Position numbers and translations under genes: made by a program | In this document: positions 1-64,000 of the stretch, in pieces | Layout of the letters: every line of letters begins with the position of its first letter | Position numbering within the stretch: position 1 is the first letter of the stretch | The notes under the pieces: model-generated | Database searches by the model: none | The model's input: only the letters and a program-made list of their open reading frames with translations | What the model was told of the DNA's origin: nothing | Source of the DNA: Candidatus Dadabacteria bacterium | Lineage (GTDB): Bacteria > Desulfobacterota_D > UBA1144 > Nemesobacterales > Nemesobacteraceae | Reading direction: 5' to 3' | NCBI GenBank assembly: GCA_026706695.1 | Contig: JAPOYE010000016.1 | Span: forward strand, 6,191-70,190 | Length of the DNA stretch: 64,000 bases

Positions 1-1
1 C

Positions 2-712
2 ATGAAATGGTACAAGTACGTGGTAAAGAACGTTGCCCGGGAACACGGGAAAACGGTCACTTTCATGCCAAAACCCGTCTTCGACGACAATGGCTCCGGA
101 ATGCATGTTCACCAGTCCCTGTGGAAAAACGGAAAGCCTCTTTTCGCAGGAAAAGGGTATGCGGGGCTTAGCAATCTCGCAATGCACTACGTGGGCGGGA
201 TCCTCAAACACGCAAGGGCTATATGCGCGTTCAGCAACCCGATAACAAACTCATACAGAAGACTTGTTCCTGGGTTCGAAGCTCCTGTGAACCTTGCCTA
301 TTCGGCGAGAAACAGAAGCGCCGCGGTAAGGATCCCCATGTATTCGCCGAACCCCAAGTCAAAAAGAATTGAGGTCCGGTTCCCTGACCCCTCGTGTAAT
401 GGTTATCTTACGTTTTCCGCTATGTTGATGGCTGGACTTGACGGAATCGAAAACAAGATCAAGCCGGGGGATCCGCTGGATAAGGATATCTATGCTCTGG
501 GGCCCGAGGAGCTAGCGAGCGTTCCCTCCGTACCAGGTTCGCTTGAAGAGGCCGTCAAAGCCCTTGAAGATGACCACGAGTTTCTGCTCAAAGGAGGAGT
601 CTTCACAGAGGACGTAATCGAGACATGGATTGACTACAAAACGGAAAACGAAATCAACCCGATCAGGTTGAGACCCGTACCGTATGAGTTCATGCTTTAT
701 TACGACGTATAA
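2..712 (+). CDS. glnA: Glutamine synthetase type I, C-terminal fragment (5' end lies outside the window)
   Basis: Translation matches the conserved GS-I catalytic C-terminal region ([39 protein letters not shown]) and ends YYDV. The ORF is open to the window edge. Confidence 0.9.
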
Positions 713-716
713 GCTC

Positions 717-801
717 TGCCGAAGGGGGGAGTCGAACCCCCACGGGCGCAATGCCCACAGGATCCTGAATCCTGCGCGTCTGCCTATTCCGCCACTTCGG
801 C
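717..801 (-). tRNA. tRNA-Leu (anticodon CAG), 85 nt with long variable arm
   Basis: The reverse complement folds as a cloverleaf: acceptor GCCGAAG/CTTCGGC, anticodon stem CAGGA/TCCTG with loop TTCAGGA, long variable arm, T-loop GGGGGTTCGACTCCCCC. Confidence 0.85.
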
Positions 802-803
802 TT

Positions 804-1895
804 TTATCTTTCTCTCCAAGACGCCACGGTCGGATACGAATTTTTCTTTTTCAGGTCTTTACGGATAACGGCCTGAACCTGCCTTGTAACGGGAATTTGC
901 TCTCCCACTATACCCGTGGAAACAGCGGTGTAGACATCACTTTTCCCGCCCTTAAGAACCACTCCCGAAATGCCGGAGCTTATCTTTAGACTGGAATCCA
1001 CTCCCTTTAAGATTTTCGTGGTCTCGCTGGCAGATATGACTCTCTTGATGCTCCTGCGAAGGATTATCTCGTCGGCCATCCTCCCGACTACGCTGTCTTT
1101 TATCTCCCGGGGATCGTTCTGCCTCTCGTTGACCGAGACCCCCGCAGCCTTAATGGTAGCCATTATCACCGTTTTTGAAGCGGTGCTGAAATTCACCTTC
1201 TTGTCTTTAGGATATACGGTGAGATAGTCTTTGACCTGGAAAAAGAAATCCTTATCCATCCCCTCAATCATCCTAATTTCCTCAACGCTGTCAAGCAGTC
1301 CGTCCTTGATATAATAAGGATTATCAAGTTTTGCGTAATAGTTCCCACCGGCTCCATCGGGATCCTGATCGTTTCCGCTACCCGGCGCCGCCCCGTCAAG
1401 CCAGTTCACCAGACTTGCCACGAAGAGATCGGCCTTGTCCGTCTCCACCCCGAGAAAGCGGAAAAGTTCATTTAGCTGCGTTCGGACCTGAAAATCCACC
1501 CGGCCCGATCTCTGATCCACAAGAGCATTGAGATTGACCTTCGATCTCTCGTCTACAACTTGAAGAGATATGTTTCCTTCTCCGATGGGAAAAGAGATAA
1601 TGGAAAGCTTCCAGCCGTCGGAACCGTTTTCTGAGCTTATTGCCTGCCCAAGGATTCCCTGCAACAAGGGCAGGTCCTCCGGCGTTTTCTTCCTCAGCAC
1701 CCCCCGCACAACTCTCACCCCTGATTTCGCAATATGTCTTGCCTGGACATCGCTTGAGCTGTTCGCGGAAATTTCGTAACTCACGCGGGTCGAGTATATG
1801 AAATCAATCACGATTGTGGAAAGTATTGCAATCGTTATGACAACGATAACAAGTACTATTCCTTTTTGCGCTGTTTTCGGATCTGCTCTGCGCAT
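804..1895 (-). CDS. gspK: Type II secretion minor pseudopilin GspK
   Basis: ~360 aa with an N-terminal hydrophobic prepilin-like segment. It is the last gene of a G-H-I-J-K pseudopilin series, and this size and position are diagnostic of GspK. Confidence 0.7.
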   Translation of the reverse strand: MRRADPKTAQKGIVLVIVVITIAILSTIVIDFIYSTRVSYEISANSSSDVQARHIAKSGVRVVRGVLRKKTPEDLPLLQGILGQAISSENGSDGWKLSIISFPIGEGNISLQVVDERSKVNLNALVDQRSGRVDFQVRTQLNELFRFLGVETDKADLFVASLVNWLDGAAPGSGNDQDPDGAGGNYYAKLDNPYYIKDGLLDSVEEIRMIEGMDKDFFFQVKDYLTVYPKDKKVNFSTASKTVIMATIKAAGVSVNERQNDPREIKDSVVGRMADEIILRRSIKRVISASETTKILKGVDSSLKISSGISGVVLKGGKSDVYTAVSTGIVGEQIPVTRQVQAVIRKDLKKKNSYPTVASWRER

Positions 1896-2570
1896 TCAGT
1901 CAGCCACCGGTATAGCAACAATCATGGAATAAGCCTCCTCCTGATCTCCTGCTCCCAAAAGAATGATCTGGACTTGAACCGCCTTTGGAAATCCTCGCAT
2001 TTCTGACGAATTCCAATCCCACACCTCTTGCTCGTTAGCAGATGCCGGGGATCGTCCGGAAAGGAAATTCACCCTGAAACTCAGCACCCTTTCCGAAATT
2101 GGATATGCGGCTCCAGCCTCATCGTTTCCGATCCAGTAATTATCCTTCCTCATAAGGGCAAACATATCTTCGCGCTCGCCGCGGAGCGGAACCAGATAGT
2201 AGGAGATCTCGCTCTGGCCGGATTGGGTGGAATAATGGGTGGGGTCCTTCGCAAAAGAGGTGAATACTATTCTGCTGTTATCCCCTTCGAGCCTCCCGGT
2301 AAAGTAGCTATACGCGGAAGGAGAAGAAACCTCGGAATTGATGCTCCCTCTGGGAAAAGCGTTCACCAAGTCATGGCGCATCTTAAGCAGGATGGTATTC
2401 GCTTCCTGGATCAGTTCGTTTTCCGCCTCAACCCTGCGTTTGACTGTTATAAGCTGGGAAAAGGAACTGTAGAGCATCGTGAGCACGATGACCGTTATGG
2501 CGACGACGATAAGAATCTCTATAAGGGTGAAACCGCTTTTATCATCCCGAATCGACGAAGCTGATTTCAT
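1896..2570 (-). CDS. gspJ: Type II secretion minor pseudopilin GspJ
   Basis: Prepilin-type N-terminus GFTLIEILIVVAI, 224 aa, positioned between gspI and gspK. Confidence 0.7.
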   Translation of the reverse strand: MKSASSIRDDKSGFTLIEILIVVAITVIVLTMLYSSFSQLITVKRRVEAENELIQEANTILLKMRHDLVNAFPRGSINSEVSSPSAYSYFTGRLEGDNSRIVFTSFAKDPTHYSTQSGQSEISYYLVPLRGEREDMFALMRKDNYWIGNDEAGAAYPISERVLSFRVNFLSGRSPASANEQEVWDWNSSEMRGFPKAVQVQIILLGAGDQEEAYSMIVAIPVAD

Positions 2571-2916
2571 AGCTTTCCTCCCCGTCGTCCCAGGTTATAA
2601 GAACACTGATAATGGTCATTTTCGCTTCGAATTGGGTTAAGTTGTAAGGGGAGACTGTGAGATGCCACTCAAAGCCGGGATAATTTTCAAATTTCCCGCT
2701 CCTCTTCGAGTCCGCCGTGAGCCCCTCAGCGTCGATCCGTGAAGCTATGTCGTCGGCCAGACTTGTGGCTATCAGGTAGTTGGTAGACCTTGTGGCAAGA
2801 TTCACATTGTGACCTACAATGCCGAGGATTGAAACCATCGCGAAGGCAAGCAATCCCACGGCAACCATGACTTCGAGCAATGTAAATCCGCAAACGCTGT
2901 TTTTCGAGGCCTTCAT
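2542..2916 (-). CDS. gspI: Type II secretion minor pseudopilin GspI
   Basis: Prepilin N-terminus GFTLLEVMVAVGLL, 124 aa. Confidence 0.7.
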   Translation of the reverse strand: MKASKNSVCGFTLLEVMVAVGLLAFAMVSILGIVGHNVNLATRSTNYLIATSLADDIASRIDAEGLTADSKRSGKFENYPGFEWHLTVSPYNLTQFEAKMTIISVLITWDDGEESYEISFVDSG

Positions 2917-2928
2917 ACAGTCCTCTCC

Positions 2929-3462
2929 CTACCGTTCCGCCAGGTTCTGAAACCGGCTGTTAAATTCGACGTACTCGTCAAAAATCTTAGTGGCCCCGGT
3001 GTAGGGGTTTGTGGAGAGCGTGAAAAAATTGTCCTCGCCAGTTCGCAGGTGAATAACCGCCGAGTCAACAATCCCCGTCGGCAGAAAAAGTATGAATGCG
3101 TCTCTTCCGGAACCAATCTTTCCCTGGGTTCTCTCCGTCTGTATATCGCTGAAAAAAACCCCGCTGGGAAGCTTTCTGAATCCAGATGCGGAATCCTCCT
3201 CCAGGCGGAACTGGTTTTCCTCAAGAAATTCTGCCCAGTATTCTCCGGTATCGATATCGAAAGAAAGTTTGTATATCCGTTTTTCAAAAATGGCTTTGCT
3301 GTAAATATGCCTTATCGTAGTGACAAGCCCTCTTGAAGCACTGCGAAGGCTCATGTCACCCGTTTTGAGAACTCTGGGCATGGCCACGGAGAAAAAAGCT
3401 CCGAGCAGAAAAACGACCACAATGAGTTCAATTAAGGTGAAGCCGGCGGATTTATTTCTCAT
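2929..3462 (-). CDS. gspH: Type II secretion minor pseudopilin GspH
   Basis: Prepilin N-terminus GFTLIELIVVV, 177 aa. Confidence 0.7.
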   Translation of the reverse strand: MRNKSAGFTLIELIVVVFLLGAFFSVAMPRVLKTGDMSLRSASRGLVTTIRHIYSKAIFEKRIYKLSFDIDTGEYWAEFLEENQFRLEEDSASGFRKLPSGVFFSDIQTERTQGKIGSGRDAFILFLPTGIVDSAVIHLRTGEDNFFTLSTNPYTGATKIFDEYVEFNSRFQNLAER

Positions 3463-3878
3463 CTGTCTCTGCTGGACAGATCATCGTCTGAATTCCCTAT
3501 CCCATCCGGACCGTTAGACCTTATATAGTACAATCCGTCCTCGGTCTGGTCGGTCCCGAAATACACAAACTCGTTCCCCCAAGGATCAAGCGGAACGCTC
3601 GCGGATTCAAGATAACGTCTCCACCTCTTGGCCTCCCTGCCCACCGTTACCGGTTCGACCAGAACGCGTAGCCCCTGCTGGGTTTCAGGATAAAAACCGT
3701 TATCAAACTTAAACAGCTGGAGCGCCTGCTCAAACTGCTTGATCTGAATCATGGCCTGTTTTTCCTTTGCCCTCTCCCCCTGACCTATCACGTTCGTTCC
3801 CACTATGTAGGCAAGCCCCGCTATGATAAGCACGACCACCATAATTTCAATCAGAGTAAACCCCATCTGGGATCTCAT
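3459..3878 (-). CDS. gspG: Type II secretion major pseudopilin GspG
   Basis: GFTLIEIMVVVLIIAGLA N-terminus and the conserved C-terminal DPWGNEFVY...GPDG motif, 139 aa. Confidence 0.9.
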   Translation of the reverse strand: MRSQMGFTLIEIMVVVLIIAGLAYIVGTNVIGQGERAKEKQAMIQIKQFEQALQLFKFDNGFYPETQQGLRVLVEPVTVGREAKRWRRYLESASVPLDPWGNEFVYFGTDQTEDGLYYIRSNGPDGIGNSDDDLSSRDR

Positions 3879-3896
3879 TTTTCTCTACCTCCCTGT

Positions 3897-5105
3897 TCAG
3901 CTTATTACAGAAGTTAGATTCAACACAGGTAAAAGTATAGCAAAGACTATAAAACCCATCACGACGCCCATAATCAGTATCATTACCGGCTCAAGAAGGG
4001 AAGTCAGCGTGGCAAGCATGCCGTCGACCTCGGTATCATACATATCGGCCACTTTCGACAGCATGACTTCCATTTTACCCGCCTCCTCGCCCACAGACAC
4101 CATTCTCACCATCAGGGGAGGGAAAATCCCGGTCTGCCCAAGGCAACCTCCGAACGCCGCTCCCTCCGCAACCTTGACCCGAACATCCCTTATATTGTCA
4201 ACATAAAGACTGTTTCCCATAACCGATTCGCTCACCCTGATGGATTCAAGAAGAGGAATGCCGCTTGAAAGTAGCGTGGCAAGCGTTCTTGTGAAACGGG
4301 AAATCATCACTTTTGAAGACATTTTCCCGAACACTGGAATTCTCAGGGAAAACCTGTCGTAGACCTTCCTTCCGGAAGGAGTTTTTACGTACCTCTGTCC
4401 AAAAAACAATACGACGGCCAAGAAAATCAGCAGAAGGACAAAATTCTCCCTGAGAAAATCACTTGCACCTATAAGCATTACGGTAACAAACGGCAAAGCC
4501 TTGTTACTGGCCTCGAATATGTCGGCGACTTTGGGAATTACGAAAGTCATCATGAAAACCAGTACCCCGAGTCCGACGACAAACATTATCGCCGGATATA
4601 TCATGGCCCCCCTGATCTTCGAAGTCAGTTCGAGCTGCTTTTCAAGGAAATCCGCAAGACGGTCGAGCACGACATCAAGAGTGCCGCTAGCCTCGCCGGC
4701 ACGAACCATGCTCACGTAAAGATCAGAGAAAGCTCCTTTGTGCTCCTCAAGTGCGGCGTGAAGAGAACTGCCTTCACTCACCCGGCTTCGCACCTGAGAG
4801 AGAATTTCCTTGAGCTTCTGGTCATCAGTCTGCTCGTAGAGGGCCACAAGTGAGGTCTCAAGAGGAAGGCCTGATGAAATCAGGGTTGAGAACTGTCTTG
4901 TCATAACGGCAAGTTCCGAGATGCTCACCCTGTTCCACGGAAGGCTCACCGACGAGCGGCGAGATCCGCTCGCCTCCTTTATAGAGGAAAGATAGATGCC
5001 GCCTTTTCTGAGCCTGTCGCTTGCGATCTTGACCGATTCCGCGCTGATAACTCCCTTTACCGATTCGCCCTTGTCGTTGATGGCTTTATAGTTATAAACA
5101 GGCAT
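3897..5105 (-). CDS. gspF: Type II secretion inner-membrane platform protein GspF
   Basis: Polytopic membrane protein with the duplicated GspF/PilC architecture. The start is taken at MPVYNYKAINDKGE, which avoids overlap with gspE. Confidence 0.85.
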   Translation of the reverse strand: MPVYNYKAINDKGESVKGVISAESVKIASDRLRKGGIYLSSIKEASGSRRSSVSLPWNRVSISELAVMTRQFSTLISSGLPLETSLVALYEQTDDQKLKEILSQVRSRVSEGSSLHAALEEHKGAFSDLYVSMVRAGEASGTLDVVLDRLADFLEKQLELTSKIRGAMIYPAIMFVVGLGVLVFMMTFVIPKVADIFEASNKALPFVTVMLIGASDFLRENFVLLLIFLAVVLFFGQRYVKTPSGRKVYDRFSLRIPVFGKMSSKVMISRFTRTLATLLSSGIPLLESIRVSESVMGNSLYVDNIRDVRVKVAEGAAFGGCLGQTGIFPPLMVRMVSVGEEAGKMEVMLSKVADMYDTEVDGMLATLTSLLEPVMILIMGVVMGFIVFAILLPVLNLTSVIS

Positions 5106-5136
5106 TTGAAATACCGATGTTAAAGACAGCCGCGGT

Positions 5137-6819
5137 CTAGCTCTCCGCCAGATCCTCTTCCGTAACCCTGAGCACTTCGTCAATTGACGTTATGCCTTTT
5201 GCGACTTTGTCGGCACCGTCCATTCTAAGGGTAATGAGTCCGTTTCTCAGGGCTTTTTCCTTAAGCGTTGAAGAATCCGGGTGTGTAAGAACAGTGTTTT
5301 TGAGTTCATCATCGATAAGCAGTATCTCAAAAATCGCTATTCTTCCCGAAAATCCCGTCTCCATGCACTCTTGGCATCCCTTGGCTCTGTATATCTTTCC
5401 TTCCGGACAGGCCTCGCGAGCAAGTCCTATACGACCGAGCTCCTCATCAATCGGCACGTACAGCTCTCTGCACCGCGTGCAAAGAATCCTGACAAGCCTC
5501 TGAGCTATGACCGCCGAGAGGGTAGAAGCTATAAGAAAGGACTCCACTCCCATATCGGCAAGCCTAGTCACGGCGCTTACCGAGTCATTGGTATGCAGCG
5601 TGGAAAACACGAGATGCCCAGTGAGTGAAGCGTTCATGGAAATATCGGCAGTTTCCCTGTCCCTTATTTCCCCGACTAGTATAACGTCGGGGTCCTGCCT
5701 GAGTATTGAGCGAAGTCCGTTTGCGAACGTAAGATCGACCTTGGTGTTGACTTGGATCTGGTTAATTCCCTGTATCTGGTATTCAACCGGGTCTTCTATA
5801 GTGATTATTTTCTTGTCAGGGAGATTGATTCTCTGCAGGGCAGCATAGAGGCTTGTTGTCTTTCCGCTTCCCGTGGGTCCCGTAACGAGAATGATCCCGT
5901 GAGGACGTTTGATAAGGGATTCCACCGTCTCGAGCTTTTTTCCTTCAAGACCCAGCTGCTCGAAGCTCATCAGCACCGAAGACCTGTAAAGCAGCCTCAT
6001 TACCACGCTCTCTCCCCATGAGGTGGGAACTGTCGAAACCCTTACGTCGATATCCCTTCCTCCGATCTTGAGCCTTATGCTTCCGTCCTGAGGCTTTCTT
6101 CTCTCGGCTATATCAAGTTCAGACATGATCTTCACACGCGAGATCACCGAAGACTGAACCGTCTTCGGAACTTTCGTCACGTCGTGCAGAATGCCGTCCT
6201 TTCTGAACCGTACCAGCACTTCTTTTTCGAAACACTCTATGTGAATATCGCTTGCGTGCTCCCTTACCGCCTGAAAAAGAAGCGTGTTTATGAATTTTAT
6301 GATCGGAGCTTCATCTTCGGCCTCAATCAGATCCTGGGGCTCGGTAAACTCCATGTCGGAGAGTCCCGAACCTTCGTTTATATCCTCTGACACAACGTCT
6401 TTGCCCTGCTCGTAGACCCTGTTAATGCTGTCGGTCAGCACGCGCTCAAGGGTAATGTAAGTTTCAAGCGAGCAGTTAAAGCGGGAGCGGACCTCGTCAA
6501 GGGCATAGAGCTCCTGAGGCGGTGCGAATACGACTTTGAGCGTTCCGTTGTCTTTGCTTATAGGGAGTATTCTGAATCTCTTCGCGAAGCTGATCGGAAA
6601 CTGTTTTATCAGTTCATAATCTATATCGTCTTCGGGAATCGATTCGACTTTTTCAACTCCGTAAAACTCGGAAAGAATATCTAGAGCCGGGGAGTCTTTG
6701 AGCAAGTCAGTTTTGAGCAGTATGTCTTCTGTGTTCCGACCGTTTTTCCCTTTAAGCTCTTCAATCCTCCCCATAACCTCGGGGTAACGCCTGCCTATTA
6801 TTTCGTCAAGGGCCTTCAT
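5137..6819 (-). CDS. gspE: Type II secretion ATPase GspE
   Basis: Walker [10 protein letters not shown], a tetracysteine motif (CTRC...CQEC) and a GspE N-terminal domain, 560 aa. Confidence 0.9.
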   Translation of the reverse strand: MKALDEIIGRRYPEVMGRIEELKGKNGRNTEDILLKTDLLKDSPALDILSEFYGVEKVESIPEDDIDYELIKQFPISFAKRFRILPISKDNGTLKVVFAPPQELYALDEVRSRFNCSLETYITLERVLTDSINRVYEQGKDVVSEDINEGSGLSDMEFTEPQDLIEAEDEAPIIKFINTLLFQAVREHASDIHIECFEKEVLVRFRKDGILHDVTKVPKTVQSSVISRVKIMSELDIAERRKPQDGSIRLKIGGRDIDVRVSTVPTSWGESVVMRLLYRSSVLMSFEQLGLEGKKLETVESLIKRPHGIILVTGPTGSGKTTSLYAALQRINLPDKKIITIEDPVEYQIQGINQIQVNTKVDLTFANGLRSILRQDPDVILVGEIRDRETADISMNASLTGHLVFSTLHTNDSVSAVTRLADMGVESFLIASTLSAVIAQRLVRILCTRCRELYVPIDEELGRIGLAREACPEGKIYRAKGCQECMETGFSGRIAIFEILLIDDELKNTVLTHPDSSTLKEKALRNGLITLRMDGADKVAKGITSIDEVLRVTEEDLAES

Positions 6820-6834
6820 TTTCTAAGAACTTCC

Positions 6835-9330
6835 CTACTCAAGCGTATTCAGATCCCTTCTATGAAGCAAGGTCTTTCTTCTCTGGTAATCCATAAGCAA
6901 CTGCTTCATATCACTTTCCGTTTCAACTATCCGTGGGGTAAGAAGTATCATCAGGTTAAGCTTCCTGTTCTGATTGCGCTTGAACCTGAACAGGTTTCCA
7001 ATCAGCGGAATATCTCCGAGCAGAGGTGTTTTGTTGTGAAGCACCTCTTCTCTGTCCTGAACCAGCCCACCTATAACGAGGGTCTGCCCATTTTTGACTA
7101 TAACCGACGAATCGGCACTTCTTGTTGTAGTCGCAATGCCGAACTGGGCGGTGTTAAGTCCCGCGGGCGCCTCTCGGGTAGAGGAAACCTCGGTCACTAT
7201 GTCAAGGTTAAGGTATTCTCCTTCGCTTATCTGAGGGGTGATGCTGAGCCTTATTCCCACCGGCAATCTCTCGATCGTCTGAACTGTAACGCCGCTTGTT
7301 CCAACAGTGCTACCCATCGGAAACGGTATTACGTCAGCCACCACTATCTCGGCCGGTTCGTTGTCGGTTGTAATAATACTCGGGGTTGAAAGAACATTGA
7401 CGTCGGTCACGGAACTCAGCGCCTGAAACACCGCGGAGAACGAAGGAAGAGACGGAAGCGGACCCGAACCGTCGGGGTCAACTTCCTCTCCCACCACTCC
7501 GAGAAAGAGCCCCGAGAGACTGCCTATGGAAGCAGTTGCAATTGTAGGATCAGCCGCAACCCCGAGAAGACTTGGGATGCCCGGCAGCTGCTGTCCGATA
7601 AAACCTAGGTTGTCGCCCTCGATTGTAACGCCGAGACCGAAATTGGTTCCCAGCGCATTAAGGTTATCAAGGCCCACCTCGAGTATGGCAGCTTCCACGA
7701 ACACCTGCCTTCTCCTTACGTCAAGCTTATCCACTATCTGCTTGACCATTCTGTACTGCGTGAGAGAACCGATCACTATGATGGAATTTGTCGCCGGGTC
7801 CGAAGTTATCTTAAGCCCATCGCCCGAAGACACTATGACTGAAGAACCGGTCTGCTCGCTCCCTCCCCTCTGGATGTTCCCGCCCTGGGAACCTAAACCA
7901 CCGACATTTCCGCTGCCGCCCACTTTCCCCTCTCCGAGACGACTTGAAGGCTGGCCGGTTCTGCCGGATTGCCGCGCCTGATCCCGGTAGGAAACTGAAG
8001 ACACTGCGCCTCCTTTCCCCTCCGCGAACAGATTTCCCAGAACTTCGATTATCTGCTCAGCGTCGGCGTTTTTAACCGGTATAACGTAGACGTCCTGTTC
8101 GGCGTGCTCGCTCTCGATGTCCAAAACGGCGATCGTCTCCTTTATCAGGGAAAGATCCCTCGGGTCGGCAATCACTATTATGGAATTTGTCCTCTCGTCG
8201 TTTATCACCTTGAACCCCAGGAGTTCGGATCTTCCGGATATGAAGCCGTCATTCTTGCCCTTTGACGGCTTGGCCTTGGCACTTTTAGGATTGAAGATCT
8301 CAAGCAGCTTAAAAATAACGTTGGCCGAGCTTGTGTTATGCACTTTGATGAACTCTATTTTCTTCTCGTAATCAATATTCGCAATCACTTCGGCTATCTT
8401 GTTCACGTTCTGTTCATTATCAACCACCACTAGGGTATTTGACGGTTCGTGAGCCTTCATAAAACCATCCTTGCTAACCAGGGCCCGAAGGACGTTGGAA
8501 ATTCCTTTGGCTTTTACGCTCTTAAGCTTTATCAGCTTCATCACGTATTTCTGGGAAGACTCCGCAGGGTCGAAATCCAGTATTAACGGTATGCTCTCTG
8601 ACTTTATCCCCTTTTTGGGGACGACCTTGTTAACTCCCTCCGCGCTTATGACCGAATAGCCGTTCATATCAAGCAGTATCTCAAAAATTCTAAACGCATT
8701 CTCCCTCTCGAAACCGCCCTCGGGAGTTATGATCGTTATATTCTTGTCCCTGATTTTGTCACTTAAGAGATAGACCTCGGAGGTGATCTCGCTTATGGTC
8801 TTTACCATCTCATTAAGCGTCATGTTGGAGCGAAGGTTGACCATCCCCCCGTCCTCGGGAATTTCCTCACCCTCTTCACCGAGAGTCCCATCGCCCGAGA
8901 CCGCAACTGTTTCCTCAGGCTTCTTCGTCTCCGGCTCGGGAGACCTCTCAACTTCGACTGCAATTTCTTCCTCCGCTAAATCGAGCGGCAGACCGGGGTC
9001 CTCGACCAGGCCTTCAAGAGTCTCGTTGCCAGAAACTTTCACCGCATCTTTTCCAAGGGGCCTCAAGTCTTGCTTGCCCGGGTCCTTCGCGGCCTCCTCG
9101 GCCAGCAACTCCGTGGCTTCCACGGCAATATCAGCGGGTTCCGCGGGTGAGCCCTCCCCGTTCGCTTTTTCAAGCCTTGTGCCCGGGGCGACAACAACCC
9201 TGGCCCTCGTGAGATCCGGAAGCGGCTCGGACTTCTCCGCGGGAGCCAGATGGGGACAGAGAACGGAAGCGGAAAAAACGAGAACCGCTGAGAGAAGCGG
9301 GAGAAAATTTTTATTCAGAAAGTATTTCAT
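6835..9330 (-). CDS. gspD: Type II secretion secretin GspD, with a long acidic low-complexity N-proximal insert
   Basis: C-terminal secretin signature LLGDIPLIGNLF plus N-domains. The signal peptide is MKYFLNKNFLPLLSAVLVFSASVLC. An E/D/P-rich low-complexity stretch follows the signal peptide. Confidence 0.85.
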   Translation of the reverse strand: MKYFLNKNFLPLLSAVLVFSASVLCPHLAPAEKSEPLPDLTRARVVVAPGTRLEKANGEGSPAEPADIAVEATELLAEEAAKDPGKQDLRPLGKDAVKVSGNETLEGLVEDPGLPLDLAEEEIAVEVERSPEPETKKPEETVAVSGDGTLGEEGEEIPEDGGMVNLRSNMTLNEMVKTISEITSEVYLLSDKIRDKNITIITPEGGFERENAFRIFEILLDMNGYSVISAEGVNKVVPKKGIKSESIPLILDFDPAESSQKYVMKLIKLKSVKAKGISNVLRALVSKDGFMKAHEPSNTLVVVDNEQNVNKIAEVIANIDYEKKIEFIKVHNTSSANVIFKLLEIFNPKSAKAKPSKGKNDGFISGRSELLGFKVINDERTNSIIVIADPRDLSLIKETIAVLDIESEHAEQDVYVIPVKNADAEQIIEVLGNLFAEGKGGAVSSVSYRDQARQSGRTGQPSSRLGEGKVGGSGNVGGLGSQGGNIQRGGSEQTGSSVIVSSGDGLKITSDPATNSIIVIGSLTQYRMVKQIVDKLDVRRRQVFVEAAILEVGLDNLNALGTNFGLGVTIEGDNLGFIGQQLPGIPSLLGVAADPTIATASIGSLSGLFLGVVGEEVDPDGSGPLPSLPSFSAVFQALSSVTDVNVLSTPSIITTDNEPAEIVVADVIPFPMGSTVGTSGVTVQTIERLPVGIRLSITPQISEGEYLNLDIVTEVSSTREAPAGLNTAQFGIATTTRSADSSVIVKNGQTLVIGGLVQDREEVLHNKTPLLGDIPLIGNLFRFKRNQNRKLNLMILLTPRIVETESDMKQLLMDYQRRKTLLHRRDLNTLE

Positions 9331-9373
9331 AACCTGTTTAACCTTAAAGAAACTGAATTTTTTCGTATTGGGC

Positions 9374-10327
9374 CTAGTAAACCGTGTAGCGGTTGCTCTT
9401 TCTTTTACCCTGTCTCGTAAAATTAACGGTAAACTCACTCTGGCCCCTCAAGTCGGTAAAAAGCGAAAGAGCGCTCTGCACGTCGTTTAAAGCAACTTCA
9501 TTTATCTGGTGAACTATATCCCCGTTTCTAAGACCCATTTTATAAAACACGCTCCGGCTTTTCACTCCGAAGATCTTGATGCCGTCATCGCGCGGCACAA
9601 TCTTAGCCTCGGTTATTAAACTGCTGGGTTCAGCGAGCAGCTCTTCAAACATCACTCTCTCTATCTGGTACAAGCCCTCGCTGACCTTGCTGACCCCTGA
9701 AGCCGACGACTTTTTTGACCTAACAGACGGTCTGTTCCTTGCTTGAGAACTCGCGGGGCTTTTCGCGAAAACGGATTCAAGCTCGTTTCCGCAGGTAATC
9801 AATTCGGGACCTTCCGCTCTTCGTATAGTCACTTCGCAGTCGTCTATTTTCACTACCTCCACTTTTTCGGATGTCACAAGATCAACCAACTGCCCTTCAG
9901 AATAACCCTTTATTCCGCTATTTTCCATATTCTTTATCACGGCGATGCTCTTGTTGGCTGCAGAATCAGCGCGGCTTTTGAGTATGAAAGTTCCAAGAAG
10001 TTCAAGCTTGAGGGAAGTTTTCGGGGTAATTTCCCCCTCGAAAACTTCCGAGGAATTGCCCGTTCCCATCTGCCCGGCATACCCGCCCGTTCCGAACAGA
10101 TTTGTTCTCAGTATAGAGTCGTAGTGCTCCCTTGAACGATAGGGAATCTTAACCCGTCCGTACTTCTCCTTGTAGATGTGTTCTCCTGTCAGGCCTCCCT
10201 TGTCGGACTCTATCTTGTCGCGCAGGCCGTTGTTGATCGTGGCCGAAACCGAGTACGCAATGGCGACTATCAGCAAGACGTTTACGACCCAGACATACTT
10301 TCTCAAGACAAACAAAACCATAGTCAA
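9374..10327 (-). CDS. gspC: Type II secretion protein GspC-like (N-terminal TM anchor, C-terminal PDZ)
   Basis: N-terminal membrane anchor and a C-terminal PDZ-like segment (GLRNGDIVHQINEVALNDVQSAL). It is the first gene of the gsp operon. Confidence 0.6.
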   Translation of the reverse strand: MTMVLFVLRKYVWVVNVLLIVAIAYSVSATINNGLRDKIESDKGGLTGEHIYKEKYGRVKIPYRSREHYDSILRTNLFGTGGYAGQMGTGNSSEVFEGEITPKTSLKLELLGTFILKSRADSAANKSIAVIKNMENSGIKGYSEGQLVDLVTSEKVEVVKIDDCEVTIRRAEGPELITCGNELESVFAKSPASSQARNRPSVRSKKSSASGVSKVSEGLYQIERVMFEELLAEPSSLITEAKIVPRDDGIKIFGVKSRSVFYKMGLRNGDIVHQINEVALNDVQSALSLFTDLRGQSEFTVNFTRQGKRKSNRYTVY

Positions 10328-10467
10328 TTCCTTAAATTAATCCCATATAATTTAATAGGATGCCTTATTTTTTTCAACATTCCCATCGCCGCGGAGACAT
10401 AGCTCAAGAAAAGCCCGCAATTCTGAATCGATACCCCGCGGCGATTTTTTAAATATCCGTGCAATGT

Positions 10468-11511
10468 TCACTCGCTCCGTTCTGTTTCCCCCGCCGGAGC
10501 GACGACAGGGAAGTTTTCAAGCACGGAACAAAAATACCGCTTTTCAAGATCATATACGTCAAAAGCAAGTTCCGAGGCCCGCTCGAATCCCTCTCCGCAT
10601 GAAACGCTCTCGCTTATCTCCTTGAAAAGCATTCCCATGTCGTACCACTTCTGACCGATGCTGTTCATCTCGTCGGGAAGACCCGCCCCGTAAAAAGGGG
10701 AGAGCACCGGGGAGACCTCTTCCAGGAAATCCCTGTAAAACCACCTGAAAGCGGCGCCGCAGACCCCTCTTCTGCATATGACCTGGTAAGTAAACCTCGC
10801 GGTCCACTTCCAGTCGGCAAGGTCTCTCCAGCCGGGAAGATCCTCGGCCCACTTCCTTATAACCTCAACGCCTGAAGTTCCTCTCAGTGTGGTTCGGCCT
10901 TCAAGCATCATCTCGGCGTTTTTCCTTACGGCACCGAGAATCATCTCCTCAAGGTCGGCGCCACGTTCCATGGACTCCACTTCAACCCTGTTGTTTGAAA
11001 GAGGATACGGCCTGGCTTTTGAGCTTCTCGCTTTTGTCATATTCTCAAAAGAGACAGTCTGGAGCCCTTCAAACGAGTTGTCCGCTACGTAAAAGACGGA
11101 TTCGGAATCATCGTATCCGCATACCGCAATTACGTGTCCGGGGAAATGGGTCCTGGAGTCAAAATACTCAAGGTAGCGTATATCGGCCTGTATCAGTACC
11201 GGAATGTCTCTCTGAATAAATTCCTTGAGTTCAGCAGAGGCCCGTTCGTTGTCATCCTCATACTTCCAGTCGGCTATGTCAAGGCCGAAGTTCCTGAGGA
11301 AGTTAATCTCCATAAGAGGACCGCGAGGCTGTATAATCCTGCCCGGGTTCATCCCGTCCTCACAGGAGTAATAAAAACCGAGCCCCGCTCCAAGCCCGAA
11401 ACACATCTGCTCGGAAAAATCCTGTCCGTAGTAGATACAGATATCCCTGAGTGCCGCGGAACCGCAGTGCACTCCCTTTAAGTGTCTCCAGCCCTCTATT
11501 GTCTTTCTCAT
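10468..11511 (-). CDS. BtrH-N / C39-like papain-fold domain protein (DUF4872-type)
   Basis: N-terminal GVHCGSAALRD cysteine motif typical of the BtrH_N/peptidase C39-like fold, ~350 aa, no signal peptide. Confidence 0.45.
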   Translation of the reverse strand: MRKTIEGWRHLKGVHCGSAALRDICIYYGQDFSEQMCFGLGAGLGFYYSCEDGMNPGRIIQPRGPLMEINFLRNFGLDIADWKYEDDNERASAELKEFIQRDIPVLIQADIRYLEYFDSRTHFPGHVIAVCGYDDSESVFYVADNSFEGLQTVSFENMTKARSSKARPYPLSNNRVEVESMERGADLEEMILGAVRKNAEMMLEGRTTLRGTSGVEVIRKWAEDLPGWRDLADWKWTARFTYQVICRRGVCGAAFRWFYRDFLEEVSPVLSPFYGAGLPDEMNSIGQKWYDMGMLFKEISESVSCGEGFERASELAFDVYDLEKRYFCSVLENFPVVAPAGETERSE

Positions 11512-11644
11512 AAAATCGTAAGCGCAGGAAGTCTTATGCCTCTTTTACCAGCTACAGCATGTCCATCGGTAGCAGCAAAATGTGAAGACGGATATCGGCA
11601 ATGCTTACAATTTTAGCTGTTTCCGTTCCTTAACTGAAATTTTA

Positions 11645-11670
11645 TGTTCCATAAATGAAGTTATGGAACG
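11645..11670. repeat. Hairpin element, copy 1 (stem GTTCCATAA, loop ATGAAG)
   Basis: ATGTTCCATAAATGAAGTTATGGAAC is read directly from the sequence. Its reverse complement occurs at 13114-13143. Confidence 0.8.
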
Positions 11671-11883
11671 GAATCAAGAAAAGTTTTTCTGGCATATATG
11701 AGGGATTTTGAAAATCAGAAGTTAATCGAATTAAGGAGGGCGGTTCGATTCCAAATGTTTTCATTGGAGTAAGACTTAGCATCTTTGAGCAGGTTTCCGT
11801 ATCCCTCTTTAATTCATTAACGAAATTAGCGTGAAAGTGTTTTTAAGAGTTCAAAAGGAAATTTATTTAAGGAGGATTTACAC

Positions 11884-12876
11884 ATGAGATTACGTAATCT
11901 TTTTATGATTCTATTGTTATGCATGACAGTAGGAGTTTTTGGTGTGTCCTGCACCGGTGATGATGGAGCTCAGGGGCCACAGGGTGAGCAAGGGGAAAAG
12001 GGTGATCCCGGTGAAGTAACGGAAGGTGACCTACCGGAAGCGGTAGAAACCTATAGTTTTCTTGAAAGCTGGGGAGTTGCTGAGGGAGTTTCTTGCAGTA
12101 GCGATATACTGAGCACCGAAGCAGACCTCCCCGGACCTGATTTGGCAGATATTAGTGCTACCGGTCAGGGTAATCTTAGTAGGACCAATGACATAAATAA
12201 TGGTGTTAGTGCTACGTGTGCTGACAGTATTTTCGGCAATATTGTAGCTATGCAGAAAGGTGGAATCAACTTAGATGATCCTGCTCCAGCAGGTAATCAA
12301 ATTTATCTTTATAAAACCAGCCGGACAGAAAAATCTATAGTAGAGAAGGTGCCAACGGAGAAAACCGCTTTCTCTCTTGATATTCTAACCACCACCACAA
12401 AAGATATTGTCGGGGGTAAGGTTTATGCGAAGTTGGAAACTACTGGAGGGGATGAGGCCATTGAGCGTCAGCTTCTTCACTCCCAATGCACCAAAGGAAC
12501 GGATCCTCCGGATATTGTAGGAGATTTCCGGGCCGTCAAGATAGTAACGGCAGCACAAGAGTTTGTTAACAGTATGCCATGTACTGCCGGTACTAACTGT
12601 ACACCCGCGACAAAGACAACTACTAAATACAAGGTCTGTGTGAGGCTTGATGCTCATCCCGGTCAAGTTAAATGTCTTGTAGTGGATAAGGGTGTAACTC
12701 CTGATCCTACACCATCTGACGATAAAACCTTTATAGGTCTTTATGACGGTATGGATGTAAGTGATCAAGAAGTCGACATCACTGCCACTGTAAGTTCTGG
12801 TAATTTCTTTGGTGACACTGCTGCTGAAGTCGCAGGAGCCTATGCAGGTCTTTGTCATCTGTTCGGACTTGAATAA
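11884..12876 (+). CDS. Secreted or lipo-protein with a short collagen-like Gly-X-Y tract, Thr-rich
   Basis: Strong RBS AAGGAGGA 8 nt upstream. Signal peptide MRLRNLFMILLLCMTVGVFGVSC, followed by GDDGAQGPQGEQGEKGDPGEV (7 G-X-Y triplets). GC is lower than the flanking DNA. Confidence 0.7.
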   Translation: MRLRNLFMILLLCMTVGVFGVSCTGDDGAQGPQGEQGEKGDPGEVTEGDLPEAVETYSFLESWGVAEGVSCSSDILSTEADLPGPDLADISATGQGNLSRTNDINNGVSATCADSIFGNIVAMQKGGINLDDPAPAGNQIYLYKTSRTEKSIVEKVPTEKTAFSLDILTTTTKDIVGGKVYAKLETTGGDEAIERQLLHSQCTKGTDPPDIVGDFRAVKIVTAAQEFVNSMPCTAGTNCTPATKTTTKYKVCVRLDAHPGQVKCLVVDKGVTPDPTPSDDKTFIGLYDGMDVSDQEVDITATVSSGNFFGDTAAEVAGAYAGLCHLFGLE

Positions 12877-13113
12877 TCGACTAAATCCCATAAACGAAAA
12901 AGCTCCTAGTGGATTGTTTCCATAGAGACATCATCCATCATCGAACTAGCTGCTTTATCTTTGGGTAAAATCCCTCGGTAGGTTCTTCCGTAACTTCAGA
13001 CCTGCCGGGGGATTTTTTTATTTTGAAAACAAAATGTTTGGGAATAAACAGGATTGAGACCGTCTCTAAGGGGCAGTGAAATATCAAAAATCGAAAGACC
13101 AAAAAGCAGATTT

Positions 13114-13143
13114 AATGTTCCATAACTTCATTTATGGAACATT
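13114..13143. repeat. Hairpin element, copy 2 (inverted orientation of copy 1; 12-bp stem)
   Basis: AATGTTCCATAACTTCATTTATGGAACATT is the exact reverse complement of the core of copy 1. Confidence 0.8.
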
Positions 13144-13432
13144 AAACTCTTCCGCTCCAAAACCCTTCCTTATAAAACTACCACAAAAGACTTCAATATG
13201 TCAAGAACTTTAAAAAACCCTGTAGGAAGAATTGTATGAACATTCTACTTCTCAGAGCTATTGTAATCCGGCTTGCAGAAAAAGCAAGTTGTGTGAGAAG
13301 AAAATAGGAACAGGAATGACTGCAACAGAGACAAAACGGTTTCATGCTGGAAGCATATTCTGGTAACCTTTCTCAAGTGCTATAGTTGCTTTTTAGTCCA
13401 AGACGCCGTGTCGCCTGGATCAGCTGGTCACC

Positions 13433-14374
13433 ATGATTGAGAAAATCCTTAAAAATTCGAAAAAAGCTATTCTGCTCGGAATAGGAGGGGGAGGAGATAT
13501 AGTCGGAACCCTTCCGACGGCCAACCTGCTCGAGATAAACGGAACGCAATGCGTTCTGGGGGGACTCAGCTGGGAGCGTTTCACAATAGACCCCGATCCG
13601 GGGCCAAGAAAACTTGAAGAATCGCGCAACGTGCGCGAGATAAATGACGTGGTCTGGAAATGCAACAAAGATTCCACGACCCGAGGCGGAGCAAGGTTTG
13701 CCGAAGCAGGCATGGCCGAAGTTCTGGGAGAGGAAACTCTTCTTGTCGATATAAGTTACGGTCCGGAGAAGGTTTTTGAGGGAATAACGGACGCCGCCGA
13801 AAAACTCGGCGCGGATCTGGTGGTGGGAATAGACGTCGGCGGAGACGTGCTCGGGTTCGGAGACGAAAAGGGACTCATGAGTCCGCTTGCCGACGCCGTA
13901 ATGACCGCGGCGCTTTACAGACAGAGCTTCCGGATGCCCACCGTAATGGGAGTATTCGGCTTCGGAAGCGACGGAGAGCTCTCCAAGGAAGAGCTTGAGA
14001 GGTCATTCGGCATCATAGCGCGGAACAACGGAATTCTCGGCAGCTGGGGCATATCCGCAAACACACTGGAATTAATGGAAAAGGCGATAAGCGTAATACC
14101 CACCGAGGCGAGCAGAGGGCCAGTTGAATACGCAAGAGGAGCTTTCAGCCCCACTTCAATAAGAGGCGGCAGAAGAAAAGTCGAACTCGATATAAGTTCC
14201 ACAGTGACTTTCTACGTAGATCCCCGGGTGGTTTACGAAAAGGTTTCAGGACCCGCGCAAGCGGTCTGCGGATGCAGAACGATAGGGGAGGCAAACGCAA
14301 AACTTAACGAAGCGGGAATCAGAACGGAACTTGATATTGAGATGGAACTTTACGAAAATCCCGGGAAAAACTGA
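13433..14374 (+). CDS. Hypothetical protein with N-terminal GIGGGGD motif (possibly DUF1152-like)
   Basis: 313 aa, Gly-rich N-terminal motif LLGIGGGGDIVG, no TM or signal peptide. The family assignment is from memory only. Confidence 0.35.
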   Translation: MIEKILKNSKKAILLGIGGGGDIVGTLPTANLLEINGTQCVLGGLSWERFTIDPDPGPRKLEESRNVREINDVVWKCNKDSTTRGGARFAEAGMAEVLGEETLLVDISYGPEKVFEGITDAAEKLGADLVVGIDVGGDVLGFGDEKGLMSPLADAVMTAALYRQSFRMPTVMGVFGFGSDGELSKEELERSFGIIARNNGILGSWGISANTLELMEKAISVIPTEASRGPVEYARGAFSPTSIRGGRRKVELDISSTVTFYVDPRVVYEKVSGPAQAVCGCRTIGEANAKLNEAGIRTELDIEMELYENPGKN

Positions 14375-14447
14375 CGGCGCTTACGGCCAGCAGTTAAAAC
14401 TGTACCGCCGACCCGATGGCTGCATTTTCACGGGTCATCGGCGCTTC

Positions 14448-14801
14448 CTACCGGTCGCTCCAGACCGCAAGTTCATTGCCGCTGGGATCCAGAAAATGAA
14501 ACCGCCGTCCTCCGGGGAAGGAAAATATCGGCCTGCGGAGTTCGCCCCCGGCGGCGGTGACGCGCTTGAGTGTGGCTTCCAGATCTTCTGCGTAAAGCAC
14601 CACCAAGGCAGCGCCCCGGCTGCTGTCTGACCGCAGCGGGGAGCGGTAGAAACCGCCGTCCATGCTGCCGTCATTAAAGGCGCAGTAGCGGTCGCCGTAG
14701 TCCTGGAAGGTCCAGCTGAACACGTCACCGTAAAACGCCTTGGCCTTGGTGAAGTCTTCGGCGGGCAACTCGATATAATTGATCCGGGAATCTTCTTTCA
14801 T
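14448..14801 (-). CDS. VOC (glyoxalase/bleomycin-resistance-fold) family protein
   Basis: 117 aa with a PhnB/glyoxalase-like pattern. Confidence 0.6.
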   Translation of the reverse strand: MKEDSRINYIELPAEDFTKAKAFYGDVFSWTFQDYGDRYCAFNDGSMDGGFYRSPLRSDSSRGAALVVLYAEDLEATLKRVTAAGGELRRPIFSFPGGRRFHFLDPSGNELAVWSDR

Positions 14802-14867
14802 GATCGCACACCATCAGGCCTCAGACCCTTCCCTTAGGCGGGATGTCAGGGCAGTTGCTTCCGCTGT

Positions 14868-15272
14868 TCAATAGAGTTTTTCGTGAATAAGCTTGAGTAT
14901 GCGCCTTGATTCTTCCTCATTTCCCCAGACGCCGACGCGGATAATCAGATCGGTTATCTCGGGCCTGTCGTACTTGACAGTCACATAGGCAATCTTGTCC
15001 TGGTCGCGAAGCTTGGCTTCGACAAGCGCCTTGCCCATATCGCTCTCTTTTCTGATTACCTCAAGTTCCTGCTGTTCCACGACCTCCACAACCGCGAACC
15101 AGACCCTGTCAAACGAGGCGGTCTCCTTGCTTTTAAGAACCCCTTTGAGGTAAGCGGCGGCACTTCCGCCCATCACGCTACCAGCCACAACCGCACAACC
15201 TGAAGAAAAAACAATCAAGAACAACAGAAGAAACAGGGTGCGATACTTTCTTTGCAGGAAATTCATCTTCAC
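14868..15272 (-). CDS. Small lipoprotein (DUF3568-like)
   Basis: Lipobox LFLLLFLIVFSSGC, 134 aa. Confidence 0.5.
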   Translation of the reverse strand: MKMNFLQRKYRTLFLLLFLIVFSSGCAVVAGSVMGGSAAAYLKGVLKSKETASFDRVWFAVVEVVEQQELEVIRKESDMGKALVEAKLRDQDKIAYVTVKYDRPEITDLIIRVGVWGNEEESRRILKLIHEKLY

Positions 15273-15344
15273 TCCGGGCAGTCTTTACAAGAAAAACCTG
15301 TATGATTAGTTAACCTAACTTAGGAAGAAAAAGAGTCAACATCC

Positions 15345-16568
15345 ATGGGATCCTTCATATCAAAAAACAGACTGGTTCTGGGAATAATCGCGGGCGTTCT
15401 GCTGGGCGGCGCCGTGGGTTCGTTTTTCCCTGAATTCGGCGCGGGAACCCAGATTATCGGAGAGCTCTTCCTAAACGCCCTCAAGATGGTTGTGCTCCCC
15501 CTCATAATAGTGTCGATTACGCTGAGCATAATGAAAGTCGGCAACCTGGGTTCTCTCGGGCTTAAAACCATCGCCTACTATACGGTAACCACGGCGATAG
15601 CCGTTTCAATCGGAATAGCGGTGGTCACGATGGTGCAGCCCGGAGACGGAAGCGAGATACTCAAGGGAACGATGCCCGAGGTAGTAAAAAGCAAGGAGGG
15701 ATTCAGGGTAACCGACATCCTGCGGCAGATATCGACTCCGAATCTTTTCAAGTCCGCATACGAATTCCAGATCCTTCCAATCATAATCGCGTCTCTTCTT
15801 TTCGGAATAGCGTTCGGCAGACTGAACAGGGAAAAGCAGTTGGTTCTGGACCTGTTTGAATCCATGGACAAAGCCATCATGAAGGTAGTCCACTGGATAA
15901 TCGCGTTGACTCCGATAGGCATCTTCGGCCTCATAGCCGGAAAAATCGGAGAAGCGGGCGGCGGGGATGAAGTGCTGAGACTCGCAACGCAGCTGGGTAA
16001 GTACGTGTTCTGCGTTCTTCTGGGACTGCTTATCCACGGGTTCGTGGTTCTCCCGCTGCTTCTGCGGGCACTATCCGGGAGGAACCCGGTTACTTACTTC
16101 AAGAACCTGAGCGAAACGCTTCTCACGGCCTTTTCAACCGCCTCGTCCTCAGCCACCCTGCCCCTTACCATCACCAACGTAACGGAGAACGCCAGGGTTT
16201 CGCCGAAAATCTCGAAATTCGTTCTGCCCCTCGGAGCCACAGTCAACATGGACGGAACGGCTCTTTACGAGTCCGTCGCCGTAATATTCATCGCCCAGAG
16301 CTACGGAATACACCTCGGGGGAGGCGAACTCGTCGTGGTGTTTCTCACCGCCACCCTGGCGGCCATAGGAGCCGCGGGCATACCGGAAGCCGGTCTCGTA
16401 ACCATGGTGCTTGTGCTGCAGGCCGTCGGGCTCCCCATAGAGGGCGTAGGCATAATACTCGCGATTGACTGGTTTCTGGACAGGTTCCGCACTACCATAA
16501 ACGTATGGGGAGACAGCATAGGAGCGGCAGTCATAGAGAAACTGGAGCCCGATGAAAACACAGGCTGA
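15345..16568 (+). CDS. Dicarboxylate/amino acid:cation symporter (DAACS, GltP/DctA-like)
   Basis: 407 aa polytopic protein with SLT family motifs (FIAQSYGI, GIPEAGLVTMVLVL). Confidence 0.85.
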   Translation: MGSFISKNRLVLGIIAGVLLGGAVGSFFPEFGAGTQIIGELFLNALKMVVLPLIIVSITLSIMKVGNLGSLGLKTIAYYTVTTAIAVSIGIAVVTMVQPGDGSEILKGTMPEVVKSKEGFRVTDILRQISTPNLFKSAYEFQILPIIIASLLFGIAFGRLNREKQLVLDLFESMDKAIMKVVHWIIALTPIGIFGLIAGKIGEAGGGDEVLRLATQLGKYVFCVLLGLLIHGFVVLPLLLRALSGRNPVTYFKNLSETLLTAFSTASSSATLPLTITNVTENARVSPKISKFVLPLGATVNMDGTALYESVAVIFIAQSYGIHLGGGELVVVFLTATLAAIGAAGIPEAGLVTMVLVLQAVGLPIEGVGIILAIDWFLDRFRTTINVWGDSIGAAVIEKLEPDENTG

Positions 16569-17016
16569 AAAGCAAGACAGAACTCCGGGGAGAACAGTCT
16601 CGCTCGACATAGGAACCAAGACGATAGGGGTTGCCGTAAGCGACGAGCTTGGGATCACGGCAAACGGCGTCTGTACCATAAGTCGGGAAAACGAGAAAAA
16701 AGACCTCGCGCAGTTGCGGGATATAATAGAGCAATATTCTCCTAGCGAAATCCTCGTGGGGATACCCTGCAACCAGGACGGTTCTCTCGGGAACAGGGCG
16801 AAGGGCATCAGGAAATTCTCCGAACGCATTCGGGATTCTCTGGGCCTTTCGGTGAAATACTGGGACGAGAGCTTCTCCACCAGGACCGCGGAGCAGACAC
16901 TGATAGAAGCAGGCATGGGAAGAAAGAAGCGAAAAACGGTAATAGACAAGATGGCCGCCACAGTAATACTGCAAGAGTATCTTCTGAGCAGGGATCAGGG
17001 CTCGGGAGAGACATGA
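16552..17016 (+). CDS. ruvX: Holliday junction resolvase-like protein YqgF/RuvX
   Basis: VSLDIGTKTIGVAVSD N-terminal motif and ILVGIPCNQDGS. Confidence 0.85.
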   Translation: MKTQAEKQDRTPGRTVSLDIGTKTIGVAVSDELGITANGVCTISRENEKKDLAQLRDIIEQYSPSEILVGIPCNQDGSLGNRAKGIRKFSERIRDSLGLSVKYWDESFSTRTAEQTLIEAGMGRKKRKTVIDKMAATVILQEYLLSRDQGSGET

Positions 17017-17017
17017 C

Positions 17018-17809
17018 ATGCCATACGCAGAGACAAACGGAATAAATCTTTATTACAAAGAGTACGGAAAGGGGAATCCGCTCGTGCTCATCCACGGTCT
17101 CGGGAGCAGTCTTGAGAGCTGGGATGTGCAGGTTCCCATCTACTCGGAACATTTCCGCGTGATAGCGTTTGATAACAGGGGCTCGGGCCGCTCCGAGAAA
17201 CCCGATTATCCCTACACAATGGAGCAGATGGCGGATGACGCCGCGGGGCTCCTCGACTTTCTCGGGATAGAGAAAGCCCACTTCGTCGGAAAATCAATGG
17301 GCGGAATGATATGCCAGTGGCTGGGCATAAAATACCCCGAGAGGGTAAACAGGCTCGTTATGGGATGCTCCTCCGCGCACAGGGACGAGGTCGGAAATCT
17401 GCTCATCAGAACCGCGAGGGACATAGTGGACAAGGCGGGACCCGGGGCGGGGTGGGTCTTTGCGCTTTTTCTCGGATACAGAAGGAAATACATAGAAGAG
17501 AACTACGACTCCCTGATAAGCAGAATCCGGGAAGTTCCCGCTGACCCCGAGGCCGCCGCCGGATACAGAAACCAGAGCTACGCGTGCGAGAACCACGACG
17601 TACTGGCCCGACTCGGTAAGATCTCCGCGGAAACCCTGGTTATGTACGGGGAGCGGGACATAGTCACGCCTCCCGAGAGATCGAAAAAGCTCGTTGAACT
17701 TATACCGAACGCGGTTGAGAGGGCGTTTGCGGACGTCGGCCACGGATTCTGGAGAGAGTGCCAGGCAGAGGCGGACAAGGCCGTGCTTGATTTTCTCGCA
17801 GAAGACTGA
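17018..17809 (+). CDS. Alpha/beta-fold hydrolase
   Basis: HGLGSS oxyanion region and GKSMGG nucleophile elbow. Confidence 0.8.
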   Translation: MPYAETNGINLYYKEYGKGNPLVLIHGLGSSLESWDVQVPIYSEHFRVIAFDNRGSGRSEKPDYPYTMEQMADDAAGLLDFLGIEKAHFVGKSMGGMICQWLGIKYPERVNRLVMGCSSAHRDEVGNLLIRTARDIVDKAGPGAGWVFALFLGYRRKYIEENYDSLISRIREVPADPEAAAGYRNQSYACENHDVLARLGKISAETLVMYGERDIVTPPERSKKLVELIPNAVERAFADVGHGFWRECQAEADKAVLDFLAED

Positions 17810-17887
17810 ACTGCCCCGTGCCTGCTCTCCTTTCCGCTCGGATGGAGATGCGCTGCCGCAGGCTGTTTCCGGCCTGTTTCGGAGAAA

Positions 17888-18931
17888 ATGAAAAGGCTCA
17901 AGAACCTGAGAGAAAAACCAAGGAGATTCTTTCTGAGTGCGGGAAAGTACGCCGGCTTCGGGGCCGTGCTGCTGCTGATCGCGTGGTTCCTGCCGCTTTC
18001 TCCATCCTCAGACCAGCAAGCTTCCCGGGATGACCCTGTCTGCGCCGACAACCGTGCGCCCAGACTATCAGGAGCTGGCGCGCTGGCCAAACGCCTTCGG
18101 AATACAAACCTTCTAAACGGTAACGAGATATACGACCGGCTAAGTCTCGAGAGCGGCGACACAGAAACCGGACAAGCCGATGCTTCACCCTCAAGAGGCG
18201 CTGGCGGCTTTGTGACGTCCAGTCCGTTCGATCCCCGGTACCGTGAATCCTACTCCGACATTGCGGAACTGCGCTACTCCCTGCCCGCAAACGCGAGGAG
18301 CTACGAGCTCGACGAGACCAAGGCGACGTTTCTGTTCTACGGTCAGGAGCCAGTGCTGCGGTGGCACTCGTCACTGGGCTCGAATACCGAGGTGTGTGCC
18401 GTCCGGTTCGTGGACACAGACCGCACAGACTACCGGCTGCGCACGTTTCCCGACCAGAAAAGCGCGCTTGCGGAAGGCCATGTCGTCACACACCGCTACC
18501 ACTGCGGAACATGCTCCTCCCTGCGGGATCTCGCGGTCTACCTGGCGAAACCGGATCTGACGAAACCGGCGAGAACATGCGGGAGGAAGCTTACGGCAGA
18601 CGGCATCAAGAAGTGTTTCATGGAAAAAGTCGGCTTTGCGGAAATGTGCGCAGAGACCTGGACATACAACGTACTGCACACCAAGCGCCGGTGCATGAAG
18701 ACCTGCGTTGAGCACTACGGGTTCTGGAACGTGCTGACAAACAAGATGAACGACGCGCATGCAGACGAGCGGGGGAACCTGAACCCGTGCCTGGCCTGTG
18801 ACGAGCACGCTTCCGGCCCGGGGTTCCAGTACGCAGCGGGACGAACGCGGAGAAATTCCGGCCTGGTGTCAGCTATCTGCCGGCAGGCAGGGGAAATCTA
18901 CCCGGTCGAGCATCGGCTTTACTTTGAGTAG
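17888..18931 (+). CDS. Hypothetical membrane-anchored Cys-rich protein (GC-rich gene)
   Basis: 347 aa ORF with one N-terminal TM segment and many Cys in the C-terminal half (HCGTCSS, CLACDEH). Many antisense ORFs overlap it because the local GC is high. Confidence 0.4.
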   Translation: MKRLKNLREKPRRFFLSAGKYAGFGAVLLLIAWFLPLSPSSDQQASRDDPVCADNRAPRLSGAGALAKRLRNTNLLNGNEIYDRLSLESGDTETGQADASPSRGAGGFVTSSPFDPRYRESYSDIAELRYSLPANARSYELDETKATFLFYGQEPVLRWHSSLGSNTEVCAVRFVDTDRTDYRLRTFPDQKSALAEGHVVTHRYHCGTCSSLRDLAVYLAKPDLTKPARTCGRKLTADGIKKCFMEKVGFAEMCAETWTYNVLHTKRRCMKTCVEHYGFWNVLTNKMNDAHADERGNLNPCLACDEHASGPGFQYAAGRTRRNSGLVSAICRQAGEIYPVEHRLYFE

Positions 18932-19023
18932 CAGATGCCGGACCGCAACGCGCCCGTGCACACGCAGGTCCACCATAATCAGGAATATGGCACACACCGG
19001 TACATGTACCTGCCTTTTTTCCG

Positions 19024-21285
19024 TCACATATACCGATAGGTCAGCTGCACGCCGAAGGTCCTGCCCCTGAAAAGCGACGTGAATGAACCTCCCAATTGTT
19101 GAAAGAGAGGATTGTCAAGCGCTTGATAGCTTCCGTGCTTGACCTCGTTAAGAAGGTTCTTTCCATAGAATCCGACTGAAAATCTGTCGCTCATCGGGGT
19201 GATGTCAATTCCGGCGTCAACAATGTTCTGCTCGGGAGTATATCCCATATTGTTATCCGTGAGATATGTTTTGCCACGATATGAATAGCTTATCCTTGAA
19301 GTCATCTTCCCCCAGTCCGCAAGTCCGGCGTCATGGGTAGCGCCGACGCTCCAAGTCAGCTTCGCGGCCCGGGGAAGCTCTAAAGCCAGGTCTTTTTCGT
19401 CAAGAACGCGATCCACATTAAGGTCATATTTTATTTTGGTGTACTCGGGATCCACGTATCCGACTGAACCCAGAAGAAAAAGCCTGTCGGTAACCGCAAC
19501 CAGCCCGTCAAGTTCAAAGCCGAAGGCTTCCACGTCAGCAGTGTTGCGAATCTCCTGTGCGAAAACGCTGGCCGATCTGGGAAGAGTTATTATCCGCTGC
19601 ACATCATCGATCATGTTATAGAAAACCGCGCCGTTGAGAATACCTATGTTTGTCGATATCTTGAATCCCGCCTCGAAGGTATCGATTTTCTCCTCATCGT
19701 ACGGCCCCGGGAGCTCCTGATCTGGGGGGTAACTGTTTCGCAGATTATAGCCTCCTGAACGGAATGCTCTGGTCCAGTGTCCGTAGACACTCGCTTCAAC
19801 TTCCGGTCCGCCACCTATATAGTAGACAGCGCCGAGCTTGGGCGACCAGCTGTTCCAAGTTTCCTCGTCGGTGAAATCAAACTCGCATGCCGGTCCGACC
19901 GCAACGTTGCATGGCACCGGGGTAGCGGAAACGGTCTCCGCCTTTCTCTTTTCATGGCTGTAACGGGTGCCCGAGATAAGCGTTACCCGGTCCGTAAGAT
20001 CGTAATCAAGCGAGAGAAACACGCCCAAAGTATCGACAAAATAATTTCCTCCCAGATTCTGGGTTACAGCTCCTCCCAGTATATAACGGCTGTCATGGTA
20101 GTTTATCTCGTTTGTAAAGTAGTAAAGACCGGTCGTCGCGTGGAGACTTTCAAAGAATCTGCCCGCATAGCGCAGTTCGTTGCTCCACTGGCGGTATGGG
20201 GTCCATCCGCGTATGTGGAGAATGTTTTTCGGGGTAGAGTCGATATCAACCTGAGCGCTACCTTCCGAATCGAAAAAACCGAATATATTGGTCACGGTGC
20301 CGTCTCCGAAATCCACATCCCAGTCAAGCTGAGCGGTGAAGAAGTGATGTTCATGCCTCCTGAAGCCTTCTTCGTCAATGCTGAAATCATGACTGTTAAG
20401 ATCGAAGTCACGCTGGTTCTGCGACGCGGTGCCGTCGTTCCTCGTTTTTTCGTACTGGTAGCGCAGAACAAGGCTCACGTCATCCGTCGGGCTCCACGCA
20501 ATCATCGGTCGTACCATCCGTATGTCGTTCTCTCCGAAAGCCTCGCCCGTGTGGAGGTTCTTGAACCAGCCGTTATCCTGATTCGTGTACGCGCTTACCT
20601 TCACTCTTAATGTCTCGCTGATCGGGCCTCCGACTGTGGTCATGTAATAGCTGTTAAGGCTCTCGCCCCCTCCTTCAAACGAAGCGCGGGCCGATACCTC
20701 AAAAACGTCTCCCGGTTTCTTAGTGTTAATCAGTACGGCTCCCCCCGTGACATTCCGCCCGAAAAGCGTTCCCTGCGGTCCCCTCAGCACCTCTATGCTT
20801 TCAACATCGAAGGTGTCAAACAAAACAATGCTTATCTGCCCCATATACACGCCGTCGACAAACACTCCCACGGTCGGATCAATAGACGCTATGGTGTCGT
20901 TTATTCCCACGCCGCGGATGGAAAAGTTGGCTAGCGACATTCCCGAGATGCCATCGTCAAGGGCCACGTTGGGCATGAGCACCGCGAGACTTTCAAGGTC
21001 GTTTACCTTAAGGGTTTCAATCTGTTCCGAACTGAAATGGGTAATCGACAGGGGGACGTTCTGAATCAGTTCCTCCCGTTTTCGGGCGGTGACCGTGATT
21101 TTTTTGAGAAGTACGCCGCTTACCCCGAACACACTCTGCGCGGCAGTGTCATCGCCCTGTGCGGATGCGTCGCCGCCACCGAGCGACGCCAGGAACAAGC
21201 ATGCGAGAGACATGCATAAAAGCCTCTTCACTGCAGACTGGAATTTTCTTTTAATCATTTCGATGCCCTCCTTTCTGTCAAGCAA
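19024..21285 (-). CDS. TonB-dependent outer-membrane receptor
   Basis: Signal peptide, N-terminal plug region (VTARKREELIQNVPLSITHFS), ~750 aa beta-barrel length. Confidence 0.85.
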   Translation of the reverse strand: MLDRKEGIEMIKRKFQSAVKRLLCMSLACLFLASLGGGDASAQGDDTAAQSVFGVSGVLLKKITVTARKREELIQNVPLSITHFSSEQIETLKVNDLESLAVLMPNVALDDGISGMSLANFSIRGVGINDTIASIDPTVGVFVDGVYMGQISIVLFDTFDVESIEVLRGPQGTLFGRNVTGGAVLINTKKPGDVFEVSARASFEGGGESLNSYYMTTVGGPISETLRVKVSAYTNQDNGWFKNLHTGEAFGENDIRMVRPMIAWSPTDDVSLVLRYQYEKTRNDGTASQNQRDFDLNSHDFSIDEEGFRRHEHHFFTAQLDWDVDFGDGTVTNIFGFFDSEGSAQVDIDSTPKNILHIRGWTPYRQWSNELRYAGRFFESLHATTGLYYFTNEINYHDSRYILGGAVTQNLGGNYFVDTLGVFLSLDYDLTDRVTLISGTRYSHEKRKAETVSATPVPCNVAVGPACEFDFTDEETWNSWSPKLGAVYYIGGGPEVEASVYGHWTRAFRSGGYNLRNSYPPDQELPGPYDEEKIDTFEAGFKISTNIGILNGAVFYNMIDDVQRIITLPRSASVFAQEIRNTADVEAFGFELDGLVAVTDRLFLLGSVGYVDPEYTKIKYDLNVDRVLDEKDLALELPRAAKLTWSVGATHDAGLADWGKMTSRISYSYRGKTYLTDNNMGYTPEQNIVDAGIDITPMSDRFSVGFYGKNLLNEVKHGSYQALDNPLFQQLGGSFTSLFRGRTFGVQLTYRYM

Positions 21286-21404
21286 AAATTATAACATGAT
21301 CCCGCACGAAAAATCCAAGTCATCAGAGGACTACACGGATTCGCCCAGGCCGGAGATCCGGTTCCTCCAACAGACCCGAGGCGCGACGTGTCACGGGATC
21401 TTGG

Positions 21405-24008
21405 TTAACTTCGGCCTTTTAAGAGACCTTTCCAGAATACTGCCGAAAACAGTACGGAGGCTATGAAAAACAGGCTAAACAAAGTACCTTTGGCAGTACC
21501 ACGAGCCCCGGCAATCGCACACCCGTCGTCACCGCTAACTCCCGGATGAAGACCGGAACCTATTATAAGTTCCTCGCCTCCCAGAAAGTCGGGATGACTA
21601 TAGGTTACAACATAGCTTAACTTGGGTACATCACCAGGGGCTCTGCCTTCTTCGGTCCTTGGGGGTATATCATCCGTCGGATCATCCCACAGGTATTCGA
21701 CAAACCCCCCGGAGTCCTCCGGCAGCAGGCCCAGTTCCTTACATTGCCTGTCCTGGCCATTTGCCACCCTGATTGCCTCATTGCCAACATCGCACTCATT
21801 ATCGTCCCTGACATCAAAACTTCGGTTCTCAAGATGAGGCCCATTCCCGTTAAAGAACACCAGATTCCCCTCGGTCATGATAAACACGTAGATACCCTTG
21901 TGCCTCCAGGGCGATATCCTCCAGCAATTGCGGATCCTGGCTAACTGGGCGGGACTTTGACTGTTTTCTTCCACCTGCTCGGCAAAGTGGTCCCTGAAAT
22001 TCTCCACAAACTCTTTAAGCGTGTCGCTGTCTGCAACCTCATTAGCAGTTCTTCCCTGAGTGATAAAGGGTTTTTCATCAATTGGCTTTGTGAAGAATGG
22101 ACAATTTATCTCATCAAAGCTCACTTCACTATCATCATCCCCTTCATGATCATGATGATAGCCGGCGATAAGGATAAGCTTGGTCTTCCAGATTGGGTGT
22201 TCGAACTTGACGGCACATGCTATCCTTTCCGTACCGCGCTCACCCTCTTCATGCTCATCGCCTTCTTCCGGGCCGTACGGAACACAGCCGCCTGCTTCCA
22301 TTCCTGAAGCTTCAATGAGGCTGGTTACTTCCGGGTGAAGGCCGCCCGTTCGTGCCTCGCCTTCGCCTGAATAATGAACCAGTGTCCCGTTCTGTGCTTC
22401 AGGGTCATCTGCATGAATAAAGATTGTGCCTTCTTCATCTATCACCATCAGATATATGGTGCCGTTCTTCCAGTCCCCTTCCTCTGTTATGCTCTTCTCG
22501 AATTCTATGTTGTCGTTCGGTTCACTGATGGCCTCCCAGTGAGCTTTTGCATGCAGGATGAAATTCTTCATTCCAGGTTCGTCTGCTTCGGTAATGTCAC
22601 CAGCGGTTAAACCGGTTATGTTGCCATGGTCACCATTTCCATGAGCAACTGCGGGCTGTGGAGCGGATAAGAAAACCACCAGCGTTAAAGCAAAGACAAA
22701 CAAGATTGTCACCCTTTTTCTCATGATTGATCCTTTTTTTGTCCGTTTTCCCGGCGGCCGGTTTTTCCACAAAACCGCTGAAAACAGCAAGGAAACTATC
22801 ATCAAGAAGTTGAATACGGTGCCGCGAGACGTATTCCCAGCGCCCGCAATCGCACATCCCCCGTCATCATCTTCAAGGTAAATACCGGAACCGAAGATTA
22901 AATGAATTGTATTTGTCGCAGTAAGCTGCAAAGGCACTTTCTGAACATAGCTCCTCTTGAGTGAAGTGCCGGGAGCACAGGTCTGAGGGCCATCCGGGCA
23001 GTTCTCCAGATCGACATCGTCATCAGGTGTCGTCGGATCATCCCACAGATACTCAACAAAGCCATCGCTATCGGGGTCGTTCACCTCTTCAACAATCAGG
23101 TCTCCCACGTTTACCCCGTTCTCATCCGTGACATTAAGAGTTTTATTTTCAAGTTCCGGGGTATTTCCGTTAAAGCCTACAATTCGATTTTCGGGCATAA
23201 AGAACATATAGATGGAGCCATGTTTCCACGGCAATGCCCTCCAGCAATGTCGGAGTCCGATCACGCGGGCACCGCCAAGTCGCTTTCTCTGCTCTATATA
23301 ATAATCAATAAACTCTTGTACAAACTGCTTCAGAGTCTCTTCGTCCACCACTTCAGCAGCGGTTATCCGGGGAACATAGTAGGGGCATGTCGCCTTGGCA
23401 AAAGATACATCTTCAAAATCGTGATGAAGTCCACCGATCAGGATCTCTGTAAGCTTAAGAGTTTCTTCACGGAAAACCGGATGGAGAAATTCGACAGCAC
23501 AGCTAACCCTTTGACTTCCGTTCAAGACATAGTTCAGACAGCCCCCATCCTCGTTTTCGCCTGCAAGCCTGATGAGTCGTTCCACAACCCGTGTTCCCTC
23601 GTCGTCCTCGAAATCATACAAAGACCCGTTTTCCGCGAGAGGATGGTATGGCTGATGAATCAGCGTACCATCTTTCCGTAACCGGATTACATATGTGGCG
23701 TCGCTTCTCCAATCTCCCCCATCTATCGATGCCCGGTTTTTGAATTCAACAAACGCAGCTATACTTCCCGTGGGAACTTCGTCCAAGTGTGCTTTTATAT
23801 GCAGCACAAAGTCCTTCACGCTGCCTTCATTCGCAGGGTCAACGTCACCGGCGGTTACGCCCATTGTATCGCCGTGGTCACCGTCCCCATGGGCGGTTGC
23901 GGGTTGGGTTGCGGAGAAGAAAAACAGCAAAGCCAGCACACACGCAAGAAGCGCCGCTCCGCTTTCCAGTTTCCTCGCAAAATCTTTCTTCGTCAAGATC
24001 TTCATCAC
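21405..24008 (-). CDS. Exported His/Asp-rich protein: two tandem paralogous units fused in frame
   Basis: Residues ~1-433 and ~438-867 are paralogous. Each has a signal peptide ending A-x-A before HG[D/N]GDHG. Both share FxLHxKAH, CAV[E/K]FxHP, HHD, FVEYLWDDPT and a C-terminal GCAIAGA + hydrophobic helix + basic tail. No stop codon lies between the units. Confidence 0.6.
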   Translation of the reverse strand: MMKILTKKDFARKLESGAALLACVLALLFFFSATQPATAHGDGDHGDTMGVTAGDVDPANEGSVKDFVLHIKAHLDEVPTGSIAAFVEFKNRASIDGGDWRSDATYVIRLRKDGTLIHQPYHPLAENGSLYDFEDDEGTRVVERLIRLAGENEDGGCLNYVLNGSQRVSCAVEFLHPVFREETLKLTEILIGGLHHDFEDVSFAKATCPYYVPRITAAEVVDEETLKQFVQEFIDYYIEQRKRLGGARVIGLRHCWRALPWKHGSIYMFFMPENRIVGFNGNTPELENKTLNVTDENGVNVGDLIVEEVNDPDSDGFVEYLWDDPTTPDDDVDLENCPDGPQTCAPGTSLKRSYVQKVPLQLTATNTIHLIFGSGIYLEDDDGGCAIAGAGNTSRGTVFNFLMIVSLLFSAVLWKNRPPGKRTKKGSIMRKRVTILFVFALTLVVFLSAPQPAVAHGNGDHGNITGLTAGDITEADEPGMKNFILHAKAHWEAISEPNDNIEFEKSITEEGDWKNGTIYLMVIDEEGTIFIHADDPEAQNGTLVHYSGEGEARTGGLHPEVTSLIEASGMEAGGCVPYGPEEGDEHEEGERGTERIACAVKFEHPIWKTKLILIAGYHHDHEGDDDSEVSFDEINCPFFTKPIDEKPFITQGRTANEVADSDTLKEFVENFRDHFAEQVEENSQSPAQLARIRNCWRISPWRHKGIYVFIMTEGNLVFFNGNGPHLENRSFDVRDDNECDVGNEAIRVANGQDRQCKELGLLPEDSGGFVEYLWDDPTDDIPPRTEEGRAPGDVPKLSYVVTYSHPDFLGGEELIIGSGLHPGVSGDDGCAIAGARGTAKGTLFSLFFIASVLFSAVFWKGLLKGRS

Positions 24009-24096
24009 AGTCTCCTTTCAATTCGGCAGGAAGTTTAAATACAAGACACAGCTTCTCCATATTCGACAAGGAATTCTGATTACTGTCAAGGGATTG

Positions 24097-24345
24097 TTAA
24101 GCTACACGGATAGAGCTTTCGATCAGCAGGATCGGTATATTTTCCCTTACTGGGTAAAGATGTTCTCCGCCGCGGCAGAGAAGACCACCTTCGATCTTCT
24201 CGGAGACCGGCTCTCCCGACCTGTCAACAAGAGTTCCGAGTTCAACAAGTTCGTTAAGCCGCGCAATTATCTCCCGACCGGCCTCTTCAAGAGGTTCTCC
24301 GGTCTCAGGACACACGAGAATTTCAAGCAGTTCCCTGTCAATCAT
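24097..24345 (-). CDS. Trm112-family small protein (UPF0434)
   Basis: LEILVCPETGEPL...LLCRGGEHLYPVRENIPILL motif. The start is placed at MIDRELLEIL. Confidence 0.7.
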   Translation of the reverse strand: MIDRELLEILVCPETGEPLEEAGREIIARLNELVELGTLVDRSGEPVSEKIEGGLLCRGGEHLYPVRENIPILLIESSIRVA

Positions 24346-24422
24346 CGGTTTCGGGATTAACGGTTTCAGAAGGGATCCCCCGGGGCACGGGTGCAGCGGA
24401 ATCCCCGCCCGCAAAAAACCCT

Positions 24423-25715
24423 CTATGTTCCCAGCAGCTTCTCCGCTTCCTCATCCGATTTCTCAAAATAAAACTTGGGATCGCTGCGCCCGGCTATAAC
24501 GCTTTCGTCAATGACGCAGCGCGTCACTCCCTCAAGCGAAGGCACTTCATAGAAAACCTCAAGCATAATCGCTTCTATGATGGCCCGAAGCCCCCTGGCC
24601 CCGGTCTTTCTCAGGACGGCCTCCCCGGCGATGGCCTTTCTCGCGTCTTCGGTTACCTCCAACTGCACCTTCTCGATTTCCATCATCCTCTCAAACTGCT
24701 TCACAATGGCGTTTTTGGGCTTGGTCAGAATTTCGACCAGCTGTTCTTCGGTAAGTTCGCTCAGGCTGGCGATAATCGGGACCCTGCCGACGAATTCGGG
24801 AATCAGTCCGAACTGAACAAGATCCTCAGGCTGGACCTTGTTGAGAAGATTGCTCTCGTCCTCCGCGGACCTGTCTGACAATTTAGCCCCGAAGCCGATG
24901 GACTTCTCCCCGATTCTCGCGCGGATAATATCCTCAAGACCGCAGAAAGCGCCACCGCATATGAAAAGGATGTTCGTGGTGTCCACTTGAGTAAATTCCT
25001 GCTGGGGATGCTTCCTCCCCCCCTTGGGAGGAACGTTGGCAAGAGTCCCTTCCATTATCTTGAGCAACGCCTGCTGCACGCCCTCTCCCGAGACATCCCT
25101 CGTGATCGAGGGACTGTCGCTCGATTTGCGCGTGAGCTTGTCTATCTCGTCTATATAGATAATGCCTCCACGGGAAGCTTTTTCGACATCGTAGTTTGCC
25201 GCCTGAAGGAGACTCACTATCATGTTTTCCACGTCCTCGCCCACATAGCCAGCTTCCGTATAGCAGGTAGCATCCACTATGGTGAATGGAACGTCGAGAA
25301 TCTTGGCCAGCGTCTGCGCAAGCAGGGTTTTTCCTGAACCCGTGGGGCCTATGAGAAGTATGTTGCTTTTCTCCACTTCCACTTTGTCGCTTCTTCTCCT
25401 GCCGGATTCGTTAAACTGCATCCGCTTGTAGTGATTGTAGACGGCGACGGAAAGTACCTTCTTGGCGTTTTCCTGACCTATTATGTATCCGTCAAGAAAG
25501 GACTTCATCTCCTGTGGGGTCGGAAAGGATTTCTTCGGTTTTGGAAAAGCGCTGTCCTTGGTCCTCTCTTCCGCTATGATCTGGTTGCAGAGGTCTATGC
25601 ACTCATCACAGATATAGACGCCGTGGCCCGCTATGAGCTTGTTGATCTCTTCCTGATTCTTCCCGCAGAAAGAACAGTAGTGCTTCGTTTCTTCTTTGCT
25701 TTTTCTGGGACTCAT
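24423..25715 (-). CDS. clpX: ATP-dependent Clp protease ATP-binding subunit ClpX
   Basis: N-terminal C4 zinc finger (CSFCGK...CDEC), Walker A GPTGSGKT, 430 aa. Confidence 0.95.
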
Positions 25716-26314
25716 CCGGTTGCCTCCTCCCTTTCGGTAATTATGGCATCCACTATACCGTACTCAATAGAATCCTGAGCGGTCATGAAAAAGTCTCTGT
25801 CCGTATCGTTCGCTATCCTCTCAAGAGTCTGCCCGGTGTGCTTTTCAAGTATGGAGTTGAGCTGCTCTTTCACCCTGACGATCTCCTTTGCGTGTATCTC
25901 TATGTCGCTTGCCTGCCCGGAAACACCTCCGAGCACCTGGTGAATCATCACCCTCGAGTGAGGCAGCGCGTACCTTTTGCCCGACGCGCCGCTTGCCAGA
26001 AGAACCGCAGCCATGCTGACCGCCTGCCCGATGCATATGGTAGAGACTTCGGGCTTCACGTACTGTATCGTGTCGTAGATGGCAAGACCGGAAGTAACAT
26101 GCCCTCCGGGAGAATTTATGTAGAGGTAAATAGGCGTCTCGGGGTTCTCGGATTCAAGAAAAAGGAGCTGGGCGATTACGACGTTGGCTACCGCGTCATT
26201 TATGTCGGAACCTATAAAGACGATCCTGTCCTTAAGGAGCCTTGAGAAAATATCGTAGCCCTGATCGCCCCTGCTCGTACGCTCAATAACGTAGGGTATG
26301 AAATCGGTTATCAT
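25712..26314 (-). CDS. clpP: ATP-dependent Clp protease proteolytic subunit ClpP
   Basis: 200 aa with ClpP signatures ([29 protein letters not shown]). Confidence 0.95.
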
Positions 26315-26337
26315 TGAACCGATTATAACTAAGCGTG

Positions 26338-27645
26338 TTATTCCTTGTCAATCTGCGCCGCTTCGCCCTCTACTTCCTCAATCCGGGCCTGCTCCAGTAG
26401 AAGATCCAAGACTCCTCGGGTTTTGATCTGGGATTCCAGATGCTCCATAGTCCCCGGCTGCTCATAAGCCTTGTGTACCTGATCCGGGGGAAGATTGTAT
26501 GAAGCGGCGAGGCGGTCTATGTGGTCGTTTAGCTGTTTGCGGGTAACTCTCACGTTCTCCTTCTGAGCGATGCGACCGAGAATTATGGATGTCCTGACGC
26601 TCTCTGCGGCCTTCTCGGTGAATTTCGGCGCCACGTCCTCCCCGATCTCCGGCTCCGCGACTCCGCCTCTCTGCATGTCGGAGAGAAATCTCGCTTTAAG
26701 GCTCTCCTCCTCCTTTTCAAGCAGCGACGGAGGAATGTCGAACTGGTTTTTCGAGAGAAGGTCGTCGACTATCTGTTCCCTCATGGATGAGAGCTGTTCG
26801 TCTTCATGAAGGTGCTCAAGCTGCTCCTTTATGAGCTCTCGCAGTTCAGAGATGCCCTCAACGTCAAAATCCTTAGCGAAACCATCATCCGCCTCGGGCA
26901 GAATCCTGTCGTGAATCTCATTTATCTTGACGGTGAAACTGACGGTTTTCCCGGCGGCCTCGGGTATCAGGAAGTCTTCCGGGTAGGAAACCGAAAATTC
27001 CGTCTCCTCGCCCGCTTTTTTCCCAAGCAGGTTCTCTTCGAACTCGGGGGCAGCCTGCTCTTCACCCAGAAGGAACCTTACGTTCTGCCTGTTAAGATCG
27101 TCTATGGTCTCCCCGTCCTCAAACGCACCGCTGTAGTCTACAAAAACATAATCGCCTTCCTTTGCGGGACGGTCCTCCTCGACAAGCCTTGACTGTACGG
27201 ACCTTTCCCTGAGTTTCTGCACCTCGGCGTCTATATCCTCCTTGGTCACCCGGCGGACGGTTTTCTTAACTGGAATTGAGGTGTAGTCGGAAAGTTCAAA
27301 ATCGGGAATCACCTCGAATTCAGCTGAATAAGCAAACTCCTCTCCGGTCTTTACCTCACCCATCTCCGTAATGTCGGGGCGCGTCACCGGCAGAAGCGAG
27401 CGTTGCGCAAGGGCTTCGGACAAGGTTTCCGAAACAAGGTTAGATGCGGTTTCCTGATCAACTTCCTTTCCATACATTGACTCGACCACGTGACGGGGGA
27501 CCTTCCCCTTCCTAAACCCCTTGACGCTCACTCCTCCCATAACGTCGCGGAACACGGAATTTCTTTTTTCTGCGACCTGTTCTGGAGAGAGGGAAACCCT
27601 TATCTTTTTTCTGGTGCTGTCAATGTCCTCAATATTTATTTTCAT
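26338..27645 (-). CDS. tig: Trigger factor
   Basis: 435 aa located upstream of clpP-clpX, with the GFRKGKVP ribosome-binding motif. Confidence 0.9.
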
Positions 27646-27715
27646 TTAGTTTAAAACCTCTCAGTAAATAATTCCCCGAGGAAGCAATGTTCTCTCTGGG
27701 ATGCTGATACATTTG

Positions 27716-27982
27716 TTACTTGCTTTTTGCTTTTAGGGGAAATTTTTCAGGATTCTCTATTATTTCTTCCGTAACGTCAACATCAATATCGGGCCAATAG
27801 AAGTGCCCTGGGGACGGTTCTTCGACATTGATGATCGATTTTATGGACTGATCCCTGAACCAAGGAAAATCATCATAAGACATAAACAACTCTTTTCCGT
27901 GAGCCAGAAGCCATACTCCATGAGTAGAGATATTTGTCACCTCAACTGCCGAAATGCTGCTTCCATGCTGCGATAAGCTCAT
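27716..27982 (-). CDS. DUF2442-family small protein
   Basis: ~88 aa small protein, lower GC, overlapping its DUF4160 partner. Confidence 0.55.
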   Translation of the reverse strand: MSLSQHGSSISAVEVTNISTHGVWLLAHGKELFMSYDDFPWFRDQSIKSIINVEEPSPGHFYWPDIDVDVTEEIIENPEKFPLKAKSK

Positions 27983-28190
27983 CGTAATGAACCTCCACGA
28001 GTAATTCAATCTCCCTGAGTTGGTGTATAGAATAACGATAATTTTTTGCTAACTCAATTTTGGGTTCAAGCCAAAACTTCGCCTCGCCTTCACTTGATAC
28101 TACATGGACGTGCATTCGTTGTTCTTCCCTTGAGAAAAAGAAGAACCGATACCCCTTTTCTCTGAACACCGTAGGACTCATGATCAGCAC
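27942..28190 (-). CDS. DUF4160-family small protein
   Basis: 82 aa. The DUF4160/DUF2442 gene pairing is a recurring arrangement. Confidence 0.55.
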   Translation of the reverse strand: MLIMSPTVFREKGYRFFFFSREEQRMHVHVVSSEGEAKFWLEPKIELAKNYRYSIHQLREIELLVEVHYDELIAAWKQHFGS

Positions 28191-28219
28191 ATATTTATAC
28201 TTGCTGGAGATAGAAACCG

Positions 28220-30181
28220 CTACATGTTTTGAGTGCCGTTCGCAACTTGCGAATGTTTTTCCCGGTATACGTAATTTCGTGCGAACAAAGAAAAGGCAAG
28301 GAGAAGGAGGACAGCTTGGGGGATCGCGGTCTCATAAGAGGGATATATCCCGAGAGTATCCATGTAAGGAATGAAATCCGCCGTAGTTGAAGAAATAATT
28401 CCCGCCTCCTGGAGTTCAAGTATTCCCTTGCCGAGAAGTATGAAACAGAGCAAGTAGAGGAAAACGCTCGTGAAGGAAAAGAAGTATTTAAGAGGAATCC
28501 TGAGGGTAAACCTGTACATAAGAAAGGCTATTACGAACACGACCGCCACTCCTGCAATAAGTCCATAGATCACGTGCGGCGTGGATGAACCGGTCTGGAA
28601 GAAAAGCGCCTGGTAAAAAAGAATCGTCTCGAAAGCCTCCCTGTAGACGGCAAGAAACGAAACGAAAGCAAGAGTAAGACCGCTTCTGCGGGTAAGCGCG
28701 CCCTGGGTCTTCGAGCGGACGTATTCCTTCCATTTTTTTACGTCCGCCTTTGAGACAAGCCAGTAACTTACGTAAAAAAGAATCGCTGCCGCCAGAAGAG
28801 AAGTCACTCCTTCCACGATCTCCCTCCTGGCCCCCGAGATGTCTATTATAGTTCTTGCCGCAACCCACGTCGCCAGTCCCGCAAAGATGGCGAGCACCCA
28901 CCCGTAGTGAACGTACCTGATCATCCCGCGGTTACCTGAATGCGCCAAAGCGGCGATAATGGCCGCAATGATCAGCAGAGCTTCAAGCGCTTCTCTGAGT
29001 ATTATGGCAAAAGAATTAACAAAACTCAGGTATTTGCCGAGCGATGAGCCGCCTTGCAGAATGCGTTCCGACTCACGAAGATCCTCCTCTATGCTAGCTT
29101 TCAGATCATGAAGCTCGGAGGAGTCCCGGTCGGACATCACTAATGACCTGAAAAATCCCATTTTTTTCTCAACCTCAAGAACAAGCGGTCTTTTTTTCGA
29201 TACCAGGGCAGGTTCGATTCTCTGAAACCCTCCCAGGTACCCGTCGAGAGCCTCCTTGAAAGCCTCGTCCTTTCTACCGGCCTCGTAAAGATCGATGGCC
29301 TCTTCAAGCTTCCCCACGGTATGGGCTATAGCTTCGGATGCATCTCCAGCAATTCCATCCCGAAGATAAGCGGTTCTCAGGTAAAAAAGAACTTCCTCGT
29401 CACTGCCCCCGGCTCCGGCATTAAGAAGAATCTCCGCATTGCTGGCCAGGGCAAGATTTTCAAGCTTTCTTACATCATGGGGAATATTCTCCGTGGAGAA
29501 CCCAGAAGTACCTCCGCCTGAGGGAATATCCGGATACCCGAGCGAGAGAACATAAAACGCCACATCCCATTTCTGTTTTTCGTCAAGCACCTTTTCGAAC
29601 GAGGTCATGGCGGTACCTTCGATCCCGAAAGTGGTGGTGTTGTAAACTTTAAAGGGTGAGAGCCCGAGATTTATATCAGGGGCTGTGAAATCCGTGGGAG
29701 GAGGATTGAGGGTCTTAGAGAAAGCATCGTCCGGCCTTCCTGAGAGCCCATGACAGGAGGAACAGTTCCTTACGTAAAGCTCTTTTCCGCTTTCGTAATC
29801 GGGTATATTCGCCGGATAGGGTTTTATGTCATAGGCTGAAATGATCCGCTCTTTCAGTTCACCTGCAAGGCTTTCCACCTCAGAGACGGGCCCTTTGGAT
29901 ACCACAATTGAGTGCAGACGTGCGAATTTTTCGGAAAAATCAGCTGTTCCTTCTCTCTTCTCACCCGTTTTTTCCCACAGGTCAACCGCTACGGAAGAAA
30001 AGTCCAGCATTTCCTGATACTCAAATTCGTTTATGATCTTCCCTTCTTTTACGGCATTTGCGTAATCTCCTCCTATGTAATCGACAAGAGAGAGGACCCT
30101 GTCTATCTCCGCGGCATAAGAGAGCGCGGGAAAAAGAAAAAATATGAGAACTGGCAAATAGAAGAAACTTTTTTTAAGCAT
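28220..30181 (-). CDS. High-affinity iron permease FTR1/EfeU family fused to an N-terminal periplasmic cytochrome c domain
   Basis: Signal peptide, CSSCHG (CXXCH) heme c site, then a polytopic domain carrying two REXXE motifs (REALEAL and REAFETI) typical of FTR1. Confidence 0.8.
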   Translation of the reverse strand: MLKKSFFYLPVLIFFLFPALSYAAEIDRVLSLVDYIGGDYANAVKEGKIINEFEYQEMLDFSSVAVDLWEKTGEKREGTADFSEKFARLHSIVVSKGPVSEVESLAGELKERIISAYDIKPYPANIPDYESGKELYVRNCSSCHGLSGRPDDAFSKTLNPPPTDFTAPDINLGLSPFKVYNTTTFGIEGTAMTSFEKVLDEKQKWDVAFYVLSLGYPDIPSGGGTSGFSTENIPHDVRKLENLALASNAEILLNAGAGGSDEEVLFYLRTAYLRDGIAGDASEAIAHTVGKLEEAIDLYEAGRKDEAFKEALDGYLGGFQRIEPALVSKKRPLVLEVEKKMGFFRSLVMSDRDSSELHDLKASIEEDLRESERILQGGSSLGKYLSFVNSFAIILREALEALLIIAAIIAALAHSGNRGMIRYVHYGWVLAIFAGLATWVAARTIIDISGARREIVEGVTSLLAAAILFYVSYWLVSKADVKKWKEYVRSKTQGALTRRSGLTLAFVSFLAVYREAFETILFYQALFFQTGSSTPHVIYGLIAGVAVVFVIAFLMYRFTLRIPLKYFFSFTSVFLYLLCFILLGKGILELQEAGIISSTTADFIPYMDTLGIYPSYETAIPQAVLLLLAFSLFARNYVYREKHSQVANGTQNM

Positions 30182-30356
30182 AGTCCGCGGACATCTCCCC
30201 ATCTTGGGGGTCAGGGAAGGTACTTTTTACCATTCTAGACCTTTATTGTCAATAATTCTCATCGTTGTCATTTTCGCCTCTCTAAATGGTTCCGGGAAGA
30301 AAATCAGACGGGTAATTTCGCTGATTTTCTTGTCCGCAAATATTTTTAAAAAATTC

Positions 30357-30385
30357 TTGACATCATAACTCCAGAATGTTATTAA
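30357..30385 (+). promoter_or_regulatory. Sigma70-like promoter, TTGACA-17 nt-TATTAA, upstream of the porin gene
   Basis: Consensus -35 hexamer at 30357-30362, 17-nt spacer, TATTAA at 30380-30385. The RBS AAGGTGGA precedes the ATG at 30460. Confidence 0.5.
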
Positions 30386-30459
30386 TTTACATCATGGATA
30401 TCAAATATCCAGAATATCTATTAATTACGCACCCTAACAAGGTCACAAAAAGGTGGAAA

Positions 30460-31749
30460 ATGCTTTTTGTCTTTTTCCTGATTTTTTCACTCGGAGGCAC
30501 GCAGATTTCTCTAGCGGGTACGGCTTCGGACGAAAAGATAAAAAAGCTTGAGGAGCAGATAAAGGTTCTAGCGGATGAGATAGAAGCCATAAAGTCCGCT
30601 TCGGTAACGGAGCCTACGGTTTATGAGACGGAATTCGGCTTGGCCCCCGCGGCTTCTAAGGTCTACAGGGTTGATCAGGGAATATCGTTCGGAGGATACG
30701 GTGAGGTGCTTATAGGCAACGTAAAAGAGGGGGATGCGAACGATGTAGTGGATACCCTGAGACTGGTTCTCTATAACGGCTACAAGTACAACGACCACAT
30801 AATTTTCAACTCGGAAATAGAATTCGAACACGGTACGACGGGAAGCAACAAGGATGGAAAAGCGGGATCGGCCTCGGTTGAGTTCGCGTACGTCGATTTC
30901 CTTATAAGGGATGAGCTCAACCTTCGGGGTGGGCTTCTGCTGACTCCTTTCGGAGTTGTAAACGAGATTCATGAACCGACAACGTTTTACGGAGTGGGGC
31001 GACCCGAGGTGGAGAGACGGATAATTCCGAGCACCTGGAGAGAGTCTGGTGCCGGGGCGCACGGAACGTTTGATCTGGGCAGCGGCGGAGAGCTTTCTTA
31101 CAGGGCCTACGTGATGTCGAGCGCCGATGCTCGGGGGTTCAAGGCGTCGGATAACAGAAGTCTTCGAATCAAGGGAAACAGGGCAAGATTCGAGGACATG
31201 GCTTTTGTCGGAAGGCTTGAGTACGATCCTATTCCGGGAATCAGAATCGGAGGATCCATGTACTACGGTAACACCGGTCAGGGCGAGGAAGTTAACGGCC
31301 AGACTATAGACGGCCTCTTCCAGATGTACTCGGTTGACGGACAGTTTCAGTATGCAGGGTTAGACCTGAGGGCTCTAGCAGTCTGGACCAGTCTTGATGA
31401 CGCCGCGCTTATAAACCAACTTAAAGAGTATGAAGGCAACAAATCCGTCGGGGAGGAACAGTCCGGCTGGTATGTTCTAGGAGCATATAACATTTTCTCC
31501 GCGCTTAACTCCGGAAGCAAATACATGGAGTACCTAGCGCCTTTTTTCCGATATGAACAATTTGATACCCAGGAGAAAGTTCCCGCCGGATATGGGAGAG
31601 ACCCAGCGAACGACAGAACCCAGTACACTATCGGGATAAATTACAAGCCGATTCCAAACGTGGTCGTAAAGGCAGAGTATCAGAATCTTGATACCGCCGC
31701 GGGTCAGGCAAAGGACCAGTACAACTTCGGGATTGGATATGTGTTTTAG
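30460..31749 (+). CDS. Outer-membrane beta-barrel porin (OprO/P-like) with N-terminal coiled coil
   Basis: Signal peptide MLFVFFLIFSLGGTQISLAG, a coiled-coil heptad segment, alternating amphipathic beta-strand patterns, and a terminal ...GYVF. Confidence 0.6.
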   Translation: MLFVFFLIFSLGGTQISLAGTASDEKIKKLEEQIKVLADEIEAIKSASVTEPTVYETEFGLAPAASKVYRVDQGISFGGYGEVLIGNVKEGDANDVVDTLRLVLYNGYKYNDHIIFNSEIEFEHGTTGSNKDGKAGSASVEFAYVDFLIRDELNLRGGLLLTPFGVVNEIHEPTTFYGVGRPEVERRIIPSTWRESGAGAHGTFDLGSGGELSYRAYVMSSADARGFKASDNRSLRIKGNRARFEDMAFVGRLEYDPIPGIRIGGSMYYGNTGQGEEVNGQTIDGLFQMYSVDGQFQYAGLDLRALAVWTSLDDAALINQLKEYEGNKSVGEEQSGWYVLGAYNIFSALNSGSKYMEYLAPFFRYEQFDTQEKVPAGYGRDPANDRTQYTIGINYKPIPNVVVKAEYQNLDTAAGQAKDQYNFGIGYVF

Positions 31750-31861
31750 TATGCAGAACTTAAATCCGCGATAAACGGGCGCGGGTTTATGCTTCTTTTT
31801 TTCTCTCTTTCTCTCTCTTAAAAAGGGCAATATTCAGATAGAATGTTGCCCTTCCTTCATC

Positions 31862-32413
31862 ATGAGTATGAGAATCCTTATCTTAATAACGCTTTTGTTT
31901 TTTCTGCATGGTGCCGGAGATGTCTCCGCCAAGGTCTTTCTTACCAAGGGCAAGGCGCTTGAGCTCCTTTTCCCTGAAGCAGAAGAAATAGAAAAAAGAC
32001 ACGTTTTTCTCACCAGACCCCAAGCCGAAAGCGTACGCGAAATGGCCAAGGCAGAGGTAGATTCAAGACTTTATACTTTCTACATAGCGAGATCCGGCGG
32101 AAAAGAGACTGGCTACGCCGTCATCGATACCCACACTCTTCGGACACTTACCGAAACCGTACTGTTCGTGATAAATCCCGATGGGACTCTTCGCCACGCC
32201 GAAACTCTCGCATTTTTCGAACCCACAGATTACATGCCGAGCGGAAAATGGATAAACTTGTTCCTAGAAAAAACCAAGATGGACAGAATGAAGGTAGGAA
32301 AGGGAGTTCCCAACATTACCGGAGCCACTATAAGTGCCGTATCTTTTTCGCAAGCCACGAGAAGGGTTCTCGCAGTCTACAGGGTTATGCTCGGCACCCC
32401 GGCTGATCAATAA
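31862..32413 (+). CDS. FMN-binding domain exported protein (flavinylation target)
   Basis: Signal peptide and a conserved FMN_bind threonine motif (TGATISA), 183 aa. Confidence 0.65.
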   Translation: MSMRILILITLLFFLHGAGDVSAKVFLTKGKALELLFPEAEEIEKRHVFLTRPQAESVREMAKAEVDSRLYTFYIARSGGKETGYAVIDTHTLRTLTETVLFVINPDGTLRHAETLAFFEPTDYMPSGKWINLFLEKTKMDRMKVGKGVPNITGATISAVSFSQATRRVLAVYRVMLGTPADQ

Positions 32414-32433
32414 CTTCTATTCAGGAGAGGAAA

Positions 32434-32931
32434 ATGAAATTCTTCATTTCATCGGACATAAGAAAAAACGACCTGTTAAAACTTGTCGTTCTGCTTACGA
32501 CTATTTTCTTCCTCTTTCTGTGGTTAACCAACCTTCTGCTTTTCCTTAAGGTGGGGTTCAGTTACGGGAGCGTTGTTGAGTACTACAGGGGATCCGAGGA
32601 GAGTTTCAGGCCTCCGAGAAGCTACCTTGGACTGCTTGAAGAAGCCCATTTCCACTTTTTTTCAATGGCTGTTTTACTTGTAACACTCAATCATCTTTTT
32701 CTTTTCACTAACAGAAGCTCCGCCGAAAAGCTTCTCGTCATAATAGCATCTTACGGCTCGGCCTTCCTCGATATAGCCGGCGGCTGGCTGGTAAGGTACG
32801 TAAGCGCCGAGTTTGCCTATGTTAAAATCGGCTCTTTTGTCGTCCTTCAGATATCTCTTCTTTACCTGATCATTTTCGTAACGTTTTATCTTTACAGAAA
32901 AAAACCGGAGTATCCGAAGCCGAAGCAGTGA
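32434..32931 (+). CDS. Small integral membrane protein (4 predicted TM segments)
   Basis: 165 aa with four hydrophobic segments. Translationally coupled after the FMN-binding gene. Confidence 0.5.
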   Translation: MKFFISSDIRKNDLLKLVVLLTTIFFLFLWLTNLLLFLKVGFSYGSVVEYYRGSEESFRPPRSYLGLLEEAHFHFFSMAVLLVTLNHLFLFTNRSSAEKLLVIIASYGSAFLDIAGGWLVRYVSAEFAYVKIGSFVVLQISLLYLIIFVTFYLYRKKPEYPKPKQ

Positions 32932-32943
32932 CTCCCCCGCACC

Positions 32944-33921
32944 TCAGGGACACGCATAAGACCCGAAGCAGGACCTTTTCTCCCCGTTCTTCTCAACGAT
33001 CAAGAAACCCAGTGATTTATCCTTTCTGGCAAACATCTCCGCGCCACGCGGACCCAGAACCGAAACGGCAGTCGAGAAGACATCGGCTTCCGTAGCGGTT
33101 CTGGAGATGGCTACAACCGAAGTCACATCCTCAGCCGGCCAGCCCGTCCTGGGATTTATTATATGGGAGTATCTTTTCCCCTCGTGCTCAAAGTAGCGCT
33201 CGTAATCTCCTGAAGTCGCGACACCCTTGTTCACAAGGTCAAGCTTCGAGATGATTTCGCTTGCCCTCCCGGGTTTTCTCACTCCCACATCCCAGAACTT
33301 TTTGCCTGCAGGGGGGTCCATCGCGTATATGTTTCCCCCGAAATTCACAAGTCCCCTCTTGATCCCGTTTTGCTTGGCGATATTTACCATCTCGTCAACC
33401 GCGTAACCTTTTCCTATAGCTCCGAAGTCGAGTCTGACGCAGTCGCCGTCAAGGAAAACCCGGGATTTAACTTCGTCTATCTTTATTTTCCGAAAACCCG
33501 TACACCCAAGCGCGTCGCGGATCCGTGACCGACCGGGTAACCGCCCCGCCTTGGTCTCAGCCCCCCAGAGTTCGAAAAGACTGCCGATAGTTATGTCAAA
33601 AGCCCCTTCGGTAAGCTCCGAGTACTTAATCGAGGTTCGCACGAGACGCAGAAACTCCGCGGGAACGGAAACGGGAGCGACCCCCGCGGTTCTGTTCACC
33701 TCGGCAAGAACGCTGTCATCCCTGTAGTTACTGAAGAGCCGGTCTATTTCCTTGGTTCTCTCCACGCAGGCATCAACAACCCGGTGGAAAAGTTCCTCGC
33801 TCGGGGAATAAAACTTAAGTTCCACCGTTGAACCCATCGAGTAAAAGGATCTCTCGTAGAGATTCTCCGTACCGTGGGAGCAGGAATAAAAAAGCAGAAC
33901 TAAAAGCGCAAGGTGGCGCAT
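32944..33921 (-). CDS. apbE: FAD:protein FMN transferase ApbE family
   Basis: Signal/lipoprotein N-terminus and ApbE motifs (DFGAIGKGYAVD, SGDYERYFEHEGKRYSHIINPRTG). Confidence 0.8.
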   Translation of the reverse strand: MRHLALLVLLFYSCSHGTENLYERSFYSMGSTVELKFYSPSEELFHRVVDACVERTKEIDRLFSNYRDDSVLAEVNRTAGVAPVSVPAEFLRLVRTSIKYSELTEGAFDITIGSLFELWGAETKAGRLPGRSRIRDALGCTGFRKIKIDEVKSRVFLDGDCVRLDFGAIGKGYAVDEMVNIAKQNGIKRGLVNFGGNIYAMDPPAGKKFWDVGVRKPGRASEIISKLDLVNKGVATSGDYERYFEHEGKRYSHIINPRTGWPAEDVTSVVAISRTATEADVFSTAVSVLGPRGAEMFARKDKSLGFLIVEKNGEKRSCFGSYACP

Positions 33922-33949
33922 GTCTTGAGAATCACGTAAAGCGTTTTTC

Positions 33950-34031
33950 TGCGAGAGGAGGGAGTCGAACCCTCACACCCTAAGGTACTAGATCCTAAAT
34001 CTAGCGCGTCTGCCTGTTCCGCCACTCTCGC
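33950..34031 (-). tRNA. tRNA-Leu (anticodon TAG)
   Basis: Cloverleaf on the reverse complement with anticodon stem CTAGA/TCTAG, loop TTTAGGA, long variable arm, and T-loop GAGGGTTCGACTCCCTC. Confidence 0.8.
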
Positions 34032-34101
34032 CCTTTACAGTCAAAATCGGCAAGCACCCTGAATCGTGCTTCCGGACAGCGCCGTAAGGCGCAAAATGAA
34101 G

Positions 34102-34176
34102 TGGGCTGCGAGGGATTCGAACCCACGACCGACTGATTAAGAGTCAGCTGCTCTACCAGACTGAGCTAGCAGCCCG
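34102..34176 (-). tRNA. tRNA-Lys (anticodon CTT)
   Basis: Reverse complement GGGCTGCTAGCTCAGTCTGGTAGAGCAGCTGACTCTTAATCAGTCGG...GGTTCGAATCCCTCGCAGCCCA, with anticodon loop CTCTTAA. Confidence 0.85.
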
Positions 34177-34252
34177 CAAACAGAATAACAGAAAAGAAAA
34201 TAAATAAAAACCGAAAGCCCGTTCCCCCAAGCAGCCAGAACTTCCCGCCTTT

Positions 34253-35209
34253 TTGAACTCTTCGCTAGGATCGTTTATTTTTGAAGTCGTGGAAAACGTG
34301 ATCAATTACTTCAGGGGATACCACGACGCATATCAAACGCAGATAGAAAACCTCCTGCTGTCGATTCTGATAATTGTTGTCCTGCTATTCCTGAGAAAGG
34401 TTCTCATCTCTCTCATAACCAAGAACACAAAAGATCCCAAGACAGTCTATTACTCAAAACGCATTGTCGGGTACTCCTACGTTTTTCTCGCCATAGTGCT
34501 GGTCGGCAGCGTGTGGATAAGCGGACTGGGTCAGGTAGGAGCCTATCTGGGTATAGCAAGCGCCGGCCTGGCCATAGCGCTTCATGAAACCTTAGCCAAC
34601 ATCGCGGGCTGGTTCTTCATACTCTGGAGAAAGCCCTTCACGATAGGGGACCGCATACAGATAGGAGAAACCAAGGGTGACGTAATAGACCTGAGGCTGT
34701 TTCAGTTCAGCCTGATCGAGATCGGGAACTGGGTTGAAGCGGAGCAGAGTACAGGCAGGGTCATACACGTTCCCAACAGCCACGTGCTCAGAGAAAAAAC
34801 CGCGAATTATCACGGCGGGTTCAACTACATATGGAACGAGATACAGGTTCTCATAACGTTTGAGAGCGACTGGAGAAAAACCCGCGAGATCCTGGAGAGA
34901 ATAGCGAGAGAAGAAAATAAAACTTCTCCGGAACAGGCTGAGGAACAACTCCGCGCGGTCGCCGAAAAGTACATGATACATTTGCCGAACCTCACCCCGA
35001 TGGTTTACATGTCGACAAGGGACAGCGGAGTGCTTTTCTCGATCAGATACACGACAAACCCGAGAAAAAGAAGAGGCTCGGAGCAGGCCATCTGGGCAGC
35101 CATACTCGCCGAGTTCGAAAAGCATCCGGACATAGATCTCGCTTACCCGACAACGCGCTTCTATTCCCTCTCGTCCGGAAGCCCCGACGGAGAAGACCCC
35201 GATTCATAA
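34253..35209 (+). CDS. Small-conductance mechanosensitive channel (MscS family)
   Basis: TM helices followed by the MscS beta-domain motif GDRIQIGETKGDVIDLRLFQFSLIE. Confidence 0.8.
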   Translation: MNSSLGSFIFEVVENVINYFRGYHDAYQTQIENLLLSILIIVVLLFLRKVLISLITKNTKDPKTVYYSKRIVGYSYVFLAIVLVGSVWISGLGQVGAYLGIASAGLAIALHETLANIAGWFFILWRKPFTIGDRIQIGETKGDVIDLRLFQFSLIEIGNWVEAEQSTGRVIHVPNSHVLREKTANYHGGFNYIWNEIQVLITFESDWRKTREILERIAREENKTSPEQAEEQLRAVAEKYMIHLPNLTPMVYMSTRDSGVLFSIRYTTNPRKRRGSEQAIWAAILAEFEKHPDIDLAYPTTRFYSLSSGSPDGEDPDS

Positions 35210-35253
35210 ACCTGGGCGAAGCAGGTTCCCCGCTACCTGCCTTCGGAAAAATC

Positions 35254-37899
35254 TTATTCGGGCTTCAGGATTGAAACCGCCGCCGCAGCGGGATTTATGT
35301 ACTTCCTTGCCACCCTCGCCACGTCGTCCGCTGTGACGGAAAGAATTTTCTCCGGGAACCTCCTGTACTCGTACGCGCCTATTCCGTAAAGCTCGTCAAA
35401 CCCGACTATTGACGCCTGAGCGGAGTTTCTCTGAAGCCCTATCTCGAAACTTCCCACAATATAGTTCTTCGCCCTCTCAAGCTCCTCCTCCCCGACACCC
35501 TTCAAGACAAGCTGGAGCTGTTCCTTTATCGCTCCGAGCGCCTCCTCCTGCTTCTGCGGAGCAGTTCCTATATAAACACCGAAATAGCCCCCTTCCATCC
35601 CGGGAACATAGAACGAGGTAACGGCGTAAGCAAGGCTTTTCTTGTCCCGAAGCTCGATGAAGAGTCTTCCTCCCTGACCTGAGAGCACCGAATTCAGCAC
35701 CTCAAACGCGTAGCGGTCCCGGCTTTTAAAACCAGGGGCGTGATAGCCCGCGATAATATGGGTCTGGGCCTTGTCTCTTTCAAGCTCGACGGTTTCCCTC
35801 GCAGAAGAAAGCGCGGACTCACGGGGCGGCCGGGTCTTTTCGAAACCTCCCCGCTTCATGCCGCCGAACAGCTTTTCAAGAACGCCAAGAGTTTTCTCCG
35901 CGTCAATGTCGCCCGCAACGGAGATGACCATGTTCTCGGGTCTTATGACTTTCTCGTAGAACCCGCGTACATCGGCCGAGGTAAACCTGTCTACGTTTTC
36001 CTCGGTTCCAAGAACGTTGAACCTGTAGGGATGCTTAAGGAAAAGGGTCCTCAGAAAGTTCCTGACCGCCTTTCCCGTGAGATTGTCCTCCTGCTTTTCC
36101 AAAGCGGCCAGAATTTCTCTTCTCTCCCTCTCCATTTCCTCATCGGAAAAAGAAGGATCAAGTATCACGTCCGAGAAAATATCCATCGCCCCTTCAAAGC
36201 TCTCACTCAATGCCGAGAGAGTCACCCCGACGCTGTTTTTCCCCGAGAAGCCGTCAACCGTTCCCCCGAGCCCTTCTATCTGGGCGGCTATATCTTCTGC
36301 GGAGCGGTTCGAGGTGCCGCGGGTGAACATCCCGGACATGAAGTTCGAAATCCCGTTCGTGTTCTCGTCCTCATACCTGAGGCCGCCCAGAAACGCCGCG
36401 TGAACGGAGAAAAGCGGAACGGCCGGATTGCGTTTCAGAAGAACCCGGATTTCGTTTGAAAGCTCGTATCTTTTAAATTCCGCCTGCGCCTGAGAAGCCT
36501 TTTTCCTTTCTTTTTTCTGGGCCCCTCCGGGAAAAACAAGGGCCTCTCTGAAGCCCTTCTCAACCCCCTTGGCTTTGTCTTCCGGAAGCAGCGCTCCCGC
36601 GGTGAGATTTTTCTGCACGAGGTATTCTCCGGCTACCCGCAATATGTCCTCCGGGGCAACATTCCTCACCCTCTCAAGGTAGAGGCGTTCGTAGCCGTAA
36701 TCTCCGGTTTCAAGCTCGAAGTAACCAAGCTTTCTCGCCTGTCCCTGCATGGTCTCCTTGGCGCGGATGAAGTCCCTTTCTATGTTAGTCTTGGCGCGGG
36801 CAAGCTCCTCGGCCCCGACGGGTTCGGTCTTTATAAGCTCTATCTCCGCCACTATCTCCTCTGAGGCTTTTTCAACCTTGCCGGGGTCAAGAACTCCGCC
36901 CACGAGGAAAAGGCCGTTCTCCTTGAGGCTGTAAGCGTAGGCGTATATGTCGTTTACGGTGGCGTTCTGCTCCTTCAGTCTTCTGTAAAGCCTGGAGCTC
37001 TCCCCGCTGCCGAGTATGCCGCTTATAACGTCAAGAACCGGAGTGTCGGCGTGGCTCGCCGAGGGAGTATGGAAGGCAAAACTGAAGTAGCCCGTGTTTA
37101 CGTCGCGGCCGATAACGAAGGTTCTCGTGCGTTTCTGCTCGGGCTCCGGGGGAAGTTCGCACCGAGGAGTTTTTCTTTTCTTTATTTTTCCGAAAGTCCG
37201 GGCCACCTCGTCCTTTATTCCCTCGGGATCAAAATCCCCGACCACAACGAGAATCATGTTGTCCGGGGAATACCACTTTCTGTAGAAATCAAGTATCCCG
37301 TCTCTGGTGAAGCTCCCCACGCTCTGCTTGGTTCCTATTATGGGCCTTCCGTAGGGATGAACGCTGTAGGCCGTGGAGAAAAGCTTCTGGCTGAGCACCC
37401 TTGAGGGAGAGTCCTCTCCCCTTCTTATCTCTTCCTGGACAACCTCAAGTTCCCGCTCAAGCTCCCCGGGGTCAAAAGTCGAGTTCTCCATGACGTCCGA
37501 GAGCAGGTCAAGAGCCACGGGCAGGAAGCGCCGCGCGCTTACGATGTAGTAAACCGTCTCGTCAAAGGAAGTAAACGCGTTTATGTCTCCGCCTCCCGCC
37601 TCGACCATCCCGGCTATCTCGCCGACCCGTCTTTTCTCCGTCCCCTTGAAAAGCATGTGTTCGTGCACGTGCGCGAGGCCGTACTCGCCCTCCACCTCGC
37701 ACGCGCTTCCGGTCTTCACCCACACGTTAACGGCGACGACCGGGGAAGAGTCGTTTCTCTCAAGAAGCACGGTCATGCCGTTAGAAAGACTGTACTTGGT
37801 TACTCCACTGACACCCGCAAGGGTCTGCGCACCTGAATTCATAAGACTTGCTCCCGTAATCAGAATGAACAAAAAAAGTAATTTGAAAACCCCTCTCAT
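35254..37899 (-). CDS. Secreted M16-family zinc peptidase (tandem M16 units, PqqL-like)
   Basis: Signal peptide, inverted zincin motif HVHEHMLFKGT (HxxEH), and 881 aa comprising two M16 repeats. Confidence 0.85.
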   Translation of the reverse strand: MRGVFKLLFLFILITGASLMNSGAQTLAGVSGVTKYSLSNGMTVLLERNDSSPVVAVNVWVKTGSACEVEGEYGLAHVHEHMLFKGTEKRRVGEIAGMVEAGGGDINAFTSFDETVYYIVSARRFLPVALDLLSDVMENSTFDPGELERELEVVQEEIRRGEDSPSRVLSQKLFSTAYSVHPYGRPIIGTKQSVGSFTRDGILDFYRKWYSPDNMILVVVGDFDPEGIKDEVARTFGKIKKRKTPRCELPPEPEQKRTRTFVIGRDVNTGYFSFAFHTPSASHADTPVLDVISGILGSGESSRLYRRLKEQNATVNDIYAYAYSLKENGLFLVGGVLDPGKVEKASEEIVAEIELIKTEPVGAEELARAKTNIERDFIRAKETMQGQARKLGYFELETGDYGYERLYLERVRNVAPEDILRVAGEYLVQKNLTAGALLPEDKAKGVEKGFREALVFPGGAQKKERKKASQAQAEFKRYELSNEIRVLLKRNPAVPLFSVHAAFLGGLRYEDENTNGISNFMSGMFTRGTSNRSAEDIAAQIEGLGGTVDGFSGKNSVGVTLSALSESFEGAMDIFSDVILDPSFSDEEMERERREILAALEKQEDNLTGKAVRNFLRTLFLKHPYRFNVLGTEENVDRFTSADVRGFYEKVIRPENMVISVAGDIDAEKTLGVLEKLFGGMKRGGFEKTRPPRESALSSARETVELERDKAQTHIIAGYHAPGFKSRDRYAFEVLNSVLSGQGGRLFIELRDKKSLAYAVTSFYVPGMEGGYFGVYIGTAPQKQEEALGAIKEQLQLVLKGVGEEELERAKNYIVGSFEIGLQRNSAQASIVGFDELYGIGAYEYRRFPEKILSVTADDVARVARKYINPAAAAVSILKPE

Positions 37900-37926
37900 C
37901 GACTCAGGCCTCCTGAGGAAAAACCC

Positions 37927-38760
37927 CTAGGACTCGTCGCCGGCCAGGGCTTCTGACTCTTTGTCCCGCGATGCAACCTTCGCGGCCAGTTTCCAGGCGC
38001 AACGTCCGAGATCAAGGACAAAATAACAGTAAGTTATAACGACCGCGACCACCCCGGGATTGGTAATAAGCGCCGCAATTATGATGGAGCCCGCGACAAG
38101 AGTGCTGAAAGGTCCGAATCTGGCGATTCGCGGAAACTTCCTGTACGGAACCTCGCTGACCATGACAAGTCCCACAACAGGAATGAAGAAAAGATAAAAA
38201 GATTTCATAAGTGGCGAAGCAATGATCTGAAACTCGGAGAGAAGGAGTATCGGAGAGAGAATAAGTCCCGCGGCCATAGGACTCGGAAGACCCGTGAACA
38301 TGCGCTTTTCCTTGGTCGCAAACTGTACGTTAAAACGCGCAAGCCTGAGCGCTGCGCAGACCACGTAGAAAAGCATCGCCATCAGTCCCGGATTTCCATA
38401 TTCCGAAAGCCCCCAAACGTAAAGAAGCACTGCCGGGGCGACCCCGAACGATACAAGATCGCAGAGCGAATCATAGGACGCACCGAAGCGGCTCTCCGAG
38501 TTAAGAGCTCTTGCTATCCTGCCGTCAAGCATGTCGACAAGTACCGCCATGCCGATAAATCCCGCTGCCCACCAGAAACGGTTAAAAAGCCATTCCTCAG
38601 AAACTGCGGCTGAGGCACGGTCCCCGTGGATGGAAATCGAAGTCACTATGGACGCAAGTCCGAACGCAAGGCCCACGGTTGTGAGCATGCTTGGCAGCAG
38701 GGGGATGACTCTCCCCGGACGGGGAGACCTCCTTCTTCTTTTTTTTCTCAAGTTAGCCAC
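37927..38760 (-). CDS. pssA: CDP-diacylglycerol--serine O-phosphatidyltransferase (CDP-alcohol phosphatidyltransferase family)
   Basis: D-x2-DG-x2-AR...G-x3-D-x3-D motif (DMLDGRIARALN...GASYDSLCD). Lies immediately upstream of psd. Confidence 0.75.
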   Translation of the reverse strand: MANLRKKRRRRSPRPGRVIPLLPSMLTTVGLAFGLASIVTSISIHGDRASAAVSEEWLFNRFWWAAGFIGMAVLVDMLDGRIARALNSESRFGASYDSLCDLVSFGVAPAVLLYVWGLSEYGNPGLMAMLFYVVCAALRLARFNVQFATKEKRMFTGLPSPMAAGLILSPILLLSEFQIIASPLMKSFYLFFIPVVGLVMVSEVPYRKFPRIARFGPFSTLVAGSIIIAALITNPGVVAVVITYCYFVLDLGRCAWKLAAKVASRDKESEALAGDES

Positions 38761-39398
38761 GCTATAACCGTCCTGCCGGCCACGACTTTCTGCCCTACCT
38801 CAACACCCACCTTCACATCCTCGGGCAGGTAAATATCCAACCTTGAACCAAACTTTATAATCCCGAATTTTTCCCCGATTTCCAATACGTCGCCGAATTT
38901 CGCACGTGATACGATTCTTCTCGCGAGAAAACCAGCCACCTGGACTATAACCACCTGGACTCCGCCCTCGCACTCAATCAGGGTCGCGAGCCGCTCGTTG
39001 GCCTCGGATGAATCACCCCTAAAAGCCATTTTGAATTCCCCGGGGCAGTAAGTGGTTCCGACTACCTTGCCCGAAACGGGAAATCTGTTTATATGGCAGT
39101 CGAAAATAGAGAGAAAAATGCTTATTCTTCGGGTGTTCCGCTTGAGATAATCGTCTTCAAACGTCTCCGAGATGTCTATTATTTTCCCGTCTGCGGGACA
39201 GATCACGGAACCGGGTTCAAGCGGAGGAAGTTCCCTTTCAGGATCCCTGAAGAAAAAGACGAAAAAAGCGGTGAGCAGAAGAAATACTAAAGATAAAGAG
39301 AGAGAACCCAGAAGCGCGGAGAGAATACAAAGCGCGGCTGAAACGTAAATTATACCGAGCCCCTCGCTTGCGACCCTCACAAATCGGAAATTCATCAA
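38748..39398 (-). CDS. psd: Phosphatidylserine decarboxylase family protein (short form)
   Basis: 216 aa with an N-terminal TM and a proenzyme-type C-terminus. Operon context with pssA. Confidence 0.65.
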
Positions 39399-40411
39399 TT
39401 CTTGTCTTTATCGACCAGTTTCTTCTGGAAAAGCGAGCTCATCATCCCCCTGAGCTCTGCGCCGACTTTTTCGATCGGATGCTCTTCACCCTGCCTGAGA
39501 AGCGCGTTATAGGAAGGCCTTCCAGCCTGATTCTCAAGTATCCATTCCGAGGCGAACTGTCCGGACTGAATCTCCCCGATTATCTTTTTCATCTCCTGTT
39601 TCACGGAGTCGTTTATAAGCCTCGGGCCCCTGGTTATGTCTCCGTACTTGGCCGTATCGCTCACCGAGTAGCGCATGTTGGCTATCCCGCCCTCGTATAT
39701 GAGGTCAACTATAAGCTTGACTTCGTGGCAGCACTCGAAATAAGCCATCTCGGGCGGATAACCGGCTTCAACAAGCGTCTCGTATCCCGCCAGGATAAGG
39801 GCCGTGAGCCCTCCGCACAGAACTGACTGTTCCCCGAAAAGATCGGTTTCCGTCTCGTCCTTGAAAGTCGTCTCTATAACTCCCGCCCTTGAACACCCGA
39901 TGGCTCTGGCGTAAGCAAGAGCGAGATCCTTGGCGTCGCCCGTCGGGTTCTGGTGAACGGCTACGAGTCCCGGCACACCGGCACCCCCGACATACTGGTC
40001 CCTTACCGTGTGGCCCGGGGCCTTGGGAGCGACCATGAACACGTCCACGCCCGCAGACGGTCTGATCTGTCCGTAGTGAATATTAAAACCGTGACTGAAC
40101 ATAAGCGCGTTTCCGGCAACTAGGTTCTTTTCGACATGCTCATGGTATATCGCCGGCTGGTAAGTGTCTGGAGCCAGCATAACCGCTATGTCCGCGGACT
40201 TGGAAGCGGCGGAAACCGACTTCACGTTAAAACCGGCCTCCTTGGCCTTTTTCCAGTTGGGACTGTCCTTAATGTCCGCGACCGTGACCGAGACTCCGCT
40301 TTCCCTCAGGTTCTGGGCATGGGCGTGACCCTGGCTTCCGTAGCCTATGATCGCAATCTTCTTTTTCTTAAGCTTGGACGGATCAATGTCATCATCGTAG
40401 TAAACTTTCAC
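39395..40411 (-). CDS. ilvC: Ketol-acid reductoisomerase
   Basis: [21 protein letters not shown] Rossmann motif, 338 aa. Confidence 0.95.
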
Positions 40412-40426
40412 CGGTTATATCCTCCT

Positions 40427-40921
40427 TTACTTGCTCTTCTTGTTCGCCCGGGACATGGCGACGGTTCCCGTTCTCGCGATTTCCTTTATCCCGAAAGGTC
40501 GTTGAAGTTCAACAAACGCCTGAATCTTCTGTTCATCCCCGGTAACCTCGAACGTGTAGGACCTTGGAGACACGTCGACGACCTTGGCCCGGAATATGTC
40601 GGCGATTCGCAGAATTTCCGGCTTGGAATCGGCCTTCGCGTCGACCTTGACGAGAATCATCTCTCTTTCCACGCGGTCAAGTTCTGTCATGTCGACAACC
40701 TTGATCACGTTGACCATGTTGTTGAACCTTTTGATTATCTGCTGAATTATGGCTTCATCGCCGGTTGTGACCAGAGTTATTCTGGACGTCCCCGGTTCCT
40801 GGGTTTCCGCGACGTTAAGACTCTCTATGTTAAAATCCCTGGCGCTGAAAAGCCCCGCGATTCTTGAGAGTACTCCGGCTTCATTGTCTACCGTTATGGA
40901 TATCGTGTGTCTCGATTTCAT
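40427..40921 (-). CDS. ilvN: Acetolactate synthase small (regulatory) subunit
   Basis: ACT-domain N-terminus HTISITVDNEAGVLSRIAGLFSARDFNIESL, 164 aa. Confidence 0.9.
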   Translation of the reverse strand: MKSRHTISITVDNEAGVLSRIAGLFSARDFNIESLNVAETQEPGTSRITLVTTGDEAIIQQIIKRFNNMVNVIKVVDMTELDRVEREMILVKVDAKADSKPEILRIADIFRAKVVDVSPRSYTFEVTGDEQKIQAFVELQRPFGIKEIARTGTVAMSRANKKSK

Positions 40922-41121
40922 GGAACCTCCAGAATGGTGAAAAAATTATAAAGATCGTGATTATACCGAATCTCCTGTAAATGTTAATATCCCGGTGATA
41001 AACCACCAAGATGATCTCACTCTAGATGAAACAATGGCTTTATAATATCGACAGAGGGTTTTAGCTGTGAAACAAAGTACCCGTTTAACAAGGAACACAA
41101 ACAGTGACTACCAACACCAAC

Positions 41122-41328
41122 TCATCCCACTGAATCGTTTAGATTTTGTTTCTGAATGATCGTTAATGAAGCCGTATCAGTATTCCATTCACTATACTGT
41201 TTGTGAACAACTTTAGTTTTTTCAGGCAGAAAAGGAGCAATTCTTTTTAAGATATCCTTATATTTCTTCTCAGCGTTGGACAGCTTTCTCAATTTTTCTC
41301 TTGGTATAATATTTTGCTTTTCTTTCAT
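41122..41328 (-). CDS. Small Lys-rich hypothetical protein in an AT-rich island
   Basis: 68 aa ORF (MKEKQNIIPREKLRKL...) whose ATG lies 2 nt after the stop of the preceding protease gene. GC is ~35%. Confidence 0.35.
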   Translation of the reverse strand: MKEKQNIIPREKLRKLSNAEKKYKDILKRIAPFLPEKTKVVHKQYSEWNTDTASLTIIQKQNLNDSVG

Positions 41329-41329
41329 T

Positions 41330-42220
41330 TTACACACCACCTGCCGCAACAAAAAAACTGGAGTTCTTGCTCTCAATCAGTTTTGATGTTGACGTAGTAG
41401 ATAACAGGTTGTTTATTCTATAGTACAACTCATAAATTTGGGACCACGTATCATCCTTAAGAGGTTTGATTTCAACATTTAAACCACATTTTTTTACTTC
41501 CTCCGCATAAATAGCACGCCCATGGGACTTAACTTTTTTCGGCGTAAGAAAATTCTTGATTTTCCTTCTTATTAACGCTTCACCCATACTGGACATCATA
41601 CCTGATTTTAGAGCTTGTATACTGATATCTTCTGACAAACCTAAAGCACTTCTGTGTTCTTCAATGTCGCGAGCGTCATAATTTTGCAATTGTTGCAAAT
41701 AGGGTTCTAAATTCCCTTCTTCTTGAATTGCACCACGGAATAAATCTTCATAGCTTTTAATCAAATTGTAGACCGAATAAACCTTTGTTGAATTGCCTTG
41801 AGTGAGTTGAATTTGCGGGTCTACCGGCCCCAGTTCTGATGTTGAATCCATTAAAATTTTGGATGACCCCAAACATATCATGGTTGCGGCAGATTTTGCT
41901 TTGCCTGCAACAATCGAAAGGTACTCGCCAGTACCACTATATTCTCTTAGTATCTGGATGATTCTTTCCGCGGCCAAAGCATAACCACCGGGGGAATTGA
42001 TGAATAATGCAACGCCTTTTTCCAGAGACATAGGGCGTAACAAGTCTTCAAGCATTATTGCGTCTCCGTCATCTATGAGCACATCATGAACGAAGCTTGT
42101 ACAATATGAAACAATCGGTCTGCCTAATTTTTCTTCGATGGAATTATAAAGTTCTCTGCGAGTAGCAATCCCTTGATTTTGTTCTTCCTTAACCTTAATA
42201 AAAGTTGTTTTGCCAGACAT
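41330..42220 (-). CDS. ClpP/crotonase-fold serine protease of the SDH (serine dehydrogenase proteinase)/SppA-like type
   Basis: INSPGGYALAAERI and GKAKSAATMICLGS motifs (Ser nucleophile in a GxxxSAAT context), 296 aa, no signal peptide, ~35% GC. Confidence 0.55.
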   Translation of the reverse strand: MSGKTTFIKVKEEQNQGIATRRELYNSIEEKLGRPIVSYCTSFVHDVLIDDGDAIMLEDLLRPMSLEKGVALFINSPGGYALAAERIIQILREYSGTGEYLSIVAGKAKSAATMICLGSSKILMDSTSELGPVDPQIQLTQGNSTKVYSVYNLIKSYEDLFRGAIQEEGNLEPYLQQLQNYDARDIEEHRSALGLSEDISIQALKSGMMSSMGEALIRRKIKNFLTPKKVKSHGRAIYAEEVKKCGLNVEIKPLKDDTWSQIYELYYRINNLLSTTSTSKLIESKNSSFFVAAGGV

Positions 42221-42257
42221 AGTTTGGAGAATAATAATGCTAAATGGTTAAAACACA

Positions 42258-42292
42258 ATAGAGAAAACGGGTCCACTTCTTATTGTCACCCG
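42258..42292 (-). terminator. Putative intrinsic terminator after grxD
   Basis: On the minus strand, AACGGGT-(15 nt)-ACCCGTT hairpin followed by a T-rich run. Confidence 0.35.
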
Positions 42293-42338
42293 TTAAGTGT
42301 AGTCCACCGTTATCTGAACAAAGCTAACCGCTCCCTTC

Positions 42339-42659
42339 TCAGTCTCCGGCGTCTCCCTTAAAAATTCCCTCCAGCTCCCCGTTTGCGTGCATTTCGGTAC
42401 ATATGTCGCATCCGCCTATGAAGCTTCCGTTAACGTAGAGTTGTGGAAGCGTCGGCCACTGGGAGTAGTCCTTTATCCCCTGGCGGATCTCCTGGTCCAG
42501 AAGGACATCGACGGTAGCATAATCCACACCGTAATAGTTAAGAATATTGACCACCTGCGCTGAGAAACCACACTTGGGGGCATCCTTTGACCCCTTCATG
42601 TAGAGAATAACGGGGTTCTGCGCTATCTGGCCCTCTATTTTTTTCTGTATATCCGACAT
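42339..42659 (-). CDS. grxD: Monothiol glutaredoxin (Grx4 family)
   Basis: CGFS active site (PKCGFSAQV), 106 aa. Confidence 0.9.
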   Translation of the reverse strand: MSDIQKKIEGQIAQNPVILYMKGSKDAPKCGFSAQVVNILNYYGVDYATVDVLLDQEIRQGIKDYSQWPTLPQLYVNGSFIGGCDICTEMHANGELEGIFKGDAGD

Positions 42660-42670
42660 TGCACCACTCC

Positions 42671-42910
42671 TTAGTTATTAAGCTTCTCCCACTGCTCAGG
42701 CGTGTAGGTCTTCATCGAGATTGCGTGTATCTCAGATTCCATGGCGTCTCCAAGAGCTGCATAGACAAGTTTGTGACGCTCAATCGGAGGCTTGCCCGTA
42801 AACCGCTCGGATACGATGACCGCCTGGAAATGCGTTCCGTCCCCCGTGACCTCAACAAATGAAGTCGGGATGCCCTGCTCTATCATTTCACGAATCCGCT
42901 GCGTTTCCAT
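42671..42910 (-). CDS. bolA: BolA family protein
   Basis: 79 aa BolA fold signature, upstream partner of grxD. Confidence 0.8.
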   Translation of the reverse strand: METQRIREMIEQGIPTSFVEVTGDGTHFQAVIVSERFTGKPPIERHKLVYAALGDAMESEIHAISMKTYTPEQWEKLNN

Positions 42911-43123
42911 TACAGCGGGGAATTATATACGCATACAACCACGTTTCCAAGGGAAAAAAGGAGCATGCTGATCTCAGTAGCAAGGGAATCCCACTCAAAT
43001 CGGCCGCTTGGAACTTACGCGATCACGCTTGCGGACTCAGTTCATAGCAAGAAAAGGATTCTTGAAAAAAATTCCCGGCCGTTTATTTTAAAATGTGCTT
43101 GGAAAAGGAGGTTCCGACGCGCC

Positions 43124-43498
43124 ATCATGAAGAGTTTCGGGGTGTCAAAGGAAAAGCAGACGGCACTTGAGCTTGAAATGAAGTGCCTCGGCATAAGGGA
43201 AGAGGATATTGAGGAAACCTTCACGAGATCTTCAGGGCCCGGCGGACAGAACGTAAACAAGCTCGCCACCTGCGTTCACCTGAGGCACCGGCCAAGCGGC
43301 ATCGCCGTAAAAATCTCAAGGGAACGCTCACAAGCACTTAACAGGTTCCTTGCGAGGAGGATTCTCGCCGGGAAAATCGCGACGCAGATTCACGGAGAGG
43401 ATTCTGTGGAAGCAAAAAAGGCTCAGAAAGCCAGAAAACAGAAGAAAAGAAGAAAGAGAAAGACGGCGAGAAAGCTTGCTGGAGAACCTCAGGAATAA
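43124..43498 (+). CDS. arfB: Peptidyl-tRNA hydrolase ArfB-like ribosome rescue factor (RF-1 GGQ domain)
   Basis: GGQ motif SSGPGGQNVNK and a basic C-terminal tail (KKAQKARKQKKRRKRKTARK). The start is placed at MKSFGVSKEK. Confidence 0.75.
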   Translation: MMKSFGVSKEKQTALELEMKCLGIREEDIEETFTRSSGPGGQNVNKLATCVHLRHRPSGIAVKISRERSQALNRFLARRILAGKIATQIHGEDSVEAKKAQKARKQKKRRKRKTARKLAGEPQE

Positions 43499-43511
43499 CC
43501 GGGAAGGATTT

Positions 43512-44066
43512 ATGAAAAAGGATCTTTTGCCGAAAAACAGAACTGAACCTCAAAAAACGAAAAACGCTTTCGCCGGAGTGAGGAGTGAACTGTCAGCACT
43601 GCTTATGGCTGCGGCACTGCTTCTGCTCCCGGGCGTCGGAGCGGCTCAAGCCGAAACGCTAGAGGGCAGACCTTACGTAACGGACGCCGACACGGTCAGG
43701 ATATCAGGAGAGAGAATCAGGCTTGAGGGTATTGACGCCCCCGAGACAAACCAGAGATGCAAGGACGCCTCCGGGAAAAGCTACCGCTGCGGTCTTGTCT
43801 CGACCTCGGCACTGAAAACCAGGATAGGAGGCGAGACAATCAGATGCGAAGGCACGCAGCGCGACCGTTACGGGCGTCTGCTCGGCATCTGTTATCTGGG
43901 CGACATTGACCTAAACGGCTGGCTTGTAAGAAACGGCTACGCGCTTGCCTACAGACGCTACTCGAAGCGTTATGTACCGCAGGAAATCCAGGCGCAGAAA
44001 GACAGTCTCGGGCTCTGGGCCGGTGAATTCATGCCTCCTTGGCAGTGGCGCAAGAATACGCGCTAA
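43512..44066 (+). CDS. Secreted thermonuclease (SNase-like)
   Basis: Signal peptide and SNase motifs (DGDTVRI-like ADTVRISGERIRLEGIDAPE, YGRLLG). Confidence 0.8.
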   Translation: MKKDLLPKNRTEPQKTKNAFAGVRSELSALLMAAALLLLPGVGAAQAETLEGRPYVTDADTVRISGERIRLEGIDAPETNQRCKDASGKSYRCGLVSTSALKTRIGGETIRCEGTQRDRYGRLLGICYLGDIDLNGWLVRNGYALAYRRYSKRYVPQEIQAQKDSLGLWAGEFMPPWQWRKNTR

Positions 44067-44130
44067 GCAACTGCCCATGGCAAATAGACAGGTTACGTAA
44101 AGCTTATCCCAAAGGCCGTCAGCTTAATCC

Positions 44131-44474
44131 TTACCGGAACTGTCGTAACTTCTCTTCTGTAAGCAAAACCTTGGCAGACTTGTCGATATGAGCTTTCAAG
44201 GGCGGATATTCCACCAGGTTGTAGCCCACAAGATCAACCTTGTAAGGAAGACTGCTTTCATGAAAACATGCCCACAGACGGTCAACCGTACGCTCCTCGA
44301 TATCGCCGTAAAGAACCATGTCTATATCAGAACAGCTTCGGTGAGACCCCGTTGCCCTTGAACCAAAGATTGATACACAAAGATTGATACAGACTCAACG
44401 GCGGGGGCAAACTCCGTTATGATGCTCCCGATCAGATTCACCTGTTTTTCACTCAGTCCATGGTCAGCCATCAT
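44131..44474 (-). pseudogene. MNT-type nucleotidyltransferase (HEPN-MNT antitoxin-like), disrupted by a 14-bp tandem duplication
   Basis: Two adjacent ORFs (72 and 62 aa). Removing one copy of CAAAGATTGATACA (44364-44391) restores a single frame reading ...SIFGSRATGSHRSCSDIDMVLYGD..., the GS-x10-DxD nucleotidyltransferase motif. Confidence 0.7.
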
Positions 44475-44895
44475 TAATCTCCATATAAGCCTCGGACAAT
44501 TTCTCGTACAGCCCGCCGATACAGTCAAGGTATCTTGCATGTATTTGCTCTATCACAGCTTCGAACTTTTTAAAATCATAGGTGCGACTCAGCTTGTTGT
44601 GCGCGTCAAGTGCGCTCATCCAGCCTTCTCCGCCTGATACTAAATTTCCCGCTATAGATTCCTTTAAGACTGCCCTGGGGGTGACTTGACCGAATACCAT
44701 GTTCTGACTCTCAAGATAGTCCTTCATCGTCTTCCAGGCAAGTTCAATACAGAGTTCAAACCGCTTGATCATGCCTTCTTTTGCGAGCTGGTCCAGTTCC
44801 CCGGCCTTGTCTCTCTCCACGGCCTCTCTCAGCAGAAAATAAGGCCGGCTGAAATTGTCGAACCTGTATTGCCATCTCTTTTTTTCAGAACTCAT
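44464..44895 (-). CDS. HEPN-domain protein (HI0074-type nucleotidyltransferase substrate-binding protein)
   Basis: ~143 aa KNTase-C/HEPN-like protein immediately upstream of, and overlapping, the MNT gene. Confidence 0.65.
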   Translation of the reverse strand: MSSEKKRWQYRFDNFSRPYFLLREAVERDKAGELDQLAKEGMIKRFELCIELAWKTMKDYLESQNMVFGQVTPRAVLKESIAGNLVSGGEGWMSALDAHNKLSRTYDFKKFEAVIEQIHARYLDCIGGLYEKLSEAYMEINDG

Positions 44896-45181
44896 GACAA
44901 ACCAACCCTCAAAGCGCAACTACGAGAAAACCTGAGCCGCCTGATGGGGCTTCCTGAAGCCAAGTAACCCATTTCTTCTACCATAAATTTTACCGATAGC
45001 GACAACGGATTAAAATCCTGAATCCCCGGGCAGAGCCCGCGAAAACAGCCGCAGCCCGTGGACCGGGAAATTCGTCGCGCCCTGAAGCTTGCGAAAAGGA
45101 AAATGGTCGACGAATACTTCCCCACACTGAGGTCAGCAGAGAAATGTTGAAAAACCGGGAGTTCGTGTCAATCTTACTTTC

Positions 45182-46462
45182 ATGGAAAACGAAACCGCAG
45201 ATTCCTCCGAGAAAAGCCGCGGACTCTCCGAAGACTGGGTGGTTTTCGGACCGGCCTTCGTCCTTATAGCCCTCGGGCTTGCTTTCCCCCATCTTTCTCT
45301 TCCCGAGTTTTCGTGGACTCCCGATTCCGCGGGCAAAGTTTTAAGCGCAGAGAACATCTCTCTTTCCCTTTCGCTGGGCGTGGCCTTCCTGCTTCTCTCA
45401 AGCGTCGGCGTCCGCCTGATTGGCGGATCGGTCACCCGCTACGCGGCGGGTTTCCCCATGGTATTTGCTCTCGCATGGGCATCCAAGCTCCTCGCCGGAA
45501 ACGCAGTGGCCAGGGAGTGGGGCGTAAGCTATGTCATCTTCGCCCTTTTCATCGGAATGCTAGTCGGCAATATTTTCCCCGACCGCTTCCGGGAGGCGGT
45601 CCGCACCGAGTACTACATCAAGATCGGGCTTATAATTCTGGGCTCCGGCATTCTGTTCGGCAAGATACTCTCTGCGGGGTTGGCGGGAATTCTGCAGGCC
45701 CTGCTAGTCGTCCTTGTCATCTGGTATGCCTGCTACTGGATCTGCAGGAAGTTCGCAGTGGATTCGGAGTTCGCCGCCATGCTCTCAACGGCCGTTTCCA
45801 TCTGCGGAGTCTCTGCCGCCATTGCGGCCTGCGGAGCCATAGGCGGAGACAGAAAGAAGCTCTCCTACGTAACATCTCTCGTCCTCATAGTAGCCGTCCC
45901 CATGATGCTGATCATGCCCTGGGCAATAGAACAGTTCCAGATTCCCGCGGTTATCGGAGGGGCATGGGTCGGAGGAACAATTGATACCACCGGAGCCGTG
46001 GTGGCTGCCGGGGAACTGGTGGGAGAGTCAGCGATGAACGCCGCCGTGGTAGTGAAGTTTTCGCAGAACGCCATGCTGGGTCTGGCGGCGTTTGCTCTTT
46101 CTCTCTGGTGGACGTTCCGCCAGGGCAAAGATGAAGGAATAAAGCCGTCGGTGGGGGTGATCTGGGAGCGCTTCCCGAAGTTCATTCTGGGTTTCATGGC
46201 GGCATCGCTTCTTTTTTCCTTCGCCATCGGAGACGATCTTGTTTCGCAGACCAAGGATCTTATGAAGGGACTTCGAGGCTGGTGGTTCGCCCTCGCATTT
46301 GTCTGTATAGGTCTTGAGACCCGTTTTTCCGCCCTGATAAGCATGGAAGAAGGCCGACCCGCCTGTGCGTTCCTCATAGCGCAGGGAATGAACGTCATCT
46401 GGACTCTGATCGTAGCATGGCTTCTTTTCGGCGGCTTTTTATTTCCCGCCCCCGTTCTGTAA
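45182..46462 (+). CDS. YeiH/UPF0324 family membrane protein (putative sulfate exporter family)
   Basis: 426 aa polytopic protein with the characteristic AVSICGVSAAIAA segment. Confidence 0.7.
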   Translation: MENETADSSEKSRGLSEDWVVFGPAFVLIALGLAFPHLSLPEFSWTPDSAGKVLSAENISLSLSLGVAFLLLSSVGVRLIGGSVTRYAAGFPMVFALAWASKLLAGNAVAREWGVSYVIFALFIGMLVGNIFPDRFREAVRTEYYIKIGLIILGSGILFGKILSAGLAGILQALLVVLVIWYACYWICRKFAVDSEFAAMLSTAVSICGVSAAIAACGAIGGDRKKLSYVTSLVLIVAVPMMLIMPWAIEQFQIPAVIGGAWVGGTIDTTGAVVAAGELVGESAMNAAVVVKFSQNAMLGLAAFALSLWWTFRQGKDEGIKPSVGVIWERFPKFILGFMAASLLFSFAIGDDLVSQTKDLMKGLRGWWFALAFVCIGLETRFSALISMEEGRPACAFLIAQGMNVIWTLIVAWLLFGGFLFPAPVL

Positions 46463-46604
46463 AGGCCCTTGATCGTGCCGAGCCCCCAAGACGTCCGCCA
46501 CTTGCCGGGTTCTCGGCGCCATTAAAAGCACAGCTCCCGTTATTGCCAAACCCGCAAAGCCAAGTACCTTAATTGCAGCAAGTATTCCAGAGGAGTTCTC
46601 AACA

Positions 46605-47600
46605 ATGAAAGCGATTATATATCACGAATTCGGAGAAACGGATGTTCTTAAGTACGAAGAGGTAAGCAAGCCGGAACTTGGACCGGGAGAAGTCCTTGTA
46701 GAGGTGAAATCCTCCTCTATAAACTTCGTTGACCTCAGGCTCAGAAGCGGAAAATCGCCCCGTCCGGTGCCCCTGCCGCATGTGGGGGGAGTGGACGCGG
46801 CGGGCATTGTCTGCGAGAAAAGCGATGACGTATCTGACGTGGAAACGGGCGATCGGGTAATGATCATGCCGGCCGTGCGATCGGAAAGAGGACTTGAGAT
46901 AGTCGGGGTCAATCTCCACGGAGGATTCGCTGAATACGTAAAGATACCTTCATCTAACGTGGTATCGATTCCCGAAGAACTCTCCTTTGACGATGCGGCG
47001 ACCCTTCCAACATGCTATGTCACCGCTTGGTACGGCTTCTGCGAAAGGGGGAATATCGCCAGGGGAGAAACGGTGCTTGTGCACGCGGCGGGAAGCGGAA
47101 CGGGAAGCGCCGCGATCCAGGTAGCCAAGCTTTTCGATTCCTTCGTGATAGCTACCGCGGGAAGCGACGAAAAACTTGAGAAGGCAGAAGAGATCGGAGC
47201 CGACGTCACCATAAACTATAACTCCTCGGATCTCGGAGAGGAGCTGAAGAAAATTACAAAAACGCATAAGATAAACATGATCTTCGATCCCGTGGGAGCT
47301 TCGGTGTGGAAAGAGAACACGCAGTATCTGGCCCCCGGGGGAAAACTTCTGCTGATCGGAGTTGCTGGAGGCGGCGCCACGGAAGCGGCCCTCGGACCGC
47401 TTATTATGAAAGATCTCTCCGTACTGGGAGTAACGGTGTTTAACGCCCGGGCGGAACACTTCGAGAAAGTCGCGCAGCTTGCCGAGGAAGGTGCCCTGAA
47501 ACCTTCGATACACAGCAGGTTTCACCTGAGCGAGGCGACGGCGGCGCAGAAAATTCTCGAAGACCGCCAGCAGTTCGGAAAAGTCATCCTGAACCCGTAA
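46605..47600 (+). CDS. Zn-dependent alcohol dehydrogenase/quinone oxidoreductase family (MDR superfamily)
   Basis: GroES-like N-domain and an NAD(P) Rossmann motif (AAGSGTGSAAIQ), 331 aa. Confidence 0.8.
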   Translation: MKAIIYHEFGETDVLKYEEVSKPELGPGEVLVEVKSSSINFVDLRLRSGKSPRPVPLPHVGGVDAAGIVCEKSDDVSDVETGDRVMIMPAVRSERGLEIVGVNLHGGFAEYVKIPSSNVVSIPEELSFDDAATLPTCYVTAWYGFCERGNIARGETVLVHAAGSGTGSAAIQVAKLFDSFVIATAGSDEKLEKAEEIGADVTINYNSSDLGEELKKITKTHKINMIFDPVGASVWKENTQYLAPGGKLLLIGVAGGGATEAALGPLIMKDLSVLGVTVFNARAEHFEKVAQLAEEGALKPSIHSRFHLSEATAAQKILEDRQQFGKVILNP

Positions 47601-47620
47601 GGAAAAGCCTGATTCCCAAG

Positions 47621-48475
47621 GTGAGCATCAAAAATCTGTTCGCGGCGTTCCTGTTCGCCCTCTTCGCCGCGCCAGTTGCGTGCCTGGCAAAACCGCCCTG
47701 CCCAGAAAACATAATATCGCTCACTTTGGCTTCAGATGAAATCCTGGTCGATATAATCGGCGACAGAAAGAAAATAGCTGCGCTTACCTGTTTCTCGACC
47801 GACCCGCTGATCTCAAATATCGTTGAAAAAGCGCGGGGAATTCCCCAGGTCCAGGCGAATCTCGAGCAGGTAATCTCAAAATCTCCGGATCTCGTGATAG
47901 TCGCGGGTCACACCAACCCGAACATACGCGCGCATCTTGAGGCGGCGGGAATAAAAGTACTGGTGCTCCACGAAATCGTCTCTCTTGAGAGCATAAAAAA
48001 GAATATAGAACTGGTTGGAGAGGCTGTCTGCGAGGAAGCCGCGGCGAAAAACCTCGTGAAAGAAATGGAAACCCGGATCGCGGATGCCAGAGCAAAGATT
48101 CCGCCTCACGTAAAAGCCCCGACGGTTCTTTTCTACGGAGCTCCGGGGTTCACGGTCGGCAACCACTCAACCATAAACGATATAATAGAAAGTTCCGGAG
48201 CCATAAACCTCCCGGCACGCCTCGGGCTAAGCGGATACAGCAACATATCTGCCGAATACGTAATCCAGAACAACCCTGACCTGGTGCTTACAAGTAGTTA
48301 TAATCCATCTCACCCGGATTTTGCGGGCCAGATGTTCAAAAATTCCGCCTTCAGAGACAAAAAGATCATAGTCGTCGCGGGAAAACATCTAGACGCCGCG
48401 TCTCATTACGCGGCGCAGGGGGTAGTTGATCTGGTGAACCTGATATTCAGAGCAGAGAACAATGCCGACCGGTAA
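47621..48475 (+). CDS. ABC transporter periplasmic binding protein, class III (BtuF/FhuD-like)
   Basis: Signal peptide and a cluster A-2 SBP pattern. Lies upstream of a FecCD permease and ATPase. Confidence 0.75.
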   Translation: MSIKNLFAAFLFALFAAPVACLAKPPCPENIISLTLASDEILVDIIGDRKKIAALTCFSTDPLISNIVEKARGIPQVQANLEQVISKSPDLVIVAGHTNPNIRAHLEAAGIKVLVLHEIVSLESIKKNIELVGEAVCEEAAAKNLVKEMETRIADARAKIPPHVKAPTVLFYGAPGFTVGNHSTINDIIESSGAINLPARLGLSGYSNISAEYVIQNNPDLVLTSSYNPSHPDFAGQMFKNSAFRDKKIIVVAGKHLDAASHYAAQGVVDLVNLIFRAENNADR

Positions 48476-49499
48476 GAAAACGCTTTCCGTATACGCAGTA
48501 CTTGCCTCCCTGCTTCTGTTGACCGTCGTCGTGTGCGTATCGCTCGGGGCGGTGAGCGTTCCGTTTGACAAGGTAATCAGCGTGATAGCCGGCAAGCTGC
48601 TGTGGCTTGATACCGGAGCGGGAATCGAAAAATCACAGGAACTTATCGTCTGGAACATCAGGCTACCCAGGGTTCTTCTCGCCGCCACCATAGGAGGAGG
48701 ACTCTCAATTGTGGGAGCGGTAATGCAGGCGATGTTCAGAAACCCCCTGGCTGAACCTGGAATACTGGGCTGGTCAAGCGGAGGGGCTTTTTTCGCCGTT
48801 CTCGTTATCTACACCGGCATTCATCAGCAGTGGTTTCTTCTGCTCCCTCTCGCGGCGTTTGCAGGCACGCTTCTCACGGCATACGCAGTCTACGGAATAT
48901 CACGTTACAGGGGGTTTGTCGAGAATACGACGCTTCTTCTCTGCGGGGTAGCGCTGGGAACGCTTTTTGTCTCTCTCACGACTTTCGTGCTTTCGGTGTC
49001 AAACGCGTGGTCAATGAAGGAAATGCTTTTCTGGATAATGGGCGGAGTCGACTCGCGCACCTGGACGCATTTCGCAATGGCAGCGGTTCCCGTGCTTGCC
49101 GCCTCGGTCATGCTGCTTTTTTACGCTAAGAACCTGAACGCAAGACTTCTAGGCTACGAGACAGCGAAGACCGTCGGTATCGACATAGAGAAAACGACCA
49201 AGCATCTCATAGTCCTGAGTTCCCTAATAGTTGGAGCAAGCGTGGCGGTAAGCGGCATCGTGGGGTTCGTCGGACTTATAATTCCGCACTCAATAAGATT
49301 GCTGATCGGAGTAGATCATCGCCGGCTCCTGCCCGCAAGTTTTATTGCCGGAGCCATATTTCTGCCCGTAGCGGACCTTATAGCAAGAACCGTCATGAGC
49401 CCTCAGGAACTTCGTCTCGGGATAATCACTTCCTTCATCGGAGTTCCTTTCTTCGTGTTTCTGCTGAGGCGAAATTTCAGCGGGAGAGAAATTGCGTAG
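48462..49499 (+). CDS. ABC transporter permease, FecCD/BtuC family
   Basis: 345 aa polytopic protein with the FecCD family conserved loop. Confidence 0.85.
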   Translation: MPTGKKTLSVYAVLASLLLLTVVVCVSLGAVSVPFDKVISVIAGKLLWLDTGAGIEKSQELIVWNIRLPRVLLAATIGGGLSIVGAVMQAMFRNPLAEPGILGWSSGGAFFAVLVIYTGIHQQWFLLLPLAAFAGTLLTAYAVYGISRYRGFVENTTLLLCGVALGTLFVSLTTFVLSVSNAWSMKEMLFWIMGGVDSRTWTHFAMAAVPVLAASVMLLFYAKNLNARLLGYETAKTVGIDIEKTTKHLIVLSSLIVGASVAVSGIVGFVGLIIPHSIRLLIGVDHRRLLPASFIAGAIFLPVADLIARTVMSPQELRLGIITSFIGVPFFVFLLRRNFSGREIA

Positions 49500-50268
49500 A
49501 ATGCAAAGAGAACCCTTAAAAACATCGGGACTCAGTTACGGAGTAAACGGAAAAACCATAGTTGAGAACGTAAGCTTCGAGATCAAAAGAAACGAGCTTC
49601 TGGGCATAGTCGGCCCCAACGGCGCGGGGAAATCCACGCTTCTCAGGCTTCTTGCCCGTATAATCAATCCCACCGGAGGCCGCATCCTGCTTGACGGAGA
49701 AAATATCTCGGAATACGAAGCAAAAGAGCTTTACAAAAAAATATCGTTTCTCCCTCAAACCTCGTATTTCGATTTTCCGCTGAGCGTGCTTGAGGTAGTA
49801 CTTACGGGAAGGTATCCGTACCTGGGAATCCTCGAAAGCGAAAGCAAAGAAGATATAAAGCGCGCCGAGGATTGCCTTTCGCTTGTGGACCTAGAGGGTT
49901 TTTCTCGAAGAAAAGTAACGACACTCTCGGGAGGAGAGCAGCAAAGAGTGTCGATCGCAAGGGTTCTTGCGCAGGGGACCGATTTTATTTTCCTTGACGA
50001 GCCATCCTCCCACCTTGACATACACCACAAGTTCGCCCTCATGGAACTGCTCGAGTCGCTAGCGCAAGAAGAAAAAGGGGTCGTGGCCGTTCTCCACGAC
50101 CTTGATCTTGCGAGCAAGTTCTGCGAAAGGATCCTTGTACTTGAGAATGGACGAGTCGCAGCCTTGGGAGAACCGTCGCGCGTGTTTTCCGAAAAGCTTC
50201 TCTCGTCGGTATTTAAAGTAAGGGGTTCATGGGATCCCAGAAGCGAAAATCTTCTTGTTTTCCGGTGA
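49492..50268 (+). CDS. ABC transporter ATP-binding protein (FecE/BtuD-like)
   Basis: Walker A GPNGAGKST, signature LSGGEQQRV, Walker B IFLDEPSSHLD. Confidence 0.9.
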   Translation: MRRMQREPLKTSGLSYGVNGKTIVENVSFEIKRNELLGIVGPNGAGKSTLLRLLARIINPTGGRILLDGENISEYEAKELYKKISFLPQTSYFDFPLSVLEVVLTGRYPYLGILESESKEDIKRAEDCLSLVDLEGFSRRKVTTLSGGEQQRVSIARVLAQGTDFIFLDEPSSHLDIHHKFALMELLESLAQEEKGVVAVLHDLDLASKFCERILVLENGRVAALGEPSRVFSEKLLSSVFKVRGSWDPRSENLLVFR

Positions 50269-50374
50269 ACTCAGGGAACCTGAAAAACGCCTTTTACATT
50301 TTCTGAATCATGAGGCATTTGCCCTTGCTCTATATGTGTACATTCAAAAGCGCAAATGTCTCACTGGGAATAAA

Positions 50375-52099
50375 CTAAGGTTCTGCCGTTTTGCGGACCG
50401 CAAAGCGGATTCCGCTGTTTGCCGGGGCGTCCGGGGCGTCCGGGTCCATGCGTTTTATTATTGATTTTACCAACTTGTTGACGATGATCGGATTATAGTT
50501 TTCCCATTCGCGGACCTGTGGCTTGTCCGCGTTGCGTCGCAGAATCCGTACGCTACCGAATTCTCGCTCAAGCGAGTAGCCGGGAAGGGAGATCCTGGGG
50601 TCCTCGGACACTATGTGCGTTACCGAGGAGAAAACCGCTTCCAAGTTCTTTAAATTTGCCGATCCCCTGGCGTCGTCATAGAACGGTATTTCACGGTGCA
50701 GGTAGTAGTAGGCGGGCAGAGCGGCATAGTAGCGGTCAATGTGCCAGACCGCGGCGACTCCGGGAGTGCGGGCAAGATAGCGGTAGGCTGAGAAAACCGG
50801 ATCCTGATCGCGAATGAACCTAACGACTCCCGAGATTCCCGAGCTGCCTGTCGCGTAGCTCCTGTAGATGCGGTCCTGATGGGGAAGCGCGTTTAGAATT
50901 CCGGCTGCGGAAACGATCGAGAACGCTACGGCCGCCACTCCCGCGGTCACCTGCGCCTGCCTCGCCCTGTTCGTAATCCGCACCACGATGTCCGAACCGA
51001 TCATAAGCCAGAGAGGAGTGACCGCGAAGACGAAACGGTATTCCTTGTGCGTCTGCAGGGAATGGGGCAAAAGGACCAAGGAGATTGACGCAAGCAAAAA
51101 CCAGTAGCGTCGAAGATCAAGCAGCGCCGCCGCGCAGAGCACGCTTAACCCACCGCTTGCTATCATAATCCAGGAGAAAAACTGGTAAGGGGGAGGGGTT
51201 GAGCCCGCGACAGCTTCGCCCCAAATGAGGTTATAACGCAGATTGGTAAAATAGGAGTGAAACAGGGCGCCGTTCCAAGTGACCGCGTCGAACATGCCGA
51301 CCACGAGGAGTACCGCGACCGCGAGGAGTGCAAGCCGAACCTTGTTTCTGGTTCTGAGAAAGATAACTCCCAGTGGCACGAGCGCAAGCGGCGCGTAGTG
51401 AACCCGCACGGCCGCCGCCAGAACCGCGAGACCTGTCACAAGGACCTCGTTTCTCCCCGAAGATCTCTCCCCGTTCCCTCGAATGCAAAGCGCAAACGCG
51501 ACCATCAGCAGGGCGACAGCCACAAACTCCGTCATCGGCTTGTGTGCAAAGGCCACCAGTTCATACCAGAATGCGCCGGACACAAGCGCCACCCTAGCCG
51601 CGTTTTCGCTGAAATATCGCCGCGTGAAAAAGTACATTCCCGCCGGAACCAGAAGCGACACCGCGCAGAAGAAAAGCTTTACCCCTCCCACATACCAGAC
51701 CGGTTCCCCGAGCCCGATAAGGTCAAACAGCTTGAGTACCCCGGCAACCACACCGGGCACGAGCCACGAGCGGGCGCCGTAGAAATACTCCCAGTAGCTT
51801 ACGCCGTTTCCGAAGGCTAGCAGGTGCGCCGGTTCCAAGTACTGCATGATTTCGTCCGGATGCAGTACGAAATCGGTCGAAAGCGCCACGGTTGCGCGTG
51901 CGATGAAACCGAGCGCGAGCACAAGAGGAAGGTATTTCCAAGTGGGTTCGTTCGGACCCCGGGGATGGAACAGGGAAACAATAAAACTTGTCTGTCCCTG
52001 TGAGTCCTTTCCGTTTTCTTTCTTCATTGAATCAATCGGCTGCCGCACCGTTTTTTCCTGCATCACTTGGACTCCGAAGTACACCACTGACTCAGACAA
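50375..52099 (-). CDS. Polytopic membrane glycosyltransferase-like protein (mannosyltransferase GT22/GT39-like)
   Basis: 574 aa with ≥10 predicted TM segments and an N-terminal architecture resembling Alg9/PMT-like mannosyltransferases. Assignment is tentative. Confidence 0.4.
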   Translation of the reverse strand: MSESVVYFGVQVMQEKTVRQPIDSMKKENGKDSQGQTSFIVSLFHPRGPNEPTWKYLPLVLALGFIARATVALSTDFVLHPDEIMQYLEPAHLLAFGNGVSYWEYFYGARSWLVPGVVAGVLKLFDLIGLGEPVWYVGGVKLFFCAVSLLVPAGMYFFTRRYFSENAARVALVSGAFWYELVAFAHKPMTEFVAVALLMVAFALCIRGNGERSSGRNEVLVTGLAVLAAAVRVHYAPLALVPLGVIFLRTRNKVRLALLAVAVLLVVGMFDAVTWNGALFHSYFTNLRYNLIWGEAVAGSTPPPYQFFSWIMIASGGLSVLCAAALLDLRRYWFLLASISLVLLPHSLQTHKEYRFVFAVTPLWLMIGSDIVVRITNRARQAQVTAGVAAVAFSIVSAAGILNALPHQDRIYRSYATGSSGISGVVRFIRDQDPVFSAYRYLARTPGVAAVWHIDRYYAALPAYYYLHREIPFYDDARGSANLKNLEAVFSSVTHIVSEDPRISLPGYSLEREFGSVRILRRNADKPQVREWENYNPIIVNKLVKSIIKRMDPDAPDAPANSGIRFAVRKTAEP

Positions 52100-52535
52100 T
52101 CTTCTTTCAGTAGTAGTTTAGTATGGCAATGGACAAGGGGCAATGACTTCGCGGCGAGGGCAAGCCCGAGCGAAGAAGTCATTGCCCACAAACCCCGGTT
52201 TGTCTTATCTCAGACCCGCAACACGACGAAGCTTTTCCTCAAAGAAATCCAATACAACTCTCAGATTCCACAACAACACCGAGATTCCGGGAATCACTCT
52301 CTCCACGAACACAAATCCCGGGCTAAGTAGCTTATATGGCATTGGATAACCTGTTGTTCGCTGCCTCAAGAAATTATCTTTGTCGCTTGGCCCTTTTAAA
52401 CACGCGCCCCTTAAAACGGCTCAACCCGTGTTTTTAGGAGTGGTGCATTTCAAAGTTCAACGGGAGCTTTTTGAACCATACCGATAATTTGACAAAAAAA
52501 TTCGATTAACTATATTCTGTTGCCTAGTTTTATTA

Positions 52536-52609
<74 letters not shown>

Positions 52610-52735
52610 GAATTGAGAAACACAGACCATGAAGGTCAATACAAAGAAAGCCGAAGCAACTCCTTCCAAAAGCCCCCGAATACCATTTTTCTCCATAAAA
52701 ATCGCTCGGGACTGCTTCACCTGAAGTAAGGAACT

Positions 52736-53437
52736 ATGGAACAGCATATTGAAAGCCTGCAGAAACTTCAGACAGTTGACTTAAGAATCAGAGAGTTAGC
52801 GGAAGGGCTCGAAAGATACCCAAACGAAATCGACGACCTTAAAAAAGACCTCCTTGAAAAAGAAGAATCGATAAATCTCAAGGAAACCTCTCTCTCGGAA
52901 CTCAAGGCGCAAAGAGACGGTCTTGAATCCTCTCTTCGCTCCAATCAGGAATCCATAAAAAAATCCGAGGAAAGGCTGTTTGCCATAAAGACCCACAAGG
53001 AATACGAGGCACTTCAGAAGGAAATAACCGATACCAGAAAAGAAAACCTCGAGATAGAAGACCGCACGATCTCGGTAATGGGGGAAATCGAAGAGACCGA
53101 GGCGACACTTGCCGAAGAAAAGGAAAACTACGCGACTCTAAAAGAGCAATACGCGGGGCAGATCGCGGAAAAAGAAAAAAGGATCGAAGAACTCGAGATT
53201 TCCCGCGAACCGGCGGAGCGTGAAAAAAGTGAAATCCTGTCCACCATAGACCCCAAAGTACTTCCGCTTTACGAAAGAATCTTCAAAAGAAACGGCAGGG
53301 CGCTCGCGCTTGCCGAAAACGAGCAATGCACAAGCTGCAACATAAACATTCCGCCTCAGCTCTACAACGAAATACTGAAACAGACAGAACTGGTCCAATG
53401 CCCGAACTGCAAGAAAATTCTTTACACAAACCCGTAG
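52736..53437 (+). CDS. Coiled-coil protein with C-terminal C4 zinc ribbon (COG1579-like)
   Basis: Long coiled-coil region followed by CTSCNINIP...CPNCKKIL. Confidence 0.7.
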   Translation: MEQHIESLQKLQTVDLRIRELAEGLERYPNEIDDLKKDLLEKEESINLKETSLSELKAQRDGLESSLRSNQESIKKSEERLFAIKTHKEYEALQKEITDTRKENLEIEDRTISVMGEIEETEATLAEEKENYATLKEQYAGQIAEKEKRIEELEISREPAEREKSEILSTIDPKVLPLYERIFKRNGRALALAENEQCTSCNINIPPQLYNEILKQTELVQCPNCKKILYTNP

Positions 53438-53866
53438 CCGCCCAGACGGCTACCGCGAGATTGCGAGAGAGAAATAAATTATGGCAAGAGAGGAGAACCC
53501 ATACCCCGGAAGGAAACGCATGAAGGGATCTTCAATTAGTACATACGGAGAATACTCCAAGAAATGGGTGCAGAACAAACCCGGAGAAATAACAAAGCCG
53601 AAACCATCTCCGCCACCCCCACCGAAAAAATAGCGACGGGGAAAAAAGTGCTAACCATAAGCAAAATCAGACTCTACTTGATGAAGCAGCTCCCGGGCAA
53701 GCATTAATGTCTATCTTTTTATGATTGACAAATCTCGTTTATGTTGTTCATTTCTTCATCAAGTCTGATGCTTATGGCTTCTACAGGCAGCTTAACATCT
53801 GAGGATTGAGTAATATCCTTTTGAATGCGAACTATTCTTTCTAACTGACGTGCAGAAGCTGAAAAC

Positions 53867-54277
53867 ATGTCCCAAACAACCAAAGTCTATGTAGACGGAG
53901 CGTCAAGGGGAAACCCGGGAGAATCCGGCATCGGGGTTCTTGTGGTCCGCACGGACGGAACAAGAGAGGAAATAAGGGAGTATATCGGCAGGGGGACGAA
54001 CAACGAGGCGGAATACAAGGCGCTGATAAAGGCCCTAGGTTATCTCGTGGCTGAAGCCAGCCCCAAGGTGAAAATCCACACCGACTCCCAGCTTGTGGCA
54101 AGCCAGATGAACGGGCTCTGGAAAGTAAAGGATCCGAAACTCAGAATTCTTCACTCGGAAGCGAAAAAACTTGCTTCCTCGCTTCCGGCACTCGATATAG
54201 AATATATCCCCAGAGAGAAGAACGCAGAAGCCGACAGTCTTGCGAACGAGGCGATCGACAGATATTTTAACGGTTAG
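53867..54277 (+). CDS. rnhA: Ribonuclease HI
   Basis: VYVDGASRGNPGESGIG...NNEAEYKALI...HTDSQL, the DEDD catalytic pattern of RNase H. Confidence 0.85.
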   Translation: MSQTTKVYVDGASRGNPGESGIGVLVVRTDGTREEIREYIGRGTNNEAEYKALIKALGYLVAEASPKVKIHTDSQLVASQMNGLWKVKDPKLRILHSEAKKLASSLPALDIEYIPREKNAEADSLANEAIDRYFNG

Positions 54278-54641
54278 CGAGTCGGCCGTGCGGTCGCCCG
54301 CGGCTTGTACGCGGGAGGAAAGTCCGAGCTTCACAGGGCAGGGCGCTGGTTAACGACCAGGTGTCGCGAGACAACGGAAAGTGCAGCAGAAAGTATACCG
54401 CCTGGGCGCCGCAGGCGTCCCGGTAAGGGTGAAAAGGTGGTGTAAGAGACCACCGCTCCGAAAGTGATGGAGGAGGCAAGGTAAACCCCGCCCGAAGAAA
54501 GACAAATAGGAAAACACCCGGACAACTGTCCGGTCAGGGCGGCCCGTCCTGGTTTTCGGGTAGTCGCTTAAGGTATTCTGGCAACAGGTATCTCAGATGG
54601 ATGACCGTACTTGACAGAACTCGGCTTACAGGCTGACTCGC
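54277..54641 (+). ncRNA. rnpB: RNase P RNA (bacterial type A)
   Basis: Conserved blocks GGAGGAAAGTCCGAGCTTCACAGGGCA, AGAAAGTATACCGCC, GGTGTAAGAGACCACC, GGTAAACCCCGCCCG, ACAGAACTCGGCTTACAG. The P1 helix pairs GCGAGTCGGCC with GGCTGACTCGC. Confidence 0.85.
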
Positions 54642-54715
54642 TTCCTTTCCCTGTTCTCGCGTAGACAGGTTCGATACGGGCAGAATCATCCGGAAAAAAG
54701 AAAAACCGGGCCTGA

Positions 54716-55915
54716 TTACTTGATAACGACTTTCAGGAACTCTTTTTTTCCGATTTTAACCTCGAAAGCAGCTTTATCGGGAAATTCCGAATTCGGATCG
54801 GTGTACTTCTCTCCGTCTATGACAAGTCCTCCCTGAGATATGAGCCTTTTAGCCTCCCCTTTAGTGCTGACGGAATCGGACACCCCTATAACAAGATCAA
54901 CTATCTTTCGGGAGCCGGCAACATAGTCCTTTTCCTTTGCGTCTTCTGGAAAAGATCTCTTTGAGAACTTGGTTTCAAAATCCCGTTCGGCTTCAAGGGC
55001 ACTCTGGGTGTCATGGAGCCAAGAAACGATTTCCCTGGCAAGCCCTTTTTTCGCGTCCATGGGATGCTCGGTTCTTAATTTTCGTATCTTTTTTTCATTG
55101 CAGGTGCTTAAAAGAAGATAGTATCTCCACATAAGGTCGTCAGAAATCGACATCATTTTCCCGTATATATCCTGTGGAGATTCGTCAAGACCTATATAGT
55201 TTCCAAGTGACTTTGACATCTTCTTTACCCCATCTGTTCCCTCAAGTATTGGAAGAAAGACTCCTACCTGCGGAGATTGTCCGTAATGTCTCTGGAAATC
55301 GCGGCCGAGCAGTATGTTGAAGGTCTGATCCGTACCGCCAAGTTCAACGTCGCAGTGCATCTGCACCGAGTCGTACGCCTGCACCAAGGGATATATGAAC
55401 TCCCTGAGGGAAATGGACACTCCCTCCCTGTATCTCTTTGAGAAATCATCCCGGTCAAGCATCCGCGATACGTTAACCAGAGAGGTAAGCCCGAGGAACT
55501 CTTCTGGATCGAGGTTGCTGAGCCAGCGGGAGTTTGAAAGAATCTGGGTCTTTTTTCTGTCAAGGACCTTGAAAACCTGACGTTCGTAGGTCCTTGAATT
55601 CTTGATTATCTCCTCTTTTGAAATCGAAGGGCGGGTTTCGCTCCTGCCGGAGGGGTCTCCTATGTAGGCGGTGAAATCCCCTATCAGGAAAAGAACCTCG
55701 TGGCCCAGAGTCTGAAAATCGCGGAGTTTCTTGAGGATTATCCCGTGACCCAGATGCAGGTCGGGGGAGGTGGGGTCAAACCCTGCCTTTACCTTCAGGG
55801 GACGGTCGTTCTCTCTTGAAGCTTCGAGCTTCAAAAGAAGCTCCTCTTCGGGAATTATCGCCTCGGTTCCCCGTCTTATTACCTTTAATTGTTCTTTAGG
55901 ATCAGCGAAGGCCAT
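54716..55915 (-). CDS. tyrS: Tyrosine--tRNA ligase
   Basis: HIGH-type motif (HLGHG), KMSKS, and a C-terminal S4-like domain. 399 aa. Confidence 0.9.
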   Translation of the reverse strand: MAFADPKEQLKVIRRGTEAIIPEEELLLKLEASRENDRPLKVKAGFDPTSPDLHLGHGIILKKLRDFQTLGHEVLFLIGDFTAYIGDPSGRSETRPSISKEEIIKNSRTYERQVFKVLDRKKTQILSNSRWLSNLDPEEFLGLTSLVNVSRMLDRDDFSKRYREGVSISLREFIYPLVQAYDSVQMHCDVELGGTDQTFNILLGRDFQRHYGQSPQVGVFLPILEGTDGVKKMSKSLGNYIGLDESPQDIYGKMMSISDDLMWRYYLLLSTCNEKKIRKLRTEHPMDAKKGLAREIVSWLHDTQSALEAERDFETKFSKRSFPEDAKEKDYVAGSRKIVDLVIGVSDSVSTKGEAKRLISQGGLVIDGEKYTDPNSEFPDKAAFEVKIGKKEFLKVVIK

Positions 55916-55949
55916 CTGGAAATTCCTCCTCGCAGCGGGTTTAGCCTAT

Positions 55950-57434
55950 TTATGGAAGATCGGTTGACCCCATAAGATACCTGTCGCACTCTCTTGCGGC
56001 TTCTCTTCCCTCGTTTATAGCCCACACCACAAGGCTTTGCCCCCTGCGCGAGTCCCCCGCGGCGAAAACTCCCTCGACATTCGTCATGTACTTTCCGTAT
56101 TCCGCCATGGCGTTTGAGCGTTCGTCGGTATGGATATTCATCTGCTGGAGGAGTTCCTGTTCGGGTCCCAAGAATCCGAGGGCCAAAAGCACTAGCCCGC
56201 ATGGCCATTTCTGCTCGGAACCCTCAACTTCCCGAAAAGCCATCCTTCCGTCATCCCCCATGTACCACTCAATGCGTACGGTCTCAAGTTCCGCCACCCT
56301 GCCCTCTGCGTCTCCTGCGAATCTTTTGGTAAGAACCTGGTACCTTCTCGGATCTTCTCCGAAAACCGCCATGGCCTCCTGTTGGCCGTAATCAAGCCTG
56401 TACACCCTAGGCCATTGCGGCCACGGGTTATCCGCAGCCCTTTCGAGCGGAGGCTTGGGAAGTATTTCGAACTGAAGAAGGCTCCTGCATCTGTGTCTCA
56501 TGGATGTCGCGACGCAGTCGGTTCCGGTGTCGCCGCCCCCGAGAATGATAACGTCCTTGTCCGCGGCGGAGATGTAGCGGCCGTCGGCGAGCCCACTGTC
56601 AAGAAGGCTCTTCGTGTTGGCCCTCAGGAACTCCATAGCAAAGTGGATTCCGTCAAGGTCCCTTCCCTCTATCGGAAGATCCCTGGGCTTTGTAGCTCCC
56701 GTGCATATCACGACCGCGTCAAAGTTCTCTACGAGTTCGTTTCCGTCGATATCCTTTCCCACTTCCGTGTTGGTGACGAACTCGATTCCCTCCTCTGCGA
56801 GTATATCGACGCGGCGGTCGACTATCTTCTTGTCGAGGTGGGGGTTGGGAATTCCATACATGAGCAGTCCGCCGATGCGGTCGTCCCTCTCAAACACGGT
56901 GACCATGTGTCCCGCCTTGTTAAGTTGCGCGGCGCAGGAAAGTCCCGCGGGCCCGGAGCCTATGACGGCGACTTTCTTCCCGGTTCTGATCTCGGGGGGC
57001 TCGGGGGTTATCCATCCTTCCTCAAAACCCCTGTCGACTATGGCGCACTCTATGCTTTTTATGGTGACCGCGGGCTCGTTAATGCCCAGAACGCACGACC
57101 CCTCGCAGGGAGCGGGGCATATCCGGCCCGTGAACTCGGGGAAATTGTTCGTCTTATGAAGTCTCTCGAGAGCCTCTCTCCAGAGTCCCGAATAAATCAG
57201 GTCGTTCCACTCGGGTATAAGGTTGTTTATGGGGCATCCCGCGGTCATGCCGCCGATTATCTGGCCCGTCTGGCAGAAGGGGACCCCGCAGTCCATGCAC
57301 CTTGCACCCTGAGTGGCAAGTTCTTTTTCGGGGAGATGGCCGTGAAACTCGTCCCAGTCGGCGATTCTGCGGGCAGGATCCCTGTCAGGCCCGAGCTTCC
57401 TTTTATAATTCATAAAACCTGTGGGATCACCCAT
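55950..57434 (-). CDS. gltD: Glutamate synthase (NADPH) small subunit
   Basis: 494 aa with Fe-S Cys clusters and FAD/NAD Rossmann motifs ([14 protein letters not shown]). Lies immediately downstream of gltB. Confidence 0.9.
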
Positions 57435-57466
57435 TGAAAAACTTCTCCTCCGTCAGAGCTTCCGTG

Positions 57467-60400
57467 TCAGTTTCCGCTTACGCGCGCGAGATCTCGTTTG
57501 TTTTCCTCAAAAGCCGCCATAAGGGCTTCGTCACCCGAAAGACCGCTCTGTTGCGCGCGGTTTATGTGCTCGAGCATTCTCTTGTAGTCTTTCGGTATTA
57601 CCTTAACGAATCTGGGAAGACTCCCGGACCAGTTCTCCAATATCCGCCGCGCTATCTCGCTTCCAGTGTACTCAAGATGGTTCCTTATCATCCCAAGAAG
57701 TTCCGCTTCGTCATTCTCCTCCACGAATTCAAGGAACACGGATTCGGTATTGCACCTTCCGTGGAAACCCCCCTCGGGATCGTAAACATACGCCATGCCG
57801 CCCGACATCCCGGCCGCAAAATTCCTCCCGGTCGAACCCAGCACCGCAACGCGGCCCCCGGTCATGTATTCGCAGCAATGATCCCCGACAGCCTCCACCA
57901 CGGCGCGGACTCCGCTGTTTCTCACGCAGAACCTCTCCCCGGCAACACCTCTCACATAGGCTTCCCCTCCGGTGGCACCGTAGAACGCTACGTTCCCGAT
58001 TATTATATTCTCCTCCGCAACGAAGGTGGACTCCTTCGGCGGATAAATGATCATTTTCCCTCCAGAAAGCCCCTTTCCCGTATAGTCGTTCGAGTCACCC
58101 TCGAGAATAAGCGTCATGCTCTTGGGAACGAAGGCTCCAAAGCTTTGACCCGCCGAACCAGAGAAATGAAGCCTTATCGTATCCTCCTCAAGCCCGTCAA
58201 GGCCGTATCTTCTCGTAAGCTCGCTTCCAACTATGGTCCCTACAGTTCTGTTAACATTCTTTATGGGGACATCGGCGCGGACCTTCTCTCCCTTTTCAAT
58301 CGTCGGGCGGCATATATCCATCAGGACAGTTTCGTCAAGAGAGTTCTGTATGCCGTGGTCCTGTTCGATCTGGCAGTAGGTTCCCCAGTCCTCGGGAACT
58401 TCGGGACGGAAAAGGATGCTGCTTACATCTATGCCTTTGGCCTTCCAGTGATCAAGCGATTCTCTCATCTCGAGGCAGTCCGTTCTGCCTATCATCTCGT
58501 TTACAGTCCGGAAGCCCATCTTCGCCATTATTTCGCGGAACTCAGTGGCGACAAAACGCATGAAATCTACCACGTGCGCCGGATCTCCAGTGTATTTCTT
58601 TCGAAGCTCGGGGTTTTGCGTGGCAACTCCCACGGGACAGGTGTCAAGATGGCAGACCCTCATCATTATGCATCCGAGAACTATGAGCGGAGCCGTGGAA
58701 AACCCGTACTCCTCGGCACCCAGAAGTGCCGCGATGGCCACATCCCTTCCGGTTTTCATCTGACCGTCCGTCTCAAGAACCACCCTGCTTCTAAGGTTAT
58801 TAAGAACAAGCGTCTGATGCGTCTCGGCTATGCCCAGTTCCCAGGGAAGTCCCGCGTGGTGTATGCTGCTTTGCGGGGATGCTCCCGTTCCCCCAGAGGT
58901 TCCGCTTATGAGTATCACGTCCGCATGACCCTTCGCCACGCCGGCGGCTATGGTACCGACGCCGACCTCGGAAACCAGCTTGACGTTTATCCTCGCGTGC
59001 TTGTTCGCGTTTTTAAGATCGTAGATGAGTTGCGCCAGATCCTCGATCGAGTAGATGTCGTGGTGCGGGGGAGGCGATATGAGGCCCACTCCCGGAGTCG
59101 AGAGTCTCACCTTGGCTATCCACGGGTAAACTTTTCTCCCGGGAAGCTGTCCGCCTTCACCCGGCTTCGCTCCCTGGGCTATCTTTATCTGTATCTCGTC
59201 CGAGTTCACCAGGTATTCGCTCGTGACGCCGAAACGGCCGGAAGCAACCTGCTTTATGGCGCTTCTTCTGAGATCCCCGTTCGGATCGGGGGTATATCTG
59301 TCTGAATCTTCTCCCCCCTCGCCCGTGTTGCTCTTGGCTCCTATTCGGTTCATCGCGATGGCAAGGCTTTCGTGGGCCTCCTTGCTTATCGCCCCGTAGG
59401 ACATAGCCCCCGTCTTGAACCTCCTGCATATGCTCTCGACCGACTCCACCTCGTCAAGCGGCACGGGATTGTCCGAGTACTTAAGCTCCATCAGGCCGCG
59501 GAGGGTAAAATGTTCCTTTTCCTCGTCGTTTGCAAGCTTCGTGTATTCCTTGAATTTCTCGTAGCTTCTCGTCTGGCAGGCTTCCTGAAGCTTGTGCACT
59601 GTGCGCGGGTGGTACATGTGACGCTCTCCGTCGGGTCTCCACCTGTAAACCCCTCCGGTCTCAAGCGTCGCGGTCTCAACATCCCTTTCCGCGTAAGCCT
59701 TGGAGTGACGTTTTATCGATTCCTCCGCTATAACGTCAATTCCCACTCCCTGTATACGGGAAGCCGTCCAAGTGAAGTATTTCCCGACAAACTCGGTATT
59801 TAGCCCGAGGGCCTCGAATATCTGGGCCCCGTGGTAGCTTTGCACCGTGGAAATACCTATTTTGGACATTATTTTCACTATGCCCTTCACGAGACTCTTC
59901 ACGTACCCGGAGACCGCTTCCTCGTAAGATATGCCCACAAGCATATTCTGGTGGATCATGCCGTTTAGGGTCTCGTAAGCCATGTAGGGGGCGACGGCGC
60001 TTGCGCCGTAGCCTATAAGAAGCGCCATGTGATGAGTCTCCCTCGGCTCGCCCGATTCAACAACGAGCGCCGCGCGCATCCTGTTTCCGTTTTTTATCAG
60101 GTGGTGGTGAAGCCCCGAGACCGCCAGCAAGGCGGGAATGGGGGCGTTCTCAGCATCAAAGTCCCTGTCCGAGAGAACCAGGATGTTGGCACCCTTTTCT
60201 ATGAGTTCATCGGCGCGGGCGAATATCCCGGAGAGCGCCTCCTCTAGCCCCTCATCTCCCTTTTTAGGATCAAAAAGGGTGGGGATTACTTCGCAGCGGA
60301 ACTTCTCCCCGCGAACGGTTTTCAGTTTTTCGATTTCCGGGTTCGTAAGAAACGGGGTCTCAAGTTCTAATTTCTCGGAGCTTTTCGCCTCGGGACGGAG

Positions 60401-62065
60401 TATGTTGGCCGTCTTGCCCAGCGTGACCATGGTCCCGGTTATAAGTTCCTCGCGTATGGCGTCAATAGCGGGATTTGTGACCTGAGCGAACATCTGCTTG
60501 AAATAGTTGTAAAGAAGCTTCGATTCGTCAGAAAGCGCCGCAAGCGGGGTATCGACTCCCATGGCACCCACAGGTTCGACCGCGTTTTTCGACATCGGAC
60601 CCAGAAGAATGCGCAGATCCTCGAAGGTGTAGCCGAAAACCCTCTGCCTCGTAAGAAGCGTTTCGGAGTCATACTCGGGCGGAGTCTCCGCCGGCTCTCC
60701 TTCCATAATCCCGGAGAAGCTCTCCATGTTTTCCCTGAGCCACTTTCCGTAGGGTTTTTCCGTTGAAAGTCTCTCCTTGAGTTCCGTGTCGCCAACGATG
60801 CGGCCTTCACGCGTGTCTATAAGAAGCATCCTTCCCGGGAGCAGGCGACCCTTGTAGCTCACCCTCTCGGGCGGTATGTCGAGGACTCCCACTTCTGAAC
60901 CCAGCACCACGGTGTCGTCCTTGGTAACGTAATATCTCGTGGGACGAAGCCCGTTTCTGTCAAGCACCGCTCCCACTTTCTCGCCGTCTGTAAAAGCTAT
61001 GGAAGCAGGACCATCCCAGGGTTCCATAAGGCAACTGTGAAACCTGTAGAAATCCTTTTTCTCCTCGGACATGCTCTCGTGCTTTGACCACGGTTCGGGA
61101 ATCATCATCATCACGGCATGCTCTATGGAGTAGCCCGACAGGCAAAGAAATTCCATCGCATTATCGAAAGAGGCGGAATCGCTTCCCTCGGGAGCTATCA
61201 CCGGGAAGATTTTTTCTATGTCGTCGCCGTAGAACTCGGATTCCAAAACGGCCTGCCTTGAGTGCATCCAGTTTATGTTCCCACGAAGCGTGTTTATCTC
61301 GCCGTTATGTATCACGTATCTGTAAGGGTGAGCTCTGTCCCAGCTCGGAAACGTGTTCGTGCTGAAACGCGAGTGCACAAGCGCTATTGCACTTTCCATG
61401 AGATCAGACATGAGGTCCGGGAAATAGGGCACAAGCTGCCAGGTAACAAGCATTCCCTTGTAAACTATTGTCCTCGATGAAAGGCTCGTCACGTAAAAAT
61501 GCTCGTCGCTCCCCGCGGTCTTTATTTCGTTCTCCGCGCGCTTTCTTATTATGTAGAGCCTTCTCTCAAAATCGTCCCCGACGGGGGTCCCGTCTCCCCG
61601 GCCGATGAATATCTGCCTTATCCCGGGCTCACACCCTAGAGCGGTCGCGCCCAGAGAGGAATTGTCGGTCGGAACGGTCCGCCAGCCCAAAATGCTCTGG
61701 CCTTCCTCGGTGACTATATCCTCAAGTCTCTTTTTCGTTTTCTTCTCAACAGATGGATCCGGAGAGAGAAATATCATTCCGACTCCGTAATCCTCTTCTG
61801 ACGGGAGAGTGATTCCCTCAGATTCCAAGGCATCGACGAAAAACGCGTGGGGTTTCTGGAACAGTATTCCGGCACCGTCTCCCGTGTTCGGCTCGCATCC
61901 GCAGGCCCCGCGGTGCTCCAAGTTTTTTAGGACGATTATAGCATCGCGGATTATGGAATTCGACCTGACGCCCTTAACGTTAACAACGAATCCTATTCCG
62001 CAGGAATCGTGTTCAAACGCAGGGTCGTAAAGTCCCCTTTTTTCGGGAAGTTTCTTAAAATTCAT
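57467..62065 (-). CDS. gltB: Glutamate synthase large subunit
   Basis: 1532 aa. N-terminal amidotransferase Cys ([11 protein letters not shown]), FMN and 3Fe-4S regions, and a C-terminal GXGXG domain. Confidence 0.95.
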
Positions 62066-62213
62066 ATAACTGTCCGCCTGTTGTGTTGTTATGAAAAAAC
62101 AACGCGAGAGCTGATGCCGGCGTAAGCAACCTCTTCAGACGCCATCGTACAATTATAACATAAATCCGAAACTCCGCACACGCACCTCCCACGGTTATAA
62201 TAAACAAGGAAAG

Positions 62214-62555
62214 ATGGCAATTAATCCCCAGAAAATCAAAGAGAAAAAAGACCCTGAAAGCATAATCCTCTCTTTCCACATGGAGTCAAGCGCGACTTTG
62301 TGGAACAGGATATTCGAGGGTTTTTCCTCCGAGATGGTCCTCGTGAGCAGGTTCGAGGGAAAGAACAGAAAGGCTCTCGACATACTCTACAGATTCGGCT
62401 CCATCGTCGCAGAAAAATATGGGAAATGCGCCGTAGAACCCAGGGTCTACGGAATAGTCATAAAAAAAGACGTAAGCGACGAACCCGAGGAGACGATAAA
62501 CGAATGGATGGACCTGATGCGCAGGCTTCGCCACGAGATAATCGAGGTGCTCTAA
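62214..62555 (+). CDS. Hypothetical small protein
   Basis: 113 aa ORF in the gltB-birA divergent/convergent gap. No recognisable motif. Confidence 0.3.
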   Translation: MAINPQKIKEKKDPESIILSFHMESSATLWNRIFEGFSSEMVLVSRFEGKNRKALDILYRFGSIVAEKYGKCAVEPRVYGIVIKKDVSDEPEETINEWMDLMRRLRHEIIEVL

Positions 62556-63370
62556 AAAACCGTATCTCCCGTAATCACCTTGCGAAGGTCGCCTTCATCC
62601 GTTCTCAGATAAAGAAATCCATTTGCATCGACGCGTTCCACGACTCCGCTTACAACCTCTCCCGAGACGTCTACGGATATCTCCTTTCCCAGAAATCCCC
62701 ACATCTCGATCCACGTATCCACAATCGCCCCTGTCCCGCGGCGACGAAACTCCCCGTAGAACCGGTCAAGGGTGTTAATAAGCTCCGCGCAGAACTTCTC
62801 CCTGTTAACTTCCTCTCCGAGGAGTATAGAAAGAGAGGTGGTTTTCTCTGAAATATCCTCCATTTCGCGGCGGATGAATTCCTCGGGCAAATTGAGATTA
62901 ACCCCGATGCCGATCACAAGATAGTCGATAGCGCCGCCGGAGGTTCCAAGTTCCGTGAGCACCCCCGAAATCTTCTTTCCGCCAACAAGAATATCGTTCG
63001 GCCACTTTATCTCGGCGTCTACTCCGTAAGTTGAGAAAACCTCGACAAGGGCGCAGGACGCAAGGAAGGTAAAGACGGAGGATCTCTGCGGGGATACCTC
63101 CGGGCGAAACAAGGCGGAGAGATAAAGATTCATGCCCCCGGGAGATACCCACTTTCGCCCAAGCCGTCCCCTACCCCCGGTCTGCGAATCGGAGACCACT
63201 ACCGTTCCGTCCGCGTCTGAGCCTTCCGCTACGAGTTCACGCAGGACGTCATTTGTGGAACCTAACTCATTGAAAACAAAAAGCTGCTCGCCAACTTTTT
63301 CCGCCTGAAGATGTTTTCTTATTCTCGAAATTTCCATGCAGATAAAGCACCCCTTTTGCGCGATATTCAA
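62552..63370 (-). CDS. birA: Biotin--[acetyl-CoA-carboxylase] ligase
   Basis: GRGRLGRKWVSPGG and KWPNDILVGGKKISGVL biotin-protein ligase motifs. Confidence 0.85.
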   Translation of the reverse strand: MNIAQKGCFICMEISRIRKHLQAEKVGEQLFVFNELGSTNDVLRELVAEGSDADGTVVVSDSQTGGRGRLGRKWVSPGGMNLYLSALFRPEVSPQRSSVFTFLASCALVEVFSTYGVDAEIKWPNDILVGGKKISGVLTELGTSGGAIDYLVIGIGVNLNLPEEFIRREMEDISEKTTSLSILLGEEVNREKFCAELINTLDRFYGEFRRRGTGAIVDTWIEMWGFLGKEISVDVSGEVVSGVVERVDANGFLYLRTDEGDLRKVITGDTVF

Positions 63371-63413
63371 GTATTATAGTCGGAACTCCCGCTCAAGAAA
63401 AAAACTCGGTTCC

Positions 63414-64000
63414 GTGAAACGACTTCTTTCGAAAAACCTTGCGATACCGTTTGCCGCCTACGGGGTGGTGATAGCGGCGATCATAATCTCAAGAGCCGCG
63501 ATTGGCCGTGAGTACGCCCTTTTGCTCTCGGCGGGGTTCATGCTCTGGGTTCCGTTCCTGCTTGACCGCGGCGCGGTGGATGTTTTGAGGTTTGATCCGC
63601 GGGGACTGGTTCGGGGAGCGGTAATTTCTATTGCGGTGCTTTTCTCCTACCTGGTCTGCCTATATCTTTTTTCAGCCTACTTGGGAAAAACGGTCAAGTT
63701 CGTTGAACCGACGGCACTTTTCGTGCTCACGCACCTTGTAGTTATAGCGTTTCCCGAGGAGTTTTTCTTCAGGGGATACCTTCAGAGAACTCTCGGCGGC
63801 GGATGGGGTGCGATTATTGCGGCAAGCGTGCTTTTTGCCTTGGCGCATCTTCTCGTGATCTGCGTATTCTCCGGTGGGAGCTACTGCGCGCAGAACGTCC
63901 TCACCTTTTTCCCTTCGCTTGTCATGGGGTATCTGTACATGAGAACCGGAAACATCTGGTCAAGCGTCTTCTTTCACTTCGCCGCAAATATCGTTTACCT
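63414..64000 (+). CDS. CPBP-family (CAAX) intramembrane metalloprotease, 3' end beyond the window
   Basis: Frame opening with a GTG start. Motifs EEFFFRG, FALAHL and FHFAANIV (EExxxR / FxxxH / HxxxN). No stop before the window end. Confidence 0.6.
   Translation, partial: MKRLLSKNLAIPFAAYGVVIAAIIISRAAIGREYALLLSAGFMLWVPFLLDRGAVDVLRFDPRGLVRGAVISIAVLFSYLVCLYLFSAYLGKTVKFVEPTALFVLTHLVVIAFPEEFFFRGYLQRTLGGGWGAIIAASVLFALAHLLVICVFSGGSYCAQNVLTFFPSLVMGYLYMRTGNIWSSVFFHFAANIVY

Follow-up and report, generated by a model that had tools for sequence, protein, structure and literature searches.

In classical invertons, an invertible segment that controls a surface structure is bounded by short inverted repeats; the promoter or a short leader is what flips, and in C. 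difficile cwpV a terminator is formed in the leader in the OFF orientation. Chromosomal dif is present as one site per replicon, for dimer resolution. The core site recognised by Xer recombinases consists of ~11-bp inverted repeats around a 6-bp central strand-exchange region (PMC5357621; architecture also PMC6449649), and the pdif system of Acinetobacter tolerates a single spacer mismatch, located beside the XerC arm (PMC13141974). Inversion by tyrosine recombinases also underlies the Mycoplasma vpma/Xer1, vsp/Mbr and vsa/HvsR systems, in which recombination at short 5' sites brings a gene behind a fixed promoter (PMC2268961).

Here, a pair of inverted elements is described around a surface lipoprotein gene in a Candidatus Dadabacteria MAG, within a window of 64 kb (the whole stretch of DNA that was analysed; features are collected in Table 1). 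Sequence comparison suggests, with a probability of about 0.5, that the locus is a whole-gene inversion (phase-variation) switch operated by an unlinked tyrosine recombinase.

Table 1. Features of the bracketed lipoprotein locus, in window coordinates
Feature	Position	Strand	Remarks
Possible -10 hexamer TACAAT (P_L), inward-facing	11606..11611	+	consensus match only; weak -35
Upstream element E_up	11640..11669	+	outer arm TTTTATGTTCCATAA, spacer ATGAAG, inner arm TTATGGAAC
Conserved 5' leader with ribosome-binding site AAGGAGG	11670..11883	+	mean pairwise identity 0.82-0.94, 8 loci
Surface lipoprotein gene	11884..12876	+	330 aa; sole gene inside bracketed segment
Signal peptide and lipobox Cys23	11884-11952	+	
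Seven Gly-X-Y triplets, residues 25-45	11956-12018	+	
Conserved 3'UTR	12877..12966	+	motif ACATCATCCATCATCG at 12928-12943
Intrinsic terminator of lipoprotein gene	12967..13019	+	17-18 bp G+C-rich stem, then T7
Variable spacer, terminator to E_down	13020..13110	.	mean identity 0.13, large indels
Downstream element E_down	13111..13146	-	perfect 15-6-15 palindrome
Promoter-like P_R, inward-facing	13175..13204	-	-35 TTGACA 13204-13199; -10 TAGTTT 13180-13175

The first copy of the element, ATGTTCCATAAATGAAGTTATGGAAC, occupies 11644-11669, and the second, AATGTTCCATAACTTCATTTATGGAACATT, at 13114-13143, includes its exact reverse complement. An earlier note on this DNA had recognised this relationship and the complementarity of the loops, both of which are confirmed in the sequence; the position it gave for copy 2 was right, but copy 1 lies one base to the left of the 11645-11670 reported there. 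The cores read GTTCCATAA-ATGAAG-TTATGGAAC in E_up (11646-11669) and GTTCCATAA-CTTCAT-TTATGGAAC in E_down (13117-13140), and on the minus strand the spacer of E_down is ATGAAG, identical to that of E_up. Because the two spacers are exact reverse complements, orientation is set by the spacer alone; compared as direct repeats, the copies are 84% identical. The core GTTCCATAA-N6-TTATGGAAC is found twice in the 64-kb window with up to three mismatches allowed, against a chance expectation of 0.02.

Copy 1 has a stem of 9-10 bp and a predicted hairpin energy of -10.6 kcal/mol (z -3.0); the prediction for copy 2 is -18.7 kcal/mol (z -7.1). On the minus strand E_down forms a 16-bp A+U-rich stem with three GC pairs followed by CTGCTTTTTG, a combination flagged as terminator-like in the window, and a T-rich tract follows E_down in most loci on the strand read from P_R. 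No U-tract follows E_up, which carries no terminator-like flag. A stable RNA hairpin under selection was considered and rejected: stem covariation is no better than in shuffled data (183/500), and 5 of the 16 element copies have a broken pair in the stem. A search of Rfam 15 families gave no match to the locus at gathering score, with far-sub-threshold hairpin matches only (E up to 1). The alternative pairing proposed earlier for 11621-11629 can indeed be drawn between TTCCGTTCC and GGAACGGAA, but the partner lies at 11665-11673, one base from its reported position; since the pairing is present in the window and L025 only, and missing from seven related loci, it is probably due to chance. Two further readings of the sequence were discarded. 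No conserved GG-N10-GC element was seen by inspection that would mark the palindrome as a sigma-54 promoter or enhancer-binding site, and for a tRNA fragment or att site, an idea raised by GGTTCGATTCC in the leader, no tRNA is present at the locus and the motif is not kept in L027 or L028.

The lipoprotein has a beta-rich, hypervariable body that belongs to no Pfam family and has neither a fold nor a sequence match in the PDB. It has ~60 homologues at 32-62% identity, the few with a source name being from Dadabacteria, and N-termini are identical across the ~60 proteins of the family. Among related loci, identity is 0.82-0.99 over the leader and signal peptide versus 0.22-0.68 over the lipoprotein body. 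The description of the cassette gene as the only gene inside the segment, with a lipoprotein signal and a tract of seven Gly-X-Y triplets, holds, but its body is only mildly Thr-rich, as Thr makes up 10.3% of residues. An antisense ORF at 12385-12891(-), behind an RBS-like TAGGAG, was dismissed: its ATG is missing in L027 and its frame is not kept in L010.

A scan of base composition found a real but modest GC dip. The bracketed segment has 42.6% GC versus a window mean of 51.1% and ranks among the lowest 2.2% of 1447-bp windows; the dip comes largely from ~930 nt of non-coding DNA at 36-39% GC, a value ordinary for intergenic DNA in the window. The lipoprotein CDS itself has 45.3% GC (z -1.5), the fourth lowest among 54. 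The framing of the segment as a lower-GC cassette was therefore overstated, and the ~56% GC that had been attributed to its surroundings does not agree with the window mean.

An inward-facing pair of elements is present in 8/8 related lipoprotein modules retrieved with both their ends, in every case with spacer ATGAAN upstream and the reverse complement of ATGAAN downstream. These modules are located at BtrH_N|DUF1152, as a duplicate beside a glyoxalase gene, at RuvB|TolQ and at a BtrH_N|TolQ hybrid, i.e. at two independent chromosomal sites plus one duplicated copy and one hybrid site. E_up is conserved ~215-240 nt upstream of the ATG in nine loci. Across 16 copies, 20 of the 24 core positions are invariant, compared with 0.13 identity in the adjacent spacer DNA, and the inner CATAA/TTATG is invariant among all of them. 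Every copy has a 9-6-9 layout, which extends to 11-6-11 in the majority and to 15-6-15 in the downstream ones; the arms are near-perfectly symmetric and, spacer aside, each downstream copy is a perfect palindrome, so that no distinct XerC/XerD half-sites can be told apart. At the sixth spacer position, which varies (G, A or T), the two partner copies carry the same base in 7/8 loci (permutation p 0.012), a statistic that rests on about two independent co-changes because the loci are phylogenetically related; in L043 the spacers are mismatched, T versus G, at the base adjoining the inner arm.

Sequence common to the independent sites extends ~70 bp past both elements, P_R included, and the elements are therefore not the termini of the module. 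Between the window and L025, the left flank, E_up, leader and signal peptide are shared, and divergence begins only inside the CDS; allele replacement here takes place within the conserved stretch of leader and signal peptide instead of at the elements, and it used homologous recombination rather than the sites. Different cargo alleles are found between the same flanks. The copy near the glyoxalase gene is a segmental duplication that took BtrH_N and DUF1152 fragments along. As a separate observation, modules coincide with breakpoints of larger rearrangements and with assembly fragmentation, which is relevant to MAG reconstruction in this group of Dadabacteria.

Promoter and terminator calls at the locus are consensus matches only. 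P_R (TTGACA-N18-TATTTT with TGG) is conserved in ten loci and is regarded as a sigma-70-type promoter-like sequence by consensus and conservation only; the spacing between its -35 and -10 is 18 nt, ending in TGG, and the -10 is TATTTT in nine other loci versus TAGTTT in the window. P_R points at the 3' end of the gene in 9/9 unflipped loci in which it was retrieved, and at the ATG in L042. Homology between P_R and the promoter of L029-type paralogues was not significant. P_L is located in the left flank, 28 nt ahead of the extended arm of E_up, and is found at the matching position in 8/9 loci scanned, all with a BtrH_N-type left flank; L027, in the RuvB context, has CACATT in place of TACAAT and was not flagged. 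Seven other loci carry an identical stretch that spans the last ~45 nt of the leader and continues through the first 15 nt of the CDS. At the other end of the transcript, the 3'UTR, read as its reverse complement, is similar to the region of distant paralogues that comprises 5'UTR, ribosome-binding site and ATG (Smith-Waterman score 62, matched by 0/5000 shuffles), and the intrinsic terminator (-27.8 kcal/mol, z -4.7) is kept in L010, L027 and L028.

In L042 the bracketed segment is inverted relative to L027, a locus from the same sample with flanks 97.6-99.2% identical, and the flank homology between the two ends at the elements. Both orientations are consequently known between co-occurring strains, with breakpoints at the elements, and of the three options raised in the earlier note (MITE-like cassette, phase-variable surface-protein locus, paired regulator sites) phase variation is the best supported. 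In the intact site of L042, the RuvB-side outer flank, normally found by the upstream copy, is fused to an ATTAA inner extension that is otherwise seen in downstream copies only, as expected of the reciprocal (hybrid) product. The P_R junction retains the outer arm alone, having lost the spacer and inner arm together with ~150 nt of leader, and P_R is found ~105 nt upstream of the lipoprotein ATG. The cargo gene of L042 differs from that of L027. A relic leader promoter homologous to P_R was considered, as was a degenerate half-site in the distal leader that could account for the deletion, and neither was significant; the similarities gave p 0.24 and 0.27 in the window and 0.012 in L027. Orientation relative to a flank is readable in 11 loci, 10/11 of which are alike; flipping is not obviously frequent, since L042 alone is flipped. 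A pair that is inward-facing around homologues and has one flipped strain fits well with an arrangement like inverted recombinase sites, as proposed earlier, and not with a tandem operator.

The exact core was sought among 185,579 species representatives and gave one true relative (L010), with one match in that genome; the other 23 matches were single palindromes and chance-like. A scan of JGI metagenomes returned chance matches only, the one in L039 lying inside a coding region, and a scan of a viral collection returned none. As reported earlier, no transposase or recombinase is encoded inside the bracketed segment, nor was any found among the 47 window ORFs in a Pfam scan, and the Pfam listings of related loci include no tyrosine recombinase. 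In the flanks of related loci the sole recombinase seen is of the large serine type and belongs to an unrelated island of L032. An invertase gene next to the element, as is common but not universal among invertons, was not found in the 64-kb window or in those flanks. An ISNCY-type insertion sequence, also in L032, was examined as a dif-targeting IS and is irrelevant because it lies ~240 bp from E_down. No target-site duplication is evident at the elements. The earlier note held that an element confined to one locus, with no variants in related genomes and no compositional anomaly, would argue for a simple local operator or terminator pair; instead, the pair recurs at related loci, L042 is flipped and there is a GC dip. 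The original observation stands because the element is not confined to one locus and a flipped variant exists.

In the inversion-switch reading, the elements would be conserved inward-facing recombination sites with 9-bp arms (extendable to 11-15 bp) and an asymmetric 6-bp spacer, ATGAAN, the layout of tyrosine-recombinase (Xer/dif-type) core sites. The pair would bracket one member of a hypervariable family of collagen-stalked surface lipoproteins in Candidatus Dadabacteria, and recombination of site with site would invert the ~1.45 kb segment relative to its flanks. In the window orientation P_R would run into the E_down hairpin with its U-rich tract before reaching the 3' end of the gene, whereas in the inverted orientation it would read across the hybrid site into the leader and gene. 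Recombination is presumed to be site-specific and not RecA-dependent, and the enzyme to be a tyrosine or Xer-like recombinase whose gene lies in another part of the genome. P_R would then be an active promoter and the window orientation a low or off expression state, with flipping presumably occurring within populations. Against such a switch, an inverted repeat of 30-36 bp could recombine via RecA at low frequency. P_L in the left flank could also drive the gene in its present orientation, in which case the switch would be a change of promoter, not on/off. A more speculative and rather unlikely extension is that dispersed dif-like whole-gene switches, combined with trans-antisense silencing of a default coat protein by the 3'UTR, form a coat-exchange system. 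The 3'UTR of the flipped-on mRNA would provide ~40 nt antisense to the paralogue at the LeuA|MutS locus, covering the 5'UTR, ribosome-binding site and start codon of this supposedly constitutive gene, and switching on one module would thereby silence the default coat protein.

The main competitor, doubtful yet worth serious consideration, is that the elements are static cis-regulatory palindromes and that the L042 inversion was a rare RecA-mediated accident between inverted repeats of 30-36 bp. They could be operators for a dimeric regulator, placed 23-28 nt past two convergent promoters (sense P_L and antisense P_R), or else a 5' hairpin on the sense transcript paired with a terminator (hairpin plus U-tract) that halts transcription from the antisense promoter. 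Such a role agrees with the position of each element in the window, 28 nt downstream of an inward-pointing -10-like hexamer, with the terminator-like appearance of E_down and its T-rich tract on the minus strand, with the single orientation common to all but one of the readable loci and with the lack of a nearby recombinase; the modules also clearly recombine homologously in their conserved flanks. However, static palindromes leave unexplained a 6-bp spacer that is conserved at five positions and partner-matched at the sixth, and give no reason for a perfectly conserved consensus promoter to be terminated ~60 nt on. The sequences between promoter and element are unrelated on the two sides, so the pair did not arise by duplication of a promoter-operator unit; the left -10 is not kept in the RuvB context, and the stems show no RNA covariation.

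The remaining explanations are weaker. It is improbable that the sites act mainly to move or exchange the module via an Xer-type recombinase, in the manner of a dif-module-like mobile cassette such as has been proposed for the pdif modules of Acinetobacter, and not to switch expression. The bracketed module is indeed present at two independent places on the chromosome as well as in a hybrid context, in both orientations and with differing cargo alleles between the same flanks, and its site architecture and spacer rule are pdif-like; but homology that runs on past both elements and takes in P_R means that the elements are not the module edges. Allele replacement between the window and L025, which diverge only inside the CDS, used homologous recombination, and the glyoxalase-side copy, with its BtrH_N and DUF1152 fragments, arose by segmental duplication. 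Kissing loops, in which the 5' and 3' ends of a single plus-strand mRNA would be held together by pairing of AUGAAG with CUUCAU, would account for loops that are exactly complementary and a variable base that co-varies in 7/8 loci. This is very unlikely all the same: the strong intrinsic terminator (U7) stands between the stop codon and E_down, the stems lack a compensatory pattern and are often mismatched, and P_R and the flipped locus go unexplained. Hardly credible is the MITE-like option of the earlier note, i.e. that these are terminal inverted repeats of a non-autonomous transposon carrying the lipoprotein gene. Inverted repeats, the lack of an internal transposase and a somewhat lower GC are in its favour, but conservation continues past both elements, no target-site duplication is evident and the element is not dispersed, with two copies in the window, one exact match per genome (L010) among the species representatives and no relevant matches in the JGI metagenome and viral collections.

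Dadabacteria are an uncultured phylum known from metagenomes only, some of them sponge-associated. If the inversion reading is right, Xer/dif-like rearrangement of gene modules would extend well beyond Acinetobacter plasmids, its main characterised setting, and inversion-driven lipoprotein variation well beyond Mycoplasma, where it is best known; both would reach a Dadabacteria chromosome. Furthermore, it would offer a testable handle on surface variation, consisting of a 24-36 bp site, an outside promoter and a hypervariable family of collagen-stalked proteins with no known fold; variation of such a surface lipoprotein bears on phage or host interaction.

Compared with a tyrosine-recombinase (Xer/dif-type) core site, the elements have the same dyad arms around a 6-bp centre, and partners share their central region in 7/8 loci across three spacer variants; asymmetric XerC/XerD half-sites are not seen, as the arms are reverse complements of each other. 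The closest likeness is to the pdif sites and dif modules of Acinetobacter (XerC/XerD, Rep_3 plasmids), where inversely oriented ~28-bp arm-6-arm sites bracket modules and one module type is found in different contexts and orientations. The inner arm bases ATAA and TTATG are common to both, and 14/22 arm positions are shared with pdif ATTTCGTATAA-N6-TTATGTTAATT (sites of PMC13141974), which is a resemblance only. Unlike pdif modules, those of Dadabacteria are chromosomal and not borne on Acinetobacter plasmids, their arms are symmetric with orientation given by the spacer alone, and they are isolated single-gene modules without alternating C/D arrays; a conserved promoter-like sequence lies outside the sites, and the cargo always belongs to one lipoprotein family. 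Chromosomal dif differs in that the Dadabacteria sites are inverted pairs around a gene.

Among inversion systems, those of Mycoplasma share with this locus a conserved 5'UTR and signal peptide joined to divergent mature lipoproteins (PMC2268961). There, clustered silent genes vie for one promoter and the recombinase gene is adjacent, whereas the Dadabacteria modules are dispersed, each with a single gene that has a site pair and an outside promoter to itself, and have no linked recombinase. As in invertons such as E. coli fimS, Salmonella hin, the Bacteroides capsule promoters and C. difficile cwpV, short inverted repeats are associated with a surface structure, and E_down with its U-tract after P_R resembles the OFF-state leader terminator of cwpV, but here the flipping unit would be the whole gene with its leader and terminator (~1.45 kb), and the promoter would remain outside it. 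Finally, the symmetric arms would suit a single recombinase, as in the XerA, XerH and XerS systems (PMC5357621).

A single lipoprotein gene is bracketed in the window by two copies of a dif-like palindromic element, whose relative orientation is set by a 6-bp spacer only (ATGAAG vs CTTCAT). The upstream copy, E_up, is ATGTTCCATAAATGAAGTTATGGAAC and the downstream copy, E_down, is AATGTTCCATAACTTCATTTATGGAACATT, which includes the exact reverse complement of E_up and lies within a perfect 15-6-15 palindrome. The copies retain 84% identity when compared as direct repeats because the arms are palindromic. The core, GTTCCATAA-N6-TTATGGAAC, occurs only twice in the 64 kb with up to three mismatches allowed (0.02 expected). 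Both sequences picked out in the earlier note are present, E_down where it was placed and E_up shifted by one base. The lower-GC cassette it described is a real dip, albeit a modest one (42.6% vs a window mean of 51.1%, the lowest 2.2% of same-size windows): the lipoprotein CDS has 45.3% GC (z -1.5), and the remaining dip is due to two long intergenic stretches with GC ordinary for intergenic DNA.

Features of the lipoprotein locus and its surroundings (window positions)
Feature	Position	Strand	Remarks
E_up	11644-11669		upstream element copy
Leader			215 nt, between E_up and gene
Direct repeat D2	11715-11739 and 11851-11875
Upstream ORF	11755-11772	+	five codons, ATG TTT TCA TTG GAG TAA
Lipoprotein gene	11884-12876	+	sole gene between copies; signal peptide, Cys23, seven Gly-X-Y triplets, beta-rich body
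Shared N-terminus	11884-12018	+	signal peptide, CTGDDG, Gly-X-Y stalk
Antisense ORF	12385-12891	-	168 aa; probably not a gene
3'UTR	12877-12966	+	90 nt, followed by terminator
16-mer shared with paralogues	12928-12943		CGATGATGGATGATGT
Intrinsic terminator	12967-13019		predicted strong; -27.8 kcal/mol with U7
Spacer DNA			~90 nt, terminator to E_down
E_down	13114-13143		palindrome 13111-13146
Flanking gene BtrH_N/DUF4872		-
Flanking gene DUF1152		+
DUF1152-glyoxalase interval	14375-14447		74 bp
Type II secretion operon	804-10327
RNase P RNA	54278-54644
ORFs without Pfam family	17888-18931, 31862-32413, 32434-32931, 62214-62555	+	at the thresholds used
ORF without Pfam family	2542-2916	-	at the thresholds used

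The AlphaFold model of the lipoprotein has a pLDDT of 83, and no Pfam family and no sequence or fold match in the PDB were found for it. An identical hypothetical protein is encoded in a Candidatus Dadabacteria MAG, and the lipoprotein belongs to a family of ~60 (32-62% identity) which all share the signal peptide, the CTGDDG motif and the Gly-X-Y stalk. Eighteen haemolysin-type Ca-binding (PF00353) proteins (P0062-P0079) match the family in this N-terminus only, with 80-90% identity and unrelated heads, and one of their genes (L040, 5001-6302) sits in the LeuA/MutS slot that other strains fill with lipoprotein paralogues; the N-terminus is therefore modular and the head domain swappable. In the leader, a second AAGGAGG lies inside D2, 14 nt 5' of the upstream ORF, whose ATG and TAA, though not its peptide, are kept in four aligned loci (window, L025, L027, L028). 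The antisense ORF, 9 nt after TAGGAG, is probably not a gene, as L027 lacks the start codon and L010 does not preserve the frame. Outside the lipoprotein locus the window holds housekeeping genes, including the type II secretion operon, ClpXP, trigger factor, ilvC/ilvN and four tRNAs.

A scan for the core with one genome per species gave 24 single matches, 23 of them chance-like palindromes; the one true match (L010, on a Thermodesulfobacteriota-labelled 2.0-Mb chromosome) has tttaatGTTCCATAA-ATGAAA-TTATGGAACattaaa 3' of a homologous lipoprotein gene. Contigs encoding lipoprotein homologues were also retrieved and scanned. In every locus of the close subfamily an upstream copy with spacer ATGAAN precedes the ATG by ~215-240 nt, and a downstream copy, its spacer the reverse complement, follows the stop by ~190-400 nt (~240 nt in the window); both copies were seen in the window, L027, L028, L032, L033, L034, L035 and L043, and one end only in L010 and L025. 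These modules (gene plus element pair) lie between BtrH_N and DUF1152 (window, L033), as a tandem-duplicate copy by a glyoxalase gene with BtrH_N and DUF1152 fragments (L028, L032, L034, L043), at an independent RuvB/TolQ site (L010, L027, L042) or in a BtrH_N/TolQ hybrid (L035). The distant paralogues at LeuA/MutS (L029, L030, L031, L036, with the Ca-binding gene in L040) are without the element.

In L035 a single module lies between a window-type left flank and a right flank of the RuvB/TolQ type (vs window 10468-14374 and L027), so modules are breakpoints of larger chromosomal rearrangements; the L035 breakpoints are mosaic (7296 vs L027, 7177 vs L010). The DUF1152-glyoxalase interval of related strains (L033/L043, L032, L034, L028) is occupied by an island with SocA_Panacea, ParA/CbiA, several DDE transposases, a large serine recombinase and an RVT_1 protein. 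A second lipoprotein module lies in this island between fragments of BtrH_N and DUF1152, pointing to tandem segmental duplication. An IS of ~1.4 kb in L032 (~9490-10887; ISNCY-type transposase, NF033594, E 4e-106; flanked by repeated CGGGTGGCTTACGAAT) is not at the element, being separated from the downstream copy, to its left, by ~240 bp. P0005, a protein with 51% identity to the window protein, is listed under the same NCBI MAG; its left flank, upstream element, leader and signal peptide in L025 are virtually identical to those of the window (window 11480-11960; L025, L026), and the short contigs end at the conserved 3'UTR, a pattern that points to co-binned strain variants and to assemblies fragmenting at modules.

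In an alignment of eight loci, mean pairwise identity is 0.82-0.99 over the leader and signal-peptide region, 0.22-0.68 in the CDS body, ~0.6 in the 3'UTR (near-identical in the window, L010, L027 and L028), 0.13 from terminator to downstream element and 0.82 in a 34-nt block beyond it. The element core is invariant at 20/24 positions (16 copies), including the inner CATAA/TTATG. On the minus strand the 34-nt block is an inward-pointing, promoter-like sequence, P_R (TTGACA, an 18-nt spacer ending in TGG, and TATTTT, or TAGTTT in the window), kept in 10/10 loci where visible. On the P_R-transcribed strand the downstream element, flagged as terminator-like in the window, has a T-rich tract behind it in most loci, and none follows the upstream element. 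At left flanks of the BtrH_N type a -10-like TACAAT with a poor -35 precedes the upstream element by 28 nt; it is absent at the RuvB site. Between the independent BtrH_N and RuvB/TolQ sites homology runs ~70 bp past both elements, so the elements lie inside the shared unit rather than at its ends, which speaks against a transposon or MITE with these as its terminal inverted repeats; nor is the element dispersed, and the MITE option of the earlier note is not supported. The elements are probably also not a selected RNA stem (94% paired, covariation no better than shuffles in 183/500, an A:T pair broken in 5/16 copies), a known RNA family (no Rfam match at the locus) or a dispersed or phage-borne repeat (none in viral contigs), and the alternative pairing proposed at E_up is not conserved across loci.

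Read on the minus strand, the window 3'UTR resembles the element-less LeuA/MutS paralogues (L029 4924-5003, L036 5924-6003, L031 374-453) from the 5'UTR through the ribosome-binding site to the ATG, with a Smith-Waterman score of 62 equalled by 0/5000 shuffles, the exact 16-mer and a shared 10-mer, TGGAAACAAT. The sense mRNA thus holds ~40 nt antisense to the paralogue translation-initiation region. Module expression could be coupled to silencing of the default coat protein by antisense acting in trans, or the similarity could be a relic of an inverted 5' region.

Only one spacer position varies (G, A or T), and it agrees between the two copies in 7/8 loci (G/G in the window, L028, L032 and L034; A/A in L027 and L035; T/T in L033; T vs G in L043, the exception; permutation p 0.012); as these loci are related, the agreement stands for about two independent co-changes. 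L042 and L027 are same-sample contigs with flanks 97.6-99.2% identical, and with RuvB and TolQ as reference L042 carries the bracketed segment inverted. Homology stops at the final base of the L027 upstream element on the left and begins within the downstream element on the right. The intact L042 site combines the RuvB-side outer flank, elsewhere beside the upstream copy, with an ATTAA inner extension found elsewhere in downstream copies only, and is the expected reciprocal product of recombination. P_R in L042 points at the lipoprotein gene, ~105 nt from the ATG. At its junction only the outer arm is left, the spacer, inner arm and ~150 nt of leader being gone, and the cargo allele differs from that of L027, so L042 is not a clean flip but a locus flipped, then altered and possibly locked. 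The arm beside P_R is fused to the distal leader (L042 4991-5025), and an ATG within it starts an N-terminal extension of 26 codons in P0018 as called (MFHKNEISAK...); extensions of this sort may mark flipped and deleted loci in protein databases.

The favoured reading, given a probability of about 0.5, is that the module is a whole-gene inversion switch. In the window orientation P_R faces the gene's 3' end and would be capped by E_down with its hairpin and U-tract; after inversion it would read across a hybrid site without the U-tract into leader and gene. We infer both this effect on expression and the frequency of flipping. Of the options in the earlier note, recombinase sites at a phase-variable surface-protein locus is best supported, by the site pair, the spacer match and the flipped L042, and its paired-regulator option is possible. 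The main rival to the switch, less probable, takes the palindromes as static regulatory sites 3' of two convergent promoters and explains L042 by a rare homologous exchange between inverted repeats of 30-36 bp. Counting against an inversion switch, the arms are without distinct XerC and XerD halves and one orientation is common to most loci, the flipped one being seen in 1/11 with readable orientation to a flank (L042); no recombinase was found in a Pfam scan of the 47 window ORFs and no tyrosine recombinase near related loci. It is improbable that the sites serve, as in dif modules, to move the cassette: conservation runs beyond them, and the window and L025 are alike up to the signal peptide and diverge within the CDS only, so allele replacement there used conserved flanks. 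Breakpoints of L035 against L033, L027 and L010 are similarly mosaic.

An inversion switch is preferred because the evidence for recombination is joined by likeness to known systems. The element has the layout of tyrosine-recombinase core sites, in which symmetric arms surround an asymmetric 6-bp centre (PMC5357621), and putative site-specific catalysis would fall to an enzyme of that class. Its arms share 14/22 positions with the Acinetobacter plasmid site pdif, ATTTCGTATAA-N6-TTATGTTAATT, inversely oriented pairs of which enclose gene modules in varied contexts (PMC13141974). A literature search found no published description of such modules, which in an uncultured phylum vary two established themes, paired sites like those of dif modules and variable lipoproteins under inversion control. 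The Dadabacteria family resembles in particular the Mycoplasma Vpma/Vsp systems, where the 5'UTR and signal peptide of variable lipoprotein genes are conserved and Xer-like inversions set the genes behind a fixed promoter (PMC2268961).

Follow-up and report, generated by a model that had tools for sequence, protein, structure and literature searches.

Cache domains are known almost wholly as signalling input, in sensors whose standard topology is TM-Cache-TM and which transmit through a continuous helix. A different arrangement is found in the Bradyrhizobium FbcH cytochrome b/c1 precursor, a polyprotein in which a TM helix is followed by an internal signal peptide that signal peptidase cuts. 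Bunyavirus Gn/Gc-type polyproteins have this order too, and are also cut by signal peptidase (PMC5113920). For four unrelated families with His at +1 after the signal peptide, Cu or Ni binding has been shown experimentally; Cache is absent from the paper describing them (PMC12537917). The histidine brace is a T-shaped Cu site to which His1 contributes its NH2 and pi-N and a second His its tau-N (PMC10952591). For C-terminal sorting signals, of which the Cys-type MYXO-CTERM is one, short models need rebuilding for each lineage (PMC11980579). MrtX has been co-expressed with TraA in E. coli (PMC11980579).

Here we describe a protein that shares features with each of these systems, encoded in a 64,000-nt stretch of Candidatus Dadabacteria DNA (the window). 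We favour, with moderate confidence, the reading that its single chain genuinely joins two paralogous binding modules, both extracytoplasmic, in a conserved tandem, each with a predicted N-terminal-His metal site, and that it is not a signalling receptor. In the literature, no paper was found that pairs 'Dadabacteria' with 'Cache domain'.

A conserved tandem of two paralogous modules

The ORF listing gives a single reading frame at 21405..24008 on the minus strand, which encodes 867 aa in two tandem modules; all features within it are on that strand. The listed start codon is GTG. The 100%-identical database protein P0001 has 866 aa, which makes the ATG at 24005 the probable true start. Residues 1-428 and 429-867 align over their whole length in BLASTP with 38% identity (E=4e-87), far above chance, which confirms the two paralogous units of ~430 aa apiece proposed in the initial annotation. 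Every repeat landmark quoted there was also found in both modules. In the order module 1, module 2, these are the predicted cleavage sites PATA↓HGDGDHGD (H40) and PAVA↓HGNGDHGN (H456), FVLHIKAH and FILHAKAH, CAVEFLHP and CAVKFEHP, the acidic/His stretches GLHHDFE and GYHHDHE, two occurrences of FVEYLWDDPT, and the tails GCAIAGAG and GCAIAGAR, each leading into a hydrophobic helix and then a basic stretch. The order of elements is the same in each module: a signal-peptide-like segment with A↓H, then a disordered acidic linker, the invariant G-C-A-[IV]-A motif, and a TM helix with a basic stretch behind it.

Two explanations had been offered for the single frame, a stop codon lost by fusion or sequencing error and a genuine two-module protein. 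The junction DNA, ACAAAAAAAGGATCAATCATGAG, carries a homopolymer (an A7 run), and a TGA overlaps an ATG there (ATGA, +1 frame), which would give the overlapping stop and start of two adjacent paralogous genes joined by a lost stop or a homopolymer sequencing error. We nevertheless give this artefact practically no weight. About 50 independently assembled full-length homologues, 830-890 aa long with identities as low as 44% and nearly all of them from Dadabacteria MAGs, carry both modules in one continuous ORF. Their junction sequences are quite different, and the Met at the start of module 2 is not conserved, being absent in most of them. The identical 866-aa protein was present on two further contigs, and a homologue at 27% identity (P0192) has the same two-module layout and junction anatomy. 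The lost-stop alternative is refuted by this conservation, and the genuine two-module protein is borne out. Because 96 of 98 modules had their nearest counterpart in the equivalent module of another protein, the comparison reads as one ancient duplication with both copies retained.

Cache fold and membrane topology

Pfam matched the 867-aa protein to dCache_2 (PF08269; 67.6 bits against a GA of 26.5, 1.3e-18) in four stretches and to sCache_2 (PF17200; 50.4 bits, GA 25, 3.1e-13). On these matches, two Cache (sCache_2) domains make up each module. The module 1 ectodomain (aa 40-377; 22878..23891) and the module 2 ectodomain (aa 456-821; 21546..22643) both begin with a flexible His arm and continue into two sCache_2-like lobes, the former also delimited with AF2. 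The AF2 model of one module (pLDDT 83.5, pTM 0.80) has the PAS-like alpha/beta fold with N-terminal helices of an extracytoplasmic Cache domain. All of its structural neighbours were Cache/PAS sensor domains, and the closest solved folds were chemoreceptor or kinase sensor domains. The Cache identity of the modules had been missed in the initial annotation.

Lobe 2 has the canonical small-ligand pocket of sCache_2; it retains the Y-x-W-x-x-P / K-x-S-Y-V / G-S-G core, which we take to be the sCache_2 signature. FVEYLWDDPT, previously singled out as a landmark, is nothing special to this protein, since it and its K..SYV and GSG partners are equally conserved in relatives without the His site. 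The lobe 2 core and the flanking hydrophobic helices are shared with sCache_2/dCache_2 sensors such as Adeh_3718 (4K08), a V. parahaemolyticus MCP (2QHK/4EXO) and PscD (5G4Y). Unlike those sensors, the protein described here has a chain of two modules with two sCache lobes apiece, its leaders are signal-peptide-like rather than TM1-like and end in an invariant A↓H, lobe 1 is rich in His and Cys, a disordered linker leads to the C-terminal helix, and there is no cytoplasmic output domain. Pfam identified no output domain in the 867-aa protein, and no signalling domain was seen in eight long relatives. On the cytoplasmic side, only a basic loop of 18 aa and a tail of 8 aa are predicted. The protein lacks the output domain of a Cache transmembrane transducer, and in the favoured reading it is not a signalling receptor.

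Hydropathy analysis revealed hydrophobic segments, four in all, with starts close to residues 13, 395, 427 and 839. Segment 1 (aa 1-39; 23892..24008) has a positive n-region, a hydrophobic core and a c-region ending in TQPATA, and is predicted to be a Sec signal peptide. It is followed by the codon for the invariant His40 (23889..23891), the predicted mature N-terminus of module 1 (HGDGDH...). TM helix 2 (aa 398-414; 22767..22817), seen in hydropathy and as an AF2 helix at 395-415, is the predicted stop-transfer anchor of module 1. Between helices 2 and 3 lies K415-R432 alone (KNRPPGKRTKKGSIMRKR; 22713..22766), a basic, predicted cytoplasmic loop that includes G-S-I-M; the inter-helix linker of the homologues has a median net charge of +7. 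Segment 3 (aa 433-455; 22644..22712) is an internal signal-peptide-like helix ending in SAPQPAVA, next to the codon for the invariant His456 (22641..22643, read from the DNA), the predicted mature N-terminus of module 2 (HGNGDH...). The protein ends with TM helix 4 (aa 843-859; 21432..21482; hydropathy, AF2) and the basic C-terminal tail KGLLKGRS (21408..21431).

The residue at -1 was Ala at both junctions in 51/51 homologues, and His at +1 was likewise invariant in both modules (51/51 sequences). At -3, site 2 had Ala in 50/51 homologues, while site 1 had Ala or Leu, with Leu in 31/51; Leu at this position is tolerated by signal peptidase I, yet less canonical. Pro or Gly helix breakers occurred at -4 to -7 in 42/51 (site 1) and 44/51 (site 2). 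By these sequence features, segments 1 and 3 resemble cleavable signal peptides with a terminal A↓H, and His is predicted to be mature residue 1 in both modules. As judged from charge and hydrophobicity, segment 1 would open Sec translocation of module 1, helix 2 would halt transfer, the K/R-rich loop would remain cytoplasmic, segment 3 would reopen translocation for module 2, and helix 4 would halt it a second time. Since both start segments resemble cleavable signal peptides, signal peptidase I would be expected to cut at A39↓H40 and A455↓H456. This double cut would free two polypeptides, each anchored at its C-terminus and each with a free N-terminal His.

The stop-transfer helix, the cytoplasmic basic loop and the signal-peptide-like helix with AxA are shared with viral glycoprotein precursors (bunyavirus Gn/Gc, PMC5113920). 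In contrast to the viral and FbcH polyproteins, the products here would be paralogous copies of one module, with a leader and an anchor for each, and their cleavage is predicted. In bacteria, it is rare for two paralogous modules to be joined by a TM helix, a basic loop and an internal signal peptide. The junction is conserved here and offers a natural system for internal signal-peptidase cleavage and possibly for internal recognition of a Cys-type tag.

The same four hydrophobic segments could belong to an uncleaved inner-membrane protein, a single-chain pseudo-dimer Cache sensor whose output domain has been lost. Segments 1 and 3 would then serve as plain TM1 helices, with helices 2 and 4 as the matching TM2, and a periplasmic ligand or metal would be sensed, with the signal passing through membrane contacts to a separate kinase, transporter or secretion component. 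Such a protein would have the standard sensor topology as well as the sensor-like fold noted above, and two modules with four helices do mimic the layout of a dimeric sensor in one chain. The full-length AF2 model also sets the modules together (pTM 0.76, despite ~180 residues at pLDDT<50), a predicted pseudo-heterodimer that our preferred reading includes as well. We regard this sensor as unlikely, however, because plain TM helices would have no need of the invariant -1 Ala and +1 His, the small -3 residue or the helix breakers. In place of the continuous helix of Cache sensors, the connection from Cache to helix is the linker around the Cys, which is acidic and Gly-rich and modelled as disordered (AF2 pLDDT 30-45, below 50), so the C-terminal helix region is predicted to be an anchor rather than a transducer. 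Relatives without the Cys tail bear autotransporter or T9SS sorting domains instead, and this exchange of the tail for export domains argues for a displayed rather than a transducing function. Furthermore, a conserved partner gene was not found in related loci. In our preferred reading, the Cache domains are displayed or anchored binding modules without an output domain, and Cache as a display module extends to the relatives with autotransporter, T9SS or fn3 parts.

N-terminal histidine and putative metal site

Co-variation of the N-terminal His was evaluated in a wider family of 670 representatives, where it proved to be tightly coupled to an HxxxH pair on a helix and to further His and Cys residues of lobe 1. 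The helix HxxxH was present in 162 of 181 modules with an [AGSC]↓H junction versus 2 of 33 without one, those two being mis-scored. Among 50%-identity representatives, the counts were 66/79 with the junction and 0/30 without (Fisher p=6e-17, uncorrected for phylogeny). The most group-specific columns were H70/H486, H74/H490, H45/H461, H196/H619 and C157-C170/C575-C598. In module 1, the pair is H70-x3-H74 (LHIKAH; 23787..23801) in helix 1 of lobe 1, invariant, co-varying with His1 and taken as putative metal ligands; its counterpart in helix 1 of lobe 1 of module 2 is H486-x3-H490 (LHAKAH; 22539..22553).

This co-variation points to a putative metal site that uses the mature N-terminus. By analogy with the proven N-terminal-His Cu/Ni proteins, each module may form a transition-metal site from His1, another His on the flexible arm, the helix 1 HxxxH pair and a His where lobe 1 ends; AF2 places His1-5 at pLDDT<50. 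The initial annotation had likened the predicted N-terminal His to that of CopC, LPMO and PmoB. The invariance of this His and its co-varying partners fit the idea of a metal-binding N-terminal His, but the likeness does not extend to the fold. No Pfam or NCBIfam match to CopC, LPMO or related families was found in the 867-aa protein, which has neither the homology nor the fold of the histidine-brace families (LPMO, CopC, PmoB CuB, X325). What the modules share with the 'signal-strapping' set (DUF4198, DUF6702 and the Ang-1/Ang-2 'anglerases'; PMC12537917) and with CopC/LPMO/PmoB/YcnI is a His after a predicted signal-peptidase site and further conserved His residues. Those N-terminal-His and brace proteins are beta-sandwich or cupredoxin-like, whereas the modules here have the Cache fold. 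Like anglerases (PMC12537917), the modules are predicted to be extracytoplasmic and membrane-tethered, although anglerases are fused to a permease and the modules would be tethered by their own C-terminal helix. With its co-varying multi-His site around the predicted mature N-terminus, the family is a concrete candidate for adding a new fold class to the N-terminal-His metalloproteins.

The protein's most likely role is to capture or hold a metal ion, or a metal-ligand complex, while tethered at the cell envelope. The metal identity and the physiological role are guesses, since related loci show no conserved gene for a metal transporter, regulator or chaperone beside it.

C-terminal tails and candidate processing enzyme

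The Cys motif of tail 1 (G384-C385-A-I-A-G389; 22842..22859, read from the DNA) is internal, and that of tail 2 (G829-C830-A-I-A-G834; 21507..21524) is invariant and in C-terminal position. Across 47-51 homologues, both tails had the invariant G-C, with a hydrophobic helix and K/R residues after it. At minimum, the G-C-A-[IV]-A motif with its helix and basic tail would act as a flexible membrane anchor. The tripartite design of invariant Cys motif, TM helix and basic cluster is that of MYXO-CTERM, and C-A-[IV]-A literally fits Cys-aliphatic-aliphatic-X. Tail 2 and the tails of all single-module relatives are near the C-terminus, as MYXO-CTERM signals are, while tail 1 lies ~450 residues from the end. 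A spacer of 9-12 polar or charged residues (e.g. AGNTSRGT, ARGTAKGT) separates Cys and helix, unlike in MYXO-CTERM and related Cys-type signals, which have none, and the host lineage is outside the Myxococcota and Bradymonadales of the MYXO-CTERM/myxosortase systems (PMC11980579).

The window's own two tails matched no sorting-signal model (NCBIfam, E<=10), and a search of NCBIfam with the whole 867-aa protein gave no relevant match. For 42 homologue tails, 13 matched TIGR03901 (MYXO-CTERM) weakly, with a best E=0.0024, three matched JDVT-CTERM and one Synerg-CTERM. A tail-profile search of 5.8 billion proteins returned four tiny fragments only and missed known positives, so that it carries no information on clients other than Cache proteins. 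In ~0.8 Mb, comprising the window and the related loci, the tail was on Cache-lobe proteins only, fn3-repeat proteins included. The suggested resemblance of the tail to a sorting signal holds for its tripartite design, with the Cys-type MYXO-CTERM as the weak best match, but not for the PEP-CTERM/exosortase/rhombosortase class to which it had been compared. The tails contain no motif of PEP-CTERM/exosortase or GlyGly-CTERM/rhombosortase and match none of their models, and the polytopic ORFs of the window include neither an exosortase nor a rhomboid.

A CPBP/Rce1-like intramembrane protease was found there instead (63336..64000, plus strand; PF02517, E=1.5e-19), cut by the window end. Its homologues are 201 aa long and conserved in the same genomes as the tandem protein, and its true start is probably ~60-75 nt downstream. 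The best NCBIfam models were MrtP, Mrt_core and MrtS, all below cut-off, with 68-74 bits on NF040914 Mrt_core, the myxosortase-family model, versus a cut-off of 100. On this sequence evidence, the protease is a candidate processing enzyme for the Cys tails. The window also holds a full type II secretion (T2SS) cluster (804..10327, minus strand), with GspK, pseudopilins, GspF, GspE, the GspD secretin and a GspC-like PDZ protein, a possible route for surface export.

These elements could be joined in a bacterial 'tandem pre-protein', two secretory precursors in one chain, which we consider a doubtful extension. Signal peptidase would cut both A↓H sites, the Cys tails, one of them internal, would be a new, spacer-bearing form of Cys-type sorting signal, lipidated on the Cys and cut by the conserved 201-aa myxosortase-like CPBP protease, and the T2SS would bring the lipid-anchored modules to the surface, where a 1:1 heterodimeric Cache complex would capture a transition metal through its free N-terminal His residues. 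If this is true, the protein would be the first N-terminal-His metalloprotein with a Cache fold, and its tail 1 the first known example of a sorting signal that acts from an internal position.

Gene neighbourhood and distribution

A TonB-dependent receptor (Plug + barrel; PF07715, PF00593) is encoded at 19024..21285, 119 nt downstream on the same strand, and the initial annotation had read the pair as a metal or metallophore acquisition locus. The protein might then be the substrate-capture part of TonB-dependent uptake, like a hemophore, SusD or TbpB, co-transcribed with the receptor. No terminator-like site was found in the 119-nt gap; counts in the promoter/terminator scan were no better than in shuffled sequence. 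N-terminal-His DUF4198 nickel proteins neighbour TonB receptors (PMC12537917), and iron/metal transport genes are present elsewhere in the window, namely a cyt c-FTR1 fusion (28220-30202) and a FecBCD-like ABC system (47621-50268). The adjacency is real, but it was not conserved in 34+ related loci. A receptor homologue was found within +/-10 kb in 0/34 of them (BLASTP, E<=1e-5), and the receptor was absent from four Pfam-annotated contexts of related genes. Even the orthologues with 80-82% identity have housekeeping genes around them (HDAC-family, FolC, Rpe), as do other paralogues, whose neighbours also include IS genes, and the receptor itself matches generic TonB models only, all below equivalog cut-offs. 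The pairing looks incidental and local to the present locus. We judge TonB-coupled capture very unlikely for this protein, and as a family-level property it is largely refuted by these comparisons.

Two further long ORFs of the window were considered as paralogues and rejected, with no match in related loci: an 867-aa ORF at 6835-9438, which is the GspD secretin, and an 881-aa ORF at 35254-37899. All-vs-all ORF clustering of 27 loci recovered only housekeeping synteny, in one orthologous subgroup (transketolase, PGI, RpiA, sulfite reductase, helicase). Finally, Dadabacteria are uncultured, and their genomes of ~2 Mb keep three or more fast-diverging copies of the tandem Cache proteins, a retention that suggests an important envelope function.

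Two modules in one reading frame

The 867-aa ORF at 21405-24008 (minus strand) is a tandem duplication, as the initial annotation had proposed. Residues 1-428 match residues 429-867 over their full length with 38% identity (E=4e-87), and all of the sequence landmarks listed in that annotation were found in both halves. A sequence database comparison identified an identical public protein of 866 aa, which suggests that the true start is the ATG at 24005. Hydropathy analysis placed the starts of four hydrophobic segments near residues 13, 395, 427, and 839.

Two explanations had been offered for the joined halves: a stop codon lost through fusion or sequencing error, or a genuine two-module protein. 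The junction DNA does contain an A7 run, together with an ATGA that might act as overlapping stop and start codons in a different frame. When 5.8 billion proteins were searched, ~50 full-length two-module homologues were recovered (830-890 aa, 44-91% identity), all of them single ORFs with highly variable junctions, most without a Met at the start of module 2. The same layout is kept in P0192, a homologue with only 27% identity, where the GC motif is followed by a helix, a basic loop, and a signal-like helix ending AEA↓H (the arrow marks the predicted signal-peptide junction here and below). A lost stop or sequencing error was therefore ruled out, and the comparisons show a real, conserved duplication and fusion. 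For 96 of 98 modules, the closest match was the same module type in another protein, which points to one ancient duplication with both copies retained. Two of the ~50 homologues carry the name Candidatus Dadabacteria. When one genome per species was scanned, nearly all of the homologues fell in Dadabacteria MAGs, under the NCBI label Thermodesulfobacteriota, often with three or more paralogues per genome. No prior description of the two-module family was found in the literature on Dadabacteria and the Cache domain.

Cache fold, topology, and relatives

The Pfam HMM search suggested in the initial annotation assigned the modules to dCache_2 and sCache_2. Mature module 2 was modeled with AF2 on a 39-sequence module-level alignment; the model was confident (pLDDT 83.5, pTM 0.80) and predicted two PAS-like lobes with helices ahead of each, then disordered residues 370-390, which include the GC motif, and a TM helix. 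The landmark FVEYLWDDPT is equally conserved, along with K..SYV and GSG, in family members lacking the His features; these three elements make up the ordinary sCache_2 core signature.

In the two-module homologues, the N-terminal region is basic, and the median net charge is +7 for the inter-helix linker and +3 for the C-terminal tail. This distribution fits a predicted topology of N-in, module 1 out, loop in, module 2 out, C-in. A stop-transfer helix followed by an internal signal peptide that signal peptidase cuts occurs in the Bradyrhizobium FbcH cytochrome b/c1 precursor. The same arrangement is well known from viral glycoprotein polyproteins (PMC5113920). The full-length AF2 model reached pTM 0.76 although ~180 residues were at pLDDT <50; given that each globular module makes up <40% of the chain, this implies a confident mutual arrangement of the modeled modules, which would form a pseudo-heterodimer.

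When the module profile was used in an exhaustive HMM search, 670 representative proteins were matched. Most are single-module, 400-470 aa long, and share both the leader and the tail, the latter at the true C-terminus. A role as a signal transducer was considered and rejected: the only cytoplasmic parts are a basic loop of 18 residues and a tail of 8, and no kinase, MCP, or GGDEF domains were found in the long relatives. Those relatives carry an autotransporter beta-domain (in P0189, which has seven sCache_2 stretches), a Por_Secre_tail of the T9SS (in P0320, from a Bacteroidetes MAG, which NCBI names a T9SS type A sorting domain protein), or FlgD-Ig, PKD, or fn3 repeats. These architectures indicate that the module is probably a displayed or anchored binding unit, with the Cys tail occupying the place of recognized export or anchoring devices in other lineages.

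A 256-aa single-Cache "mini" relative (L022, 15328-16098, minus strand) has every hallmark, namely SFA↓HDGDH, FVMHAKAH, GDW, YTWDDP, GSG, and a DDGCAIAG-helix-basic tail, making it a convenient minimal construct for biochemistry. A second small family (L014 18509-19552; L015 16867-17883; L025 17301-18464), located a few kb from two-module paralogues, shares lobe 2 and the GGGCAIA tail but differs in its N-terminal part and lacks the +1 His (VHA↓TH... or VHA↓TT...). One locus (L003, 4480-12610) holds three two-module paralogues in tandem. Several others have truncated, recombined, or interrupted copies (L010, L018, L020, L024, L026, L027), including two fragments ~1.3 kb apart at L010 (9947-13881), and IS/transposase genes are frequently found beside paralogues (L035, L036, L038, L039). 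Together, these observations suggest rapid turnover of the Cache paralogue family.

Predicted N-terminal histidine and putative metal site

The predicted N-terminal His is conserved at both junctions, with -1 Ala and +1 His in 51/51 sequences. At -3, the internal site has Ala in 50/51 and the first site has either Ala or Leu, and a helix-breaking Pro/Gly lies at -4 to -7 in 42/51 (first site) and 44/51 (internal site). Both junctions thus resemble signal-peptidase I substrates rather than plain TM helices.

Co-variation with the His junction was scored in an alignment of 243 modules from the wider family. Among the 181 modules with the [AGSC]↓H junction, 162 also had an HxxxH pair on helix 1; among the 33 that have a leader but lack a His junction, only 2 were scored with the pair, both in error. 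Restricting the comparison to 50%-identity representatives gave 66/79 vs 0/30 (Fisher p=6e-17, with no correction for phylogeny). The His-junction group was set apart most sharply by these columns (module 1/module 2 numbering): H70/H486, H74/H490, H45/H461 (the second His of the arm), H196/H619, and the Cys pair C157-C170/C575-C598. Each of them lies in lobe 1. This pattern points to a coherent site, comprising these columns and the N-terminal His, that appears to be gained and lost as a unit.

Structural and spectroscopic work on four unrelated new families has shown that a conserved +1 His following the signal peptide binds Cu(II) or Ni(II); some of these families are membrane-tethered, one has TonB receptors as neighbors, and Cache is not mentioned in that study (PMC12537917, 2025). 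With this precedent and the co-variation, a putative metal site using the free N-terminus is the best reading, well supported by conservation and co-variation. The name "histidine brace", used in the initial annotation, is not established for it; residues 1-5 of the mature module are unplaced in the AF2 models.

The Cys tail and candidate sorting machinery

In the tail, G-C is invariant, within a consensus C-A-[IV]-A preceded by an acidic run and followed by 9-12 polar/charged residues, a ~17-residue hydrophobic helix, and a K/R stretch. Sorting-signal models did not match the window's own two tails. Among 42 homologue tails, 13 weakly matched MYXO-CTERM (best E=0.0024) and a few matched JDVT- or Synerg-CTERM. 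In Haft's definition, Cys-type signals have no spacer; they are cut by CPBP/Rce1-like "myxosortases", with export through the T2SS, and low-copy systems are known, e.g. JDVT-CTERM. One such protease, MrtX, is experimentally confirmed (PMC11980579). The Dadabacteria tail departs from several defining features of MYXO-CTERM (it has a spacer, belongs to another lineage, and is internal in one copy) and was not assigned to that family.

The window encodes a CPBP/Rce1-like intramembrane protease (63336-64000, plus strand, truncated at the window end; PF02517, 1.5e-19). In Dadabacteria genomes that also carry Cache paralogues, its homologues of 201 aa share 77-96% identity and are far better conserved than the paralogues themselves (45-80%). 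The best NCBIfam models were all Mrt-type, with an Mrt_core score of 68-74 bits, below the cut-off of 100. A complete T2SS cluster (804-10327, minus strand) encodes GspK, two pseudopilin-like genes, GspF, GspE, the GspD secretin, and a GspC-like PDZ protein; GspE and GspF were above equivalog cut-offs, and GspD is coincidentally also 867 aa. A BtrH_N/DUF4872 (peptidase C39-like) gene adjoins it (10468-11511). In ~0.8 Mb of sequence examined, the tail occurred on Cache-containing proteins only. Given the weak MYXO-CTERM matches, the sub-cut-off protease, the T2SS, and this restriction, a sorting function is plausible but unproven; the initial suggestion gains partial support, with respect to the Cys/CPBP type but not to the exosortase or rhombosortase types.

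In three proteins (P0286, P0298, P0314), a series of 2-7 fibronectin type III repeats precedes a single Cache lobe and a GGGC-helix-RR tail, and therefore the tail also terminates larger multidomain proteins. P0286 and P0334 (P0298 cluster) are on contigs of ~2 Mb, and a single-module member, P0337, shares one of these contigs.

Genomic context

The TonB-dependent receptor gene downstream of the ORF (19024-21285, minus strand) was confirmed; its product has plug and barrel domains and matches only generic receptor models. The proposed functional link was unsupported: neither a TonB-dependent receptor nor any other window neighbor was found within 10 kb at any of 34 related loci. Transketolase/PGI and RpiA flank one orthologous subgroup, orthologues at 80-82% identity lie between an HDAC-family gene and Rpe, and other paralogues sit among housekeeping genes, often with flanking IS or transposase genes. 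Receptor adjacency is therefore not a family property. This one copy may still be co-transcribed with the receptor, since no terminator was found in the gap between them.

Elsewhere in the window, a Cys-rich 347-aa ORF (17888-18931, plus strand), convergent with the receptor gene, had no Pfam or NCBIfam match. A 660-aa protein (28220-30202, minus strand) fuses a cytochrome c domain to an FTR1/EfeU-type iron permease; next to it, a divergent 457-aa ORF (30376-31749, plus strand) has only a faint beta-barrel-porin (BBP2) match. The binding protein of a FecB/FecCD/FecE-like ABC importer (47621-50268, plus strand) best matched the NCBIfam [quoted passage not shown], well below cut-off. Finally, two overlapping ORFs of 97 and 82 aa (27716-28190, minus strand), between the trigger factor and FTR1 genes, look like a toxin-antitoxin-type candidate.

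Follow-up and report, generated by a model that had tools for sequence, protein, structure and literature searches.

A conserved porin, FMN-binding protein and four-helix membrane protein linked to a cytochrome c-FTR1 permease: a candidate electron-transfer-dependent iron-uptake route in marine Dadabacteria

A marine Dadabacteria genome carries a five-gene cluster that encodes a haem-c-fused FTR1 permease, a porin, a flavoprotein, a protein with four transmembrane helices (4-TM protein) and ApbE. We give slightly better than even odds (probability about 0.55) to the reading that the five genes form one iron-regulated, electron-transfer-dependent iron-uptake route across the envelope. What stays constant across genomes is the triad of porin, RnfG-like FMN-binding protein and 4-TM protein, rather than the FTR1 gene. 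The triad keeps one gene order in ~79 species-level genomes, drawn from Dadabacteria and relatives, Nitrospirota and Myxococcota, and it is found on Binatia-type soil contigs too. If the reading is true, the route is a bacterial counterpart of the yeast scheme of Fre reductase, Fet3 oxidase and Ftr1 permease.

The window is a stretch of 64,000 nucleotides from a Candidatus Dadabacteria contig. All five open reading frames described in an earlier note on this DNA were found as follows, the permease motifs being located by translation.

28220..30202, (−): cytochrome c-FTR1 fusion permease, ORF of 660 aa
Residues ~30-125 of the permease: helical periplasmic domain 1
29750-29764, (−): CSSCH of the mono-haem class I cytochrome c, residues 147-151
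29606-29617, (−): GTAM with Met199, likely axial haem ligand
Residues ~290-385 of the permease: helical domain 2
28982-28996, (−): REALE of the FTR1 membrane domain, residues 403-407
28811-28825, (−): REIVE of the FTR1 membrane domain, residues 460-464
28628-28642, (−): REAFE of the FTR1 membrane domain, residues 521-525
30203..30459, no strand: shared divergent control region between the cytochrome c-FTR1 and porin genes
30460..31749, (+): outer-membrane beta-barrel porin, ORF 30376-31749 of 457 aa
31862..32413, (+): periplasmic RnfG/NqrC-like FMN-binding protein, ORF of 183 aa
32327-32329, (+): Thr156 of the FMN-binding protein, predicted flavinylation site in the ApbE target motif
32434..32931, (+): inner-membrane 4-TM protein, PF27139 (Aq_1264_TM), ORF of 165 aa
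32647-32649, (+): H72 of the 4-TM protein
32653-32655, (+): H74 of the 4-TM protein
32692-32694, (+): H87 of the 4-TM protein
32944..33921, (−): ApbE FAD:protein FMN transferase, ORF of 325 aa

The domain assignments of the earlier note were borne out, for FTR1, cytochrome c and ApbE by matches of the window proteins above the Pfam cut-offs, and for the FMN-binding protein and the porin, whose window proteins score below the Pfam cut-off, through orthologues and family profiles. The permease matches FTR1 at E = 4e-30 and Cytochrom_C/Cytochrome_CBB3 at E = 5e-9, and it also matches the EfeU/Ftr1 family TIGR00145 (1.8e-42; 145.9 bits, below the curated cut-off of 303.8 bits). The best PDB match of its cytochrome domain is 6h5l_B (E = 1e-15). 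The chain runs from a signal peptide through helical periplasmic domain 1, the class I cytochrome c and helical domain 2 to the FTR1 membrane domain. The CSSCH motif agrees with the CXXCH haem-c domain noted earlier on the FTR1 protein, but translation and alignment give three RExxE motifs rather than the two first counted. CSSCH, Met199 and all three RExxE motifs are invariant in a 12-sequence family alignment (A3). The true start is suggested to be Met8 (30181), because the orthologues are 644-651 aa long.

The FMN-binding protein has a Sec signal peptide (...DVSA/KV). Its own FMN_bind match (E = 0.0086) scores 17.1 bits, below the cut-off of 22; orthologues in loci L074 (3e-10) and L105 (1.9e-7) exceed the cut-off, others carry the NCBI name 'FMN-binding protein', and the family profile (A2) matches RnfG (PDB 9eri_G) over nearly its full length with E = 7.9e-12. 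The ApbE target motif N-I-T-G-A-T156-I-S (32312-32335) is kept in all aligned clades. ApbE itself (Pfam E = 1e-80) is encoded convergently with the 4-TM gene across a 12-bp gap, and it probably acts in the periplasm, since its N-terminus resembles a lipoprotein signal (LLFYSC). Of 79 loci, 47 have an ApbE gene no more than 10 kb from the triad. In 8 Nitrospirota loci ApbE and the FMN-binding domain form one fused protein; in other lineages the fusion partner of ApbE is the 4-TM protein, with one extra transmembrane helix (proteins P0292, P0293, P0300 and P0297).

The porin has a signal peptide and an N-terminal coiled coil, and its gene likely starts at the ATG at 30460, 3' of a GGTGG ribosome-binding site. 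The only Pfam match of the window protein is BBP2 (E = 2.5e-4, below cut-off); the distant orthologue in L105 matches Porin_O_P above cut-off (E = 1.9e-7), and no sequence relatives were found in the PDB. By sequence, this first triad gene appears to encode a distant relative within the OprO/OprP-like porins.

Conservation within the cluster is highest for the 4-TM gene, which seeded the collection of 79 species-level loci. Of these, 77 contain the porin gene and 72 the FMN-binding gene, with fused forms in addition. The order is always porin, FMN-binding protein, 4-TM protein, and the porin gene is directly upstream of the FMN-binding gene in 77 of the 79. The 4-TM protein is an inner-membrane protein with four transmembrane helices and cytoplasmic N- and C-termini. 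Its close homologues carry a precomputed PF27139 (Aq_1264_TM) annotation; the window protein gave no match in a profile search of a local copy of Pfam. A PDB search by sequence and fold found no relative of this protein (AlphaFold model pLDDT 81), no similarity to known cytochromes or transporters was detectable, and no experimental study of its function was found in the literature. Residues E69, H72, H74, H87, K99 and W118 are invariant across phyla and D/E113 is nearly so (alignments A1 and A5). The second transmembrane helix bears three invariant histidines, 13-15 residues apart. The protein may dimerise to form a site for a His-ligated cofactor, of which haem b is an example; haem binding would need the dimer because the three histidines lie on one helix. 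In 23 tandem-duplicated relatives the first repeat retains only H72 (23/23) and the second H74 and H87 (23/23 each). In P0355 the 4-TM protein is joined to a DtxR C-terminal domain and FeoA.

The same residues allow another reading, which we consider unlikely: the triad would be self-contained and the 4-TM protein itself a small channel for Fe(II) or another metal, with E69, H72 and H74 at the periplasmic entry, D/E113 in mid-membrane and H87 at the exit, while FTR1 would be a parallel or additional importer kept nearby only for co-regulation. Invariant Glu, His and Asp are typical metal ligands and here reach across the membrane from face to face, and uneven ligand loss between repeats is also shown by fused pseudo-dimeric transporters. 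The triad moreover stands apart from FTR1 across most of the middle clade, where 34 of 35 loci have no FTR1 gene within 10 kb. This count, like the presence of ApbE nearby in only 9 of the 35, also weighs against the five genes as one route. However, at least one middle-clade genome (MAG DHS20C13) encodes a cytochrome c-FTR1 protein elsewhere, and therefore FTR1 has not been replaced there. The ApbE::4-TM fusions tie the 4-TM protein to the flavoprotein and not to transport. A flavoprotein acting as reductase must also be fed with electrons, and the cluster has no second conserved membrane redox protein.

The link to iron uptake is carried by the gene neighbourhoods. Of 28 marine Dadabacteria loci, 27 keep all five genes side by side, with the triad divergent from cytochrome c-FTR1, so that the arrangement is conserved across related genomes. 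An FTR1 permease adjoins the triad in at least four independent arrangements from several phyla. Binatia-type soil contigs L105, L113, L114 and L134 have a single co-directional operon of cytochrome c-FTR1, porin, FMN-binding protein, ApbE and 4-TM protein, of which L124 shows a variant gene order. In L067, FTR1, a polyferredoxin, P19 and DUF2325 precede the triad; in L073 (Nitrospiria), Fur, a cupredoxin and FTR1 precede the porin, an ApbE::FMN_bind fusion and the 4-TM protein. L066 and L076 have Fur-family genes a short way upstream of the porin, L080 and L081 have ferritin next to the triad, and the Binatia-type operons are surrounded by a DtxR/IdeR-type repressor, ferritin and TonB-dependent receptors. 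The earlier designation as a candidate reductive iron-uptake cluster is partly borne out: its parts recur with FTR1 across phyla and gene orders, but the conserved unit is the triad.

It is quite improbable, in our estimate, that the adjacency to FTR1 is inherited synteny with no function in common and that the triad serves some other periplasmic redox task, such as one concerned with copper or redox repair. Most linked cases do come from one clade of related streamlined genomes, in which tig-clpP-clpX also adjoins, and cupredoxin genes stand beside the triad in Nitrospirota. Among cytochrome c-FTR1 loci with sufficient flank, the triad is present in 5 of 27 and absent from most, which also tells against the one-route reading; it occurs in about one third of the informative loci of the Binatia-type identity band and in none of the other bands. 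Nonetheless, the linkage to FTR1 spans at least four gene orders, four FTR1 architectures and different phyla, Fur, DtxR and ferritin recur as neighbours, and a single-copy gene would fall within 10 kb of the locus by chance in fewer than 1% of lineages (a rough estimate, not computed).

For the five genes as one uptake route, we infer the following steps. The dedicated porin would pass small hydrophilic iron species across the outer membrane, and the periplasmic lipoprotein ApbE would covalently link FMN to Thr156 of the RnfG-like protein. The dimeric 4-TM protein would be the inner-membrane partner of the flavoprotein and supply it with electrons; these would probably pass by way of a His-ligated cofactor, for example haem b. 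The flavoprotein would reduce Fe(III), so releasing it from its ligands, and the FTR1 protein would capture the Fe(II) with its acidic helical domains in the periplasm. The fused haem c would perform the permease-proximal redox step, assigned elsewhere to a cupredoxin, P19 or multicopper oxidase, and iron would enter by the RExxE pathway.

Electron flow in the ferric-reductase direction would be plausible. A haem c with His/Met ligation normally has a high potential; on its own it would leave most Fe(III) chelates unreduced, and it suits Fe(II) oxidation at least as well as Fe(III) reduction. With the flow reversed, the haem c would act like a ferroxidase and oxidise Fe(II), a role proposed for the cupredoxin FtrB and for Fet3, and the flavoprotein and 4-TM protein would carry the electrons to the membrane quinone pool. 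Transport by FTR1 systems is generally regarded as coupled to Fe(II) oxidation, the ligation by CSSCH and invariant Met199 is typical of high-potential acceptors, and cupredoxins replace the cytochrome in Nitrospirota loci. We nevertheless regard this reversal as distinctly unlikely. Covalent FMN in RnfG/NqrC-type domains is low-potential, so that a high-potential haem c would have to pass electrons to it against the potential gradient; cytochrome c electrons of an aerobe could go to its terminal oxidase without a special module; and the triad also stands beside FTR1 partners with their own proposed electron sink (the polyferredoxin of L067).

Like FtrABCD of Brucella, Bordetella and Burkholderia and like EfeUOB, the cluster combines an RExxE permease with periplasmic redox or metal-binding partners, and those systems share iron regulation with the proposed route. 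Unlike FtrABCD, the window lacks P19 (FtrA), a cupredoxin (FtrB) and a polyferredoxin (FtrD), and a scan of seven genes revealed no EfeO/EfeB-type domain; its redox partners are instead a fused haem c and a predicted flavinylated RnfG-like protein. The proposed logic resembles yeast Fre1/Fet3/Ftr1, in which a flavin-dependent ferric reductase with a membrane electron conduit is followed by a redox partner and an Ftr1-family permease. However, only the permease is homologous, an outer-membrane step is added, and the reductase and oxidase roles would fall to the unrelated RnfG-like flavoprotein, 4-TM protein and cytochrome c. In the flavin-based extracellular electron transfer of Listeria (Ndh2, EetA/B, PplA, FmnB), an ApbE-type enzyme likewise flavinylates an extracytosolic FMN_bind protein, which can give electrons to ferric iron. 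No Ndh2, EetA/EetB or DmkA-type genes were found in the cluster, and unlike in Listeria the envelope is Gram-negative with a porin and the importer link points to assimilation, not respiration.

The earlier view that this is not a described architecture holds in one half: no description of the triad, three of the five genes, as a module was found in the searchable literature, but FMN-binding genes in P19/FTR1 iron-assimilation clusters were reported in 2021 (Meheust et al., eLife, PMC8238504). Those 260 clusters are P19-defined, mostly Gram-positive and listed without a membrane electron-transfer component (PMC8238504). They share with the window FTR1, an ApbE-type flavinylated FMN_bind protein and a proposed redox role aiding iron uptake; P19 is also present in the related locus L067. 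The window differs in lacking P19 and in having haem c on FTR1, a dedicated outer-membrane porin and the conserved 4-TM protein, of which neither that study nor its 2024 follow-up (PMC11334425) makes mention. Flavinylation-associated membrane cytochromes b comprise PepSY-like/FoxB, MsrQ-like, DUF4405 and FezC proteins (Huang et al. 2024, mSystems, PMC11334425). Like these, the 4-TM protein is small, encoded beside ApbE/FMN_bind genes and linked to iron, and has conserved transmembrane histidines; no sequence or fold similarity to them was detected. In flavinylation-linked systems FezC homodimerises to form its haem-b sites (PMC11334425), and it may by analogy serve as the model for the 4-TM protein, which has four helices and carries three histidines on one helix instead of four on two.

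Regulation was addressed through the control region. No Rfam elements were found in 30203-30459. The search suggested earlier for a Fur box gave no canonical one there or elsewhere in the window, and no Fur or DtxR genes were found within the window; we therefore infer iron regulation of the cluster in this organism from the regulator genes of other lineages. The near-consensus divergent promoter previously noted for the porin gene consists of TTGACA (30357-30362), a 17-nt spacer and TATTAA (30380-30385). It is conserved in 23 of 23 aligned loci by phylogenetic footprinting, but matches only 10 of 12 consensus positions and was not reported by a simple promoter scanner. On the FTR1 side, the footprint of the 23 loci shows a conserved block (30228-30256) with a TTGACA -35 hexamer on the reverse complement (30247-30252). 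Instead of a Fur box, a perfect 7-3-7 palindrome, TGGATATcaaATATCCA, stands at 30395-30411, just 3' of the porin -10 element, and is likely an operator. It occurs once in the window and recurs upstream of the porin gene with 0-1 mismatch in 24 marine loci and with 2 mismatches in L071.

The unit conserved across genomes is the triad of porin, RnfG-like FMN-binding protein and 4-TM protein (PF27139, Aq_1264_TM), not the FTR1 permease. In the window the triad belongs to a five-gene cluster with these features:

28220-30202, minus strand, cytochrome c-FTR1 protein of 660 aa: signal peptide, helical domain, class I cytochrome c, second helical domain, FTR1 membrane domain
30228-30256, minus strand, conserved block on the FTR1 side, containing a -35 TTGACA
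30357-30385, conserved block, porin promoter TTGACA-17-TATTAA
30395-30411, perfect palindrome TGGATATcaaATATCCA, following the porin promoter
30460, likely ATG start of the outer-membrane beta-barrel porin
31862-32413, plus strand, FMN-binding protein, RnfG-type
32434-32931, plus strand, 4-TM protein of 165 aa with four transmembrane helices
32944-33921, minus strand, ApbE with a lipoprotein-like signal

One genome per species was scanned with the 4-TM alignment, and the neighbours in the resulting 79 loci were identified by tblastn and ORF clustering. Porin, FMN-binding protein and 4-TM protein follow one another in this order in essentially all loci, with a porin in 77 of the 79 loci and an FMN-binding gene in 72, in addition to fused forms; ApbE lies within 10 kb of the 4-TM gene in 47. 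Of the 28 Dadabacteria loci of the marine clade, 27 have cytochrome c-FTR1 and 27 have ApbE. The 35 loci of the middle clade (55-79% 4-TM identity) have FTR1 nearby once and ApbE nine times, and at least one middle-clade genome, MAG DHS20C13, carries the triad and cytochrome c-FTR1 unlinked, on contigs BQJP01000021 and BQJP01000022. The window comes from a marine Candidatus Dadabacteria, labelled Thermodesulfobacteriota in some records; homologues of 83-97% identity bear that name. The porin gene is inverted in a 66% identical Dadabacteria relative (L001, 3157-7533), where a UvrD-type helicase gene separates it from cytochrome c-FTR1 and all five genes still lie within ~9 kb. Between the trigger factor and cytochrome c-FTR1 genes of the window is a DUF4160/DUF2442 pair (7e-18 and 6e-11; 27716-28190, minus strand), which looks like a small insertion because tig directly follows the FTR1 gene in L001.

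The triad also accompanies other FTR1 versions. Locus L067 encodes, on one strand, an FTR1 without cytochrome, a Fer4_5 polyferredoxin, a helical protein, P19 (2e-62) and DUF2325, followed directly by the triad. In the Nitrospiria locus L073, Fur (4e-35), a cupredoxin (4e-31) and FTR1 (6e-46) directly precede the porin, a fused ApbE::FMN_bind and the 4-TM protein. Fur-family genes are found close upstream of the porin gene in two further loci (L066, L076), as are ferritin genes in L080 and L081. A metagenome scan seeded by cytochrome c-FTR1 returned full-length relatives at 35-50% identity. Candidatus Binatia fall within the 37-42% band, where the triad is present in 5 of the 15 loci having at least 5 kb downstream; L105, L113, L134 and L114 (the last with a shorter flank) share the co-directional operon cytochrome c-FTR1, porin, FMN-binding protein, ApbE, 4-TM protein, L124 has a variant gene order, and in L122 a porin-like gene alone was detected, ~9 kb downstream at the contig end. 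Genes surrounding the Binatia-type cytochrome c-FTR1 loci include one for a divergent repressor of the DtxR/IdeR type that contains a FeoA domain (24 loci), and others for an ABC transporter, for ferritin and for TonB-dependent receptors. Inherited synteny as the cause of the triad-FTR1 adjacency is hard to uphold, because the accessory genes accompany four different FTR1 architectures and are arranged in several orders. The five genes that an earlier note had proposed from sequence alone as a reductive iron-uptake cluster are confirmed, and the note's interpretation is supported in part: components, gene linkage and iron connection hold, whereas its ferric-reductase direction of electron flow is better read as plausible. 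In several Binatia-type loci (among them L113, 6064-8515, and L098, 9249-10130) an ABC transporter whose binding protein is of the phosphonate type lies directly upstream of cytochrome c-FTR1 on the same strand, often with a DUF6662 gene next; both are possibly further members of the Binatia-type iron locus.

The product of the first gene matches Pfam FTR1 (PF03239) with E=4.2e-30 and 105.5 bits (cut-off 25.3) and Cytochrom_C with 5e-9 and 37.7 bits (cut-off 21.3). Three RExxE motifs, REALE 403-407, REIVE 460-464 and REAFE 521-525, are invariant in a 12-sequence cytochrome c-FTR1 alignment; the first and third are the two motifs in transmembrane helices that the FTR1 family requires. Likewise invariant in this alignment, in which identity falls to 46%, are CSSCH 147-151 and Met199, and the coordinates of all these motifs were confirmed by translation. 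The CXXCH, the distal methionine and an N-terminal hydrophobic export signal are the features of a class I c-type cytochrome with predicted haem attachment. The curated NCBIfam profiles TIGR00145 (145.9 bits, cut-off 303.8) and NF041756 EfeU (119.4, cut-off 255) are not reached; the protein is a member of the FTR1 superfamily with predicted transport activity, for which the NCBIfam cut-offs refuse EfeU orthology. The AlphaFold model of the full-length protein, built from the 12-sequence alignment, is poor (pLDDT 55.6) and its Foldseek matches are meaningless. Non-marine cytochrome c-FTR1 proteins (P0082, P0084, P0089, P0094, P0099, P0104, P0105 and P0115) continue into an additional cytoplasmic tail (~80 aa; alignment columns 700-788) in which a HIKGHIIEWKKC motif is conserved. 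The tail is absent from the window protein and its marine relatives and may have a regulatory or metal-sensing role.

The sole Pfam match of the window porin, to BBP2, scores 20.9 bits and is under the cut-off. Its orthologue in L105, 24% identical, passes Porin_O_P (PF07396) with 31.1 bits against a cut-off of 20.9; the porin family profile finds neither OprP/OprO nor any other real match among PDB sequences. The description of the porin as OprO/P-like in the earlier note thus holds only in the sense of a distant relationship, and the window protein itself stays below threshold. The FMN-binding protein scores 17.1 bits for Pfam FMN_bind, below the cut-off of 22, which its orthologues in L074 and L105 pass; its family profile aligns with RnfG over almost the full length (E=7.9e-12). 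The flavinylation motif [D/N]-x-x-[S/T]-G-A-[T/S] is present as NITGAT156IS and is kept in every clade, which makes Thr156 the predicted FMN acceptor, with an apbE gene adjacent. The ApbE match spans 259 of 266 Pfam profile positions (E=1e-80), and the E. coli-type equivalog NF007774 is not reached (173, cut-off 498). In Nitrospirota the two functions are fused: the ORF of L074 matches ApbE (8e-75) and FMN_bind (3e-10) and is placed between the porin and 4-TM genes. This single ORF of ~510 aa (L074, 8340-9896; also L073 and L075-L080) has no obvious N-terminal signal on its ApbE part, and an RRRFL plus hydrophobic segment, resembling a twin-arginine signal, sits between the two domains. Two tRNA genes (33950-34031 and 34102-34175, minus strand) lie directly upstream of the window ApbE on the same strand, and its transcription may start from, or read through off, a tRNA promoter, separately from the porin operon.

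The 4-TM protein is the most conserved of the five products (80% identity, against ~65% for the others). PF27139 is precomputed on all its listed homologues, including those 92-93% identical, and the assignment was made through these homologues, as the Pfam copy used for direct scanning is without that model. An exhaustive profile search yielded 609 family members. T32, V48, Y51, G53, L68, E69, H72, H74, F76, H87, L88, K99, W118 and L119 are invariant across clades and D/E113 is nearly so. The AlphaFold model (pLDDT 81) consists of four transmembrane helices and a short amphipathic helix. The family profile has no real match among PDB sequences, and a Foldseek search of the PDB with the model gave nothing significant: its top matches, to an unrelated helical domain (3t6g_B, E=1.6) and to 6a2j, a haem A synthase (E=1.7, probability 0.72), were treated as generic to helix bundles.

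Fusions within the family bear on topology and assembly. In 4-TM-ApbE fusions (P0292, P0293, P0300) a linker of basic residues and an additional hydrophobic helix join the domains, which fixes both termini of the 4-TM protein inside and ApbE outside; TM2 then has E69, H72 and H74 at its periplasmic end and H87 at the cytoplasmic one. Tandem duplicates with eight transmembrane helices make up about 23 of the members, among them P0289, P0294 and P0297. Repeat 1 retains E69 in 20 of 23 and H72 in all 23, and never H74 or H87; repeat 2 retains H74 and H87 in all 23, and H72 in just three. This division of the histidines between repeats argues for a dimer with an asymmetric ligand set as the working unit. 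A spacing of 13-15 residues between histidines on one transmembrane helix is the pattern of di-haem membrane cytochromes. Haem b binding has been shown for FezC, which is linked to flavinylation and iron, and an AlphaFold model attributes its sites to homodimerisation (PMC11334425). The tandem duplicates, the histidine spacing and the FezC precedent together favour a His-ligated redox cofactor in the 4-TM protein. A path for metal ions through the protein instead of a redox cofactor is a serious alternative. One 4-TM relative (P0355) is joined to a DtxR C-terminal domain and FeoA.

The 2021 survey of flavinylation described ten membrane systems, in addition to P19, DUF2271 and DUF3570 systems and multi-flavinylated proteins (PMC8238504), and a 2024 follow-up added DUF4405 and FezC (PMC11334425). 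The survey counted 260 P19/FTR1 clusters, for the most part from Gram-positives, in which an FMN-binding gene occurs, classed them as without a membrane electron-transfer component and termed the system 'mechanistically uncharacterized' (PMC8238504). The earlier note's remark that the arrangement is not recognised as a described architecture is only half right, since FMN-binding genes had already been placed in P19/FTR1 clusters. The window shares with these clusters of Meheust 2021 an FTR1, an FMN-binding gene and apbE; however, P19 (PF10634) is absent from the 64-kb window (tblastn) and present only in the related locus L067. Unlike FtrABCD and EfeUOB, the window is without homologues of cupredoxin (FtrB), polyferredoxin (FtrD) and P19, and the five cluster genes and two neighbours scanned with Pfam contain no cupredoxin, polyferredoxin, EfeO or EfeB domain. 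PepSY-like, MsrQ-like and DUF4405/FezC cytochromes have two transmembrane histidine pairs, whereas the 4-TM protein has three invariant histidines, all in TM2, and resembles these cytochromes neither in Pfam or PDB-profile searches nor in fold. A dimer, which the tandem duplicates support, could supply the pairs. A porin and, under any searchable name, a PF27139-type protein and cytochrome c-FTR1 are unmentioned in both papers (PMC8238504, PMC11334425). In the literature searched, no functional study of the cytochrome c-FTR1 fusion, Aq_1264 or Dadabacteria iron uptake was found, and the fusion was met just as a product name in a table. The PF27139 family is the component that looks new as a functional entity.

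Gene content, motifs, linkage and iron-regulator neighbourhoods are what the analysis shows; the chemistry that we infer from them would divide into two steps. Most plausibly, the permease-proximal redox step would fall to the partner that varies beside FTR1, be it haem c, a cupredoxin or P19 and polyferredoxin, and the constant triad would act upstream, in the simplest case by reducing Fe(III) that has passed the porin. Such a general upstream role is suggested because the triad goes along with FTR1 versions that have cytochrome c, a cupredoxin or P19/polyferredoxin. Covalent FMN of low potential is well suited to reducing ferric iron, as in Listeria PplA, and the porin suggests a small hydrophilic substrate and not a TonB-dependent siderophore. 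In its full form, to which we give a probability of about one in three, this reading would make the triad an undescribed flavinylation-based class of electron transfer and the homodimeric four-helix protein a new transmembrane redox conduit, with haem or metal between H72 and the partner's H74/H87. Together with the haem-c-fused permease it would constitute a complete reductive-oxidative iron uptake of the Fre-Fet3-Ftr1 type in Gram-negatives, including abundant marine Dadabacteria, and, if true, would also provide bacterial FTR1 systems with the electron-transfer partner they have been missing. Redox handling by bacterial FTR1-type permeases could be tested on the few parts of this cluster: the permease and its fused redox centre, the flavoprotein, whose modification site can be predicted, the small, strongly conserved membrane protein and its three invariant histidines, and the dedicated porin. 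PF27139 would gain its first functional context. Cosmopolitan marine Dadabacteria are among the carriers, as are soil Binatia and Nitrospirota, and the system may thus matter for how iron is acquired in iron-poor seawater.

A Fur box in the divergent promoter region, which the earlier note had suggested looking for, is not present there: GATAATGATAATCATTATC with up to three mismatches has no match anywhere in the 64-kb window, and a different 7-3-7 palindrome is conserved instead. Homologues of Fur, DtxR and ferritin, like those of P19, cupredoxin and polyferredoxin, are absent from the window by tblastn, and Rfam returned nothing beyond the two tRNAs in 27600-34400. Across 23 loci, footprinting of the divergent intergenic region picked out two conserved blocks, one on the FTR1 side and one at the porin promoter. 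The palindrome, searchable as TGGATATnnnATATCCA, is unique in the window and occurs with 0-1 mismatch in 24 marine loci. The -10 hexamer of the porin promoter ends in A, which kept this promoter off the list of a sigma-70 scan, and the promoter call thus rests on conservation. The upstream regions of the unlinked porin and cytochrome c-FTR1 genes of the middle clade showed no common inverted repeat as a shared operator, in alignments that are too diverged and with a porin start estimate that is off; GATAT-type half-sites seen there by eye are not claimed.

Elsewhere in the window, an 867-aa ORF (21405-24008, minus strand), noted together with 19024-21285 (minus strand), appears to be two tandem paralogous genes in one frame, with a second signal peptide (MRKRVTILF...) beginning mid-ORF. 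A second ORF of 867 aa (6835-9438) was considered as its paralogue and rejected; the two are unrelated. In each half of the tandem ORF an H-G-D/N-G-D-H-G motif follows the signal peptide; each half also contains a Cache-like domain (dCache_2, 1e-18) and ends in DDGGCAIAG, a hydrophobic helix and a basic tail, resembling a sorting signal. A TonB-dependent receptor gene adjoins this ORF.
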